DNA from: Sminthopsis crassicaudata
Taxonomy: Eukaryota
Assembly (NCBI RefSeq): GCF_048593235.1
Contig: NC_133622.1
Location: 236,933,198-236,997,197, forward strand
DNA: 64,000 nt
Reading direction: 5' to 3'
A program made the position numbers and the translations under genes. Under the pieces are notes generated by a model. That model ran no database searches. It was not told the origin of the DNA and saw only the letters and a list, made by a program, of their open reading frames with translations. Positions 1 through 64,000 of this stretch are shown in pieces. Positions within the stretch are counted from its first letter, which is position 1. Each line of letters starts with the position of its first letter.

Positions 1-384
1 GACAGACAATGGCTAGGATCATATTCTTAACTATAAAAAGATGAAATCATACTGTTTGATTTAAATAAGCTATTTTTATTTGAATATAAAAAGAGAAAAT
101 CTGTGCTATTCCAGTAGGGTTAGAATTAGAAACTAACCTGCTCTATGTTACCTCCCTGTGAAGATCAGCCCAGATAGCATAGGAAGTATTTTGTAAACCT
201 TAAAGTATACTATAAATGCTATTTATCACGATTGCTTAGATTATTCATGTATCTTGGCCCATCTGACCTCCTTTCTTCTACTCAGCTGTGGCTCTTTGCC
301 CACTGAGATTCCTGTAGAAGTAAAAGATACAAAAGGACAATGGTTGGATGCCACTGTTTCTATAGATCCAAAGTGGTACAATGA

Positions 385-600
385 TTAAATGCTAGGCCTG
401 GAGTCTGGAAGATTTAAATTCAAATCTATTTTCAGACATGCATTAGTTATGTGACTCTGGCCAAGTCATTTAACTAATATTTTCTTCAGTATCCTTGTGT
501 AAAATGGAAATATGACCCAAGACCAAATGATAGTGATAAAGTGCTTAGAATAGTGTTTGGCACATAATTGACATTCAACAAATCCTTCCACCTTTCCCTT
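385..600 (+). mobile_element. CORE-SINE (MIR/Ther-1-like) with L2-type tail
   Basis: Core-like 'gtgactctggccaagtcatttaac' and tail 'aaagtgcttagaatagtgtttggcacata'; copies at ~29655-29870 and ~59035-59255. Confidence 0.7.
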
Positions 601-1069
601 CTTCCAACATTATGGTATTTGAGTTTCTTTAAAATCAGAAAAACAATGCTGCCTTATATTATCACATAATCTCCAAATGCATTGAAACAAAAGAACATTT
701 TCAAACATAGATGTGAAGAATCTTTTCCCCCTAAATTATTATATGAAACAGCCAAGTCAGTCCAACTCAGTGCATTTCCCCATAACCTCTGGCTATGGAA
801 AATTGAACACAATTTAGGCAAATAAGTTGAAGCTCCTCTCTCTGAACAGTGAGGTGTGCTGAGCTGCATAGGATCAATCTTTGTAGTGCCCAAGGAAATA
901 GAGGAAGAAGTGAAATAAAACATAGCAAAACCCCTAAATACTAGCTTTTATTCCATCAGGGGCGTGATCTGTCTTGACATCTAAAGTCAGGTTTTTGTTT
1001 TCAACAATGAGGAAATTGATACTCAGAATATGAAAGTGAGAGAAAAACCTTCCATCCTATGTATCCTAC

Positions 1070-1259
1070 CTCAAAAGAAGTGCTCTTCCCATTATATCAG
1101 AAAACTTGTATTGCCATTGCCTGGACAGAGAGGGAGTAGATCGATAACAAGGGACTATGCTTTACCCTCTTTATAAAGAAAAAAATTTGCAGAATATGAG
1201 AAGAAAAGTGATTTTTTTTTCCCTGTCTACCACCAAATAGCTGGGAACATGGAAGAGAA
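1070..1259 (-). other. Putative non-coding exon 2 of a V1R-C-type gene whose CDS lies left of the window
   Basis: Minus-strand acceptor cctctttctctcttttcccctgtacag|ttc and donor tttgag|gtagga; the acceptor is conserved in all five copies of this block. Confidence 0.55.
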
Positions 1260-1727
1260 CTGTACAGGGGAAAAGAGAGAAAGAGGACATATGGAGAAGG
1301 TATCAATAAAGATTCAAGGACCCTGAATCTACAGTGAACTAGTAAGATATGTGTTAAACTGACATTGAGAGGATTCTGGGTAAGAAAGAGGTTAGCGCCA
1401 TTACCGGAGATGAACTCTCTCTCTCTTGTCTTTCTCCTCCCCAAATATATAGTATATGCTGCCTCCTATCATTTGGCAAGAGTGATAAAGAGTGGGCTGA
1501 AGATTAAGTAAAGGAATGGAGAACAAAAGCTTACAATATTTGTTCTCAAACCCAAGCCAGAATAGCCTAGAATAGTCAAAATGTCCTTCCTGTGTCTCCC
1601 TCCCAAAAATCATTATTCCTAGTCATCTTTTCTTCTTCATTGCAGAACTGAGAGCCTGTTCCCTGGCTCCTGGAAGGGATTCTTGCCTATCCCTGTGTCT
1701 GAGGCTAAGGCCTTCCATATTACTCAC

Positions 1728-2150
1728 CAGACTGTTCTCTGCTGTGGCCTGGAATAGAATTGCAGAAGTCTGTGCATGTCTGTGTGTGTGTATGTGACTG
1801 TGTATATGTATGTGTGGGGCATATCTGGGGCTGAAGTTATAGGGAGAGCAGATTCTGAGCTCATTTCCCCTCAGAGCTATAATTATGATGTTATGTGCTG
1901 CAAGAGGAACACTTGACAGAATAGGGAACTTGAGGGGTGTCTTAATTAGGAAGAGAATTTTACCTCATGTGAAAATTTTTGTCAACAATTTTTATTTGAT
2001 TAATGAGGCTCTCCAAAGAAATATTTGTGAAGTAAAGAAAAAGAGATTTTCCTCTACCTGTTGAGAAAAAAAATTTTCATTTTTTTTCATGGTCATTACA
2101 AGGGTGTGCTGCTAAATGTCAAACAGTGATTTCAGAAAAATGTACTCTGG
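1728..2150 (-). promoter_or_regulatory. Putative V1R exon 1 / promoter block (copy X1)
   Basis: Minus-strand donor ctg|gtgagt at 1727; block homologous to 15178-15600, 30997-31410, 44426-44860 and 60383-60790; TAATTA, TGACAG and TGATTAAT motifs. Confidence 0.6.
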
Positions 2151-2392
2151 GAAAGCTGAAAAGGGTTTATAAGGAAAGCTAGTGATTTAAGTTTGAGACA
2201 AAATGACTTTGAGATGTTTCCATCCAAAGTGTACACAATTTGAAATGTACAATGGATCGTTTTTGATTCAGATCTAAACTACTCCTGAGAAGTATTTTTG
2301 TTTATTTAGTATCAAGTCATTTGATAATTATAGGTTTATAATGTGATTTGAATTCTATTTACTTTTCTTTCCTAATACTTTTTATCAATATC

Positions 2393-2680
2393 AAGAAGAA
2401 AAACCCCAACCATAAAATCTTATTCTAGAAATGGGAGACTGGGATTCATCTTCAGAGAACTACAGTGAAGTAAAAAAGGCCTCTTGTATTCCAAAGTATA
2501 ACATTAAATGGCAACCCATCCAGAAAGAATTTATACAAGAATTCAAAAAAGACTTTAAAAATCAAATGAGACTAATTGAGAAAAACTTACAAAAAATAAA
2601 AGCAAGAAAACCATTTAGGAAAAATAAGAAAATTTTGAAAAAAAGTCAATCAAGTAGAAAAGGAGATGCAGAAACTACAT
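2393..2680 (+). mobile_element. L1 ORF1 5' fragment (decayed)
   Basis: Frameshifted translation KKNPTIKSY...KEFIQEFKKDFKNQMR...KVNQ(V/L)EKEMQKL resembles the marsupial L1 ORF1 N-terminus/coiled coil (recall-based). Confidence 0.75.
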
Positions 2681-2684
2681 TATA

Positions 2685-4238
2685 ATGAATACATTACAAT
2701 GCATATTCCCTTGGTTTTTCAAGGAAGAAGAAATAGAGGCAGATAATTGGAAACTTGTAGGAGATCAACTATGTGAATACTACAATGATAAAGGCCCTGA
2801 TTCAATTTCTAAGGAACCACTCTATATGTACAACATAATACAATTGGCCTTAAAGAATCCCACAAGTTCCAGAAAAAAGAAAAGTTTTAAGAACAGCCAG
2901 ATGAGGAAGTGTGAGGAAAAAGAGGAACACAAAGGAGAGATTAATGGCAATGTCACCAGAGGGCATGAGGACTTAAGTGAACTTGAAGGGCATGGTGATT
3001 CTTATTCTCACAGCCCAGCTTCAACTCTACCTACACCAGAGCAGCTCCTTGAGCCTCCCCCATCAACTTCACCTTCCTGAGTGGAGGGAGGAGGAGGAGT
3101 GGGAAGGGCAGTGATATCATTAGCACCTATCCCACCCCAGCAATCACCCCCTCCTATGACTAGATTGCAAAAGGCATTACTTAAAGCCATAGAAGAAGCT
3201 GATATGAGCACAGCTGATATGAGAATAGAAATGTATCCTGTGATTCAACAGCTTAACTCTTCAGGTCAAGAATGTAGAAGATACAATCCTTTTGATTTAG
3301 AAATCATCAATGACTGAAAAAGGCTTGCATTCTTTATGGGGCTACATCATCTTATGTTAAGATGTTATTATAGAATTTGGCTTATGAAATTTTAACTCCT
3401 AGTGACTGGAAATCTATAGCAAGGACATGCTTAGAACCTGAACAAAACTTGTTGTGGCTCTCTGAATATAGTGAGCTCTGTAGGATACAAGTCCAATGAA
3501 AAAGTCAAAGTGGAGTTAATGCTCCGGTCATATGTGACCAACTAACTGGTGTAGGTTCTTATGTAGATACTTCAGTAAACATTAATTACCCCATAGCCAA
3601 ATATGAGCAAATAACTTTTGCTGCTATCAAAGCATGGGGTTTTATCCCAGGTCAACAGGACAAAGGAGAGGCCTTCATGAAACTAGCACAAGGGCCAAGT
3701 GAACCCTTTGCTGATTTTGTGGGATGTTTACAGATAGCTTTCATGCAAACTATTGGTGAAAATGCAGCAACAGAAATTATGATAAGGTAACTTGCTAAAG
3801 AAATTGCTAATGAGGTTTATAAAAGAATTATTCTAGGACTACACAAGGATGCTCCTTTAGAGGAGATCATAAGATGCTGTGCCAGAGTGGGTAAAGATAC
3901 CTTTTATAGCCAGGCTATGATGCAGACTTCCCAAGATCCGAACATGGAAATACAGGGTCCCTTTTGGCAAGGGACTTCCAGAGAGACTCATCAATGTTTT
4001 CAAGTAGGGAAAGTAAAGTAGGGCATCTGAAAACTTAATGTTGGCATAGAGACAAGTGAGAAAACAGGGTGGGAGAACAAGACCCAATACCCCATGTCCA
4101 AAATGTAACAGAAGCTTTTATTGGGCATCAGAAAGTAGACTGATACAGGGAAATGGGATGAGGGGCCCAGCCCTGGGGCCCAAAATAAAAAAAAATACTT
4201 GGGGAATGATGGCAGCCAATGCTACACCCAGCCTTTAG
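2685..4238 (+). pseudogene. gag: ERV gag, disrupted
   Basis: MA-like PWF..EIEADNWKLVGDQLCEYY; CA PFDLEII; MHR QGPSEPFADFV; NC CPKCNRSFYWASE; stops and frameshifts. Confidence 0.93.
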
Positions 4239-4369
4239 AATAGAATAGAAAAATAGCCTTTAGAAGTTCAATACGCAGACATGACAAATCAGGCAGGAAG
4301 CAATCTGATGGGAGAAAGGGATTGCACAATCAATCAGCCAGGAAGCAACCTGATGGGAGAAAAGGATTA

Positions 4370-4950
4370 CAATTAGGGGGAATAGAATTGTGTACAGCTG
4401 GGACAACTGAGATAGCCCCTGGGGAGGTGAAATCTGTTCCTCTCCAGCCTATGGATCCCTTGCCTCTAGGCCCAGTAGGCTTGACCATTTCACTTCCTGA
4501 TAGTACTTACAAAACAGTGTTCATCCATACACTGATGTGTAGGAGAAATAGTAGCATCAGGTTTACAGATAGACTCCTAATAGGCAATCTGGTTATCGTT
4601 GGCCAGATTCTGACTCCAGCAAAATCCACGAATATACTAGACAGCAGCTGTGACAGCTGACTGTCCTATGGTCACTTACTATATAAATGGCATACCATTA
4701 GAAGGATTGGTAGGCACAGGTGCAGATCATACAGTCATTAGAGGTGTCAACTGGCCCAGTCACTGGCCAAAGATTAAAGCAGACACCTTTATGTCTGATG
4801 TAGGAGGAACAATAGCAGCTGAAGTTAGTGCTCTCCTTTGAGATGGACATTTGAAGTCAAAACAGGGGTTTTACTCCTTTTATAGTTGAAAAAAATCCCC
4901 ATCAATCTGTTGGGGAAGAGACATTTTACAACAATTAGGATTATAAATGA
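4370..4950 (+). pseudogene. pro: ERV pro (degenerate dUTPase + aspartic protease), disrupted
   Basis: PGEVKSVP..PLPLGPVGL dUTPase-like segment; INGIPLEGLV(G)TGADHTVI protease motif with DTG>GTG; IPINLLG. Confidence 0.88.
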
Positions 4951-4964
4951 GTACTTCCGTTTTT

Positions 4965-7520
4965 TAGTTAGGGCTGTTGTTGAAGGCCTGCCAACACCAT
5001 TCATCCAATGGAAAACTGATACACCAGTGTGGATAGATCAGTGGGCCTTAGCTAGCAATAAAATTCAGGCCTTATTAGATAAAGTGCAAGAGCAACTTGA
5101 CCAAGGACACTTACAACTTTCTCTAAGTCCTTGGAATTACCCTGTATTTGTTGTCAGAAAGAAACTGGAAAATGGAGGATGTTGACTGATTTAAGAAAGG
5201 TAAATGAACAGATGGAAACTATGTGAACTCTTTAGCCTGGACTTCCATCTCCTACTCAATTGCTCAGAGAATGGCCTCTTTGGGTTATTAAGGATTGTTT
5301 CTATTCTATTCCTCTAGATAAGGAGGATATGAAAAGATTTGCCTTTTCAGTGCCCAGCGTTAACTTAGCTGAGTCTTATAAAAGATATGAATGGACAGTT
5401 TTGCTACAGGGAATGAAAAACAGCTCTACTATGTGCCAAATGTATGTTGCTGCTGCTCTTACTCCAGTAAGAAAAGCATTTCCAAAAGTAATGTTATTAC
5501 ATTACATGGGTGATATATTGGGATGTGCACCTGAGGAACAAATGTTAGAAGCATGTCTGCAAAAGACCATGGAAATACTAAGGAATCATAAATTGCACAT
5601 AGCTCCAGAAAAAATTCAATGGTATGCTCCTTTTCAATATTTAGGATATGAAGTATACCCTAAGGTGTTTATAATACAAAAACTCTCCTTAAGAACAGAG
5701 AAGCTAAATACCTTAAATAACTTTCAGAAATTGATAGGAGATATCCAATGGATGTGTCCAGTGTTAGGCTTGACTACCTATCAATTGCAATCATTATATG
5801 ACATTTTAAGGGGAGACACTGCTTTAAACTTACCATGCCAGCTTAGAAAAGAAGCTCAAGAGTCTTTGAGAGAAGTTGAATTGGCTTTATCCAATTTGTT
5901 GAAAGAGTCATTCAGAAACCCTTGGTAATATCAGTTTTTGCTACACAAGAGGCACCCACAGCAGTCCTTCATCAAGGAGACATTGTGATAGAGTGGGTGA
6001 ACCTCCCAGCACAACCAGAACAAAGCCTTACTCCTTACCCAGTGCTTGTGGCTAGAATTTTATTAAAGGCCATTAAGTGAGCAGTACAATTATCTGGGAT
6101 AAGACCTGACAAGATATACACCTTTTATACTAATGCACAAGTTAATGTGTGCTGTGAAACCATCCTAAAGTGGCAAATTTTATTAGCCATGGCTCCAAAT
6201 TTTACACAGGGGTCTCCATTAAAGATAACCAGACTGTTACATAATTGGCAATGGATTCTTGAAGAAGAGGTTTCTAAAGTTCCTCTTAAAGGACTAACTA
6301 TCTTTACAGATGCATCCAAACATAATATTTGCACTGTATACTCTCGTTACTTAACTATAAAGAGAGTAGTCAGAACTCCTTTTCAGTCCACTCAGCAGAA
6401 TGAATTGTATGCAATCATTCTAGCTTTTACTTATTACCCAGGATACTTAAATACAATGACTGATTCCGTCTATTCAGTAGGTGTGATACAAAGAATTGCC
6501 ACAGCCCAAATAAAATTTGTAGCCTCTAATATATATCAGCTCTTTAAGGAAATTCAAGAGCAAGTGAGAAAGCATCCAGGTAAGACTTATATTTTGCATG
6601 TCCACTCTCATAGTAGACTTCCAGCTCCTATTTTTGATGGTAACTCAAAGGCAGATAGCCTTCTAATCATGTTGGCCAATACTCCTTTATTTCAAGCAGT
6701 CCAAGAATCTCATTCTAAATATCCTGAGGCTGGTCAAGCTTTACGTTTACAATTTGGAATAACAAGAGAAGAAGCTAGGAGCATAGTAAAAGCCTGTATA
6801 GCTTGCCTTCCTTTCCATGCTTCTACACTCCCTCCAGGGAAGAACCCTCGTGATTTGAGACCCAGTGAAATTTGGCAAATGGACGTGAACCACTGTAAAT
6901 CTTTTGGTCACCTGTGTTTTATCCATATTGTGGTAGACACCTTTTTAGGATTCACATTTGCAATGCCAGCAGCAAAAAGACAGCTCAAGTGGTCACTGAA
7001 TTCCTTATACAAGCATTTGCAATTATGGGGTACCACAAACAATAAAAACAGACAATGGACCTGCATATACTTCCACACAATTTGCACAATTTTGTGCACA
7101 GTATAAGATTTTACATACCATTGGCATCCCCTTTAATTCTCAAGGACAGGCAACAGTAGAGAGGAGAAACAGAGACATTAAGAATCTCCTCCAAAAAGAA
7201 AAGAAAAGGGGAGCAGTAACCCTAGAGAACTTCTAAATCTAGCTCTTCATACTTTTAACTTCTTGATTTTTGACAATGATGCACTGGCTTTGGTGGACAG
7301 ATTTTATAACCCACCAGAAGGGCAGTGTCCAGTGTGTGAGCAGCAGCACTGTCTTTAGATAAGCATCAGGTGATGTAGGGAGACCCAGAAAGTGGTGAAT
7401 GGAAGGGACCAGAGAGGTTAACTGTTTGGGGGAGAGGGTTTGCTTGTATCTCTACAGATGGAGAAGGAATTAGATGGGTGCCAATGAGCCGCATTATCCT
7501 TGTCCATCATAGAGAGTTGG
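4965..7520 (+). pseudogene. pol: ERV pol (RT-RNaseH-IN), disrupted
   Basis: PVWIDQW, SPWNYPVFVV, KDCFYSIPL, QGMKNS, HYMGDIL (YMDD), FTDAS, WQMDV, IVVDTF; several frameshifts and stops. Confidence 0.95.
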
Positions 7521-7610
7521 AGCAGACCCTTTGAAATGAAGGAGAAGACCCAAGAAACATTGGGTGGTTCCATTACTGACTATGACCCCTACTGAAGGAG
7601 CCTGACAGTT

Positions 7611-7832
7611 ATGGTATTTGACTCATGGACATCAAAAATTGTTGGACTTCAAAACCCTCAGCAATCATTGGATTTTCTGAGTCATGATAAAACTGTTGCC
7701 GGACTTAAAAATCTGCAGGAACCATTGTATTTCATGGTACGTGAAGCAATGGACAAGAGATTGATTTTGGACTATTTCTTGGCTGCTGAAGGAGGCATAT
7801 GTGCGACTGTTGTTTACATACCCTCCTTCTAG
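7611..7832 (+). pseudogene. env: env TM remnant, open 73-aa ORF with immunosuppressive-domain-like motif
   Basis: MDKRLILDYFLAAEGGICA motif after two heptad-like repeats; SU, CX6CC completion and membrane anchor absent. Confidence 0.7.
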
Positions 7833-7957
7833 GACTTCTGAAAATCTTTTACAACACCATGTTGATTCATAGCGTTTCTTATATCACTACTTGCATGTAT
7901 AATTCATGTTTGTTACACCACATTGAGCCTGCACCAGCTGTGAGGAGAGTCATCACT

Positions 7958-8352
7958 TGTAATGTGCTGTTGTCTCCAGAAACTGCCAATCGCTCTCTGG
8001 TCTAGAGGAGAGACTTCTTCCTCCAGAGAACCGCCTCAACTCTGGCCCAGAAAAGACTTTTTCTCCTCCAGAGAGCCGCTCCAACTCTGACCTAGAGCAG
8101 AGACTCTTCTCTATCTCTCTAGTGCCGCCCTGTTTTATCCTCCCAGAGAATGGGCGTGGGATAACACAAGGGCTTCTGGGAAAAATTACTTCAACCAATG
8201 AACTTGGTCCTCTCAAGCATCTCCTCTCCAGGAGTTCACAGAAGCAAAACTCCCAGTAAAGGCCAGAACTAGAGAATTGTCAAGTACCAACTTAGCACTT
8301 AGTAAGAACTTATCATCTCATTATCTCATTAGTACTTAGTAAGAACCTAACA
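7958..8352 (-). mobile_element. Solo LTR nested in the ERV 3' untranslated region
   Basis: TGT...ACA ends; 6-bp TSD ATCACT at 7952-7957 and 8353-8358; on the minus strand GGATAAAA TATA-like box, a CCAAT box and internal ~41-bp tandem repeats. Confidence 0.9.
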
Positions 8353-8569
8353 ATCACTAATATCCTGTGTGTTATTGCTATGTGCTTGTGTAATACCTCC
8401 CATGCTGATGGGTTTGTGCATACCTGTTTCTCGTAAGACCCTTCAGCCCAGAAACCCGCTAACAATATCTGGCTTGACTCCCCAATTCCCTTTCCTGTTT
8501 TTCATCTCTCTGCCTGAGAAGTCAGGGAAGGCGTGACCACCATGTTCTAAAGCTAAAGAAAGCAGGAGA

Positions 8570-8914
8570 TATAAAGGGCTGAAACTCTTAAAAGATGTGC
8601 TAGAATCAGACACAGAGCCCTTAAGGGTAATTACCTACTGGACAATAACGCTATTAGCATATGTTTGGAATTTCTCTTCTCAGTTAGTTCTGGCTCAATA
8701 TTTGGGGTTAACAGAATTGTAGGTAAGGATTAGAGGGTGGGGTGAGAGAGGCTAGAGAATTTTACTTTGTAGAGGACCAGGAAAAGACAGGTTGGTGGGG
8801 AGCTTGTGGCAATTTAGCTGTTGCCTTCACTTCTTCCCCTAAAGACCAAGGACTTTTACTTATCCTGATTCTGGCTGTTCCTAAGACCTCCAGGGAGCTA
8901 GCCCGGGCTTTACA
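8570..8914 (+). mobile_element. ERV 3' LTR (345 bp)
   Basis: Purine tract aaagaaagcaggaga (8555-8569), then T(A/G)TAAAG...CTTTACA terminal inverted repeat. Confidence 0.85.
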
Positions 8915-9140
8915 TATAATATCTTCTACTATTGTATATGATTCCATGAAATGAAAATTTATTGTTACATATTTTGAATCCCCTTTGTTATTCTGCTAGG
9001 CACATGAAATTGTTGTGTGTTTTTTCTTTTTTTCTCGATGTCTATATTTTTATTATTTTATATTTAACTTTAAATCAATATTTAAAAAGGAACAGGAGGA
9101 AATATCTTCTCAGGTTTCTGCTTTGTGAATAGTCTTGGTG
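8915..9140 (+). mobile_element. Old L1 3' UTR-like fragment (ERV insertion target)
   Basis: 'aatgaaaatttattgttacatattttgaa' homologous to the uninterrupted copy at ~19200-19510. Confidence 0.6.
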
Positions 9141-9149
9141 ATTATTTCA

Positions 9150-9905
9150 TGTAACTTTTGGCAAGTGTTTAGATACTATTCTTTTTATTTACAAATTTAT
9201 GGTCATTTTACATTCCTGGTTCTATTTACTTTACTTTCCATAATTTCACCTATGTTTTCCCATTTTTCTGCACATTTATTATATTCATGACTTTTTAAAA
9301 TTGTAGTAATCTGCATAATATTTAATATTCCATTTATTTTTAATATGTATTCCATATTTACTTCATTACATTTACATGCCATGCTTTTTAAAAGACTTTT
9401 TCAAGTAGATGGGAACTGACTTTGTTTTCATTCTTTGCTTCAATCAAAAATGTTGTTATAAATATTCTGATGTATGTCGGGTTTTTTTTTTTTGAACATT
9501 GGTCTCATTGGGGTATATGCCTAAGAGTAGGGTATCCAATTTTATATGGGAAGGGGTAGTATTATTTTTCATTTGTTCCTTTCTTTATATTCTTTCACTT
9601 TATGAAGGAGAATTGGAGTTATAGGATTATTGTTATATGATTATTGCTTTTATGTTTTTATATGTTTTATGACAAACTCGATTTTTTGTTTTGGTAAGAA
9701 TTTTACCTGTTTCCATTGTTGGGAATCATCAGTTCTCCTATTATCCTGCTGTATTATGATGATGTGAGTCTTTACATTCAGATTACTTATCCATTTTGAG
9801 CTAATTTTGTGATATGGTTTTAGTCCCTAATTTATGCTCATTTTTTCCTTTTTTCCCTAGCATTTCTCAAGTAGAGAGTTATTCCTGAGAAGAGTTCTTT
9901 AAACA
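9150..9905 (-). mobile_element. Old L1 ORF2 3' fragment overlapping the V1R-A stop codon / 3' UTR
   Basis: Minus strand 'ccatatcacaaaattagctcaaaatggataagtaatctgaatgtaaag' resembles L1 ORF2; homologues at ~19560-20162 and ~22560-23145. Confidence 0.65.
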
Positions 9906-10799
9906 TAAGAGAGAAGGAAAAGACCTGGGCTTCTGAGTGTCAGTGGTGATCAGCACAATAGGACTGATTATTGGATAAAACATGGAAAGTGCAACTGTGA
10001 AATCTAATGCCCAGTGTCTGATTTCTGTTGCAGAAGCTATATAAATAACAAAAGGAGAACTGACTGAATTAAAGCAAAGAAATGTGACCACCAGCATCAG
10101 GACCGCTTTGGTGGCTCTAGTCTCAGGGGATGCTCTGAGGGAGGAGTTGATGTTGTGAATGTGTTGGACCCTCTTGATGTGTCTGTGCAAGATAAATACC
10201 ATATATCCACTTGAGGCAACCATGAGACCCACAAACAGAGCATGAACAATTGACTCATAAGTTAAAATTTTTATAATACTCATGGCTTGTAAATGAAAAG
10301 AAATATGTCCAATCCTCCATCTTTCATTACTTCTGTTTCTTGGACTACTATAATTCATAGGTGCAGCAATATCAAGAAGAAGATTGAAAATCCAGTTGAG
10401 AATACAGCAGGAAGGAATACACTTTTGGGTTCTAGTTTTAACTTGTGCCCACTTAAGGGTGCTGGGGCTGATAGTGATGGCCTGGACGACACTCAGGAGG
10501 CAGGTGCTGCAAAGAGAAAGGCCCCGAGTCACTCTCATGACATAAAGTAAGATTTTACCCATTGTTTCATCTATGAAAGATGTCCATTCCCAATTGGTTA
10601 TAATTGTAGAGAAGGCCCTGCAAAGAATCATTAAGACATGGGCAAAGGCCATATTTATGATGATCAGGCTGATGAGTCTTTTCCTGTGGGCAGTGATGAA
10701 CTTGTGAATGTGTAGATAAAGAAGGGACATGTTCCCCAGAACTCCAAAGAAAAACATGGTCAAGTAGAAAATGGCCAAACTATCTTTTTGAGAGCTCAT
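9879..10799 (-). CDS. Vomeronasal type-1 receptor, intact (V1R-A, 306 aa)
   Basis: Single-exon 7TM ORF with V1R motifs GN (TM1), RVTRGLSLCSTCLLSVVQAITISP, LHRHIKRVQHIH, ETRATKAVL, YPIISP; acceptor tttctccccag| 47 nt upstream (10846). Family-level call only. Confidence 0.96.
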   Translation of the reverse strand: MSSQKDSLAIFYLTMFFFGVLGNMSLLYLHIHKFITAHRKRLISLIIINMAFAHVLMILCRAFSTIITNWEWTSFIDETMGKILLYVMRVTRGLSLCSTCLLSVVQAITISPSTLKWAQVKTRTQKCIPSCCILNWIFNLLLDIAAPMNYSSPRNRSNERWRIGHISFHLQAMSIIKILTYESIVHALFVGLMVASSGYMVFILHRHIKRVQHIHNINSSLRASPETRATKAVLMLVVTFLCFNSVSSPFVIYIASATEIRHWALDFTVALSMFYPIISPIVLITTDTQKPRSFPSLLCLKNSSQE

Positions 10800-11413
10800 T
10801 CCTTGAGAGATTCCTTGGAGAACTTTGCTGTCAGCTCCAAAGGGACCTGGGGAGAAACATAGGAGCGTGTGACTTTTCCAATGTGAGGAATTCCCAAATA
10901 TACAACCTACTCAGCTTCTCTTTGAAGAGTGGTAAACCTTCCCAGATAATAGTGCCATTCTAGTGTTCATGAGACATATATTCAACACATCAATTCACAA
11001 ATATTTATTATTCATTATCTAAATATCTTAGAAATAAAACACTTCCCATTTTTTCCAAACCACATTTCTCCTCTTACGACACAATTATCACCTTTTTTAT
11101 AACTAGGATTTTGGACAGACGCGGGATATTTAGCTGTCACAGGTAAGCTTTTGTCTTATGTTTCCAGGGTCCATGTTTCCAAGGTACTGCTTTTCCTTTG
11201 CTTCATGTGCTCCCCTTTGTGAAACCTGACTTTTTTTGGTTCTTTCATTAGAATGTAAGATCTAAAAGGGCAGAGACTTTCTTGGATACTTTTACCCTTA
11301 TTACTATTACTTAGCACACTTCCTGGAATATATATGGTAAAGCTATTTTGATGGTATTTTTTGTAACTAGAATTTGATGAGAAAGAGTAAACTCTGCAGG
11401 TGTCAGCTCTTAC

Positions 11414-11471
11414 TTTTAAAGGATTAGTGACCAGAAATGTTGGTGAATTGTTCAAATTCAGGTCCTTAAAG

Positions 11472-11521
<50 letters not shown>

Positions 11522-11567
11522 GTTTGTATGTGTGTGTGTGTGTGTGTGTGTGTTCTAGATGGATACC
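11414..11567 (-). other. Putative non-coding exon 3 of V1R-A, containing a CA repeat
   Basis: Donor aaa|gtaaga; acceptor is a weak AAG; positionally homologous to 24682-24834. Confidence 0.4.
11474..11552. repeat. (GT)n microsatellite, interrupted
   Basis: Direct reading; copy at 40718-40800. Confidence 0.97.
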
Positions 11568-12536
11568 CTTAGGTAGTAATTACAGATCCCTTTGAAGAGT
11601 GAGTTGTGCAAGATTACTTAAATGTCTAACTATATCTGCCCTCTAAACTTGGGGATTCCACAATACTTTCCACATGTCATATGAAAATACACATTTTCTA
11701 AGGTAAATTATAAGTAGTGCAAGATATTAAAAATATGTAGCGATAATGAAAGGAGTTAGCACTGAGGTATTTGATAATCCTCATTTTTATCTGAACTGGA
11801 TAAAAGAATTTAACATTTTCATACAACCTTTTTCACACACACATACACACAGAGCATGGTTAGGAATATATTAAACTTAACAGTTTAAACCTACAAAATC
11901 AATAGTTTTTGGGGAAAGGAGATGGAGGCACAAATAGGAGGGCAGATGTATGAGCAAGTTTTGTAAATGAAATAGTTTGTTTTAGGAAGCAGGGGACTCT
12001 TACAGATGGATTGAAAGAAAGAAAAGAAAGAGTGAAACAATGTGATCAGTGTTGATAGGGCAGTGAAGCAGAAAAAAATTGTATCATTCAGAATTTGTTG
12101 TTCGTCTAAGTATTCTTTAACTCCTTTGTAAAAAGGAAAATAAGAGAAAAAAACAACAACAACTAGGAAGACAATACAGCAGGATTACAATAATTTGTAG
12201 GAAAATAATTGGGACATACCACCCACTGAATAGTAGAGCACAATAGAATATACTGCAAAGCTGATTTCCAAAATAAGTTACTTGAAAAAATTACTTTTGT
12301 TACATAAAGATTCATGTGCAGATAAAATCCATCATACTTCAAAAAAACTTTAAAAAGCATGCTTTTAGAGAAAGTAATGGCAAAAAATAAACATGATAGA
12401 AGGAGATAAGCATGGAAAAACATGCTCAATGATGACAATGAAAAATCTTTTACAAACATGTCATATTAAATATATTTGATATGCATTATATATATTCTTA
12501 CCTGTATAAACATTTTATATGGACACACAATCAGTA

Positions 12537-12570
12537 CATATATATATGTGTATGTATATATATGTACACT

Positions 12571-12605
<35 letters not shown>

Positions 12606-12612
12606 TTATATA
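12537..12612. repeat. (TA)n/(CA)n microsatellite
   Basis: Direct reading; copy ~41783-41850 has fewer CA and more TA. Confidence 0.9.
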
Positions 12613-13849
12613 ATACATTACAAATATGTGTAAGTAGATGTTTTTGCTTTTTAGTTTTGGAAAGGGGATGCCATCTGTTAGACAGAGGATGCTCTGGGTA
12701 TCAGGTCACTCTAAGTCTAAGCCCCAGTTATGAGACTCTGGCTAAGGCAGTTATTTTATTCTAGGAAACCCCAAGATGTTGGGGAATGACTGATTTGAAT
12801 CAGGAGAGTGTCTTTTTACACTCAGAGCTTCTTGATTCTATGAAACCACAGGTTTAGGTGAACAAAACTAGGAATTCAACATGCTTTATTTCTGTCAACC
12901 AAATGACTAGAAGTGTGGTCTATATGCTCTGAATGGGTGGGACTTACTCCAGCTGCCTTGTGTTTGTTACACTCCTGTTATCAAAGTATGAATTTTTTGG
13001 GGGAAGACTTCTATATGTTCCATTTTTCCAGATGACTTCCCTAGAGGAAATGCAATGGTTAGAATGTCAGACTTGGTTTCTGGAAGCCCCAAGTTGAAGT
13101 GTAGCTTCTGACACTTAGTTGTGACCCTCAGAACATCAGCTTTCCTAGCTTTCACGATTTATAAAACGAGTACAATAATAGCACTATGCTTTGAAGACCA
13201 AATGAGAACATCTATAAAGTACTTAGCACAGTGTCTGGCACAAACTTGACATTGCATAAATACTTCCTACTCTGCTTTTCTTCCTTGAAAATTTGTGCTA
13301 TTCAAGTGGGTTGAGAATTGGAAAAAATATCCTGTCCTGCATTATCTACCTGTAAGGTTGCTGTGAGGATCAAGTGATATATCCTCTGTAAATCTTAAAG
13401 TGCTCTATAAATGTTGTTTATGATTATTCCTCTGATTATTGATGTATCCTATGCCATCTGACCTTGTTTCTTGCTCTCAACTTTAGCTCTTTGCATACTG
13501 AGATTGCTGAAATAGGCAATGACACAAAAGAAAAATGAACACCCATTACTAAGGCAAGATTAGTTACCACTGCATATTTGGGAAATTAATTGGTACAGAA
13601 CTACGGGAGTAGTTACAGAACTACGGGAGTAGTTCTGGAGGTAGGAAGACAAATTTAAATCTATCCTCAGACAAAGAATAGCTTTTTAACCTTGCAAAAT
13701 TAACTTAAATAAGATCTTCAGTTTTTTCATGCGTAAAATGGGAATATGTTATAAAATATGCTATATATCAAATGAGATGATAGTGAAAACATAGTAATAA
13801 ATTCTTTCCCATGGTGCTTGGCATATAGTTGACATTCCCTAAGTCCTCC

Positions 13850-14020
13850 TCGCCTTTCTTTTTCTTACTTTTCCCTTCCTTCCTTCCCATTCCCTCTCTC
13901 CCTTCCTCCCTTCCTCCCTTCCTCCCTTCCTTTCTCCCTTCCTCCCTCCCTCTCTCCCTTCCTCTTTCCCTTCCTTCCTCCATTTCTTCCCTCCTTGTCT
14001 CATTTCCTTCTTTCTTTCCT
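13850..14020. repeat. (CCTT/CCCT)n pyrimidine tract
   Basis: Direct reading; longer variant at ~43066-43258. Confidence 0.95.
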
Positions 14021-14578
14021 TTCTCCTTTGAAAGATTGTATTATTCAAGTGTCTTTAATAATAGAAAAACAATGGTATCCTATGTAATTAGTTAATCCTC
14101 AAACATATTGAAACGAAAGAGAACAAATCCTTGTTTTGTTCTTCAAACAAAGATGTGATTATTCTATTATTTTTTCACAAGTTTTTTTTTATCTATAAGC
14201 TTTCTAAATTTTCATATGAACTTAGCCAACTTAGTCTAATTCAGTGCACACTCTTATAACGTCTGTCTATGAAAGATTAATGAGACCTTAGGGAAATAAA
14301 ATGATCATTTTGATACATAGTTTTCTGCCCCTAGAAGCTCCCTCCTCTGAATAGGGAGAATTTTGGAGATGTGCTGAGTTGCATAGGATCAATCTTTGTG
14401 CTGCCCAAGGAAATGGAGGAAGAAGTGAAATAAAACATAGCACAACCCCCAAACCCTAACCTTTGCTCCATCAGGGGACAGATCTGTACTTGGCACCTAA
14501 GTCAGTTTTTTTTAACAATGAGGAAATTAAGGCTCAGGATATAAAAGTGAATGAAAAACTCTAGGTAGTGCTACTTAC

Positions 14579-14714
14579 TGCCACTGCCTGAACAGACAAG
14601 GAGGCAGATAGAGACATTGATTTTTCCTCTTTATCAAGAGAAATTTGTAGAATATAAGAAGAAAGACGTTTGTTTTTCTGAATATTATTAAATGGCTTGG
14701 AGCCAGAGAGAGAA
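14579..14714 (-). other. Putative non-coding exon 2 of V1R-A
   Basis: Acceptor tttttctctctggcccttccag|ttc; donor gca|gtaagt (differs from the donor in the other copies). Confidence 0.5.
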
Positions 14715-15177
14715 CTGGAAGGGCCAGAGAGAAAAAAAAAACTTATAGAGGAGGTATCAATGCAGTTTCTAGGCAATCTACAGCAAACTCTTGAGATATG
14801 CCTGTTACGCTGACACTGAGAGGATGCTGTGAAAGAAACAAGGTACCCCATTGCCAGACATGAGCTCTCCATGTCTTTTCTCTGCCCTTCCAAAATATAA
14901 AGTATATGCTGTATCCTATTGTGTGAAGATAGTGATGAAGAATGAGCTGAAGAGTAACTAAAGGAATGGAAAATAGAAGGTGGCAGTCTTGTTTCCAAAA
15001 CCCAAGCCAGAATAGCCTAGAATAGTCAAAATGTCCTTCCTTTATCCCCCCCCCCCAAATCATTATTCCTAATCATCTTTTCTTCCTCATTGCAGAACTG
15101 AGAGAGCCTGTTCCCTGGCTCCTGGAAGGGATTCTTACCTATCCCTGTGTGAGGCTAAGGCTTTCCATATCACTCAC

Positions 15178-15600
15178 CAGACTGTTCTCTGCTGCCGGGG
15201 CCTGGGGTAGAATTGCAGAAGTCTGTGCATGTATGTGAGTATGTGTATATGTATGTGTGGGGTATATCTGGGGCTGGAGTTATAGGGAGAGCAGAGTCTA
15301 AGCTCATTTCCCCTAAGATCTATAATTATGATGTCATGTGCTGCAAGAGGAACACTTGACAGAAGAGGGAACTTGAGGGGTGTCTGAATTAGGAACAGAA
15401 TTTTACCTCATGTGAAAATTATTGTCAACAATTTTTATTGATTAATGAGAATCTCCAAAGGAATATTTGTGAGTAACCAAAAAGAGATTTTCCTCTGCCT
15501 GTTAAGAGGAGAAGTAAAAGTTTAATTTTTTCTCATGGTCATTGCAAGGATTTGCTGCTAAATGTCTTTCAAACAGTGATCTCAGAAAAATGTACCCTGG
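15178..15600 (-). promoter_or_regulatory. Putative V1R-A exon 1 / promoter block (X2)
   Basis: Donor ctg|gtgagt at 15177, 4.4 kb upstream of the ATG; ~94-95% identical by eye to the V1R-C block at 30997-31400. Confidence 0.62.
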
Positions 15601-15643
15601 GCTCATTTTAACATTTAATCTGAATCTTCACCCTTTATCATTT

Positions 15644-16722
15644 AAAAAAATAGTTTTTATTTACCAGATATTTGCATGGGTAATTTTATAATATTGACAA
15701 TTGCCAAACCTTTTGTTCTAATTTTCCTCCTCCTTGCCCCCTCCCCCCCCCGAGATGGCAAGTTGACCAATACACGTTAAATATGTGCAAGTATAATTTA
15801 AATACAATATATGTATACATGTCCAAACAGTTATTTTGCTGTACAAAAAGAATCAGACTTTGAAATAGTGTACAATTAGCCTGTGAAGGAAATCCAAAAT
15901 GCAGGAGGACAAAAATAGAGGGATTAGAAATTCTATGTTGTAGTCCATAGTCATCTCCTAGGGTTCTTTTCCTGGGTGTAGCTGGTTCAATTCATTACTT
16001 CTCTATTGGAACTGATTTGGTTTATCTTATTGTCGAAAATGGCCACATCCATCAGAATTGATCATCATATAGTATTGTTGTTGAAGTATACAAAGATCTC
16101 CTGGTCCTGCTCATTTCACTCAACATCAGTTCCTGTAAGTCTCTCCAGTCCTTCCTGAAATCATCCTGCTGGTCATTTCTTATACAACAATAATATTTCA
16201 TAACATTCATATACCACAATTTATTCAGCCATTCTCCAATTGATGGACATCCACTCAGTTTCCAGTTTCTGGCCACTACAAAGAGGGTTGTCACAAACAT
16301 TCTTGCACATACAGGTCCCTTTCCCTTCTTTAACATCTCTTTGGGATATAAGGCCAGTAGTAACACTGCTGTGTCAAAGGGTATGCACAGTTTGACAACT
16401 TTTTTGAGCATAGTTCCAAATTGCTCTCCAGAATGGCTGGATGTATTTACAATTCCACCAACAATGTATCAGTGTCCCTGTTTTCCCACATCCCCTCCAA
16501 CATTGCACATTATCTTTCCCTGTCATTCTAGCCAATCTGACAGGTGTGTAGAGTTGTCTTAATTTACATTTCTCTGATTAATAATGACTTGGAGCATCTT
16601 TTCATATGACTAGAAATAGTTTCAATTTCTTCATTTGAGAAAATTGTTCATATCCTTTGAGCATTTATCAATTGGAGAATGGTTTGATTTCTTATAAATT
16701 AGAGTCAATTTTCTATATATTT
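15644..16722 (-). mobile_element. 5'-truncated L1 (ORF2 C-terminus + 3' UTR) with 14-bp TSD
   Basis: ORF 16052-16411 matches the L1 ORF2 C-terminus; TSD accctttatcattt at 15630-15643 and 16723-16736. Confidence 0.95.
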
Positions 16723-16759
16723 ACCCTTTATCATTTTCCTAAGTCTTCTTGCCCTTCCA

Positions 16760-16960
16760 TCATACCCAACTCTTTGTGACTCTGTGGATCATACTGTCCA
16801 TGTGATTTTCTTTGCAAAAGAGATGGAGGATTGCCTTTTTCTTCTCTAGTGAATTAAGGCAAACACAAGTTATGTGACTCACACAATTAAGTCATAGGGC
16901 AGATTTGTTTTTTTGGCTTCCTGGCCCAGAATTCTATCTACTGAAACACATGTCTTGTCT
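16760..16960 (-). mobile_element. Mar1-like CORE-SINE (RTE-type tail), decayed
   Basis: 'caactctttgtgactctgtgg...ttttctttgcaaaagagatggaggattgcc...ttctctag' followed by core-like sequence; copy ~46020-46210. Confidence 0.6.
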
Positions 16961-17062
16961 AAATGTAGACAAAATAACAAAATGAAAACTCAGTGTTTTT
17001 CAGAATTTGCCAATTTCTGAGATGTGAACAATTGCCTTGAAAGATTAAGAATTAGCTGTTCT

Positions 17063-18266
17063 TAGAGATCATTATTGATCATAAAATAGAAGATTTTGAT
17101 TACATCAAACTAAAAAGTTTCTGTACAAACAATACTTAATGCAAACAAGATTAGAAGGGAAGTAACAAATTGGGAAAATATTTTTACAGTTAAAGGTTCT
17201 GATAAAGGTCTCATTTCCAAAATATATAGAGAACTGACCCTAATTTATAAGAAATCAAACCATTCTCCAATTGCTAAATGGTCAAAGGATATGAACAGAC
17301 AATTCTCAGATGATAAAATTGAAATTATATCCACTCATATGAAAGTGTTCCAAATCACTACTGATTAGAGAAATGCAAATTAAGACAACTCTAAGATACC
17401 ACTACACACCTGTCATATTGGCTAAGATGACAGGAACAAATAGTGATGAATGTTGGAGGGGATGTGGGAAAACTGGGACACTGATGCATTGTTGGTGGAG
17501 CTGTGAAAGTATCCGGCCATTCTGGAGAGCAATTTGGAACTATGCCCAAAGAGTTATCAAACTGTGTATACCCTTTGATCCAGCAGTGCTACTATTGGGC
17601 CTATATCCCAAAGAAATACTGAGGAGGGGAAAGGGACCTGTATGTGCCAAAATGTTTGTGGCAACTCTTTTTGTAGTGGCTAGAAATTGGAAGATGAATG
17701 GTTGTCCATCAATTGGAGAATAGTTGGGTAAATTATGGTATATGAAGGTTATGGAATATTATTGCTCTGTAAGAAATGACCAGGAGGAATACAGAGAGGC
17801 CTGGAGAGACTTACATCAACTGATACTGAGTGAAATGAACAGAACCAGAAGATCACTATACACTTCAACAACAATACTGTATGAAGATGTATACTGATGG
17901 AAGTGGATATTTTCAACATAAAGAAGATCCAACTCACTTCCAGCTGATCAATGATGGACAGAAACAACTACACCCAGAGAAGGAACACTGGGAAGTGAAT
18001 GTAAAATATTAGCACTACTGTCTATCTACCCAGGTTACTTATACCTTTGGAATCCAATACTTAACTTGCAACAAGAAAATTGGATTTACACACATATATT
18101 GTATCTAGGTTATACTGTAACACATATAAAATGTATGGGATTGCCTGTAATCTAGGGGAGGCAGTAGAGGGAGAGAGGGGAAAATTTGGAAAAATGTATA
18201 CAAGGGATAATGTTATAAAAAATTACTCATGCATATATACTGTCAAAAAATTTATAATTATAAAAA
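17063..18266 (+). mobile_element. 5'-truncated L1 (different 3' UTR subfamily) with 16-bp TSD
   Basis: ORF 17373-17723 [13 protein letters not shown]...CWRGCGK; TSD aagaattagctgttct at 17047-17062 and 18267-18282; TT/AAGA target and A-tail. Confidence 0.96.
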
Positions 18267-19041
18267 AAGAATTAGCTGTTCTGAGCAAGTTTGAGCCAGC
18301 TGCAACAAACTTCTAAGAAAGAGGGAGACTGGGGTGCTTGTGATATGATGAATGGAGAGCCCTTTACTTGTATTTCTGGGCTCCTGGTGAGCTCTTCTGT
18401 ACTAATCACTGAATGTTGTTGATACAAGGGCCCATTGAGTTCCTTTGGAGTCCCATTTTGTGTATCTAAGTTGAATTCCCTTCTTATGGCTAAAAGATTG
18501 GGAATGATAACTTAAAATTCTCTCCTTGATAGTGTGTTGGATTGAAACAATGATGGGGATGGATTATGACCTGAATATGAATGTGTAACTTCCATATCAT
18601 GGAAGGTATCCTTCGTATCATGTATGCCCAGGGACGACTCCCCAGCCCTTGAATGCCATATACTATGAGGATTCAACCACGTAATGGCTCTTTGAGATGA
18701 CATGATTCCTCCATTCACAACATGGACAAAGCTCTCTTTATCTCCTTCTGCCTCCTTAGGCCCTCTTGTTTTGTTGAGATATCAGATGTGTATCCTGATG
18801 TCATCTCTGAAAGAATTCAGGCTCAGCCAGTCTCCAACTCAAGGAAAGGCATTGTATTGAGTTATAGACACTCAGTGGGCTGTCAAAGCTCCCTGAGGGA
18901 ATCAGTCCAGCCACTCAAGGCCAGAGTTTTTAGAGTGTAAATGATACTTATTAGATCATAAGACATATACATTTTGAGGTTTTAGCAGGAGTTTGCCATC
19001 TTGGAGAGGTCCTTAAGCCTTGCTGGAACTGTACCTGTGAG

Positions 19042-19042
<1 letters not shown>

Positions 19043-19074
<32 letters not shown>

Positions 19075-19138
19075 CATATATATATATGTATGCATGTAGG
19101 TATACATGTGTATATATAGATAATGTGTCTGAGTATGA

Positions 19139-19192
<54 letters not shown>
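19043..19192. repeat. (TA)n-rich microsatellite
   Basis: Direct reading; coincides with the N gap in unit B. Confidence 0.95.
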
Positions 19193-19197
<5 letters not shown>

Positions 19198-20162
19198 TAA
19201 ATCTATGGTGAAATGTAGTCTACTTGGGGTGGAGGTGGAACAGAGTAAAAAGAGAAAGAAGAATAAAGTAAAAATTGCACATTAGAGAACAAAAGAATAT
19301 CCTACAAGGAAGTAAAGAATTGATGCAATGTCATAAATACAATGTATTCTGTTATATATGCTTTCTTAAAATGAAAATTTATTGTTACATATTTTGAAAC
19401 TTCTCTGATATTCTGCTGGGCATATGACAATATTTTATTTTTTTCCTTTTTCTGTCTTTCTATATTTTGTTTTTTTATCTTATATTAATTTCCAATAAAT
19501 ATTGAAAAAAAGAAGCAGGGGAAATACCTTCTTAGATTTGTGTTTTGTGAATAATCTTGGTGATTATTATTTCACATAATTTTTTTCAATTGTTTGGATG
19601 CTATTCTTTTTACTTACAAAATTATGGTCATTTTGCATTCCTGGTTCTACTTTACTTTGCATAATTCCATCGGTATTTATTATATTCACGATTTTTATCT
19701 TTTAGTAATAGGTAGAATATTTAAATATTCCATTTATTTTGCTTAATATGTATTCCTTATTACTTCTTTACATTTATATGCCATACTTTTTGAAAGACCT
19801 TTTCAACTTGATAGGAATTGACTTTGTTTCCCTGAAATGTTGATATAAATATTTTGATGTATATCAGGCCTTTTTTTGAAAATTGATCTCACTGGGGTAT
19901 ATGCTTAAGAGTAGGGTATGCAACTTTATAGGGGAAGGAACAGTATTAATTTTTATTTGTCCCTTTGTTTCTATTCTTTCAGTTTATGGGAGGAGAAGTG
20001 GAGGAGTGCAATTATTGTTTTCATGATCTACTCTATTTTTTGTTTTGGTGAGAGTTCCTCCTCTGTCCATTGTTGTGACTTTTCCCTTTTCCCATTATAC
20101 TCCAATTTTTTATGACTTCTTCCATTCATGTTGCTTATACATTTTGAGCTCATTTTGAGATA

Positions 20163-20891
20163 GACAGAATTACAGCAGACAAATGTGAGCACCAGCCTCA
20201 GAATGGCTTTGGTGGATCTAGTCTCAGGGGAAGTTCTGAGGGTGGGCTTAATGCTGTGAATGTGTCTCTCATTGTGTCTGTGCAATATAAATACCATTTA
20301 GCCACTTGAGCCAACCATGAGACTCACAAACAGAGCATTAACAACTGACTGACAAATTAAAATTTTTATAATATTCATGGCTTGCAAGTCTAAAGAAATA
20401 TGTCCAATCCTCCACCTTTCATTACTTCTGTTTCTTGGGCTACTATAATTCATAGGTGCAGCAATATCAAGAAGAAGATTGAAAATCCAGCTGAGCATAC
20501 AGCAGGAAGGAATACACTTTTGGGTTCTAGTTTTAAGTTGTGCCCACTTAAGGCTGCTGGGGCTGATGGTGATGTCCTGGACGACACTCAGGAGGCAGCT
20601 GCAAAGAGAAAGGCCCCGGGTCACTCTTATGAGGTAATATACAATTTTACCCATTGTTTCATCTAGGAAAGATATCCATCCCCAAATGGTTATTATTGTA
20701 GGGATGCCTCTGAAAACAATCATTAAGACATGGGCAAAAGCCAAATTGATGATGATCAGGCTGATGAGGCTTTTTCTGTGAGCAGTGTTGAATTTATGAA
20801 CGTGCAGACAAAGAAGGGACATGTTGCCCAGAACTCCAAAGAAAAGCATGGTCAAGTACACAATGACCAAGCTGTCTTTATGAAAGCTCAT
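20163..20891 (-). pseudogene. V1R pseudogene (V1R-B)
   Basis: MSFHKDS... start at 20891; TAT>TAA stop at 20298-20300; in-frame codon deletions; ~250-bp deletion removing TM7/C-terminus (joins NSV to the 3' flank). Confidence 0.93.
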
Positions 20892-21719
20892 TCCTTGAGG
20901 GATTCTTTGGAGAACTTTGCTATCAGATGCAAAATGACCTGGGCAGAAACACAGGAGCATGTGACATTTCCAGTGTGAGGAATTCCCAATTCTACAACCT
21001 ACTCCCTTTCTTTTTGAGGAGTGTTTTACCTGCAAAGATAAATAGTAACATACTAATATTCATGAGAAAAATATTTAGTGTATCAACCCACAAGTATTTA
21101 TTACTCATTAACTGTGTATCCTAGGATAAAACCCATCTGTCTCCTCTTGAGATATAATCATTACCTTCTTACCACCATGACTTTGGATTGACCCTAGAAT
21201 CCTCAGTTGTCATGGACAAACTTTTTTCTTATGTTTCCAGAGCCTATGTTTCTCTAACCTATTTCTTTTCCTTTATTTCATGTGCTATGGCACTTGTCCC
21301 AGTTCCCCTTTTTAGAATCTTCCATTTTTTGTTCTTTCAATAGAATGTAAGATCTATGAGGAAAGATACTGTCTTGGATGCTTTTACTCTTTTTACTATT
21401 ACTTAGCATACTTCCTGGAGCATATACAGTTTACTTTGTAAACCTTAAAGTGCTATAAAAATGCTAACTCATTATTATTGAATTATAGTTTGAATTCTAA
21501 TACTGGTAGGCTCTTTTCTTTCCATGTTTTTTTCTCATCATTTTCCCTGAAATTCTTCTTTTTCCACTAGATGTGTCATTATTTTTCTATTCCTAAGAAT
21601 CCATTGGTAGTGTTGCTTAGTTTACTTATGAGGAATTTATATATTTTTTCAACTATTTTGTCTAATTCCATAAAGAATATTTTGCAATTGTATTAATTTA
21701 ACTGATGGATAAATTGATA

Positions 21720-22380
21720 GGTTGAAATTGTGAATGCATCCAGCATTTCTGGAGAGCAATTTGGAACTATGCTCAAACTGTGCATATCCTTTGATCCAGC
21801 AGTGTTCCTACTGGGCTTATATCCCAAAGAAATGTTAAAGAAGGGAAAGGGACCTGTGTGTACAAGAATGTTTGTGGCAGCCCTCTTTGTAGTGGCCAGA
21901 AACTGGAAACTGAGTGGATGGCCATCAATGGGAGAATGGCTGAATAAATTGTGGAATATGAATGTTATGGAATATTATTTTTCTGTAAGAAATGATGAGC
22001 AGTATGATTTCAGAAAGGCCTGGAGAGACTTATGTGAACTGATGCTGAGTGAAATGAGCAGGACCAGGAGATCATTATATACTTGAACAATACTATATGA
22101 TGATCAATTCTGATGGACGTGGTCCTCTACAACAATGAGATGAACCAAATCAGTTCCAATAGAGTAGTAATAAATTGAACCAGCTACACTCATCAAAAAA
22201 ACTCTGGGAGATGACTATGAACCACTACATAGAATTTCCTCTATTTTTGTCCACATGCATTTTTTATTTCCTTCATAGGCTAATTGTACACTATTTCAAA
22301 CTCCGATTATTTTTGTACAGCAAAATAACTGTTTGGACTTATATACATATATTGTATTTAATTTATACTATAACATATTG
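21720..22380 (+). mobile_element. L1 3' fragment (ORF2 C-terminus + partial 3' UTR), no TSD seen
   Basis: ORF 21730-22086 [18 protein letters not shown]...; copy ~51070-51730. Confidence 0.9.
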
Positions 22381-23118
22381 ATATTAATATTAATTTTCAA
22401 TTAACCCTTTTGTTTTGTTTTTATTCCTTGATTTTATGAGAATAGAAATTATGAGAAAATATAACGAAACATGATATAATTCTAAAGTAATATCTAAGAT
22501 GGTTGAAAGCATTACCCAACTCCAGAAATTGTATTTGTATACTTCTCTTACATAACACTTTGGCATCTTTGTCAACTGGTTAAGTATAAGATGAAATTTA
22601 TAATTCTTTTATCATTAGTGATTTGGAAGCTGTTTTTATGTGGTGATTTATAGTTTACAATTCTTCTTTAAAAAAAAAAACTGTTCATATTCCTTGACCA
22701 CTAATCAGCAGAGAAATGCATGTTTTAGGTAGTTGTATCAATGCCCTATATATGTTGGATATCAGACACAATAATGATGTTTTCCATAGATCCACTCCCC
22801 TCCACAAATGAGAGTTACTTTTCTATTTTTATCGAATTTTTTGGACAAGTTTTTGAATTTAATTTAAACATGATTGAAATTATTTATTTTGGGGGAGATG
22901 TACTCTACTTTTTGTTTTGCTGAGAATTCTGTCTTTCCTCTTAGTTATGGATAGTCATTTCTTCCATTATCCTCCACCTTTTTTTCGTGATGTGACATAT
23001 ATGGGTGGCTCATCCATTTTGCGCTAATTTTGTGATATAGTTTAAATTATTAATCTAATTCTGATGTATGCCTAGTTTTTTTTTTTTTTTTAGCATTTTC
23101 CATAGCAGTTCTTCTCAA

Positions 23119-24048
23119 CTAGAGAGTATTTCTTGAGAAGAGTTCTTGAAACATAAAAGAGTGGCAAAAAACCCTGGGTTTCTGGGTGTCAATGCCTATC
23201 AGCACGAAAGGGCTGACAATGGGATAAAACATGGAAAGTGTAACAGTGAACTGTAGCCCCCAGTATCTGGTTTCTCTAGTAGAAGCTATATAAATAGCAA
23301 AAGGGGAGCTGACTGAGTTAAAGCAGACAAAGGTGACCACCAGCATTAGAATGGCTTTCGTGGCTCTGTTCTCAGGAGAAGCTTTATGGAAATGGTTGCT
23401 GCTATGAATGTGTTGGACTCTCTGGTTGTGTCTATGCAAGACAGACACCATATAGCAGCTTGAACAGATCATGAGACCCATAAACAGAGCATCCACAACT
23501 GACACAAAAATTAAAATTTTTATAATACTTTTGGCTTGCAAGTCAAAAGAAACATGTCCAATCCTCCATCTTTCATTACTGCTGTTTTTTGAAGTACTTA
23601 TATTCAGAGGTGTAGCAATATCAAGAAGAAGATTAAAAACCCAACTCAAAATGCAGGAGGAAGGAATACACTTTTGGGCTCTAGTTTTAACCTTTGCCCA
23701 CTTAAGGTTGTTAGGGCTGATAATGATGGCCTGGAAGACACTCAGGAGGCAGGTATTACAAAGAGAAAGGCCCCGAGTTACTCTTATGAGGTAATTTAAG
23801 ATTTTACCCATTGTTTCATTTAGCAAAGATCTCCACCCCCATTTGGCTATTATTGTGGGGATGCCCCTGAAAAGAATCATCAAGACATGGGCCAAGGACA
23901 AATTGATTATGATTAGGCTTATGAGTCTTTTCTTGTGACCAGTGAGGAGTTTAAGGCTATGTAGATAAAGCAGGGACATGTTCCCCAAAATTCCAAAGAA
24001 AATCATGGTCAAGTAGATATTCTGCAGGCCTTCTCTATCAGAACTCAT
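23119..24048 (-). CDS. Vomeronasal type-1 receptor, intact (V1R-C, 309 aa)
   Basis: 7TM ORF with RVTRGLSLCNTCLLSVFQAIIISP, LHRHNQRVQHIH, ENRATKAIL, YPIVSPFVL; acceptor tttctctccag| at 24092; roughly two-thirds identical to V1R-A. Confidence 0.96.
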   Translation of the reverse strand: MSSDREGLQNIYLTMIFFGILGNMSLLYLHSLKLLTGHKKRLISLIIINLSLAHVLMILFRGIPTIIAKWGWRSLLNETMGKILNYLIRVTRGLSLCNTCLLSVFQAIIISPNNLKWAKVKTRAQKCIPSSCILSWVFNLLLDIATPLNISTSKNSSNERWRIGHVSFDLQAKSIIKILIFVSVVDALFMGLMICSSCYMVSVLHRHNQRVQHIHSSNHFHKASPENRATKAILMLVVTFVCFNSVSSPFAIYIASTRETRYWGLQFTVTLSMFYPIVSPFVLIGIDTQKPRVFCHSFMFQELFSRNTL

Positions 24049-24681
24049 TCCTTCTGGGTCTTAGAGAACTTTGTTATCAGATCCAAAGTGACCTGGAGAG
24101 AAACATAGGAAAATGTGACTTTTCCAGAACAAGAAATTCCCAATAAAATTCTACAAATTCCTCAAAATAAAATTCCTACAAATTTCTCTCTGAGGAGTGG
24201 TAAGCCTTCCTAGATAAGTAGTACCATTCTAGTATTTGTGACACATGTATTCAATGAATCAACTCATAAATATTTATTATTCATTTATTGTGTAATTTAG
24301 TAATATACCACTTTGCATATATCTTCATACTATGCCTCTTCTCTTGGGCCATGAGAATCAACTCCTTCCCACTAGGACCTTGGACAGTTCCCAGGATCCT
24401 CAGCTGTCATGTTTGAGTTTTTCCTTTATCTTTCCAGGTCCATATCTTCAGGTTACTTCCTTTCCTTTACCATGCTATTACACAAGTCTCAGTTCCCCTT
24501 TCTGTAATCTTTCATTTTTTTGTTCTTCCATTAGAATGTAAATGATCGAGGGCAGAGATTGTATTGAGTGCTTTTAATCTTATCACTAGAACTTAGCATG
24601 GTTCCAGAAGCAAAGCAAGGTCATTTTCATGGTCTTTTGAATAACTGGAACTCTGCAGGTGTCAGCTTGGATCATTCTTAC

Positions 24682-24760
24682 TCTGGTAGGCTAAGTCACC
24701 AGAAATATTGGAATACTGGGGGATTGTTTTCTTTTGATGCTGAAAATTCAAGTCCTTAAA

Positions 24761-24807
<47 letters not shown>

Positions 24808-24834
24808 ACACATGTGTACATGTAGACTGATACC
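24682..24834 (-). other. Putative non-coding exon 3 of V1R-C, containing (CA)n
   Basis: Acceptor tcttttctttaatttctgcctcag|ggta and donor aga|gtaaga; (GT)n at 24764-24806. Confidence 0.55.
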
Positions 24835-25929
24835 CTGAGGCAGAAATTAAAGAAAAGACTCCCTTGGAAACAGGATTAAATATCTGTCTCTTTCTCCCCT
24901 CTAAACATGTGGCTACACATGTCCACAACGATTTTTACAAAAATATGGAAATATACATTTTCTATAAAGGATCCATTGCACATAATAATTGTGCATAAGA
25001 TGAAGAGTATATAGATCTAGAGAAAACAATGGCACTTCATGGTCCTCATTTTTATCTTAACTGTACAAAAGTGTTGAACATATACAACCAATTCTATATA
25101 CACTTATAGATATATACACAAAGCATTGTTTGGTAGTACTTTAAATTCAGCTGTGAAATTGTTAGGTTTGAGGGAAAGGAGAGGAAGGTATAAGCAGGAG
25201 GGGAAGTTTTTGAGACAGTATTCATAAATTAAACATCATTGGAGGCAGCGGAATCTTACAGATGGATTAAGAGAAAAGAAAGAGTAAATATATATCTTGG
25301 GATTGGTAGGGAAGACAAGAAAAAGATTGTGTCATTTATAGCCCATGTGTTGTTAGTCGAAGTGCTCTTTCCAACTTCTGCTTTGGAAAGAGGAGAATAA
25401 GAAGAAAAAATTAGAACAAGAGGACAGGATCAAAGGAAAAATAAAATTTAAATTATTACTGTGAAAATACATGGAAAACTTCATACACAGAATGGAAGAG
25501 AACAGTAGAATCTATTGCAAAGATGATTGCAAAAATGTCATTTAAAAAAATCACCTTTGCTGCACAAAGATTCATATAAAGGTAAAATAGAAATCTTGAA
25601 AATATCCATTGTGCTGCACATAAAAAAAACATTGGCAGCAGTCATGATTTCAGAGAAAACCATGGCAAAATAGACATGATAAAGGGTGATATGTATGGAA
25701 AAATATTGTACTTAAGTGTAACATAGAAAAGATATAGCATATTAATTATATGATATACACTTTAATTATGTATGCATTTTACATATATATATATATATAT
25801 ATGTATGGTCACATATATAGACACAAATAAACATCAGTAATATACATTATAAATACACACATCAATCAGTATAGCAATTAAAATACTCAAAGGACAAATT
25901 AATCAAATTATAGGATGGAGTGCCAAAAT

Positions 25930-28120
25930 AATCCACATTTGACAATCTTCTCATTTCTGAGATACATAAGAATTGATTTACATTTGTAAGAATCAGGTCT
26001 ATTTTTCAATGGACAAATTGTAGGATAGAAAAAGGTTATTCTCAAAGGAAGAAATCCAAGTTATCAAAACATACATTAAAATGCCCAAATTTTTAATAAG
26101 TAGTGAACTACAAATTAAAGAAGTTCTGATGCTCCACATTATACTAATCTTTGGCAAAGATGACAAAAAAATGACAAATGTTGGAAAAGCTGAGAGCCAA
26201 CAGGCATATTAATGCAGTATTGATCTAAGCATTTTGGATAGTCTTTTGGAACAATGCCCTATCCATCACAAATTTGTCACAACCTTTGGCTCAGAAATAC
26301 ACCTAATAAATAATACCATAAAGTATCAAAGTAAAGAGAAAAACCTGTATATATAAAATGTTTATAGTAACATCTATCATAGCAACATAGAACCAGAAAC
26401 CAAGATGTTACTTATAAGTTGGGGAATGATTGACCAAAATATAGTGTACAGATGTAATAGAAACCACTGCACTATAAAAAATGATGAAACTTAGAGTTTC
26501 AGAAAAAGCTAAAAATTTATATGAAATTGAATGAGCAGAATCAGGAGACAAATTCATACAATAGCATAATTGTAACAAAAAACCTTTCGAAATTTAAGAA
26601 CTCTGATGATTTTAAGGATCATGGAGTAAACAGAGAGAAGATTGAATCTCAATGCAAAATTACACACATGGCTTTTCTTCAATGACAATATAGGAATTTG
26701 TTATACTTTGTGCTTTCTTGTTACAAATATTTTGTTTTTCTACTTCTTTAATGGAGGGGGGTAGGATAGAGAAAATAAATGACTGCTCCCTGAAAAATAA
26801 ATGGCTTTTCTTTGAAAAATTAAAATTTGTGAAATAGCTGTAGGCTTCAATGTATTCCTTTAAAACTTAGAGATATCTAACCAAAAATAAATAAAAAATG
26901 TGAAGATGAATAGAATACTAGGAAATTTAGAGTTGAGAAATCTCTAGTGATAACTGAATGAAAGAATTAAAATTTATCTATTTCTTAATCATGAAACCCT
27001 TGCAAAAATCAACCATGGTTTTGGATATAAAAATTTCATAAACACAATAGCTAGCATTTATAGATAATTATCATGTTAATAATATATAGGATTGTCATAC
27101 CACTTAAGTATTGAAAAATACTTTACATATATATTACCTTGATTTGATCATTACAAAAAATCTGGGATGTTTGTGTTACTATTATCCCTATTTTATAATC
27201 GAGGAAATTGAGACAGATAGAAGTTAAATGATTTGTGGTGGGTCATATGGCTGATGAGTGTCAAAGGTAGGATTTGAACTCAAAAGTCTTCCTTACTATA
27301 CATCTAGTGTTCTATTCATGGTACCACCAAACTGACATATGAAATGTAGAAGCAGAGAAATAGAAAATTCTCTTAAGTAGACTTAATCCCAACAAAATTT
27401 TCTTCAATGAAGGACCCTTGAACAAAGAAGTAAAATTGAATTGAAACTACATAATTTTGTACTAACGCATGGATAGACTGAAGAAAAAGTTACAGAAACA
27501 GAAATTGTCCTTGAAATACTTTTTTAAACTAGGAACATTCCAAAGTATATGGGATATAATTAAAGGATGCAGCTACATGGTCGTTAAGTGAAATTTTTTT
27601 TTATGTAAATGCTTTCATCAACAAAAGCAAGAAAGGATAAATGAATGAACAAGCATGACACAAACAAATAGAAAAATAAGAAATCAGCTCCCTCATCTAA
27701 CCACCAAAATAGAAATTCTGAAAATTAACGAAGGAAAAAAATTTATAGCAGAATCACCTCATTGAACTGATATATAAAAGTTGGAATAAAAAATTAATAA
27801 AGTAGCTACACAATTCAATTTGTAAGAGTAAAGAAGAAAAATTTTCATATTCAAACTGCAAATTCATTGCATTTAAAAATAAAATAAAGCAAGTTATCTG
27901 AATGCCTTTTGCCAAATTACATTCCAAATAAATGACAACATATCTGAGATGAGCAAGTTACAAAAATCTTCACATCTAGGTTAATGGATACATGTATAAA
28001 CAATTTTATATTAGAAAAAAAATTTAAAAAGAAAATTTGAACTTCCTAAGAAAAACTCCAGTATCAAATGGAATTGAAGATGAATTCTATATCAGTTATT
28101 TAAAAAACTCTGTACTCAGA
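25930..28120 (+). mobile_element. Heavily decayed old L1 ORF2/3' UTR fragments (V1R-C intron)
   Basis: L1-like 'caaaggaagaaatccaagttatc...caaattaaag...ggcaaagatgac...caaatgttgg'; A-rich; boundaries approximate; copy ~55270-57500. Confidence 0.6.
27170..27335 (-). mobile_element. CORE-SINE fragment
   Basis: 'attatccctatttta...gaggaaattgagac...gttaaatgattt...ggatttgaactc' core; copy ~56560-56720. Confidence 0.7.
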
Positions 28121-28379
28121 TGGGCTAATTAAGCAGATATCTAATTTAAAATTCTGTTGCTCAGGACAATCATCACAAAGATGCTCTGGGAAAGGAGATT
28201 AAAATGATCCTTCTAGTCAGTTTTTAGACAAATCAAGGATGAGAAGTATGGTCTGTGTTCTAAATTTCAGCATCTTGAGATACTATACCAGTGGCTTATC
28301 TTTGTTATGTTTATTAATAAATTGTGATTTTTAAAAAAATGAATTCTATACTCCTTATTTTTTTCCAAGGTAACCTCCC

Positions 28380-28620
28380 TAGAAGCTGTGGAATGGTTAG
28401 CGTGATGGACTTAGTTTCAGGAAGATCTGATTTCAAATGAAGCTATTGACATTTATTAACTACAGGACTCTGGGCAAATCATCTAAGTCCTGGTTTCCTC
28501 TTTCTCAACATCTGTTAGGATGAGCATAACTATACTATCCATCTCTTTATCTGTAAAATACTTAGCACAGTGCCCAGAACAAAATAGATATTTAATAAAT
28601 ACTTCCTTCCTTTCTTGAAA
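28380..28620 (+). mobile_element. CORE-SINE with L2-type tail
   Basis: 'gactctgggcaaatcat' core and 'gtaaaatacttagcacagtgcc...taataaatacttcc' tail; copy ~57760-57995. Confidence 0.7.
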
Positions 28621-30344
28621 GTCTATATTATTACCACATGTAGAAAATTTCAAATTTAGTGAAGAATCATTAATTGTGAAAAAAAATTTCTGAGTCTGCC
28701 AGAATTTTGCTAGTGCAAACTGAAATAAGCAGCTTACCAGTATGGAAGAAACGTTCTAATGGTTAAGATTGTACATCTGTCACTTGTAACTGATGCCATC
28801 CAGACATTTCTTAGTGTAGAGACCATTGTGTCTTGTAATTTTGAATATTTCATATAGAATGCCTTTATTTTTCCTTTTCAGTATTAGGCAGTTTGGTATT
28901 ATTTAAATTCAAAAGAATTCTTCAAACCTCCTGCTTCATTACTGAACAGCAAACATAAACAAGAGCAGATATTGTTTGTATGTGTCTATTATCTCACTCA
29001 AATATACTGGCTTTTCGGTGATTAATGGAAATTAATGGAAATGTCAGATTCTGAAATTTATTCTGACAATGATCTCAAGGCACTACTGTCTCTTGCAAAG
29101 TAATAGAACAAAAACAATAAGCATAAAATAAATAGAGGTCACTAGGATTTAGCTGATAGAACCACCTACCTGTGTAATAAACATAAGGGCAAAAAATATT
29201 TATCATGTGGCTATATAGAGACTGTCTGATCTCCAATAGAGATTTTCAGGTATTGCTTTTCCTTCACCAAAATGGAATCTTTTTCCTTTTAAAAAGCAAC
29301 AAATTGGGAGAGACAGTGGCTAGGATAATATTTTTAACTATAAAAAGATGAAATCATACTGTTTGATTTAAATAAGTTATTTTTATTTGAATATAAAAAA
29401 AGAAAAGCTATTCTATTCCAGTAGGGTTAAAATTAGAAACTAACCTGCTCATATTACCTCCCTCTAAAGATCAGCCAGATAGCATATGTAGTGTTTTATA
29501 AACCTTAAAGTATACTATAAATTCTATTTAACATCAATTCTTGTACTCAACTGTGGCTTTTTGCACACTGAGATTCCTGTAGAAGTAAAAGATACAAAAG
29601 GACAATGGTTGGATGCCATTTTTTTTATAGATCCCAAAGTGGTACAATGATTAAATCCTGGACCTGGAGTCTGGAAGATTTAAATTCAAATCTATTTTCA
29701 GACATGCATTAGTTATGTGATCTTGGGCAAGTCATTTAACTAATATTTTCTTCAGTATCCTTGTGTAAAATGGGAATATGACCCAAGACCGAATGAGATG
29801 ATAGTGATAAAGTGCTTAGCATAGTATTTGGCACATCATTGACATTCAACAAATCCTTCCACCTTTCCCTTCTTCCAACATTATGGTATTCGAATTTCCT
29901 TAAAATCAGAAAAACAATGCTGCCTTGTATTATCACATAATCTCCAAATGCATTGAAACAAAAGAGAACATTTTTCAAACATAGATGTGAAGAATCTTTT
30001 CCCCCTAAATTATTATATGAAACAGCCAAGTCAGTCCAACTCAGTGCATTTCCCCATAACCTCTGGCTATGGAAAGTTGAACACAATTTAAGGAAATAAG
30101 TTGAAGCTCCTCTCTCTGAACTTTGGAGATGTGCTGAGATATATAGGATCAATCTTTGTAGTGCCCAAGGAAATAGAGGAAGAAGTGAAATAAAACATAG
30201 CAAAACCCCTAAATACTAGCTTTTATTCCATCAGGGGCGTGATCTGTCTTGACATCTAAAGTCAGGTTTTTGTTTTCAACAATGAGGAAATTGATACTCA
30301 GAATATGAAAGTGAGAGAAAAACCTTCCATCCTATGTATCCTAC

Positions 30345-30531
30345 CTCAAATGAAGTGTTCTTTCCATTAGACCAGAAAACTTGTATTGCCATGGCCGGAC
30401 AGAGAGGGAGTAGACAGACAACAAGGGACCATGCTTTTTCCTCTTAGTATAAAGAAGAATTTGCAGAATATGAGAAGAAAAGTGATTTTTTTTCCTGACT
30501 ACCACTAACTGGCTGGGAACATGGAAGAGAA
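30345..30531 (-). other. Putative non-coding exon 2 of V1R-C (unit A gene)
   Basis: Acceptor ttctcttttcccctgtccag|ttc; donor tttgag|gtagga. Confidence 0.55.
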
Positions 30532-30996
30532 CTGGACAGGGGAAAAGAGAACAACAGGACATATGGAGGAGGTATCAATAAAGACTCAAGGACCCTGAAT
30601 CTACAGCAAACTAGTGAGATATGTGTTAAACTGACATTGAGAGGATTCTGGGTAAGAAAGAGGGTAGCACCATTGCCAGACATGAACTCTCCCTCTTTTG
30701 TCTTTCTCCTCCCCAAACATATAGTATATGCTGCCTCCTATCATTTGGTGAGAGTGAGGAAGAGTGGGCTAAAGATTAAGTAAAGAAATGGAGAACAAAA
30801 GCTGGCAGTCTTGTTTCCAAAACCCAAGCCAGAATAGCCTAGAATAGTCAAAATGTCCTTCCTGTATCCCCCCCCAAATCATTATTCCTAATCATCTTTT
30901 CTTCCTTATTGCAGAACTGAAAGCCTGTGCTCTGGTTCCTGGAAGGGATTCTTGCCTATCCCTGTGTCTGAGGTTAAGGCCTTCCATATCACTCAC

Positions 30997-31410
30997 CAGA
31001 CTGTTCTCTGCTGCCGGGGCCTGGAATAGAATTGCAGAAGTCTATGCATGTATGTGTGTGTATGTGTACGTGTGGGGTATATCTGGGGCTGGAGTTATAG
31101 GGAGAGCAGACTCTGAGCTCATTTCCCTAAGAGCTATAATTATGATGTCATGTGTTGCAAGAGGAACACTTGACAGAAGAGGGAACTTAAGGGGTGTCTG
31201 AATTAGGAACAGAATTTTTCCTCATGTGAAAATTTTTGTCAACAATTTTTATTGATTAATGAGACTCTCCAAAGGAATATTTGTGAGTAACCAAAAAGAG
31301 ATTTTCCTCTGCCTGTTGAGAGGAGAAAATTTTCATTTTTTTCATTGTCATTGCAAGGATGTGCTGCTAAATGTCAAACAGTTATTAAAAAAAAAGTACT
31401 CTGGAAAAGC
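30997..31410 (-). promoter_or_regulatory. Putative V1R-C exon 1 / promoter block (X3)
   Basis: Donor ctg|gtgagt at 30996, ~6.9 kb upstream of the ATG at 24048. Confidence 0.62.
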
Positions 31411-31640
31411 TGAAAAAGGTTTAAAAGGAAAGCTAGTAATTTAAGTTTTAGACAAAATGAATTTGGGATGTCTCCAGGACACACAGTTTGAAATGTACAA
31501 TGGATAGTTTTTGATTCAGGTCTAAACTACTCCTGGGAAGTATTTTTGTTTATTTAGTACCAAGTCATTTGATAATTATGGGTTTTTAATGTGATTTAAA
31601 TTCTATTTAATTTTCTTTCCTAATACTTTTTATCAGTATT

Positions 31641-31926
31641 AAGAAGAAAAACCCCAACCATAAAATCTTACTCTAGAAATGGGAGACTGGGATTCATCTT
31701 CAGAGAACTACAGTGAAATAAAAAAAGCCTCATATTCCAAAGTGTTACATTAAATGGCTCCCCATCCAGAAAGATTTTATAAAAGAATTCAAAAAAGACT
31801 TTAAAAATCAAATGAGAATAATTGAGAAAAACTTACAAAAAATAAAAACAAGAAAGCCATTTAGGAAAAATAAGAAAAATTTGAAAAAAAGTCAATCAAC
31901 TAGAAAAGGAGATGCAGAAACTACAT
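31641..31926 (+). mobile_element. L1 ORF1 5' fragment, copy B
   Basis: Homologue of 2393-2680; KVNQLEKEMQKL readable. Confidence 0.75.
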
Positions 31927-34900
31927 TATAATGAATACATTAGAATGCATATTCCCTTGGTTCTTCAAGGTAGAAGAAATAGAGGCAGATAATTGGAAAC
32001 TTGTAGGAGATCAACTATGTGAATACTACAATGATAAAGGCCCTGATTCAATTTCTAAGGAACCACTCTATATGTACAACATAATACAATTGGCCTTAAA
32101 GAATCCCACAAGTTCTAGAAAAAAGAAAAGTTTTAAGAACAGCCAGATGAGGAAGTGTGAGGAAAAAGAGGAACACAAAGGAGAGATTAATGGCAATGTC
32201 ACCAGAGGGCATGAGGACTTAAGTGAACTTGAAGGGCATGGTGATTCTTATTCTCACAGCCCAGCTTCAACTCTACCTACACCAGAGCAGCTCCTTGAGC
32301 CTCCCCCATCAACATCACCTTCTTGAATGGAGGGAGGAGGAGGAGTGGGAAGGGCAGTGATATCATTAGCACCTACCCCACCCCAGCAATCACCCCCTCC
32401 TATGACTAGATTGCAAAAGGCATTACTTAAAGCCATAGAAGAAGGGCAGAGCACAGCTGATATGAGAATAGAAATGTATCCTGTGATTCAACAGCTTAAC
32501 TCTTCAGGTCAAGAATGTAGAAGATACACTCCTTTTGATTTAGAAATCATCAATGACCTGAAAAAGGCTTGCATTCTTTATGGGGCTACATCATCTTATG
32601 TTAAGATATTATTATGGAATTTGGCTTATGAAATTTTAACTCCTAGTGACTGGAAATCTATAGCAAGGACATGCTTAGAACCTGAACAAAACTTGTTGTG
32701 GCTCTCTGAATATAGTGAGCTCTGTAGGATACAAGTCCAATGAAAAAGTCAAAGTGGAGTTAATGCTCCGGTCATATGTGACCAACTAACTGGTGTAGGT
32801 TCTTATGTAGATACTTCAGTACACATTAATTACCCCATAGCCAAATATGAGCAAATAACTTTTGCTGCTATCAAAGCATGGGGTTTTATCCCAGGTCAAC
32901 AGGACAAAGGAGAGGCCTTCATGAAACTAGCACAAGGGCCAAGTGAACCCTTTGCTGATTTTGTGGGATGTTTACAGACAGCTTTCATGCAAACTATTGG
33001 TGAAAATGCAGCAACAGAAATTCTGATAAGGTAACTTGCTAAAGAAATTGCTAATGAGGTTTATAAAAGAATTATTCTAGGACTACACAAGGATGCTCCT
33101 TTAGAGGAAATCATAAGATGCTGTGCCACAGTGGGTAAAGATACCTTTTATAGCCAGGCTATGATGCAGACTTCCGAACATGGAAATACAGGGTCCCTTT
33201 TGGCAAGGGACTTCCAGAGAGACTCATCAATGTTTTCAAGTAGGGAAAGTAAAGTAGGGCATCTGAAAACTTAATGTTGGCATAGAGACAAGTGAGAAAA
33301 CAGGGTGGGAGAACAAGACCCAATACCCCATGTCCAAAATGTAACAGAGGCTTTCATTGGGCATCAGAAAGTAGACTGATACAGGGAAATGGGATGAGGG
33401 GGCCAGCCCTGGGGCCCAAAATAAAAAAAAAATACTTGGGGAATGATGGCAGCCAATGCTACACCCAGCCTTTAGAATAGAATAGAAAAATAGCCTTTAG
33501 AAGTTCAATACGCAGACATGACAAATCAGGCAGGAAGCAATCTGATGGGAGAAAGGGATTGCACAATCAATCAGCCAGGAAGCAACCTGATGGGAGAAAA
33601 GGATTACAATTAGGGGGAATAGAATTGTGTACAGCTGGGACAACTGAGATAGCCCCTAGGGAGGTGAATCTGTTCCTCTCCAGCCTATGGATCCCTTGCC
33701 TCTAGGCCCAGTAGGCTTGACCATTTCACTTCCTGATAGTACTTACAAAACAGTGTTCATCCATACACTGATGTGTAGGAGAAATAGTAGCATCAGGTTT
33801 ACAGATAGACTCCTAATAGGCAATCTGGTTATCGTTGGCCAGATTCTGACTCCAGGCAGCAAAATCCATGAATATACTGGACAGCAGCTGTGACAGCTGA
33901 CTGTCCTATGGTCACTAACTATATAAATGGCATACCATTAGAAGTATTGGTAGGCACAGGTGCAGATCATACAGTCATTAGAGGTGTCAACTGGCCCAGT
34001 CACTGGCCAAAGATTAAAGCAGACACCTTTATGTCTGATGTAGGAGGAACAACAGCAGCTGAAGTTAGTGCTCTCCTTTGAGATGGACATTTGAAGTCAA
34101 AACAGGGGTTTTACTCCTTTTATAGTTGAAAAAAATCCCCATCAATCTGTTGGGGAAGAGACATTTTACAACAATTAGGATTATAAATGAGTACTTCCGT
34201 TTTTTAGTTAGGGCTGTTGTTGAAGGCCTGCCAACACCATTCATCCAATGGAAAACTGATACACCAGTGTGGATAGATCAGTGGCCCTTAGCTAGCAATA
34301 AAATTCAGGCCTTATTAGATAAAGTGCAAGAGCAACTTGACCAAGGACACTTACAACTTTCTCTAAGTCCTTGGAATTACCCTGTATTTGTTGTCAGAAA
34401 GAAACTGGAAAATGGAGGATGTTGACTGATTTAAGAAAGGTAAATGAACAGATGGAAACTATGTGAACTCTTTAGCCTGGACTTCCATCTCCTACTCAAT
34501 TGCTCAGAGAATGGCCTCTTTGGGTTATTAAGGATTGTTTGTATTCTATTCCTCTAGATAAGGAGGATATGAAAAGATTTGCCTTTTCAGTGCCCAGCGT
34601 TAACTTAGCTGAGTCTTATAAAAGATATGAATGGACAGTTTTGCTACAGGGAATGAAAAACAGCCCTACTATGTGCCAAATGTATGTTGCTGCTGCTCTT
34701 ACTCCAGTAAGAAAAGCATTTCCAAAAGTAATGTTATTACATTACATGGGTGATATATTGGGATGTGCACCTGAGGAACAAATGTTAGAAGCATGTCTAC
34801 AAAAGACCATGGAAATACTAAGGAATCATAAATTGCACATAGCTCCAGAAAAAATTCAATGGTATGCTCCTTTTCAGTATTTAGGATATGAAGTATACCC

Positions 34901-36850
34901 TAAGGTGTTTATAATACAAAAACTCTCCTTAAGAACAGAGAAGCTAAATACCTTAAATAACTTTCAGAAATTGATAGGAGATATCCAATGGATGTGTCCA
35001 GTGTTAGGCTTGACTACCTATCAATTGCAATCATTATATGACATTTTAAGGGGAGACACTGCTTTAAACTTACCATGCCAGCTTAGAAAAGAAGCTCAAG
35101 AGTCTTTGAGAGAAGTTGAATTGGCTTTATCCAATTTGTTGAAAGAGTCATTCAGAAACCCTTGGTAATATCAGTTTTTGCTACACAAGAGGCACCCACA
35201 GCAGTCCTTCATCAAGGAGACATTGTGATAGAGTGGGTGAACCTCCCAGCACAACCAGAACAAAGCCTTATTCCTTACCCAGTGCTTGTGGCTAGAATTT
35301 TATTAAAGGCCATTAAGTGATCAGTACAATTATCTGGGATAAGACCTGACAAGAAATACACCTTTTATACTAATGCACAAGTTAATGTGTGCTGTGAAAC
35401 CATCCTAAAGTGGCAAATTTTATTAGCCATGGCTCCAAATTTTACACTTGGATCTCCATTAAAGATAAACAGACTGTTACATAATTGGCAATGGATTCTT
35501 GAAGAAGAGGTTTCTAAAGTTCCTCTTAAAGGACTAACTATCTTTACAGATGCATCCAAACATAATATTTGCACTGTATACTCTCGTTACTTAACTATAA
35601 AGAGAGTAGTCAGAACTCCTTTTCAGTCCACTCAGCAGAATGAATTGTATGCAATCATTCTAGCTTTTACTTATTATCCAGGAGATATAAATATAATATC
35701 TGATTCGGCCTATTCAGTAGGTGTGATACAAAGAATTGCCACAGCCCAAATAAAATTTGTAGCCTCTAATATATATCAGCTCTTTAAGGAAATTCAAGAG
35801 CAAGTGAGAAAGCATCCAGGTAAGATTTATATTTTGCATGTCCACTCTCATAGTAGACTTCCAGGTCCTATTTTTGATGGTAACTCAAAGGCAGATAGCC
35901 TTCTAATCATGTTGGCCAATACTCCTTTATTTCAAGCAGTCCAAGAATCTCATTCTAAATATCCTGAGGCTGGTCAAGCTTTACGTTTACAATTTGGAAT
36001 AACAAGAGAAGAAGCTAGGAGCATAGTAAAAGCCTGTACAGCTTGCCTTCCTTTCCATGCTTCTACACTCCCTCCAGGGAAGAACCCTCGTGATTTGAGA
36101 CCCAGTGAAATTTGGCAAATGGACATGAACCACTGTAAATCTTTTGGTCACCTGTGTTTTATCCATATTGTGGTAGACACCTTTTTAGGATTCACATTTG
36201 CAATGTCAGCAGCAAAAAGACAGCTCAAGTGGTCACTGAATTCCTTATACAAGCATTTGCAATTATGGGGTACCACAAGCAATAAAAACAGACAATGGAC
36301 CTGCATATACTTCCACACAATTTGCACAATTTTGTGCACAGTATAAGATTTTACATACCATTGGCATCACCTTTAATTCTCAAGGACAGGCAACAGTAGA
36401 GAGGAGAAACAGAGACATTAAGAATCTCCTCCAAAAAGAAAAGAAAAGGGGAGCAGTAACCCTAGAGAACTTCTAAATCTAGCTCTTCATACTTTTAACT
36501 TCTTGATTTTTGACAATGATGCACTGGCTTTGGTGGACAGATTTTATAACCCACCAGAAGGGCAGTGTCCAGTGTGTGAGCAGCAGCACTGTCTTTAGAT
36601 AATCATCAGGTGATGTAGGGAGACCCAGAAAGTGGTGAATGGAAGGGACCAGAGAGGTTAACTGTTTGGGGGAGAGGGTTTGCTTGTATCTCTACAGATG
36701 GAGAAGGAATTAGATGGGTGCCAATGAGCCGCATTATCCTTGTCCATCATAGAGAGTTGGAGCAGACCCTTTGAAATGAAGGAGAAGACCCAAGAAACAT
36801 TGGGTGGTTCCATTACTGACTATGACCCCTACTGAAGGAGCCTGACAGTT

Positions 36851-37072
36851 ATGGTATTTGACTCATGGACATCAAAAATTGTTGGACTTCAAAACCCTCA
36901 GCAATCATTGGATTTTCTGAGTCATGATAAAACTGTTGCCGGACTTAAAAATCTTCAGGAACCATTGTATTTCATGGTACGTGAAGCAATGGACAAGAGA
37001 TTGATTTTGGACTATTTCTTGGCTGCTGAAGGAGGCATATGTGCGACTGTTGTTTACATACCCTCCTTCTAG
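36851..37072 (+). pseudogene. env: env TM remnant ORF, copy B
   Basis: Protein identical to 7611-7832. Confidence 0.7.
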
Positions 37073-37197
37073 GACTTCTGAAAATCTTTTACAACACCAT
37101 GTTGATTCATAGCATTTCTTATATCACTACTTGCATGTATAATTCATGTTTGTTACACCACATTGAGCCTGCACCAGCTGTGAGGAGAGTCATCACT

Positions 37198-37597
37198 TGT
37201 AATGTGCTGTTGTCTCCAGAAACTGCCAATCACTCTCTGGTCTAGAGGAGAGACTTCTTCCTCCAGAGAACCGCCTCAACTCTGGCCCAGACAAGACTCT
37301 TTCTCCTCCAGAGAGCCGCTCCAACTCTGACCTAGAGCAGAGACTCTTCTCTATCTCTCTAGTGCCGCTTTGTTTTATCCTCCCAGAGAATGGGCGTGGG
37401 ATAACGCAAGGGCTTCTGGGAAAAATTACTTCAACCAATGAACTTGGTCCTCTCAAGCATGTAAGCTCCTCTCCAGGAGTTCACAGAAGTAAAACTCCCA
37501 GTAAAGGCTGGAACTTGAGAATTGTCAAGTACCAACTTAGCCCTTAGTAAGAACTTATCATCTCATTATCTCATTAGCACTTAGTAAGAACCTAACA
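37198..37597 (-). mobile_element. Nested solo LTR, copy B
   Basis: TSD ATCACT at 37192-37197 and 37598-37603. Confidence 0.9.
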
Positions 37598-37814
37598 ATC
37601 ACTAATATCCTGTGTGTTATTGCTATGTGCTTGTGTAATACCTCCCATGCTGATGGGTTTGTGCATACCTGTTTCTAGTAAGACCCTTCAGCCCAGAAAC
37701 CCGCTACCAATATCTGGCTTGACTCCCCAATTCCCTTTCCTGTTTTTCATCTCTCTGCCTGAGAAGTCAGGGAAGGCGTGACCACCATGTTCTAAAGCTA
37801 AAGAAAGCAGGAGA

Positions 37815-38159
37815 TATAAAGGGCTGAAACTCTTAAAAGATGTGCTAGAATCAGACACAGAGCCCTTAAGGGTAATTACCTACTGGACAATAACGCTATT
37901 AGCATATGTTTGGAATTTCTCTTCTCAGTTAGTTCTGGCTCAATATTTGGGGTTAACAGAATTGTAGGTAAGGATTAGAGGGTGGGGTGAGAGAGGCTAG
38001 AGAATTTTACTTTGTAGAGGACCAGGAAAAGACAGGTTGGTGGGGAGCTTGTGGCAATTTAGCTGTTGCCTTCACTTCTTCCCCTAAAGACCAAGGACTT
38101 TTACTTATCCTGATTCTGGCTGTTCCTAAGACCTCCAGGGAGCTAGCCCGGGCTTTACA
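37815..38159 (+). mobile_element. ERV 3' LTR, copy B
   Basis: PPT, then TATAAAG...CTTTACA. Confidence 0.85.
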
Positions 38160-39124
38160 TATAATATCTTCTACTATTGTATATGATTCCATGAAATGAA
38201 AATTTATTGTTACATATTTTGAATCCCCTTTGTTATTCTGCTAGGCACATGAAATTGTTGTGTGTTTTTTCTTTTTTTCTCGATGTCTATATTTTTATTA
38301 TTTTATATTTAACTTTAAATAAATATTTAAAAAGGAACAGGAGGAAATATCTTCTCAGGTTTCTGCTTTGTGAATAGTCTTGGTGATTATTTCATGTAAC
38401 TTTTGGCAAGTGTTTAGATACTATTCTTTTTATTTACAAATTTATGGTCATTTTACATTCCTGGTTCTATTTACTTTACTTTCCATAATTTCACCTATGT
38501 TTTCCCATTTTTCTGCACATTTATTATATTCATGACTTTTTAAAATTGTAGTAATCTGCATAATATTTAATATTCCATTTATTTTTAATATGTATTCCAT
38601 ATTTACTTCATTACATTTACATGCCATGCTTTTTAAAAGACTTTTTCAAGTAGATGGGAACTGACTTTGTTTCCATTCTTTGCTTCAATCAAAAATGTTG
38701 TTATAAATATTCTGATGTATGTCGGGTTTTTTTTTTTTTGAACATTGGTCTCATTGGGGTATATGCCTAAGAGTAGGGTATTCAATTTTATATGGGAAGG
38801 GGTAGTATTATTTTTCATTTGTTCCTTTCTTTATATTCTTTCACTTTATGAAGGAGAATTGGAGTTATAGGATTATTGTTATATGATTATTGCTTTTATG
38901 TTTTTATATGTTTTATGACAAACTCGATTTTTTGTTTTGGTAAGAATTTTACCTGTTTCCATTGTTGGGAATCATCAGTTCTCCTATTATCCTGCTGTAT
39001 TATGATGATGTGAGTCTTTACATTCAGATTACTTATCCATTTTGAGCTAATTTTGTGATATGGTTTGAGTCCCTAATTTATGCTCATTTTTTCCTTTTTT
39101 CCCTAGCATTTCTCAAGTAGAGAG

Positions 39125-40045
39125 TTATTCCTGAGAAGAGTTCTTTAAACATAAGAGAGAAGGAAAAGACCTGGGCTTCTGAGTGTCAGTGGTGATCAGC
39201 ACAATAGGACTGATTATTGGATAAAACATGGAAAGTGCAACTGTGAAATCTAATGCCCAGTGTCTGATTTCTGTTGCAGAAGCTATATACATAACAAAAG
39301 GAGAACTGACTGAATTAAAGCAAAGAAATGTGACCACCAGCATCAGGACCGCTTTGGTGGCTCTAGTCTCAGGGGATGCTCTGAGGGAGGAGTTGATGTT
39401 GTGAATGTGTTGGACCCTCTTGATGTGTCTGTGCAAGATAAATACCATATATCCACTTGAGGCAACCATGAGACCCACAAACAGAGCATGAACAATTGAC
39501 TCATAAGTTAAAATTTTTATAATACTCATGGCTTGTAAATGAAAAGAAATATGTCCAATCCTCCATCTTTCATTACTTCTGTTTCTTGGACTACTATAAT
39601 TCATAGGTGCATCAATATCAAGAAGAAGATTGAAAATCCAGTTGAGAATACAGCAGGAAGGAATACACTTTTGGGTTCTAGTTTTAACTTGTGCCCACTT
39701 AAGGGTGCTGGGGCTGATAGTGATGGCCTGGACGACACTCAGGAGGCAGGTGCTGCAAAGAGAAAGGCCCCGAGTCACTCTCATGACATAAAGTAAGATT
39801 TTACCCATTGTTTCATCTATGAAAGATGTCCATTCCCAATTGGTTATAATTGTAGAGAAGGCCCTGAAAAGAATCATTAAGACATGGGCAAAGGCCATAT
39901 TTATGATGATCAGGCTGATGAGTTTTTTCCTGTGGGCAGTGATGAACTTGTGAATGTGTAGATAAAGAAGGGACATGTTCCCCAGAACTCCAAAGAAAAA
40001 CATGGTCAAGTAGAAAATGGCCAAACTATCTTTTTGAGAGCTCAT
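39125..40045 (-). CDS. Vomeronasal type-1 receptor, intact (V1R-A', 306 aa)
   Basis: Differs from V1R-A at 4 nt (R41K, C60F, A145D, I>M in TM6/ECL3); acceptor at 40092. Confidence 0.96.
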   Translation of the reverse strand: MSSQKDSLAIFYLTMFFFGVLGNMSLLYLHIHKFITAHRKKLISLIIINMAFAHVLMILFRAFSTIITNWEWTSFIDETMGKILLYVMRVTRGLSLCSTCLLSVVQAITISPSTLKWAQVKTRTQKCIPSCCILNWIFNLLLDIDAPMNYSSPRNRSNERWRIGHISFHLQAMSIIKILTYESIVHALFVGLMVASSGYMVFILHRHIKRVQHIHNINSSLRASPETRATKAVLMLVVTFLCFNSVSSPFVMYIASATEIRHWALDFTVALSMFYPIISPIVLITTDTQKPRSFPSLLCLKNSSQE

Positions 40046-40658
40046 TCCTTGAGAGATTCCTTGGAGAACTTTGCTGTCAGCTCCAAAGGGACCTGGGGAG
40101 AAACATAGGAGCGTGTGACTTTTCCAATGTGAGGAATTCCCAAATATACAACCTACTCAGCTTCTCTTTGAAGAGTGGTAAACCTTCCCAGATAATAGTG
40201 CCATTCTAGTGTTCATGAGACATATATTCAACACATCAATTCACAAATATTTATTATTCATTATCTAAATATCTTAGAAATAAAACACTTCCCATTTTTT
40301 CCAAACCACATTTCTCCTCTTACGACACAATTATCACCTTTTTTATAACTAGGATTTTGGACAGACGCGGGATATTTAGCTGTCACAGGTAAGCTTTTGT
40401 CTTATGTTTCCAGGGTCCATGTTTCCAAGGTACTGCTTTTCCTTTGCTTCATGTGCTCCCCTTTGTGAAACCTGACTTTTTTGGTTCTTTCATTAGAATG
40501 TAAGATCTAAAAGGGCAGAGACTTTCTTGGATACTTTTACCCTTATTACTATTACTTAGCACACTTCCTGGAATATATATGGTAAAGCTATTTTGATGGT
40601 ATTTTTTGTAACTAGAATTTGATGAGAAAGAGTAAACTCTGCAGGTGTCAGCTCTTAC

Positions 40659-40716
40659 TTTTAAAGGATTAGTGACCAGAAATGTTGGTGAATTGTTCAA
40701 ATTCAGGTCCTTAAAG

Positions 40717-40766
<50 letters not shown>

Positions 40767-40769
40767 GTT

Positions 40770-40800
<31 letters not shown>

Positions 40801-40814
40801 TCTAGATGGATACC
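40659..40814 (-). other. Putative non-coding exon 3 of V1R-A'
   Basis: Homologue of 11414-11567. Confidence 0.4.
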
Positions 40815-43795
40815 CTTAGGTAGTAATTACAGATTCCTTTGAAGAGAGAGTTGTGCAAGATTACTTAAATGTCTAACTATATCTCCCCTCTAAACATGGG
40901 CATTCCACAATACTTTCCACATGTCATATGAAAATACACATTTTCTAAGGTAAATTACAAGTAGTGCAAGATATTAAAAATATGTAGCGATAATGAAAGG
41001 AGTTAGCACTGAGGTATTTGATAATCCTCATTTTTATCTAAACTGGATAAAAGAATTTAACATTTTCATACAACCTTTTTCACACACACATACACACAGA
41101 GCATGGTTAGGAATATATTAAACTTAACAGTTTAAACCTACAAAATCAATAGTTTGGGGGAAAGGAGATGGAGGCACAAATAGGAGGGCAGATGTATGAG
41201 CAAGTTTTGTAAATGAAATAGTTTATTTTAGGAAGCAGGGGACTCTTAGAGATGGATTGAAAGAAAGAAAAGAAAGAGTGAAACAATGTGATCAGTGTTG
41301 ATAGGGCAGTGAAGCAGAAAAAAATTGTATCATTCAGAATTTGTTGTTCATCTAAGTATTCTTTAACTCCTTTGTAAAAAGGAAAATAAGAGAAAACAAC
41401 AACAACAACTAGGAAGACAATACAGCAGGATTACAATAATTTGTAGGAAAATAAGTGGGACATACCACCCATTGAATAGTAGAGCACAATAGAATATACT
41501 GCAAAGCTGATTTCCAAAATAAGTTACTTGAAAAAATTACTTTCGTTACAAAAAGATTCATGTGCAGATAAAATCCATCATACTTCAAAAAAACTTTAAA
41601 AAGCATGCTTTTAGAGAAAGCAGTGGCAAAAAATAAACATGATAGAAGGAGATAAGCATGGAAAAACATGCTCAATGATGACAATGAAAAATCTTTTACA
41701 AACATGTCATATTAAATATATTTGATATGCATTATATATATTCTTACCTGTATAAACATTTTATATGGACACACAATCAGTACATATATATGTGTATATA
41801 TATATATATGTACACTCTCAAACACACATATATATATATATATATTTATATAATACATTACAAATATGTGTAAGTAGATGTTTTTGCTTTTTAGTTTTGG
41901 AAAGGGGATGCCATCTGTTAGACAGAGGATGCTCTGGGTATCAGGTCACTCTAAGTCTAAGCCCCAGTTATGAGACTCTGGCTAAGGCAGTTATTTTATT
42001 CTAGGAAACCCCAAGATGTTGGGGAATGACTGATTTGAATCAGGAGAGCGTCTTTTTACACTCAGAGCTTCTTGATTCTATGAAACCACAGGTTTAGGTG
42101 AACAAAACTAGGAATTCAACATGCTTTATTTCTGTCAACCAAATGACTAGAAGTGTGGTCTCTATGCTCTGAATGGGTGGGACTTACTCCAGCTGCCTTG
42201 TGTTTGTTACACTCCTGTTATCAAAGTATGATTTTTTTGGGCAGACTTCTATATGTTCCATTTTTCCAGATGACTTCCCTAGAGGAAATGCAATGGTTAG
42301 AATGTCAGACTTGGTTTCTGGAAGCCCCAAGTTGAAGTGTAGCTTCTGACACTTAGTTGTGACCCTCAGAACATCAGCTTTCCTAGCTTTCATGATTTAT
42401 AAAACGAGTACAATAATAGCACTATGCTTTGAAGACCAAATGAGAACATCTATAAAGTACTTAGCACAGTGTCTGGCACAAACTTGACATTGCATAAATA
42501 CTTCCTACTCTGCTTTCTTCCTTGAAAAGTTGTGCTATTCAAGTGGGTTGAGAATTGGAAAAAATATCCTGTCCTGCATTATCTACCTGTAAGGTTGCTG
42601 TGAGGATCAAGTGATATATCCTCTGTAAATCTTAAAGTGCTCTATAAATGTTGTTTATGATCATTCCTCTGATTATTGATGTATCCTAGACCATCTGACC
42701 TTGTTTCTTGCTCTCAACTTTAGCTCTTTGCATACTGAGATTGCTGATATAGGCAATGACACAAAAGAAAAATGAACTCCCATTACTAAGGCAAGATTAG
42801 TTACCACTGCATATTTGGGAAATCAATTGGTACAGAACTACAGGAGTAGTTTTGGAGGCAGGAAGACAAATTTAAATCTATCCTCAGACAAAGAATAGCT
42901 TTTTAACCTTGCAAAATTAACTTAAATAAGATCTTCAGTTTTTTCATGCATAAAATGGGAATATGTTACAAAATATGCTATATATCAAATGAGATGATAG
43001 TGAAAACATAGTAATAAATTCTTTCCCATGGTGCTTGGCATATAGTTGACATTCCCTAAGTCCTCCTCGCCTTCCTTTTTCTTACTTCTCCCTTCCTTCC
43101 TTCCCATTCCGTCCCTTCCTTCCTTCCCATTCCTTCCCTTCCTTCCCATTCCTTCTCTCCCTTCCTCCCTTCCTCCCTCCCTCTCTCCCTTCCTCTTTCC
43201 ATTCCTTCCTCCATTTCTTCCCTCCTTGTCTCATTTCCTTCTTTCTTTCCTTTCTCCTTTGAAAGATTGTATTATTCAAGTGTCTTTAATAATAGAAAAA
43301 CAATGGTATCCTATGTAACTAGTTAATCCTCAAACACATTGAAACAAAAGAGAACAAATCCTTGTTTTGTTCTTCAACCAAAGATGTGATTATTCTATTA
43401 TTTTTTCACAAGTTTTTTTTTTATCTACAAGCTTTCTAAATTTTCATATGAACTTAGCCAACTTAGTCTAATTTAGTGCACACTCTTATAACCTCTGTCT
43501 ATGAAAGTTTAATCAGACCTTAGGGAAATAAAATGATCATTTTGATACATAGTTTTCTGCCCCTAGAAGCTCTCTCCTCTGAACAGGGAGAATTTTGGAG
43601 GTGTGCTGAGTTGCATAGATTCAATCTTTGTGGTGCCCAAGGAAATGGAGGAAGAAATGAAATAAAACATAGCACAACCCCCAAACTCTAGCCTTTATAC
43701 CATCAGGGTTTAGATCTGTCCTTTTTAAACAATGAGGAAATTAAGGCTCAGGATATGAAAGTCAATGAAAAACTTTTGATTCTGGGTGCTCCTAC

Positions 43796-43973
43796 CTCAA
43801 ATGGAGTGCCCTTCCCATTAAATCAGCAAGCTTTTACTGCCCCTGCTTGCACAGACAAGGAAGCAAATAGAGACCATGATTTTTCCTCTTTATCAAGAGA
43901 AATTTGTAGAATATAATTAGAAAGATGTTTGTTTTTCTGAATACTCTTAAATGGCTGGGAGCCAGAGAGAGAA
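43796..43973 (-). other. Putative non-coding exon 2 of V1R-A'
   Basis: Acceptor tttctcttttcacccttccag|ttc; donor tttgag|gtagga. Confidence 0.55.
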
Positions 43974-44425
43974 CTGGAAGGGTGAAAAAGAGAAACTTAT
44001 GGAGGAGGTATCAATGCAGTTTCTAGGCAATCCACAGCAAACTCTTGAGATATGCCTGTTACACTGACGCTGAGAGGATGCTGTGAAAGAAACAAAGTAC
44101 CTCATTGCCAGACATGAACTCTCCATCTCTTTTCTCTCCCCTCCCAAAATATAAAGTATCCTATTGTGTGAAGATAGTGATGAAAAATGGGCTGAAGATT
44201 AACTAAAGGAATGGAGAATAAAAGCTGGCAGTCCTGTTTCCAAAATCCAAGCCAGAATAGCCTAGAGTAGTCAAAATGTCCTTCCTTTATCCCCCCCCCC
44301 CCAAATCATTATTCCTAATCATCTTTTCTTCCTCATTGCAGAACTGAGAGAGCCTGTTCCCTGGCTCCTGGAAGGGATTCTTACCTATCCCTGTGTCTGA
44401 GGCTAAGGCCTTCCATATCACTCAC

Positions 44426-44860
44426 CAGACTGTTCTCTGCTGCCGGGGCCTGGGGTAGAATTGCAGAAGTCTGTGCATGCCTCTGTGTGTGTATGTGACT
44501 GTGTATATGTATGTGTGGGGTATATCTGGGGCTGGAGTTATAGGGAGAGCAGAGTCTAAGCTCATTTCCCCTAAGATCTATAATTATGATGTCATGTGCT
44601 GCAAGAGGAACACTTGACAGAAGAGGGAACTTGAGGGGTGTCTGAATTAGGAACAGAATTTTACCTCATGTGAAAATTATTGTCAACAATTTTTATTGAT
44701 TAATGAGAATCTCCAAAGGAATATTTGTGAGTAACCAAAAAGAGATTTTCCTCTGCCTGTTAAGAGGAGAAGTAAAAGTTTAATTTTTTCTCATGGTCAT
44801 TGCAAGGATTTGCTGCTAAATATCTTTCAAACAGTGATCTCAGAAAAATGTACCCTGGGC
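44426..44860 (-). promoter_or_regulatory. Putative V1R-A' exon 1 / promoter block (X4)
   Basis: Donor ctg|gtgagt at 44425. Confidence 0.62.
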
Positions 44861-44901
44861 TCATTTTAACATTTAATCTGAATCTTCACCCTTTATCATT
44901 T

Positions 44902-45979
44902 AAAAAAATAGTTTTTATTTACCAGATATTTGCATGGGTAATTTTATAATATTGACAATTGCCAAACCTTTTGTTCTAATTTTCCTCCTCCTTGCCCCCT
45001 CCCCCCCCCAGATGGCAAGTTGACCAATACACGTTAAATATGTGCAAGTATAATTTAAATACAATATATGTATACATGTCCAAACAGTTATTTTGCTGTA
45101 CAAAAAGAATCAGACTTTGAAATAGTGTACAATTAGCCTGTGAAGGAAATCCAAAATGCAGGAGGACAAAAATAGAGGGATTAGAAATTCTATGTTGTAG
45201 TCCATAGTCATCTCCTAGGGTTCTTTTCCTGGGTGTAGCTGGTTCAACTCATTACTTCTCTATTGGAACTGATTTGGTTTATCTTATTGTCGAAAATGGC
45301 CACATCCATCAGAATTGATCATCATATAGTATTGTTGTTGAAGTATACAAAGATCTCCTGGTCCTGCTCATTTCACTCAACATCAGTTCCTGTAAGTCTC
45401 TCCAGTCCTTCCTGAAATCATCCTGTTGGTCATTTCTTATACAACAATAATATTTCATAACATTCATATACCACAATTTATTCAGCCATTCTCCAATTGA
45501 TGGACATCCACTCAGTTTCCAGTTTCTGGCCACTACAAAGAGGGTTGTCACAAACATTCTTGCACATACAGGTCCCTTTCCCTTCTTTAACATCTCTTTG
45601 GGATATAAGGCCAGTAGTAACACTGCTGTGTCAAAGGGTATGCACAGTTTGACAACTTTTTTGAGCATAGTTCCAAATTGCTCTCCAGAATGGCTGGATG
45701 TATTTACAATTCCACCAACAATGTATCAGTGTCCCTGTTTTCCCACATCCCCTCCAACATTGCACATTATCTTTCCCTGTCATTCTAGCCAATCTGACAG
45801 GTGTGTAGAGTTGTCTTAATTTACATTTCTCTGATTAATAATGACTTGGAGCATCTTTTCATATGACTAGAAATAGTTTCAATTTCTTCATTTGAGAAAA
45901 TTGTTCATATCCTTTGAGCATTTATCAATTGGAGAATGGTTTGATTTCTTATAAATTAGAGTCAATTTTCTATATATTT
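44902..45979 (-). mobile_element. 5'-truncated L1, copy B
   Basis: TSD accctttatcattt at 44888-44901 and 45980-45993. Confidence 0.95.
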
Positions 45980-46319
45980 ACCCTTTATCATTTTCCTAAG
46001 TCTTCTTACCCTTCCATCATACCCAACTCTTTGTGACTCTGTGGATCATACTGTCCATGTGATTTTCTTTGCAAAAGAGATGGAGGATTGCCTTTTTCTT
46101 CTCTAGTGAATTAAGGCAAACACAAGTTATGTGACTCACACAATTAAGTCATAGGGCAGATTTGTTTTTTTGGCTTCCTGGCCCAGAACTCTATCTACTG
46201 AAACACATGTCTTGTCTAAATGTAGACAAAATAACAAAATGAAAACTCAGTGTTTTTCAGAATTTGCCAATTTCTGAGATGTGAACAATTGCCTTGAAAG
46301 ATTAAGAATTAGCTGTTCT

Positions 46320-47527
46320 TAGAGATCATTATTGATCATAAAACAGAAGATTTTGATTACATCAAACTAAAAAGTTTCTGTACAAACAATAGTTAATGCA
46401 AACAAGATTAGAAGGGAAGTAACAAATTGGGAAAATATTTTTACAGTTAAAGGTTCTGATAAAGGTCTCATTTCCAAAATATATAGAGAACTGACCCTAA
46501 TTTATAAGAAATCAAACCATTCTGCAATTGATAAATAGTCAAAGGATATGAACAGACAATTCTCAGATGATAAAATTGAAATTATATCCACTCATATGAA
46601 AGTGTTCCAAATCACTACTGATCAGAGAAATGCAAATTAAGACAACTCTAAGATACCACTACACACCTGTCAGATTGGCTAAGATGACAGGAACAAATAG
46701 TGATGAATGTTGGAGGGGATGTGGGAAAACTGGGACACTGATGCATTGTTGGTGGAGCTGTGAAAGTATCCGGCCATTCTGGAGAGCAATTTGGAACTAT
46801 GCCCAAAGAGTTATCAAACTGTGTATACCCTTTGATCCAGCAGTGCTACTATTGGGCCTATATCCCAAAGAAATACTGAGGAGGGGAAAGGGACCTGTAT
46901 GTGCCAAAATGTTTGTGGCAGCTCTTTTTGTAGTGGCTAGAAATTGGAAGATGAATGGTTGTCCATCAATTGGAGAATAGTTGGGTAAATTATGGTATAT
47001 GAAGATTATGGAATACTATTGCTCTGTAAGAAATGACCAGCAGGAGGAATACAGAGAGGCCTGGAGAGACTTACATCAACTGATACTGAGTGAAATGAGC
47101 AGAACCAGAAGATCACTATACACTTCAACAACAATACTGTATGAAGATGTATACTAATGGAAGTGGATATCTTCAACATAAAGAAGATCCAACTCACTTC
47201 CAGCTGATCAATGATGGACAGAAATAACTATACCCAGAGAAGGAACACTGGGAAGTGAATGTAAAATATTAGCACTACTGTCTATCTACCCAGGTTACTT
47301 ATACCTTCGGAATCCAATACTTAACTTGCAACAAGAAAATTGGATTTACACACATATATTGTATCTAGGTTATACTGTAACACATGTAAAATGTATGGGA
47401 TTGCCTGTAATCTAGGGGAGGCAGTAGAGGGAGAGAGGGGAAAATTTGGAAAAATGAATACAAGGGATAATGTTATAAAAAATTACTCATGCATATATAC
47501 TGTCAAAAAATTTATAATTATAAAAAA
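46320..47527 (+). mobile_element. 5'-truncated L1, copy B
   Basis: TSD aagaattagctgttct at 46304-46319 and 47528-47543. Confidence 0.96.
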
Positions 47528-48292
47528 AAGAATTAGCTGTTCTGAGCAAGTTTGAGCTAGCTGCAACAAACTTCTAAGAAAGAGGGAGACTGGGGTGCTT
47601 GTGATATGATGAATGGAGAGCCCTTTACTTGTATTTCTGGGCTCCTGGTGAGCTCTTCTGTACTAATCACTGAATGTTGTTGATACAAGGGCCCATTGAG
47701 TTCCTTTGGAGTCCCATTTTGTGTATCTAAGTTGAATTCCCTTCTTATGGCTAAAAGATTGGGAATGATAACTTAAAATTCTCTCCTTGATAGTGTGTTG
47801 GATTGAAATAATGATGGGGATGGATTATGACCTGAATATGAGTGTGTAACTTCCATATCATGGCAGGTTTCCTTCGTATCATGTATGCCCAGGGACGACT
47901 CCCCAGCCCTTGAATGCCATATACTATGAGGATTCAACCACGTAATGGCTCTTTGAGATGACATGATTCCTCCATTCACAACATGGACAAAGCTATCTTT
48001 ATCTCCTTCTGCCTCCTTGTTTTGTTGAGATATCAGATGTGTATCCTGATGTAGTCTCTGAAAGAATTCAGGCTCAGCCAGTCTCCAACTCAAGGAAAGG
48101 CACTGTATTGAGTTATAGACACTCAGTGGGCTGTCAAAGCTCCCTGAGGGAATCAGTCCAGCCACTCAAGGCCAGAGTTTTTAGAGTGTAAATGATACTT
48201 ATTAGATCATAAGACATATACATTTTGAGGTTTTAGCAGGAGTTTGCCATCTTGGAGAGGTTCTTAAGCCTTGCTGGAACTGTACCTGTGAG

Positions 48293-48334
<42 letters not shown>

Positions 48335-48366
48335 GTATGCATGTAGGTATACATGTGTATATATAG

Positions 48367-48563
48367 NNNNNNNNNNNNNNNNNNNNNNNNNNNNNNNNNN
48401 NNNNNNNNNNNNNNNNNNNNNNNNNNNNNNNNNNNNNNNNNNNNNNNNNNNNNNNNNNNNNNNNNNNNNNNNNNNNNNNNNNNNNNNNNNNNNNNNNNNN
48501 NNNNNNNNNNNNNNNNNNNNNNNNNNNNNNNNNNNNNNNNNNNNNNNNNNNNNNNNNNNNNNN
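48367..48563. other. Assembly gap (197 N) at the TA microsatellite
   Basis: Run of n; flanks match ~19118 and ~19213 of unit A. Confidence 0.99.
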
Positions 48564-49512
48564 ATGTAGTCTACTTGGGGTGGAGGTGGAACAGCGTAAA
48601 AAGAGAAAGAAGAATAAAGTAAAAATTGCACATTAGAGAACAAAAGAATATCCTACAAGGAAGTAAAGAATTGATGCAATGTCATAAATACAATGTATTC
48701 TGTTATATATGCTTTCTTAAAATGAAAATTTATTGTTACATATTTTGAAACTTCTCTGATATTCTGCTGGGCATATGACAATATTTTATTTTTTTCCTTT
48801 TTCTGTCTTTCTATATTTTGTTTTTTTATCTTATATTAATTTCCAATCAATATTGAAAAAAAGAAGCAGGGGAAATACCTTCTTAGATTTGTGTTTTGTG
48901 AATAATCTTGGTGATTATTATTTCACATAATTTTTTTCAATTGTTTGGATGCTATTCTTTTTACTTACAAAATTATGGTCATTTTGCATTCCTGGTTCTA
49001 CTTTACTTTGCATAATTCCATCGGTATTTATTATATTCACGATTTTTATCTTTTAGTAATAGGTAGAATATTTAAATATTCCATTTATTTTGCTTAATAT
49101 GTATTCCTTATTACTTCTTTACATTTATATGCCATACTTTTTGAAAGACCTTTTCAACTTGATAGGAATTGACTTTGTTTCCCTGAAATGTTGATATAAA
49201 TATTTTGATGTATATCAGGCCTTTTTTTGAAAATTGATCTCACTGGGGTATATGCTTAAGAGTAGGGTATGCAACTTTATAGGGGAAGGAACAGTATTAA
49301 TTTTCATTTGTCCCTTTTTTCTATTCTTTCACTTTGTGGGAGGAGAAGTGGAGTAGTGCAATTATTGTTTTCATGATCTACTCTATTTTTTGTTTTGGTG
49401 AGAGTTCCTCCTCTGTCCATTGTTGTGACTTTTCCCTTTTCCCATTATACTCCAATTTTTTATGACTTCTTCCATTCATGTTGCTTATACATTTTGAGCT
49501 CATTTTGAGATA

Positions 49513-50241
49513 GACAGAATTACAGCAGACAAATGTGAGCACCAGCCTCAGAATGGCTTTGGTGGATCTAGTCTCAGGGGAAGTTCTGAGGGTGGGCTTA
49601 ATGCTGTGAATGTGTCTCTCATTGTGTCTGTGCAATATAAATACCATTTAGCCACTTGAGCCAACCATGAGACTCACAAACAGAGCATTAACAACTGACT
49701 GACAAATTAAAATTTTTATAATATTCATGGCTTGCAAGTCTAAAGAATTATGTCCAATCCCCCACCTTTCATTACTTCTGTTTCTTGGGCTACTATAATT
49801 CATAGGTTCAGCAATATCAAGAAGAAGATTGAAAATCCAGCTGAGCATACAGCAGGAAGGAATACACTTTTGGGTTCTAGTTTTAAGTTGTGCCCACTTA
49901 AGGCTGCTGGGGCTGATGGTGATGGCCTGGACGACACTCAGGAGGCAGCTGCAAAGAGAAAGGCCCCGGGTCACTCTTATGAGGTAATATACAATTTTAC
50001 CCATTGTTTCATCTAGGAAAGATATCCATCCCCAAATGGTTATTATTGTAGGGATGCCTCTGAAAACAATCATTAAGACATGGGCAAAAGCCAAATTGAT
50101 GATGATCAGGCTGATGAGGCTTTTTCTGTGAGCAGTGATGAATTTATGAACGTGCAGACAAAGAAGGGACATGTTGCCCAGAACTCCAAAGAAAAGCATG
50201 GTCAAGTACACAATGACCAAGCTGTCTTTATGAAAGCTCAT
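49513..50241 (-). pseudogene. V1R pseudogene (V1R-B')
   Basis: Same TAA stop (49648-49650) and 3' deletion as 20163-20891. Confidence 0.93.
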
Positions 50242-52467
50242 TCCTTGAGGGATTCTTTGGAGAACTTTGCTATCAGATGCAAAATGACCTGGGCAGAAAC
50301 ACAGGAGCATGTGACATTTCCAGTGTGAGGAATTCCCAATTCTACAACCTACTCCCTTTCTTTTTGAGGAGTGTTTTACCTGCAAAGATAAATAGTAACA
50401 TACTAATATTCATGAGAAAAATATTTAGTGTATCAACCCACAAGTATTTATTACTCATTAACTGTGTATCCTAGGATAAAACCCATCTGTCTCCTCTTGA
50501 GATATAATCATTACCTTCTTACCACCATGACTTTGGATTGACCCTAGAATCCTCAGTTGTCATGGACAAACTTTTTTCTTATGTTTCCAGAGCCTATGTT
50601 TCTCTAACCTATTTCTTTTCCTTTATTTCATGTGCTATGGCACTTGTCCCAGTTCCCCTTTTTAGAATCTTCCATTTTTTGTTCTTTCAATAGAATGTAA
50701 GATCTATGAGGAAAGATACTGTCTTGGATGCTTTTACTCTTTTTACTATTACTTAGCATACTTCCTGGAGCATATACAGTTTACTTTGTAAACCTTAAAG
50801 TGCTATAAAAATGCTAACTCATTATTATTGAATTATAGTTTGAATTCTAATACTGGTAGGCTCTTTTCTTTCCATGTTTTTTTCTCATCATTTTCCCTGA
50901 AATTCTTCTTTTTCCACTAGATGTGTCATTATTTTTCTATTCCTAAGAATCCATTGGTAGTGTTGCTTAGTTTACTTATGAGGAATTTATATATTTTTTC
51001 AACTATTTTGTCTAATTCCATAAAGAATATTTTGCAATTGTATTAATTTAACTGATGGATAAATTGATAGGTTGAAATTGTGAATGCATCCAGCATTTCT
51101 GGAGAGCAATTTGGAACTATGCTCAAACTGTGCATATCCTTTGATCCAGCAGTGTTCCTACTGGGCTTATATCCCAAAGAAATGTTAAAGAAGGGAAAGG
51201 GACCTGTGTGTACAAGAATGTTTGTGGCAGCCCTCTTTGTAGTGGCCAGAAACTGGAAACTGAGTGGATGGCCATCAATGGGAGAATGGCTGAATAAATT
51301 GTGGAATATGAATTTTATGGAATATTATTTTTCTGTAAGAAATGATGAGCAGTATGATTTCAGAAAGGCCTGGAGAGACTTACATGAACTGATGCTGAGT
51401 GAAATGAGCAGGACCAGGAGATCATTATATACTTGAACAATACTATATGATGATCAATTCTGATGGACGTGGTCCTCTACAACAATGAGATGAACCAAAT
51501 CAGTTCCAATAGAGTAGTAATAAATTGAACCAGCTACACTCATCAAAAAAACTCTGGGAGATGACTATGAACCACTACATAGAATTTCCTCTATTTTTGT
51601 CCACATGCATTTTTTATTTCCTTCATAGGCTAATTGTACACTATTTCAAACTCCGATTATTTTTGTACAGCAAAATAACTGTTTGGACTTATATACATAT
51701 ATTGTATTTAATTTATACTATAACATATTGATATTAATATTAATTTTCAATTAACCCTTTTGTTTTGTTTTTATTCCTTGATTTTATGAGAATAGAAATT
51801 ATGAGAAAATATAACGAAACATGATATAATTCTAAAGTAATATCTAAGATGGTTGAAAGCATTACCCAACTCCAGAAATTGTATTTGTATACTTCTCTTA
51901 CATAACACTTTGGCATCTTTGTCAACTGGTTAAGTATAAGATGAAATTTATAATTCTTTTATCATTAGTGATTTGGAAGCTGTTTTTATGTGGTGATTTA
52001 TAGTTTACAATTCTTCTTTAAAAAAAAAACTGTTCATATTCCTTGACCACTAATCAGCAGAGAAATGCATGTTTTTGGTAGTTGTATCAATGCCCTATAT
52101 ATGTTGGATATCAGACACAATAATGATGTTTGCCATAGATCCACTCCCCTCCACAAATGAGAGTTATTTTTCTATTTTTATCGAATTTTTTGGACAAGTT
52201 TTTGAATTTAATTTAAACATGATTGAAATTATTTATTTTGGGGGAGATGAACTCTACTTTTTGTTTTGCTGAGGATTCTGTCTTTCCTCTTAGTTATGGA
52301 TAGTCATTTCTTCCATTATCCTCCACCTTTTTTTTTGTGATGTGACACATATGGGTGGCTCATCCATTTTGAGCTAATTTTGTGATATAGTTTAAATTAT
52401 TAATCTAATTCTGATGTATGCCTAGTTTTTTTTTTTTTTTAGCATTTTCCATAGCAGTTCTTCTCAA

Positions 52468-53397
52468 CTAGAGAGTATTTCTTGAGAAGAGTTCTTGAAA
52501 CATAAAAGAGTGGCAAAAAACCCTGGGTTTCTGGGTGTCAATGCCTATCAGCACAAAAGGGCTGACAATGGGATAAAACATGGAAAGTGTAACAGTGAAC
52601 TGTAGCCCCCAGTATCTGGTTTCTCTAGTAGAAGCTATATAAATAGCAAAAGGGGAGCTGACTAAGTTAAAGCAGACAAAGGTGACCACCAGCATTAGAA
52701 TGGCTTTCGTGGCTCTGTTCTCAGGAGAAGCTTTATGGAAATGGTTGCTGCTATGAATGTGTTGGACTCTCTGGTTGTGTCTATGCAGGACAGACACCAT
52801 ATAGCAACTTGAACAGATCATGAGACCCATAAACAGAGCATCCACAACTGACACAAAAATTAAAATTTTTATAATACTTTTGGCTTGCAAGTCAAAAGAA
52901 ACATGTCCAATCCTCCATCTTTCATTACTGCTGTTTTTTGAAGTACTTATATTCAGAGGTGTAGCAATATCAAGAAGAAGATTAAAAACCCAACTCAAAA
53001 TACAGGAGGAAGGAATACACTTTTGGGCTCTAGTTTTAACCTTTGCCCACTTAAGGTTGTTAGGGCTGATAATGATGGCCTGGAAGACACTCAGGAGGCA
53101 GGTATTACAAAGAGAAAGGCCCCGAGTTACTCTTATGAGGTAATTTAAGATTTTACCCATTGTTTCATTTAGCAAAGATCTCCACCCCCATTTGGCTATT
53201 ATTGTGGGGATGCCCCTGAAAAGAATCATCAAGACATGGGCCAAGGACAAATTGATTATGATTAGGCTTATGAGTCTTTTCTTGTGACCAGTGAAGAGTT
53301 TAAGGCTATGTAGATAAAGCAGGGACATGTTCCCCAAAATTCCAAAGAAAATCATGGTCAAGTAGATATTCTGCAGGCCTTCTCTATCAGAACTCAT
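52468..53397 (-). CDS. Vomeronasal type-1 receptor, intact (V1R-C', 309 aa)
   Basis: Differs from V1R-C by 2 amino acids (L35F, S>L in TM6) and 4 silent changes; acceptor at 53441. Confidence 0.96.
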   Translation of the reverse strand: MSSDREGLQNIYLTMIFFGILGNMSLLYLHSLKLFTGHKKRLISLIIINLSLAHVLMILFRGIPTIIAKWGWRSLLNETMGKILNYLIRVTRGLSLCNTCLLSVFQAIIISPNNLKWAKVKTRAQKCIPSSCILSWVFNLLLDIATPLNISTSKNSSNERWRIGHVSFDLQAKSIIKILIFVSVVDALFMGLMICSSCYMVSVLHRHNQRVQHIHSSNHFHKASPENRATKAILMLVVTFVCFNLVSSPFAIYIASTRETRYWGLQFTVTLSMFYPIVSPFVLIGIDTQKPRVFCHSFMFQELFSRNTL

Positions 53398-54031
53398 TCC
53401 TTCTGGGTCTTAGAGAACTTTGTTATCAGATCCAAAGTGACCTGGAGAGAAACATAGGAAAATGTGACTTTTCCAGAACAAGAAATTCCCAATAAAATTC
53501 TACAAATTCCTCAAAATAAAATTCCTACAAATTTCTCTCTGAGGAGTGGTAAGCCTTCCTAGATAAGTAGTACCATTCTAGTATTTGTGACACATGTATT
53601 CAATGAATCAACTCATAAATATTTATTATTCATTTATTGTGTAATTTAGTAATATACCACTTTGCATATATCTTCATAATATGCCTCTTCTCTTGGGCCA
53701 TGAGAATCAACTCCTTCCCACTAGGACCTTGGACAGTTCCCAGGATCCTCAGCTGTCATGTTTGAGTTTTTCATTTATCTTTCCAGGTCCATATCTTCAG
53801 GTTACTTCCTTTCCTTTACCATGCTATTACACAAGTCTCAGTTCCCCTTTCTGTAATCTTTCATTTTTTTTGTTCTTCCATTAGAATGTAAATGATCGAG
53901 GGCAGAGATTGTATTGAGTGCTTTTAATCTTATCACTAGAACTTAGCATGGTTCCAGAAGCAAAGCAAGGTCATTTTCATGGTCTTTTGAATAACTGGAA
54001 CTCTGCAGGTGTCAGCTTGGATCATTCTTAC

Positions 54032-54110
54032 TCTGGTAGGCTAAGTCACCAGAAATATTGGAATACTGGGGGATTGTTTTCTTTTGATGCTGAAAATTCA
54101 AGTCCTTAAA

Positions 54111-54160
<50 letters not shown>

Positions 54161-54186
54161 CACATGTGTACATGTAGACTGATACC
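54032..54186 (-). other. Putative non-coding exon 3 of V1R-C'
   Basis: Homologue of 24682-24834. Confidence 0.55.
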
Positions 54187-57100
54187 CTGAGGCAGAAATT
54201 AAAGAAAAGACTCCCTTGGAAACCGGATTAAATATCTGTCTCTTTCTCCCCTCTAAACATGTGGCTACACATGTCCACAACGATTTTTACAAAAATATGG
54301 AAATATACATTTTCTATAAAGGATCCATTGCACATAATAATTGTGCATAAGATGAAGAGTATATAGATCTAGAGAAAACAATGGCACTTCATGGTCCTCA
54401 TTTTTATCTTAACTGTACAAAAGTGTTGAACATATACAACCAATTCTATATACACTTATAGATATATACACAAAGCATTGTTTGGTAGTACTTTAAATTC
54501 AGCTGTGAAATTGTTAGGTTTGAGGGAAAGGAGAGGAAGGTATAAGCAGGAGGGGAAGTTTTTGAGACAGTATTCATAAATTAAACATCATTGGAGGCAG
54601 CGGAATCTTACAGATGGATTAAGAGAAAAGAAAGAGTAAATATATATCTTGGGATTGGTAGGGAAGACAAGAAAAAGATTGTGTCATTTATAGCCCATGT
54701 GTTGTTAGTCGAAGTGCTCTTTCCAACTTCTGCTTTGGAAAGAGGAGAATAAGAAGAAAAAATTAGAACAAGAGGACAGGATCAAAGGAAAAATAAAATT
54801 TAAATTATTACTGTGAAAATACATGGAAAACTTCATACACAGAATGGAAGAGAACAGTAGAATCTATTGCAAAGATGATTGCAAAAATGTCATTTAAAAA
54901 AATCACCTTTGCTGCACAAAGATTCATATAAAGGTAAAATAGAAATCTTGAAAATATCCATTGTGCTGCACATAAAAAAAACATTGGCAGCAGTCATGAT
55001 TTCAGAGAAAACCATGGCAAAATAGACATGATAAAGGGTGATATGTATGGAAAAATATTGTACTTAAGTGTAACATAGAAAAGATATAGCATATTAATTA
55101 TATGATATACACTTTAATTATGTATGCATTTTACATATATATATATGTGTGTATGGTCACATATATAGACACAAATAAACATCAGTAATATACATTATAA
55201 ATACACACATCAATCAGTATAGCAATTAAAATACTCAAAGGACAAATTAATCAAATTATAGGATGGAGTGCCAAAATAATCCACATTTGACAATCTTCTC
55301 ATTTCTGAGATACATAAGAATTGATTTACATTTGTAAGAATCAGGTCTATTTTTCAATGGACAAATTGTAGGATAGAAAAAGAGTTATTCTCAAAGGAAG
55401 AAATCCAAGTTATCAAAACATACATTAAAATGCCCAAATTTTTAATAAGTAGTGAACTACAAATTAAAGAAGTTCTGATGCTCCACATTATACTAATCTT
55501 TGGCAAAGATGACAAAAAAAATGACAAATGTTGGAAAAGCTGAGAGCCAACAGGCATATTAATGCAGTATTGATCTAAGCATTTTGGATAGTCTTTTGGA
55601 ACAATGCCCTATCCATCACAAATTTGTCACAACCTTTGGCCCAGAAATACACCTAATAAATGATACCATAAAGTATCAAAGTAAAGAGAAAAACCTGTAT
55701 ATATAAAATATTTATAGTAACATCTATCATAGCAACATAGAACCAGAAACCAAGATGTTACTTATAAGTTGGGGAATGATTGACCAAAATATAGTGTATA
55801 GATGTAATAGAAACCACTGCACTGCATTTTTTATAAAAATGATGAAACTTAGAGTTTCAGAAAAAATGAAAGATTTATATGAAATTGAATGAGAAGAACC
55901 ACAAGACAAATTCATACAATATAATAATTGTAACAAAAAAACCTTTCTAAATTTAAGAACTCTGATGATTTTAAGGATCAATTATTATTCTAGATGACTG
56001 ATCATGGAGTAAATAGAGAGAAGATTGAATCTCAATGCAAAATTACACACATGGTTTTTCTTCAATGACAATATAAGAATTTGTTATACTTTGTGCTTTC
56101 TTGTTACAAATATTTTGTTTTTCTACTTCTTTAATGGAGGGGGGGTAGGATAGAGAAAATAAATGACTGCTCCCTGAAAAATAAATGGCTTTTCTTTGAA
56201 AAATTAAAATTTGTGAAATAGCTGTAGGCTTCAGTGTATTCCTTTAAAACTTAGAGATATCTAACCAAAAATAAATAAAAAATGTGAAGATGAATAGAAT
56301 ACTAGGAAATTTAGAGTTGAGAAATCTCTAGTGATAATTGAATGAAAGAATTAAAATTTATCTATTTCCTAATCATGAAACCCTTGCAAAAATCAACCAT
56401 GGTTTTGGATATAAAAATTTCATAAACACAATAGCTAGCATTTATAGATAATTATCATGTTAATAATATATAGGATTGTCATACCACTTAAGTATTGAAA
56501 AATACTTTATATATATATTACCTTGATTTGATCATTACAAAAAATCTGGGATGTTTGTGTTACCATTATCCCTATTTTATAATTGAGGAAATTGAGACAG
56601 ATAGAAGTTAAACGATTTGTGGTGGGTCATATGGCTGATGAGTGTCAAAGGTAGGATTTGAACTCAAAAGTCTTCCTTACTATACATCTAGTGTTCTATT
56701 CATGGTACCACCAAACTGACACATGAAATGTAGAAGCAGAGAAATAGAAAATTCTCTTAATAGACTTAATCCCAACAAAATTTTCTTCAATGAAGGACCC
56801 TTGAACAAAGAAGTAAAATTGAATTGAAACTACATAATTTTGTACTAACGCATGGATAGACTGAAGAAAAAGTTACAGAAACAGAAATTGTCCTTGAAAT
56901 ATTTTTTTTAACTAGGAACATTCCAAAGTATATGGGATAATAATTAAAGGATGCAGCTACATGGTCGTTAAGTGAAATTTTTTTTATGTAAATGCTTTCA
57001 TCAACAAAAGCAAGAAAGGACAAATGAATGAACAGGCATGATACAAACAAATAGAAAAATAAGAAATCAGCTCCCTCATCTAACCACCAAAATAGAAATT

Positions 57101-59728
57101 CTGACAATTAACGAGGGAAAAAAATTCATAGCAGAATCACCTCATTGAACTGATATATAAAAGTAGGAATAAAAAATTAATAAAGTAGCTACACAATTCA
57201 ATTTGTAAGAGTAAAGAAGAAAAATTTTCATATTCAAACTGCAAATTCATTGCATTTAAAAATAAAATAAAGCAAGTTATCTGAATGTCTTTTGCCTAAT
57301 TACATTCCAAATAAATGACAACATATCTGAGATGAGCAAGTTACAAAAATCTTCACATCTAGGTTAATGGATACATGTATAAACAATTCTATATTAGAAA
57401 AAAAATTTAAAAAGAAAATTTGAACTTCCTAAGAAAAACTCCAGTATCAAATGGAATTGAAGATGAATTCTATATCAGTTATTTAAAAAACTCTGTACTC
57501 AGATGGGCTAATTAAGCAGATATCTAATTTAAAATTCTGTTGCTCAGGACAATCATCACAAAGATGCTCTGGGAAAGGAGATTAAAATGATCCTTCTAGT
57601 CAGTTTTTAGACAAATCAAGGATGAGAAGTATGGTCTGTGTTCTAAATTTCAGCATCTTGAGATACTACACCAGGGCCTTATCTTTGTTATGTTTATTAA
57701 TAAATTGTGATTTTTTAAAAAATGAATTCTATACTCCTTATTTTTTTCCAAGGTAACCTCCCTAGAAGCTGTGGAATGGTTAGCGTGATGGACTTAGTTT
57801 CAGGAAGATCTGATTTTAAATGAAGCTGTTGACATTTATTAACTACAGGACTCTGGGCAAATCATCTAAGTCCTGGTTTCCTCTTTCTCAACATCTGTTA
57901 GGATGAGCATAACTATACTATCCATCTCTTTATCTGTAAAATACTTAGCACAGTGCCCAGCACAAAATAGATATTTAATAAATACTTCCTTTCTTTCTTG
58001 AAAGTCTATATTATTACCACATGGAGAAAATTTCAAATTTAGTGAAGAATCATTAATTGTAAAAAAAAATTTCTGAGTCTGCCAGAATTTTGCTAGTGCA
58101 AACTGAAATAAACAGCTTACCAGTATGGAAGAAACGTTCTAATGGTTAAGATTGTACATCTGTCACTTGTAACTGATGCCATCCAGACATTTCTTAGTGT
58201 AGAGACCTTTGTGTCTTGTAATTTTGAATATTTTATATAGAATGCCTTTATTTTTCCTTTTCAGTATTAGGCAGTTTGGTATTATTTAAATTCAAAAGAA
58301 TTCTTCAAACCTCCTGCTTCATTACTGAACAGCAAACATAAACAAGAACAGATATTGTTTGTATGTGTCTATTATCTCACTCAAATATACTGGCTTTTCG
58401 GTGATTAATGGAAATTAATGGAAATGTCAGATTCTGAAATTTATTCTGACAATGAACTCAAGGCACTACTGTCTCTTGCAAAGTAATAGAACAAAAACAA
58501 TAAGCATAAAATAAATAGAGGTCACTAGGATTTAGCTGATAGAACCACCTACCTGTGTAATAAACATAAGGGCAAAAAATATTTATCATGTGGCTATATA
58601 GAGACTGTCTGATCTCCAATAGAGATTTTCAGGTATTGCTTTTCCTTCACCAAAATGGAATCTTTTTCCTTTTAAAAAGCAACAAATTGGGAGAGACAGT
58701 GGCTAGGATAATATTTTTAACTATAAAAAGATGAAATCATACTGTTTGATTTAAATAAGTTATTTTTATTTGAATATAAAAAAAGAAAAGCTATTCTATT
58801 CCAGTAGGGTTAAAATTAGAAACTAACCTGCTCTATGTTACCTCCCTCTAAAGATCAGCCAGATAGCATATGTAGTGTTTTATAAACCTTAAAGTATACT
58901 ATAAATTCTATTTAACATCAATTCTTGTACTCAACTGTGGCTTTTTGCACACTGAGATTCCTGTAGAAGTAAAAGATACAAAAGGACAATGGTTGGATGC
59001 CATTTTTTTTATAGATCCCAAAGTGGTACAATGATTAAATCCTGGACCTGGAGTCTGGAAGATTTAAATTCAAATCTATTTTCAGACATGCATTAGTTAT
59101 GTGATCTTGGGCAAGTCATTTAACTAATATTTTCTTCAGTATCCTTGTGTAAAATGGGAATATGACCCAAGACCGAATGAGATGATAGTGATAAAGTGCT
59201 TAGCATAGTATTTGGCACATCATTGACATTCAACAAATCCTTCCACCTTTCCCTTCTTCCAACATTATGGTATTCAAATTTCCTTAAAATCAGAAAAACA
59301 ATGCTGCCTTGTATTATCACATAATCTCCAAATGCATTGAAACAAAAGAGAACATTTTTCAAACATAGATGTGAAGAATCTTTTCCCCCTAAATTATTAT
59401 ATGAAACAGCCAAGTCAGTCCAACTCAGTGCATTTCCCCATAACCTCTGGCTATGGAAAGTTGAACACAATTTAAGGAAATAAGTTGATGCTCCTCTCTC
59501 TGAACTTTGGAGATGTGCTGAGATATATAGGATCAATCTTTGTAGTGCCCAAGGAAATAGAGGAAGAAGTGAAATAAAACATAGCAAAACCCCTAAATAC
59601 TAGCTTTTATTCCATCAGGGGCGTGATCTGTCTTGACATCTAAAGTCAGGTTTTTGTTTTCAACAATGAGGAAATTGATACTCAGAATATGAAAGTGAGA
59701 GAAAAACCTTCCATCCTATGTATCCTAC

Positions 59729-59917
59729 CTCAAATGAAGTGTTCTTTCCATTAGACCAGAAAACTTGTATTGCCATGGCCGGACAGAGAGGGAGTAGACA
59801 GACAACAAGGGACCATGCTTTTTCCTCTTAGTATAAAGAAGAATTTGCAGAATATGAGAAGAAAAGTGATTTTTTTTTTCCTGACTACCACTAACTGGCT
59901 GGGAACATGGAAGAGAA
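59729..59917 (-). other. Putative non-coding exon 2 of V1R-C'
   Basis: Same acceptor and donor as 30345-30531. Confidence 0.55.
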
Positions 59918-60382
59918 CTGGACAGGGGAAAAGAGAACAACAGGACATATGGAGGAGGTATCAATAAAGACTCAAGGACCCTGAATCTACAGCAAACTAG
60001 TGAGATATGTGTTAAACTGACATTGAGAGGATTCTGGGTAAGAAAGAGGGTAGCACCATTGCCAGACATGAACTCTCCCTCTTTTGTCTTTCTCCTCCCC
60101 AAACATATAGTATATGCTGCCTCCTATCATTTGGTGAGAGTGAGGAAGAGTGGGCTAAAGATTAAGTAAAGAAATGGAGAACAAAAGCTGGCAGTCTTGT
60201 TTCCAAAACCCAAGCCAGAATAGCCTAGAATAGTCAAAATGTCCTTCCTGTATCCCCCCCCAAATCATTATTCCTAATCATCTTTTCTTCCTTATTGCAG
60301 AACTGAAAGCCTGTGCTCTGGTTCCTGGAAGGGATTCTTGCCTATCCCTGTGTCTGAGGTTAAGGCCTTCCATATCACTCAC

Positions 60383-60790
60383 CAGACTGTTCTCTGCTGG
60401 GGCCTGGAATAGAATTGCAGAAGTCTGTGCATGTGTGTGTGTATGTGTACGTGTGGGGTATATCTGGGGCTGGAGTTATAGGGAGAGCAGACTCTGAGCT
60501 CATTTCCCTAAGAGCTATAATTATGATGTCATGTGTTGCAAGAGGAACACTTGACAGAAGAGGGAACTTGAGGGGTGTCTGAATTAGGAACAGAATTTTT
60601 CCTCATGTGAAAATTTTTGTCAACAATTTTTATTGATTAATGAGACTCTCCAAAGGAATATTTGTGAGTAACCAAAAAGAGATTTTCCTCTGCCTGTTGA
60701 GAGGAGAAAATTTTCATTTTTTTCATTGTCATTGCAAGGATGTGCTGCTAAATGTCAAACAGTTATTAAAAAAAAAGTACTCTGGAAAAG
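60383..60790 (-). promoter_or_regulatory. Putative V1R-C' exon 1 / promoter block (X5)
   Basis: Donor ctg|gtgagt at 60382. Confidence 0.62.
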
Positions 60791-61021
60791 CTGAAAAAGG
60801 TTTAAAAGGAAAGCTAGTAATTTAAGTTTTAGACAAAATGAATTTGGGATGTCTCCAGGACACACAGTTTGAAATGTACAATGGATAGTTTTTGATTCAG
60901 GTCTAAACTACTCCTGGGAAGTATTTTTGTTTATTTAGTACCAAGTCATTTGATAATTATGGGTTTTTAATGTGATTTAAATTCTATTTAATTTTCTTTC
61001 CTAATACTTTTTATCAGTATT

Positions 61022-61306
61022 AAGAAGAAAAACCCCAACCATAAAATCTTACTCTAGAAATGGGAGACTGGGATTCATCTTCAGAGAACTACAGTGAAAT
61101 AAAAAAAGCCTCATATTCCAAAGTGTTACATTAAATGGCTCCCCATCCAGAAAGATTTTATAAAAGAATTCAAAAAAGACTTTAAAAATCAAATGAGAAT
61201 AATTGAGAAAAACTTACAAAAAATAAAAACAAGAAAGCCATTTAGGAAAAATAAGAAAAATTTGAAAAAAAGTCCATCAACTAGAAAGGAGATGCAGAAA
61301 CTACAT
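61022..61306 (+). mobile_element. L1 ORF1 5' fragment, copy C
   Basis: Nearly identical to 31641-31926. Confidence 0.75.
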
Positions 61307-64000
61307 TATAATGGTTACATTAGAATGCATATCCTCTTGGTTCCTAAAGGAAGAAGAAATAGAGGCAGATAATTGGAAACTCGTAGGAGATCAACTATGT
61401 GAATACTACAATGATAAAGGCCCTGATTCAATTTCTAAGGAACCACTCTATATGTACAACATAATACAATTGGCCTTAAAGAATCCCACAAGTTCCAGAA
61501 AAAAGAAAAGTTTTAAGAACAGCCAGATGAGGAAGTGTGAGGAAAAAGAGGAAGCCAAAGGAGAGATTAATGGCAATGTCACCAGAGGGCATGAGGACTT
61601 AAGTGAACTTGAAGGGCATGGTGATTCTTATTCTCACAGCCCAGCTTCAACTCTACCTACACCAGAGCAGCTCCTTGAGCCTCCCCCATCAACATCACCT
61701 TCCTGAGTGGAGGGAGGAGGAGGAGTGGGAAGGGCAGTGATATCATTAATACCTACCCCACCCCAGCAATCACCCCCTCCTATGACTAGCTTGCAAAAGG
61801 CACAACTTAAAGCCATAGAAGAAGGGCAGAGCACAGCTGATATGAGAATAGAAATGTATCCTGTGATTCAACAGCTTAACTCTTCAGGTCAAGAAAGTAG
61901 AAGATACAATCCTTTTGATTTAGAAATCATCAATGACCTGAAAAAGGCTTGCATTCTTTATGGGGCTACATCGTCTTATGTTAAGATGTTATTACAGAAT
62001 TTGGCTTATGAAATTTTAACTCCTAGTGACTGGAAATCTATAACAAGGGTATGCTTAGAACCTGAACAAAACTTGTTGTGGCTCTCTGAATATAGTGAGC
62101 TCTGTAGGATACAAGTCCAATGAAAAAGTCAAAATGGAGTTAATGCTCAAGTCATATGTGACCAACTAACTGGTGTAGGTTAGTATGAGACATTTCAGTA
62201 CACATTAATTATCCTATAGCAGCATATGAGCAAATTGCTGCTATCAAAGCATGGGGTTTTATCCCAGGTCAACAGGACAAAGGAGAGGCCTTCATGAAAC
62301 TAGCACAAGGGCCAAATGAACCCTTTGCTGATTTTGTGGGATGTTTACAGACAGCGTTCATGCAAACTATTGGTGAAAATGTAGCAACAGAAATTCTGAT
62401 AAGGCAATTTGCTAAAGAAAATGCTAATAAAGTTTGTAAAAAAATTATACTAGGACTATACAAGGATGCTCCTTTAGAGGAGATCATAAGATGCTGTGCC
62501 ACAGTGGGCAAAGATACCTTTTATAGACAGCCTATGATGCAGACTTCTCAAGCTCTGAACATGGAAATACAGGGTCCCTTTCTGCAAGGGATTTCCAGAG
62601 AGACTCGTCAATGCTTTCAATGTGGCAAAGTAGGGCACCTGAAAACTCAATGTTGGTATAGAAACAGAGTTAGAAAACAGGGTGGGAGAACAAGACCCAA
62701 TACCCCATGACCAAAATGCAACAGAGGTTTTCATTGGGCATCAGAAAGTAGACTGATTCAGGGAAATGGGATGAGGGGCCCAGCCCCACGGCCCAAAATA
62801 AAAAAAAATTGGGGAATGATGGCAGCCAATGCTATACCCAAAGCTTTTAGAAGTTCAATACCCAGAAATGACCAATCAGGCAGGAGGCAATCTGATGGGA
62901 GAAAAGGATTACAATTAGGGGGAATAGAATTGTATACAGCTGGGACAACTGAGATAACCCTTGGGGAGGTGAAATCTGTTCCTCTCCAGCCTATGGATCC
63001 CTTGCCTCTAGGCCCAGTAGGCTTGACCATTTCACCTCCTGATAGTACTTACAAAACAGTGTTCATCCATACACTGATGTGTAGGAGAAATAGTAGCATC
63101 AGGTTTACAGATAGACTCCTAATAGGCAATCTGGTTATAGTTGGCCAGATTCTGACTCCAGCAAAATCCATGAATATACTAGACAGCAGCTGTGACAGCT
63201 GACTGTCCTATGGTCACTAACTATATAAATGGCATACCATTAGAAGGATTGGTAGGCACAGGTGCAGATCATACAGTCATTAGAGGTGTCAACTGGCCCA
63301 GTCACTGGCCAAAGATTAAAGCAGACATCTTTATGTCTGATGTAGGAGGAACAATAGCAGCTGAAGTTAGTGCTCTCCTTTAAGATGGACATTTGAAGTC
63401 GAAACAGGGGTTTTACTCCTTTTATAGTTGAAAAAATCCCCATCAATCTGTTGGGGAAGAGACATTTTACAACAATTAGGATTATAAATGAGTACTTCCA
63501 TTTTTTAGTTAGGGCAATTGTTGAAGGCCTGCCAACACCAATCATCCAATGGAAAACTGATACACCAGTGTGGATAGAACAGTGGCCCTTAGCTAGCAAT
63601 AAAATTCAGGCCTTATTAGATAAAGTGCAAGAGCAACTTGACCAAGGACACTTACAACTTTCTCTAAGTCCTTGGAATTACCCTGTATTTGTTGTCAGAA
63701 AGAAACTGGAAAATGGAGGATGTTGACTGATTTAAGAAAGGTAAATGAACAGATGGAAACTATGTGAACTCTTTAGCCTGGACTTCCATCTCCTACTCAA
63801 TTGCTCAGAGAATGGCCTCTTTGGGTTATTAAGGATTGTTTCTATTCTATTCCTCTAGATAAGGAGGATATGAAAAGATTTGCCTTTTCAGGGCCCAGCA
63901 TTAACTTAGCTGAGTCTTATAAAAGATATGAATGGACAGTTTTGCTACAGGGAATGAAAAACAGCTCTACTATGTGCCAAATGTATGTTGCTGCTACTCT
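61306..64000 (+). mobile_element. Class II ERV provirus, copy C (gag ~61311-62860, pro ~62910-63490, pol from ~63505; truncated by window end)
   Basis: Same L1/gag junction; CA-NC better preserved (CFQCGKVGHLKTQC intact). Confidence 0.95.

Follow-up and report, generated by a model that had tools for sequence, protein, structure and literature searches.

Is the covalent bond between the third transmembrane helix (TM3) and the second extracellular loop (ECL2) dispensable in a vomeronasal type-1 receptor (V1R)? No structural feature is more widely conserved among rhodopsin-like GPCRs than this C3.25-ECL2 disulfide. V1Rs, few of which have been deorphanised, act in apical vomeronasal neurons and signal via Gαi2, PLC and TRPC2, a location and a pathway that are assumed from the family for the genes considered here. 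The question was raised by a locus of the dunnart Sminthopsis crassicaudata, analysed as a stretch of 64,000 nucleotides of contig NC_133622.1 (hereafter the window), in which an initial annotation had found V1R genes with neither of the two cysteines, proposing a functional marsupial subfamily with a more open or lipid-accessible binding pocket.

Organisation of the locus

Self-BLAST of the window revealed a tandem segmental duplication of ~29.3 kb, with 96.9-98.8% identity between the copies (Table 1). In particular, positions 273-14560 matched 29538-43774 (96.9%), 14575-19119 matched 43834-48366 (97.4%) and 19213-32000 matched 48564-61380 (98.8%), while positions 273-5459 also matched 58922-64000 (92-98%). 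An N run was located at 48367-48563. The six V1R sequences previously counted were thus not independent, as they represented three paralogs (A, B and C) in two duplication copies each, and two of them (B and B′) were pseudogenes. The motifs ETMGKI at the top of TM3 and IGH in ECL2 were read in A, B and C. In pseudogene B, a stop in frame took the place of Tyr199 of A, one codon of TM3 was deleted and unrelated sequence stood in for the 3′ end, the Pfam V1R match of B being partial (profile positions 9-195 of 292), and B′ was likewise interrupted by an in-frame stop, with the one-codon deletion in TM3 and the 3′ end gone. Moreover, A and C showed 71% protein identity to their nearest counterparts, in agreement with the divergence of ~30% given before.

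Table 1. Coordinates of the features found in the window (position 1 is its first nucleotide).
Feature	Positions	Strand	Basis or remark
Two ~29.3-kb tandem duplication units	273..58921	.	self-BLAST; third unit starts at 58922
V1R gene A, intact single-exon ORF, 306 aa	9879..10799 (stop codon included)	-	ORF list; Pfam V1R (PF03402)
ECL2 motif E159-R-W-R-I-G-H-I-S-F168 (A)	10296..10325	-	conservation in the core clade
Codon 166 of A, ATT = Ile, ECL2 column, Cys in typical V1Rs	10302..10304	-	sequence read
ECL2 segment with sequons N149-Y-S and N155-R-S (A)	10329..10355	-	
Codon 81 of A, GGT = Gly, TM3-top column, Cys in typical V1Rs (C3.25 equivalent)	10557..10559	-	sequence read; column composition
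V1R B, pseudogene, Gly/Ile state as in A	20298..20891	-	ORF list; partial Pfam V1R match
V1R gene C, intact, 309 aa, Gly81/Val166	23119..24048	-	Pfam V1R, E 2.4e-66
A′, intact copy of A	39125..40045	-	4 aa changes: R41K, C60F, A145D, I252M
B′, copy of pseudogene B, GIGHNS in ECL2	49648..50241	-	
C′, intact copy of C	52468..53397	-	2 aa changes

The two cysteine columns in A and C

Typical V1Rs had been described as carrying ‘G-C-K’ in TM3 and ‘G-Y-C-S’ in ECL2, which held in the alignments, and both cysteines are listed among the few residues conserved throughout the V1Rs (PMC12294341). In MAFFT alignments with homologs, positions 81 and 166 coincided with these cysteines, and the minus-strand codons of A at both columns were read as Gly81 and Ile166, as annotated, the codon of Gly81 being one step away from TGT. 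The two V1R-wide cysteines, lying between TM2 and TM3 and between TM4 and TM5, were therefore both absent from A (Gly81/Ile166) and from C (Gly81/Val166), the corresponding motifs being IDETMGKI and RWRIGHIS in A, LDETMGKI and RWRIGHIS in B, and LNETMGKI and RWRIGHVS in C. Misalignment was ruled out as the cause, since three independent MAFFT alignments (120, 200 and 333 sequences) all placed positions 81 and 166 in the cysteine columns.

The remaining cysteines of A (positions 60, 97, 100, 127, 131, 132, 242 and 299) and of C (positions 97, 100, 127, 132, 195, 198, 242 and 295) were all found inside the AF2 helices (taken as residues 3-36, 41-70, 78-110, 115-148, 171-215, 225-256 and 262-287) or in the C-terminal tail. 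As had been claimed for the intact receptors, none was present in the N-terminus or in ECL1-3 of A, A′, C and C′.

Membership of the V1R family

The Pfam V1R model (PF03402) scored 200.1 bits for A (E 5.9e-59) and 224.4 bits for C, with a cut-off of 25, while the TAS2R model (PF05296) reached only 46 and 35 bits, respectively. All named relatives among the 120 database matches listed were called vomeronasal type-1 receptors. Furthermore, 29 out of 29 near-invariant V1R residues (e.g. G19, N23, Q106, H207, E226 and P280) were kept in C and 27 in A, where G62 and I233 differed. The AF2 model of A showed seven long helices (pTM 0.76), and no solved V1R structure was present in the PDB copy searched. 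On the tree, A and C were nested inside the V1Rs; judged by this placement, they belong firmly to the family, and the cysteine pair is a conserved V1R feature and not a requirement for homology.

Canonical V1Rs (P0060 of Sminthopsis and placental V1R4-like receptors) resembled A and C in being encoded by a single exon of ~300 aa, with seven predicted helices, 27-29 of the 29 residues, the N155 sequon and scores of 200-225 bits. A and C differed from them in the replacement of both cysteines, an ECL2 2-3 residues shorter, a second sequon and the motif ERW(R/K)IGHxSF.

Distribution of the cysteine pair among V1Rs

Among 333 pooled V1R cluster representatives, 213 had both cysteines, 107 had neither and 13 had one, while the 120 nearest homologs listed were divided into 45 with both and 75 with neither, none having a single one. 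The loss of the two cysteines as a pair is probably explained by selection against an unpaired extracellular thiol once its partner is gone. Most V1Rs outside these clades keep both cysteines (77 out of 87 full-length representatives of clusters at 50% identity). The loss is not unique to the clade of the window genes, as Tyr/Tyr was found in the muroid V1re8/Vmn1r230 lineage and Cys/Tyr in mouse Vmn1r68. Both the latter and Petaurus P0123 (Cys/Ser) suggest that the ECL2 cysteine may be the first to disappear. No description of cysteine loss in V1Rs was found in the full-text literature, a coverage from which subscription journals are largely absent, and the literature searches found no expression data for dunnart V1Rs.

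The muroid lineage (rat Vom1r9 and Vom1r13, as well as voles, hamsters and deer mice) comprised 31 clusters and, in columns anchored on a Cys-bearing reference, resembled the marsupial clade in an independent loss of both cysteines, which was conserved in many species. In contrast to the marsupial clade, both columns were occupied by Tyr, whose codon in each case is a single nucleotide change away from Cys, and ECL2 had one sequon. Within placental V1re, in which this lineage was nested, its neighbours were V1re9, which bears the cysteines, and Vmn1r68, in a half-way state; the lineage was far more recent than the marsupial clade and far smaller. Together with the sister marsupial clades described below, it indicates that the loss is rare but recurrent.

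The marsupial core clade and its neighbours

The window genes fell in a core clade of 42 rows (SH-aLRT 100%), and intact members were present in 12 species of American and Australian marsupials. As didelphids and australidelphians appeared in both of its sub-clades, the loss of the cysteines is older than the marsupial crown group. The TM3 cysteine column was occupied by Gly in 36 out of 40 core-clade members, and the ECL2 column by Ser, Ile or Val, whereas every member of the comparison clades (20/20 and 12/12) had Cys there. Thirty-three of the 42 rows had no extracellular cysteine, and the other nine had a single, sporadic and non-conserved one.

In the wider marsupial V1R superclade (96% support), one or both canonical cysteines were missing from 74 out of 98 rows. 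Two sister clades within it, the IR clade and the P0043-45 group, shared with the core clade the replacement of the canonical cysteines (Ile/Arg, and Val or Ile/Ser, respectively). Unlike the core clade, all 23 members of the IR clade had a cysteine at reference position 74 (ECL1) and another in ECL2, 5 residues upstream of the canonical column, while Cys78 (TM3 top) and Cys152 (ECL2) were fully conserved in P0043-45. From these sequences, the disulfide of both sister clades appears to be relocated rather than absent, which suggests that a tether is usually favoured.

Regarding the number of loss events among marsupials, at least three changes were needed on the free quick tree, whose alignment included both cysteine columns and thus carried a small bias. 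However, a single Cys-less clade was not rejected by the AU test (p 0.544), the constrained tree being 1.85 lnL units better, so that the sequences point to a range of one to three events.

Selection on the Cys-less genes

Values of dN/dS were obtained from pairwise Nei-Gojobori comparisons, with coding DNA from Sarcophilus and Dromiciops only. A ratio near 1 without expression had been named as the sign of decay, and the deep pairs stood well below it (0.35-0.45, Fisher p 6e-6 to 2e-9), while the values between orthologs were 0.54-0.63. In particular, C showed 0.54 against its Sarcophilus ortholog and 0.35 against Dromiciops, and A showed 0.63 against its Sarcophilus ortholog (p 0.055). Moreover, the changes between A and A′ were four nonsynonymous and no synonymous. 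Given these figures and the loss of G62 and I233, A may be less constrained than C. Overall, a marsupial-specific clade of 42 rows in 12 species, with ratios of this kind, supports the functional subfamily proposed in the initial annotation, and does so more strongly than had been claimed.

Relaxed constraint on ECL2 was not seen, either in its identity within clades or in the differences between orthologs. ECL2 identity was 0.58 in the core clade (0.66 overall) and 0.60 in a Cys-bearing marsupial clade (0.67 overall). Between orthologs, the nonsynonymous and synonymous differences in ECL2 were 1 and 4, respectively, for A and its Sarcophilus ortholog, and 0 and 0 in the other comparison.

The second extracellular loop

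The two ECL2 sequons that had been noted for each receptor were confirmed (NYS149 and NRS155 in A; NIS149 and NSS155 in C), and both were present in 34 out of 40 core-clade members, opposite to mostly one in other clades. The N155 sequon was common to all marsupial clades, while N149 was specific to the core clade. In this clade, the ECL2 motif ERW(R/K)IGHxSF (W161 in 39/40, G164 in 40/40 and S167 in 40/40) and the WGW motif of ECL1 were nearly invariant, and the ECL2 segment was 2-3 residues shorter, with a mean of 30.9 vs. 33 residues.

With the same MSA, AF2 gave a pLDDT of 77.7 for A, whose ECL2 lacked strands and fell below 50 over residues 152-170, and of 89.6 for the Cys-bearing paralog P0060, with an ECL2 of ~65 folded as a hairpin, it being understood that a low confidence is no measure of flexibility. 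These models, together with the analogy to bitter receptors described below, lend weak support to a more mobile ECL2 in the Cys-less receptors.

Comparison with bitter-taste and lipid receptors

By profile (E 1.5e-10) as well as by fold, the nearest solved relatives of the window V1Rs were TAS2R14, TAS2R46 and TAS2R4. The TAS2Rs share with them the lack of the C3.25-ECL2 disulfide and an N-glycosylation sequon in ECL2, a resemblance that is functional only. The similarity was also incomplete, as TAS2R14 has Phe at the TM3 cysteine column yet keeps a cysteine at the ECL2 column. Considering the V1R score of A (200 vs. 46 bits) and the nesting of A and C inside the V1Rs, the likeness results from convergent loss and not from membership. 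In the cryo-EM structure of TAS2R4, the flexibility of ECL2 was put down to the missing C3.25-ECL2 bond and the conserved ECL2 sequon (PMC13172528). By analogy, then, the TAS2R bitter receptors are the closest functional counterpart of the Cys-less V1Rs.

On the other hand, the possibility of lipid access had been suggested from class A receptors of lipids. The TM3-ECL2 disulfide is not known from the S1P, LPA, cannabinoid and melanocortin receptors of class A. Foldseek searches with the model of A recovered CB1/CB2 chains (E ~5e-6 to 3e-5, TM 0.68-0.73), with opioid, NPY, CCK and somatostatin receptors at an equal level, and CB1/CB2 were absent from the matches of the profile search. Class A receptors with lipid ligands and the window V1Rs have the lack of the bond in common; no specific sequence relationship appeared in these searches, and no lipid entry route was shown.

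Discussion

Taken jointly, these results are best explained, with a probability of about 70%, by functional V1Rs of an ancient marsupial-specific clade in which the disulfide was given up and ECL2 is held non-covalently and by glycans. A, A′, C and C′ belong to a family of seven-helix GPCRs related to the TAS2Rs. In their clade, the covalent TM3-ECL2 tether was abandoned by the replacement of Cys with Gly in TM3 and with Ile, Val or Ser in ECL2, and purifying selection has acted on the clade since before the split between American and Australian marsupials. ECL2 is shorter and has gained a second sequon, with ERW(R/K)IGHxSF kept opposite the WGW of ECL1, and presumably keeps a specific function above the ligand pocket. 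Its positioning by non-covalent packing and glycans may correspond to a TAS2R-like arrangement with a more mobile ECL2, which could plausibly alter ligand entry and tuning.

Counted against this explanation is the strongly conserved ECL2 motif itself, which could equally fit a rigid loop with an unchanged function. The loss of the bond would then be neutral and compensated, ECL2 being kept equally rigid by ERW(R/K)IGHxSF, WGW and the small Gly81, and the pocket, ligand access and tuning remaining essentially the same. Indeed, both motifs hardly vary within the core clade, and ECL2 is conserved to the same degree as in clades with the cysteines and shows almost no differences between orthologs. 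However, AF2 was far less confident on the ECL2 of A than on that of the Cys-bearing paralog with an identical alignment, the same two features accompany a flexible ECL2 in TAS2Rs, and sister clades with a conserved cysteine pair at new positions argue that the tether is not simply dispensable. A compensated neutral loss was consequently regarded as unlikely, although deserving of serious consideration.

It was also considered that the disulfide might have moved within A and C to another extracellular cysteine pair, as apparently occurred in the IR clade and in P0043-45, a comparable cysteine shift (n-8) having been described in the T2Rs of Latimeria (PMC4132921). This is extremely improbable, given the lack of cysteines in the N-terminus and ECL1-3 of the four intact receptors and the absence of any conserved one throughout the core clade. 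Finally, the Cys-less ORFs could be relics of a recent duplication in a high-turnover family, the missing disulfide marking a loss of function. The Gly/Ile state of the two pseudogenes of the array, B and B′, fits such decay, as do the ratio of A to its ortholog, not significantly below 1, and the four nonsynonymous changes without synonymous ones between A and A′. By contrast, the intact orthologs in 12 marsupial species, whose spread predates the crown group, the deep-pair dN/dS values (p<1e-5), the complete set of near-invariant residues in C and the conservation of a clade-specific ECL2 motif all oppose it, and this conservation across species largely refutes decay, which is left as very unlikely.

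Returning to functional receptors without the tether, the marsupial V1Rs could represent a natural series in which the disulfide is canonical, apparently moved twice, or absent in the largest clade over a time that exceeds the age of crown marsupials; if ECL2 were truly untethered and doubly glycosylated, they would provide a second, independent origin of the ‘open lid’ of TAS2R type, a proposal that is put forward as speculative and rather doubtful. Were it true, such a design could permit the recognition of broader or bulkier semiochemicals in the marsupial vomeronasal system, and the dispensability of the most conserved disulfide of GPCRs would become directly testable by reciprocal swaps between close paralogs. 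An old, maintained Cys-less clade, sisters in which the bond seems to have moved, paralogs that keep the cysteines and mouse Vmn1r230, in a genetic model, would together make a comparative system in which the role of the disulfide in the folding, trafficking and ligand access of chemosensory GPCRs, the reason for the paired loss of cysteines and the number of origins of a TAS2R-like loop can be addressed. Moreover, with one or both canonical cysteines missing from most rows of the superclade, filters based on the cysteine pair would wrongly discard many of the sampled marsupial V1Rs.

Genomic context of the V1R sequences

The three vomeronasal type-1 receptor (V1R) paralogs of the window (A, B and C) and their duplicates (A′, B′ and C′) are located in a tandem segmental duplication spanning positions 273-64000, with a unit of ~29.3 kb, two full units, a third starting at 58922 and three minus-strand V1R sequences per unit. 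The copies share an identity of 96.9-98.8% with many indels, which argues for real copies and not for an assembly artefact. The ORFs of A, A′, C and C′ were uninterrupted over 306 or 309 aa and matched the Pfam V1R family (PF03402) with E-values from 6e-59 to 1e-66, the matches to TAS2R and 7tm_1 being far weaker. The reading frames of B and B′ are interrupted by a stop codon at the site occupied by Tyr199 in A; one codon is missing from TM3 (LSLCS-CLL), ICL3 also has a short deletion, and unrelated sequence stands in place of the 3′ end. Thus, the six V1Rs of the initial annotation do share their motifs, but they represent three paralogs seen twice, two of the six being dead. Between A and A′, four nonsynonymous (R41K, C60F, A145D and I252M) and no synonymous differences were found, and between C and C′ two and four, respectively, numbers too small to be interpreted. 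Moreover, each duplication unit harboured one degenerate endogenous-retrovirus pol fragment, whose ORFs matched RVT_1, RVT_thumb, RNase_H, Integrase_Zn and, weakly, rve.

V1R sequences and other elements of the window (window positions)
Feature	Positions	Strand	Description
A	9879-10799	-	Intact V1R ORF
A, codon 81	10559-10557	-	GGT, Gly
A, codon 166	10304-10302	-	ATT, Ile
A′	39125-40045	-	Intact V1R ORF, copy of A
B	20298-20891	-	V1R pseudogene
B′	49648-50241	-	V1R pseudogene, copy of B
C	23119-24048	-	Intact V1R ORF
C, codons 77-79	23812-23820	-	Sequon N77-E-T
C′	52468-53397	-	Intact V1R ORF, copy of C
pol fragment	5260-7106	+	First duplication unit
pol fragment	34500-36346	+	Second duplication unit
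Run of 197 N	48367-48563		Directly 3′ of B′

Coordinated absence of the TM3 and ECL2 cysteines

The motifs previously described at the top of TM3, (D/N)ETMGKI, and in ECL2, (R/G)IGH(I/V/N)S, were seen in the window ORFs, with residues 81 (the C3.25 equivalent) and 166 occupying the two positions of interest. When the Cys positions of A and C were compared with the helices predicted by AF2, all of them fell inside helices or the C-terminal tail and none in the N-terminus or ECL1-3, in agreement with the absence of extracellular-loop Cys proposed for the intact receptors, and the proposed ECL2 sequons were also present (NYS149 and NRS155 in A, NIS149 and NSS155 in C). C and C′ have an additional sequon, N77-E-T, where ECL1 meets TM3 and two residues ahead of Gly81; A reads D-E-T at this site.

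When the 120 closest proteins of the database were aligned, positions 81 and 166 corresponded to the G-C-K and G-Y-C-S columns of other V1Rs, and not to those of another Cys pair. A total of 45 proteins had both Cys, 75 had neither and none had only one, which bears out the coordinated loss suggested by the initial annotation. Of another 87 full-length proteins, each representing a cluster at 50% identity, 77 had both Cys, so that GCK and GYCS can be regarded as the typical V1R state, and a 2025 review counts both residues among the handful conserved across V1Rs (PMC12294341). In a pool of 333 representatives, with columns anchored on a Cys-bearing reference, both Cys were present in 213 and missing from 107, and 13 had only one and include several truncated or misaligned sequences; these counts are a biased frequency, as two Cys-less queries were used to recruit the set.

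Phylogeny of the marsupial clade

In a quick IQ-TREE analysis of 124 proteins, with the two Cys columns left in the alignment, the window genes fell within a 42-row clade lacking the disulfide Cys (the core clade; SH-aLRT 100%), comprising Sminthopsis, Sarcophilus, Antechinus, Macrotis, Vombatus, Phascolarctos, Trichosurus, Petaurus, Dromiciops, Gracilinanus and Monodelphis. All placental and monotreme proteins of this tree fell outside it, and those nearest to the window genes were Cys-bearing, with ~37% identity. Didelphid and australidelphian members occur in both sub-clades, which dates a minimum of two Cys-less genes back to the last ancestor shared by all extant marsupials. The A/C split is a dasyurid-specific duplication with Sarcophilus orthologs for each paralog. 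Across the marsupial superclade that includes the core clade (98 rows, 96% support), groups with and without the Cys alternate, and the free tree therefore requires at least three changes. However, a single Cys-less clade was not rejected by the AU test (P = 0.544), the constrained tree being slightly better, and from one to three loss events are possible among marsupials on this sequence evidence.

Of the cases of Cys loss found in V1Rs, the core clade is much the oldest and has the most members. These proteins all have public database entries under the label 'vomeronasal type-1 receptor-like', and opossum members have been named in V1R surveys. Loss of the TM3-ECL2 bond itself is known from other GPCR families; of its occurrence within V1Rs, no published note was found in open-access full text.

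Selective constraint

Pairwise dN/dS values (Nei-Gojobori) were obtained with few orthologs (Sarcophilus and Dromiciops), and the value between A and C was well below 1.

Pairwise dN/dS of A and C, with Fisher P-values for omega < 1
Pair	dN/dS	P-value
A - C	0.35	1.9e-9
A - Dromiciops	0.45	6.2e-6
C - Dromiciops	0.35	3.6e-9
C - Sarcophilus ortholog	0.54	0.036
A - Sarcophilus ortholog	0.63	0.055

Within ECL2, A differed from its ortholog by one nonsynonymous and four synonymous changes and C by none of either, and the loop has diverged between the two paralogs (dN/dS of 0.75). ECL2 identity was similar in the core clade (0.58; overall 0.66) and the Cys-bearing clade of marsupials (0.60; overall 0.67), and the near-invariant V1R residues were kept at 29/29 positions in C and 27/29 in A. 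A clade-wide decay is untenable given these dN/dS values, the conservation of ECL2 and the residues kept, although constraint on A looks somewhat lower than on C.

Regarding the loops, the ECL2 segment averaged 30.9 residues in the core clade versus 33, being 2-3 residues shorter, and its motif E-R-W-(R/K)-I-G-H-x-S-F was nearly invariant (W161 in 39/40 members, G164 and S167 in 40/40). Gly81 was found in 36/40 members, the ECL1 residues W-G-W in 37, 36 and 38 of 40, and the second sequon, N149, in 33/40, N155 being common to all marsupial clades.

Putative relocated pairs and an independent loss

No substitute Cys pair was found in the core clade: 33 of its 42 members had no extracellular Cys and nine had a single one at scattered positions. 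In the marsupial 'IR' clade (24 tree rows; P0056, P0068, P0074-P0078, P0080, P0082-P0086, P0088-P0093, P0096, P0098, P0100 and P0121), with Ile at the TM3 column and Arg or Lys at the ECL2 column, each of the 23 scored proteins carried one new Cys in ECL1 (reference position 74) and another in ECL2, five residues ahead of the canonical Cys site. Likewise, P0043, P0044 and P0045 (Trichosurus, Vombatus and Monodelphis) had Cys78 (LDCxEVK), which precedes the canonical TM3 site by three residues, and Cys152 in ECL2 (VTCPRN). Both pairs look like moved disulfides, and a comparable n-8 shift has been described in coelacanth T2Rs (PMC4132921). Separately, the Cys-bearing marsupial clade (for example P0060, P0051 and P0057) had an extra pair, absent elsewhere, of which position 9 (N-terminus/top of TM1) is Cys in 100% and position 70 (ECL1) in 95% of the 20 members, and which may form a second disulfide.

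Outside marsupials, using the vole protein P0205 as query revealed a muroid lineage of 31 clusters with Tyr at both columns (related proteins P0205, P0291-P0320 and P0408), including mouse Vmn1r230 (V1re8), rat Vom1r9 and Vom1r13, voles, hamsters, deer mice and gerbils. Judging from the sequences, this is an independent loss, and one represented in a genetic model organism, the mouse. Together with the marsupial cases, it makes V1R Cys loss recurrent, yet rare and not commonly scattered across the family. Half-way states (TM3/ECL2) were found in Vmn1r68 (Cys/Tyr), a mouse relative of this lineage, and in Petaurus P0123 (Cys/Ser), which adjoins Ser/Lys and Ser/Ser sisters, and hint that the ECL2 Cys would be lost first.

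Predicted structure and solved relatives

Structures were predicted for A and for the Cys-bearing Sminthopsis paralog P0060 from the same 140-sequence alignment. The model of A had a mean pLDDT of 77.7 and a pTM of 0.76; its ECL2 stayed below 50 over residues 152-170 and contained no strand. P0060 reached 89.6 and 0.87, with an ECL2 of ~65 and a short hairpin. The contrast is a weak hint that ECL2 may be less defined in A. No V1R structure was found in the PDB. By profile, the nearest solved proteins were TAS2R14 and TAS2R46, with peptide receptors next; Foldseek placed TAS2R4 and TAS2R14 at the top, with CB1, opioid, NPY and CCK receptors next at similar scores. The lipid-accessible pocket suggested in the initial annotation found no support in any of the present analyses. 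In the alignment of TAS2R14 (8rql_R) to the V1R profile, the TM3 Cys column is occupied by Phe, but the ECL2 column still has Cys (NKTCSSD). In a 2026 cryo-EM study of TAS2R4, the high flexibility of ECL2 was linked to a conserved sequon in this loop and to the lack of the C3.25-ECL2 bond (PMC13172528). Since both features are present in the core clade, we read its members, by analogy, as V1Rs that would have converged on a TAS2R-type loop design.
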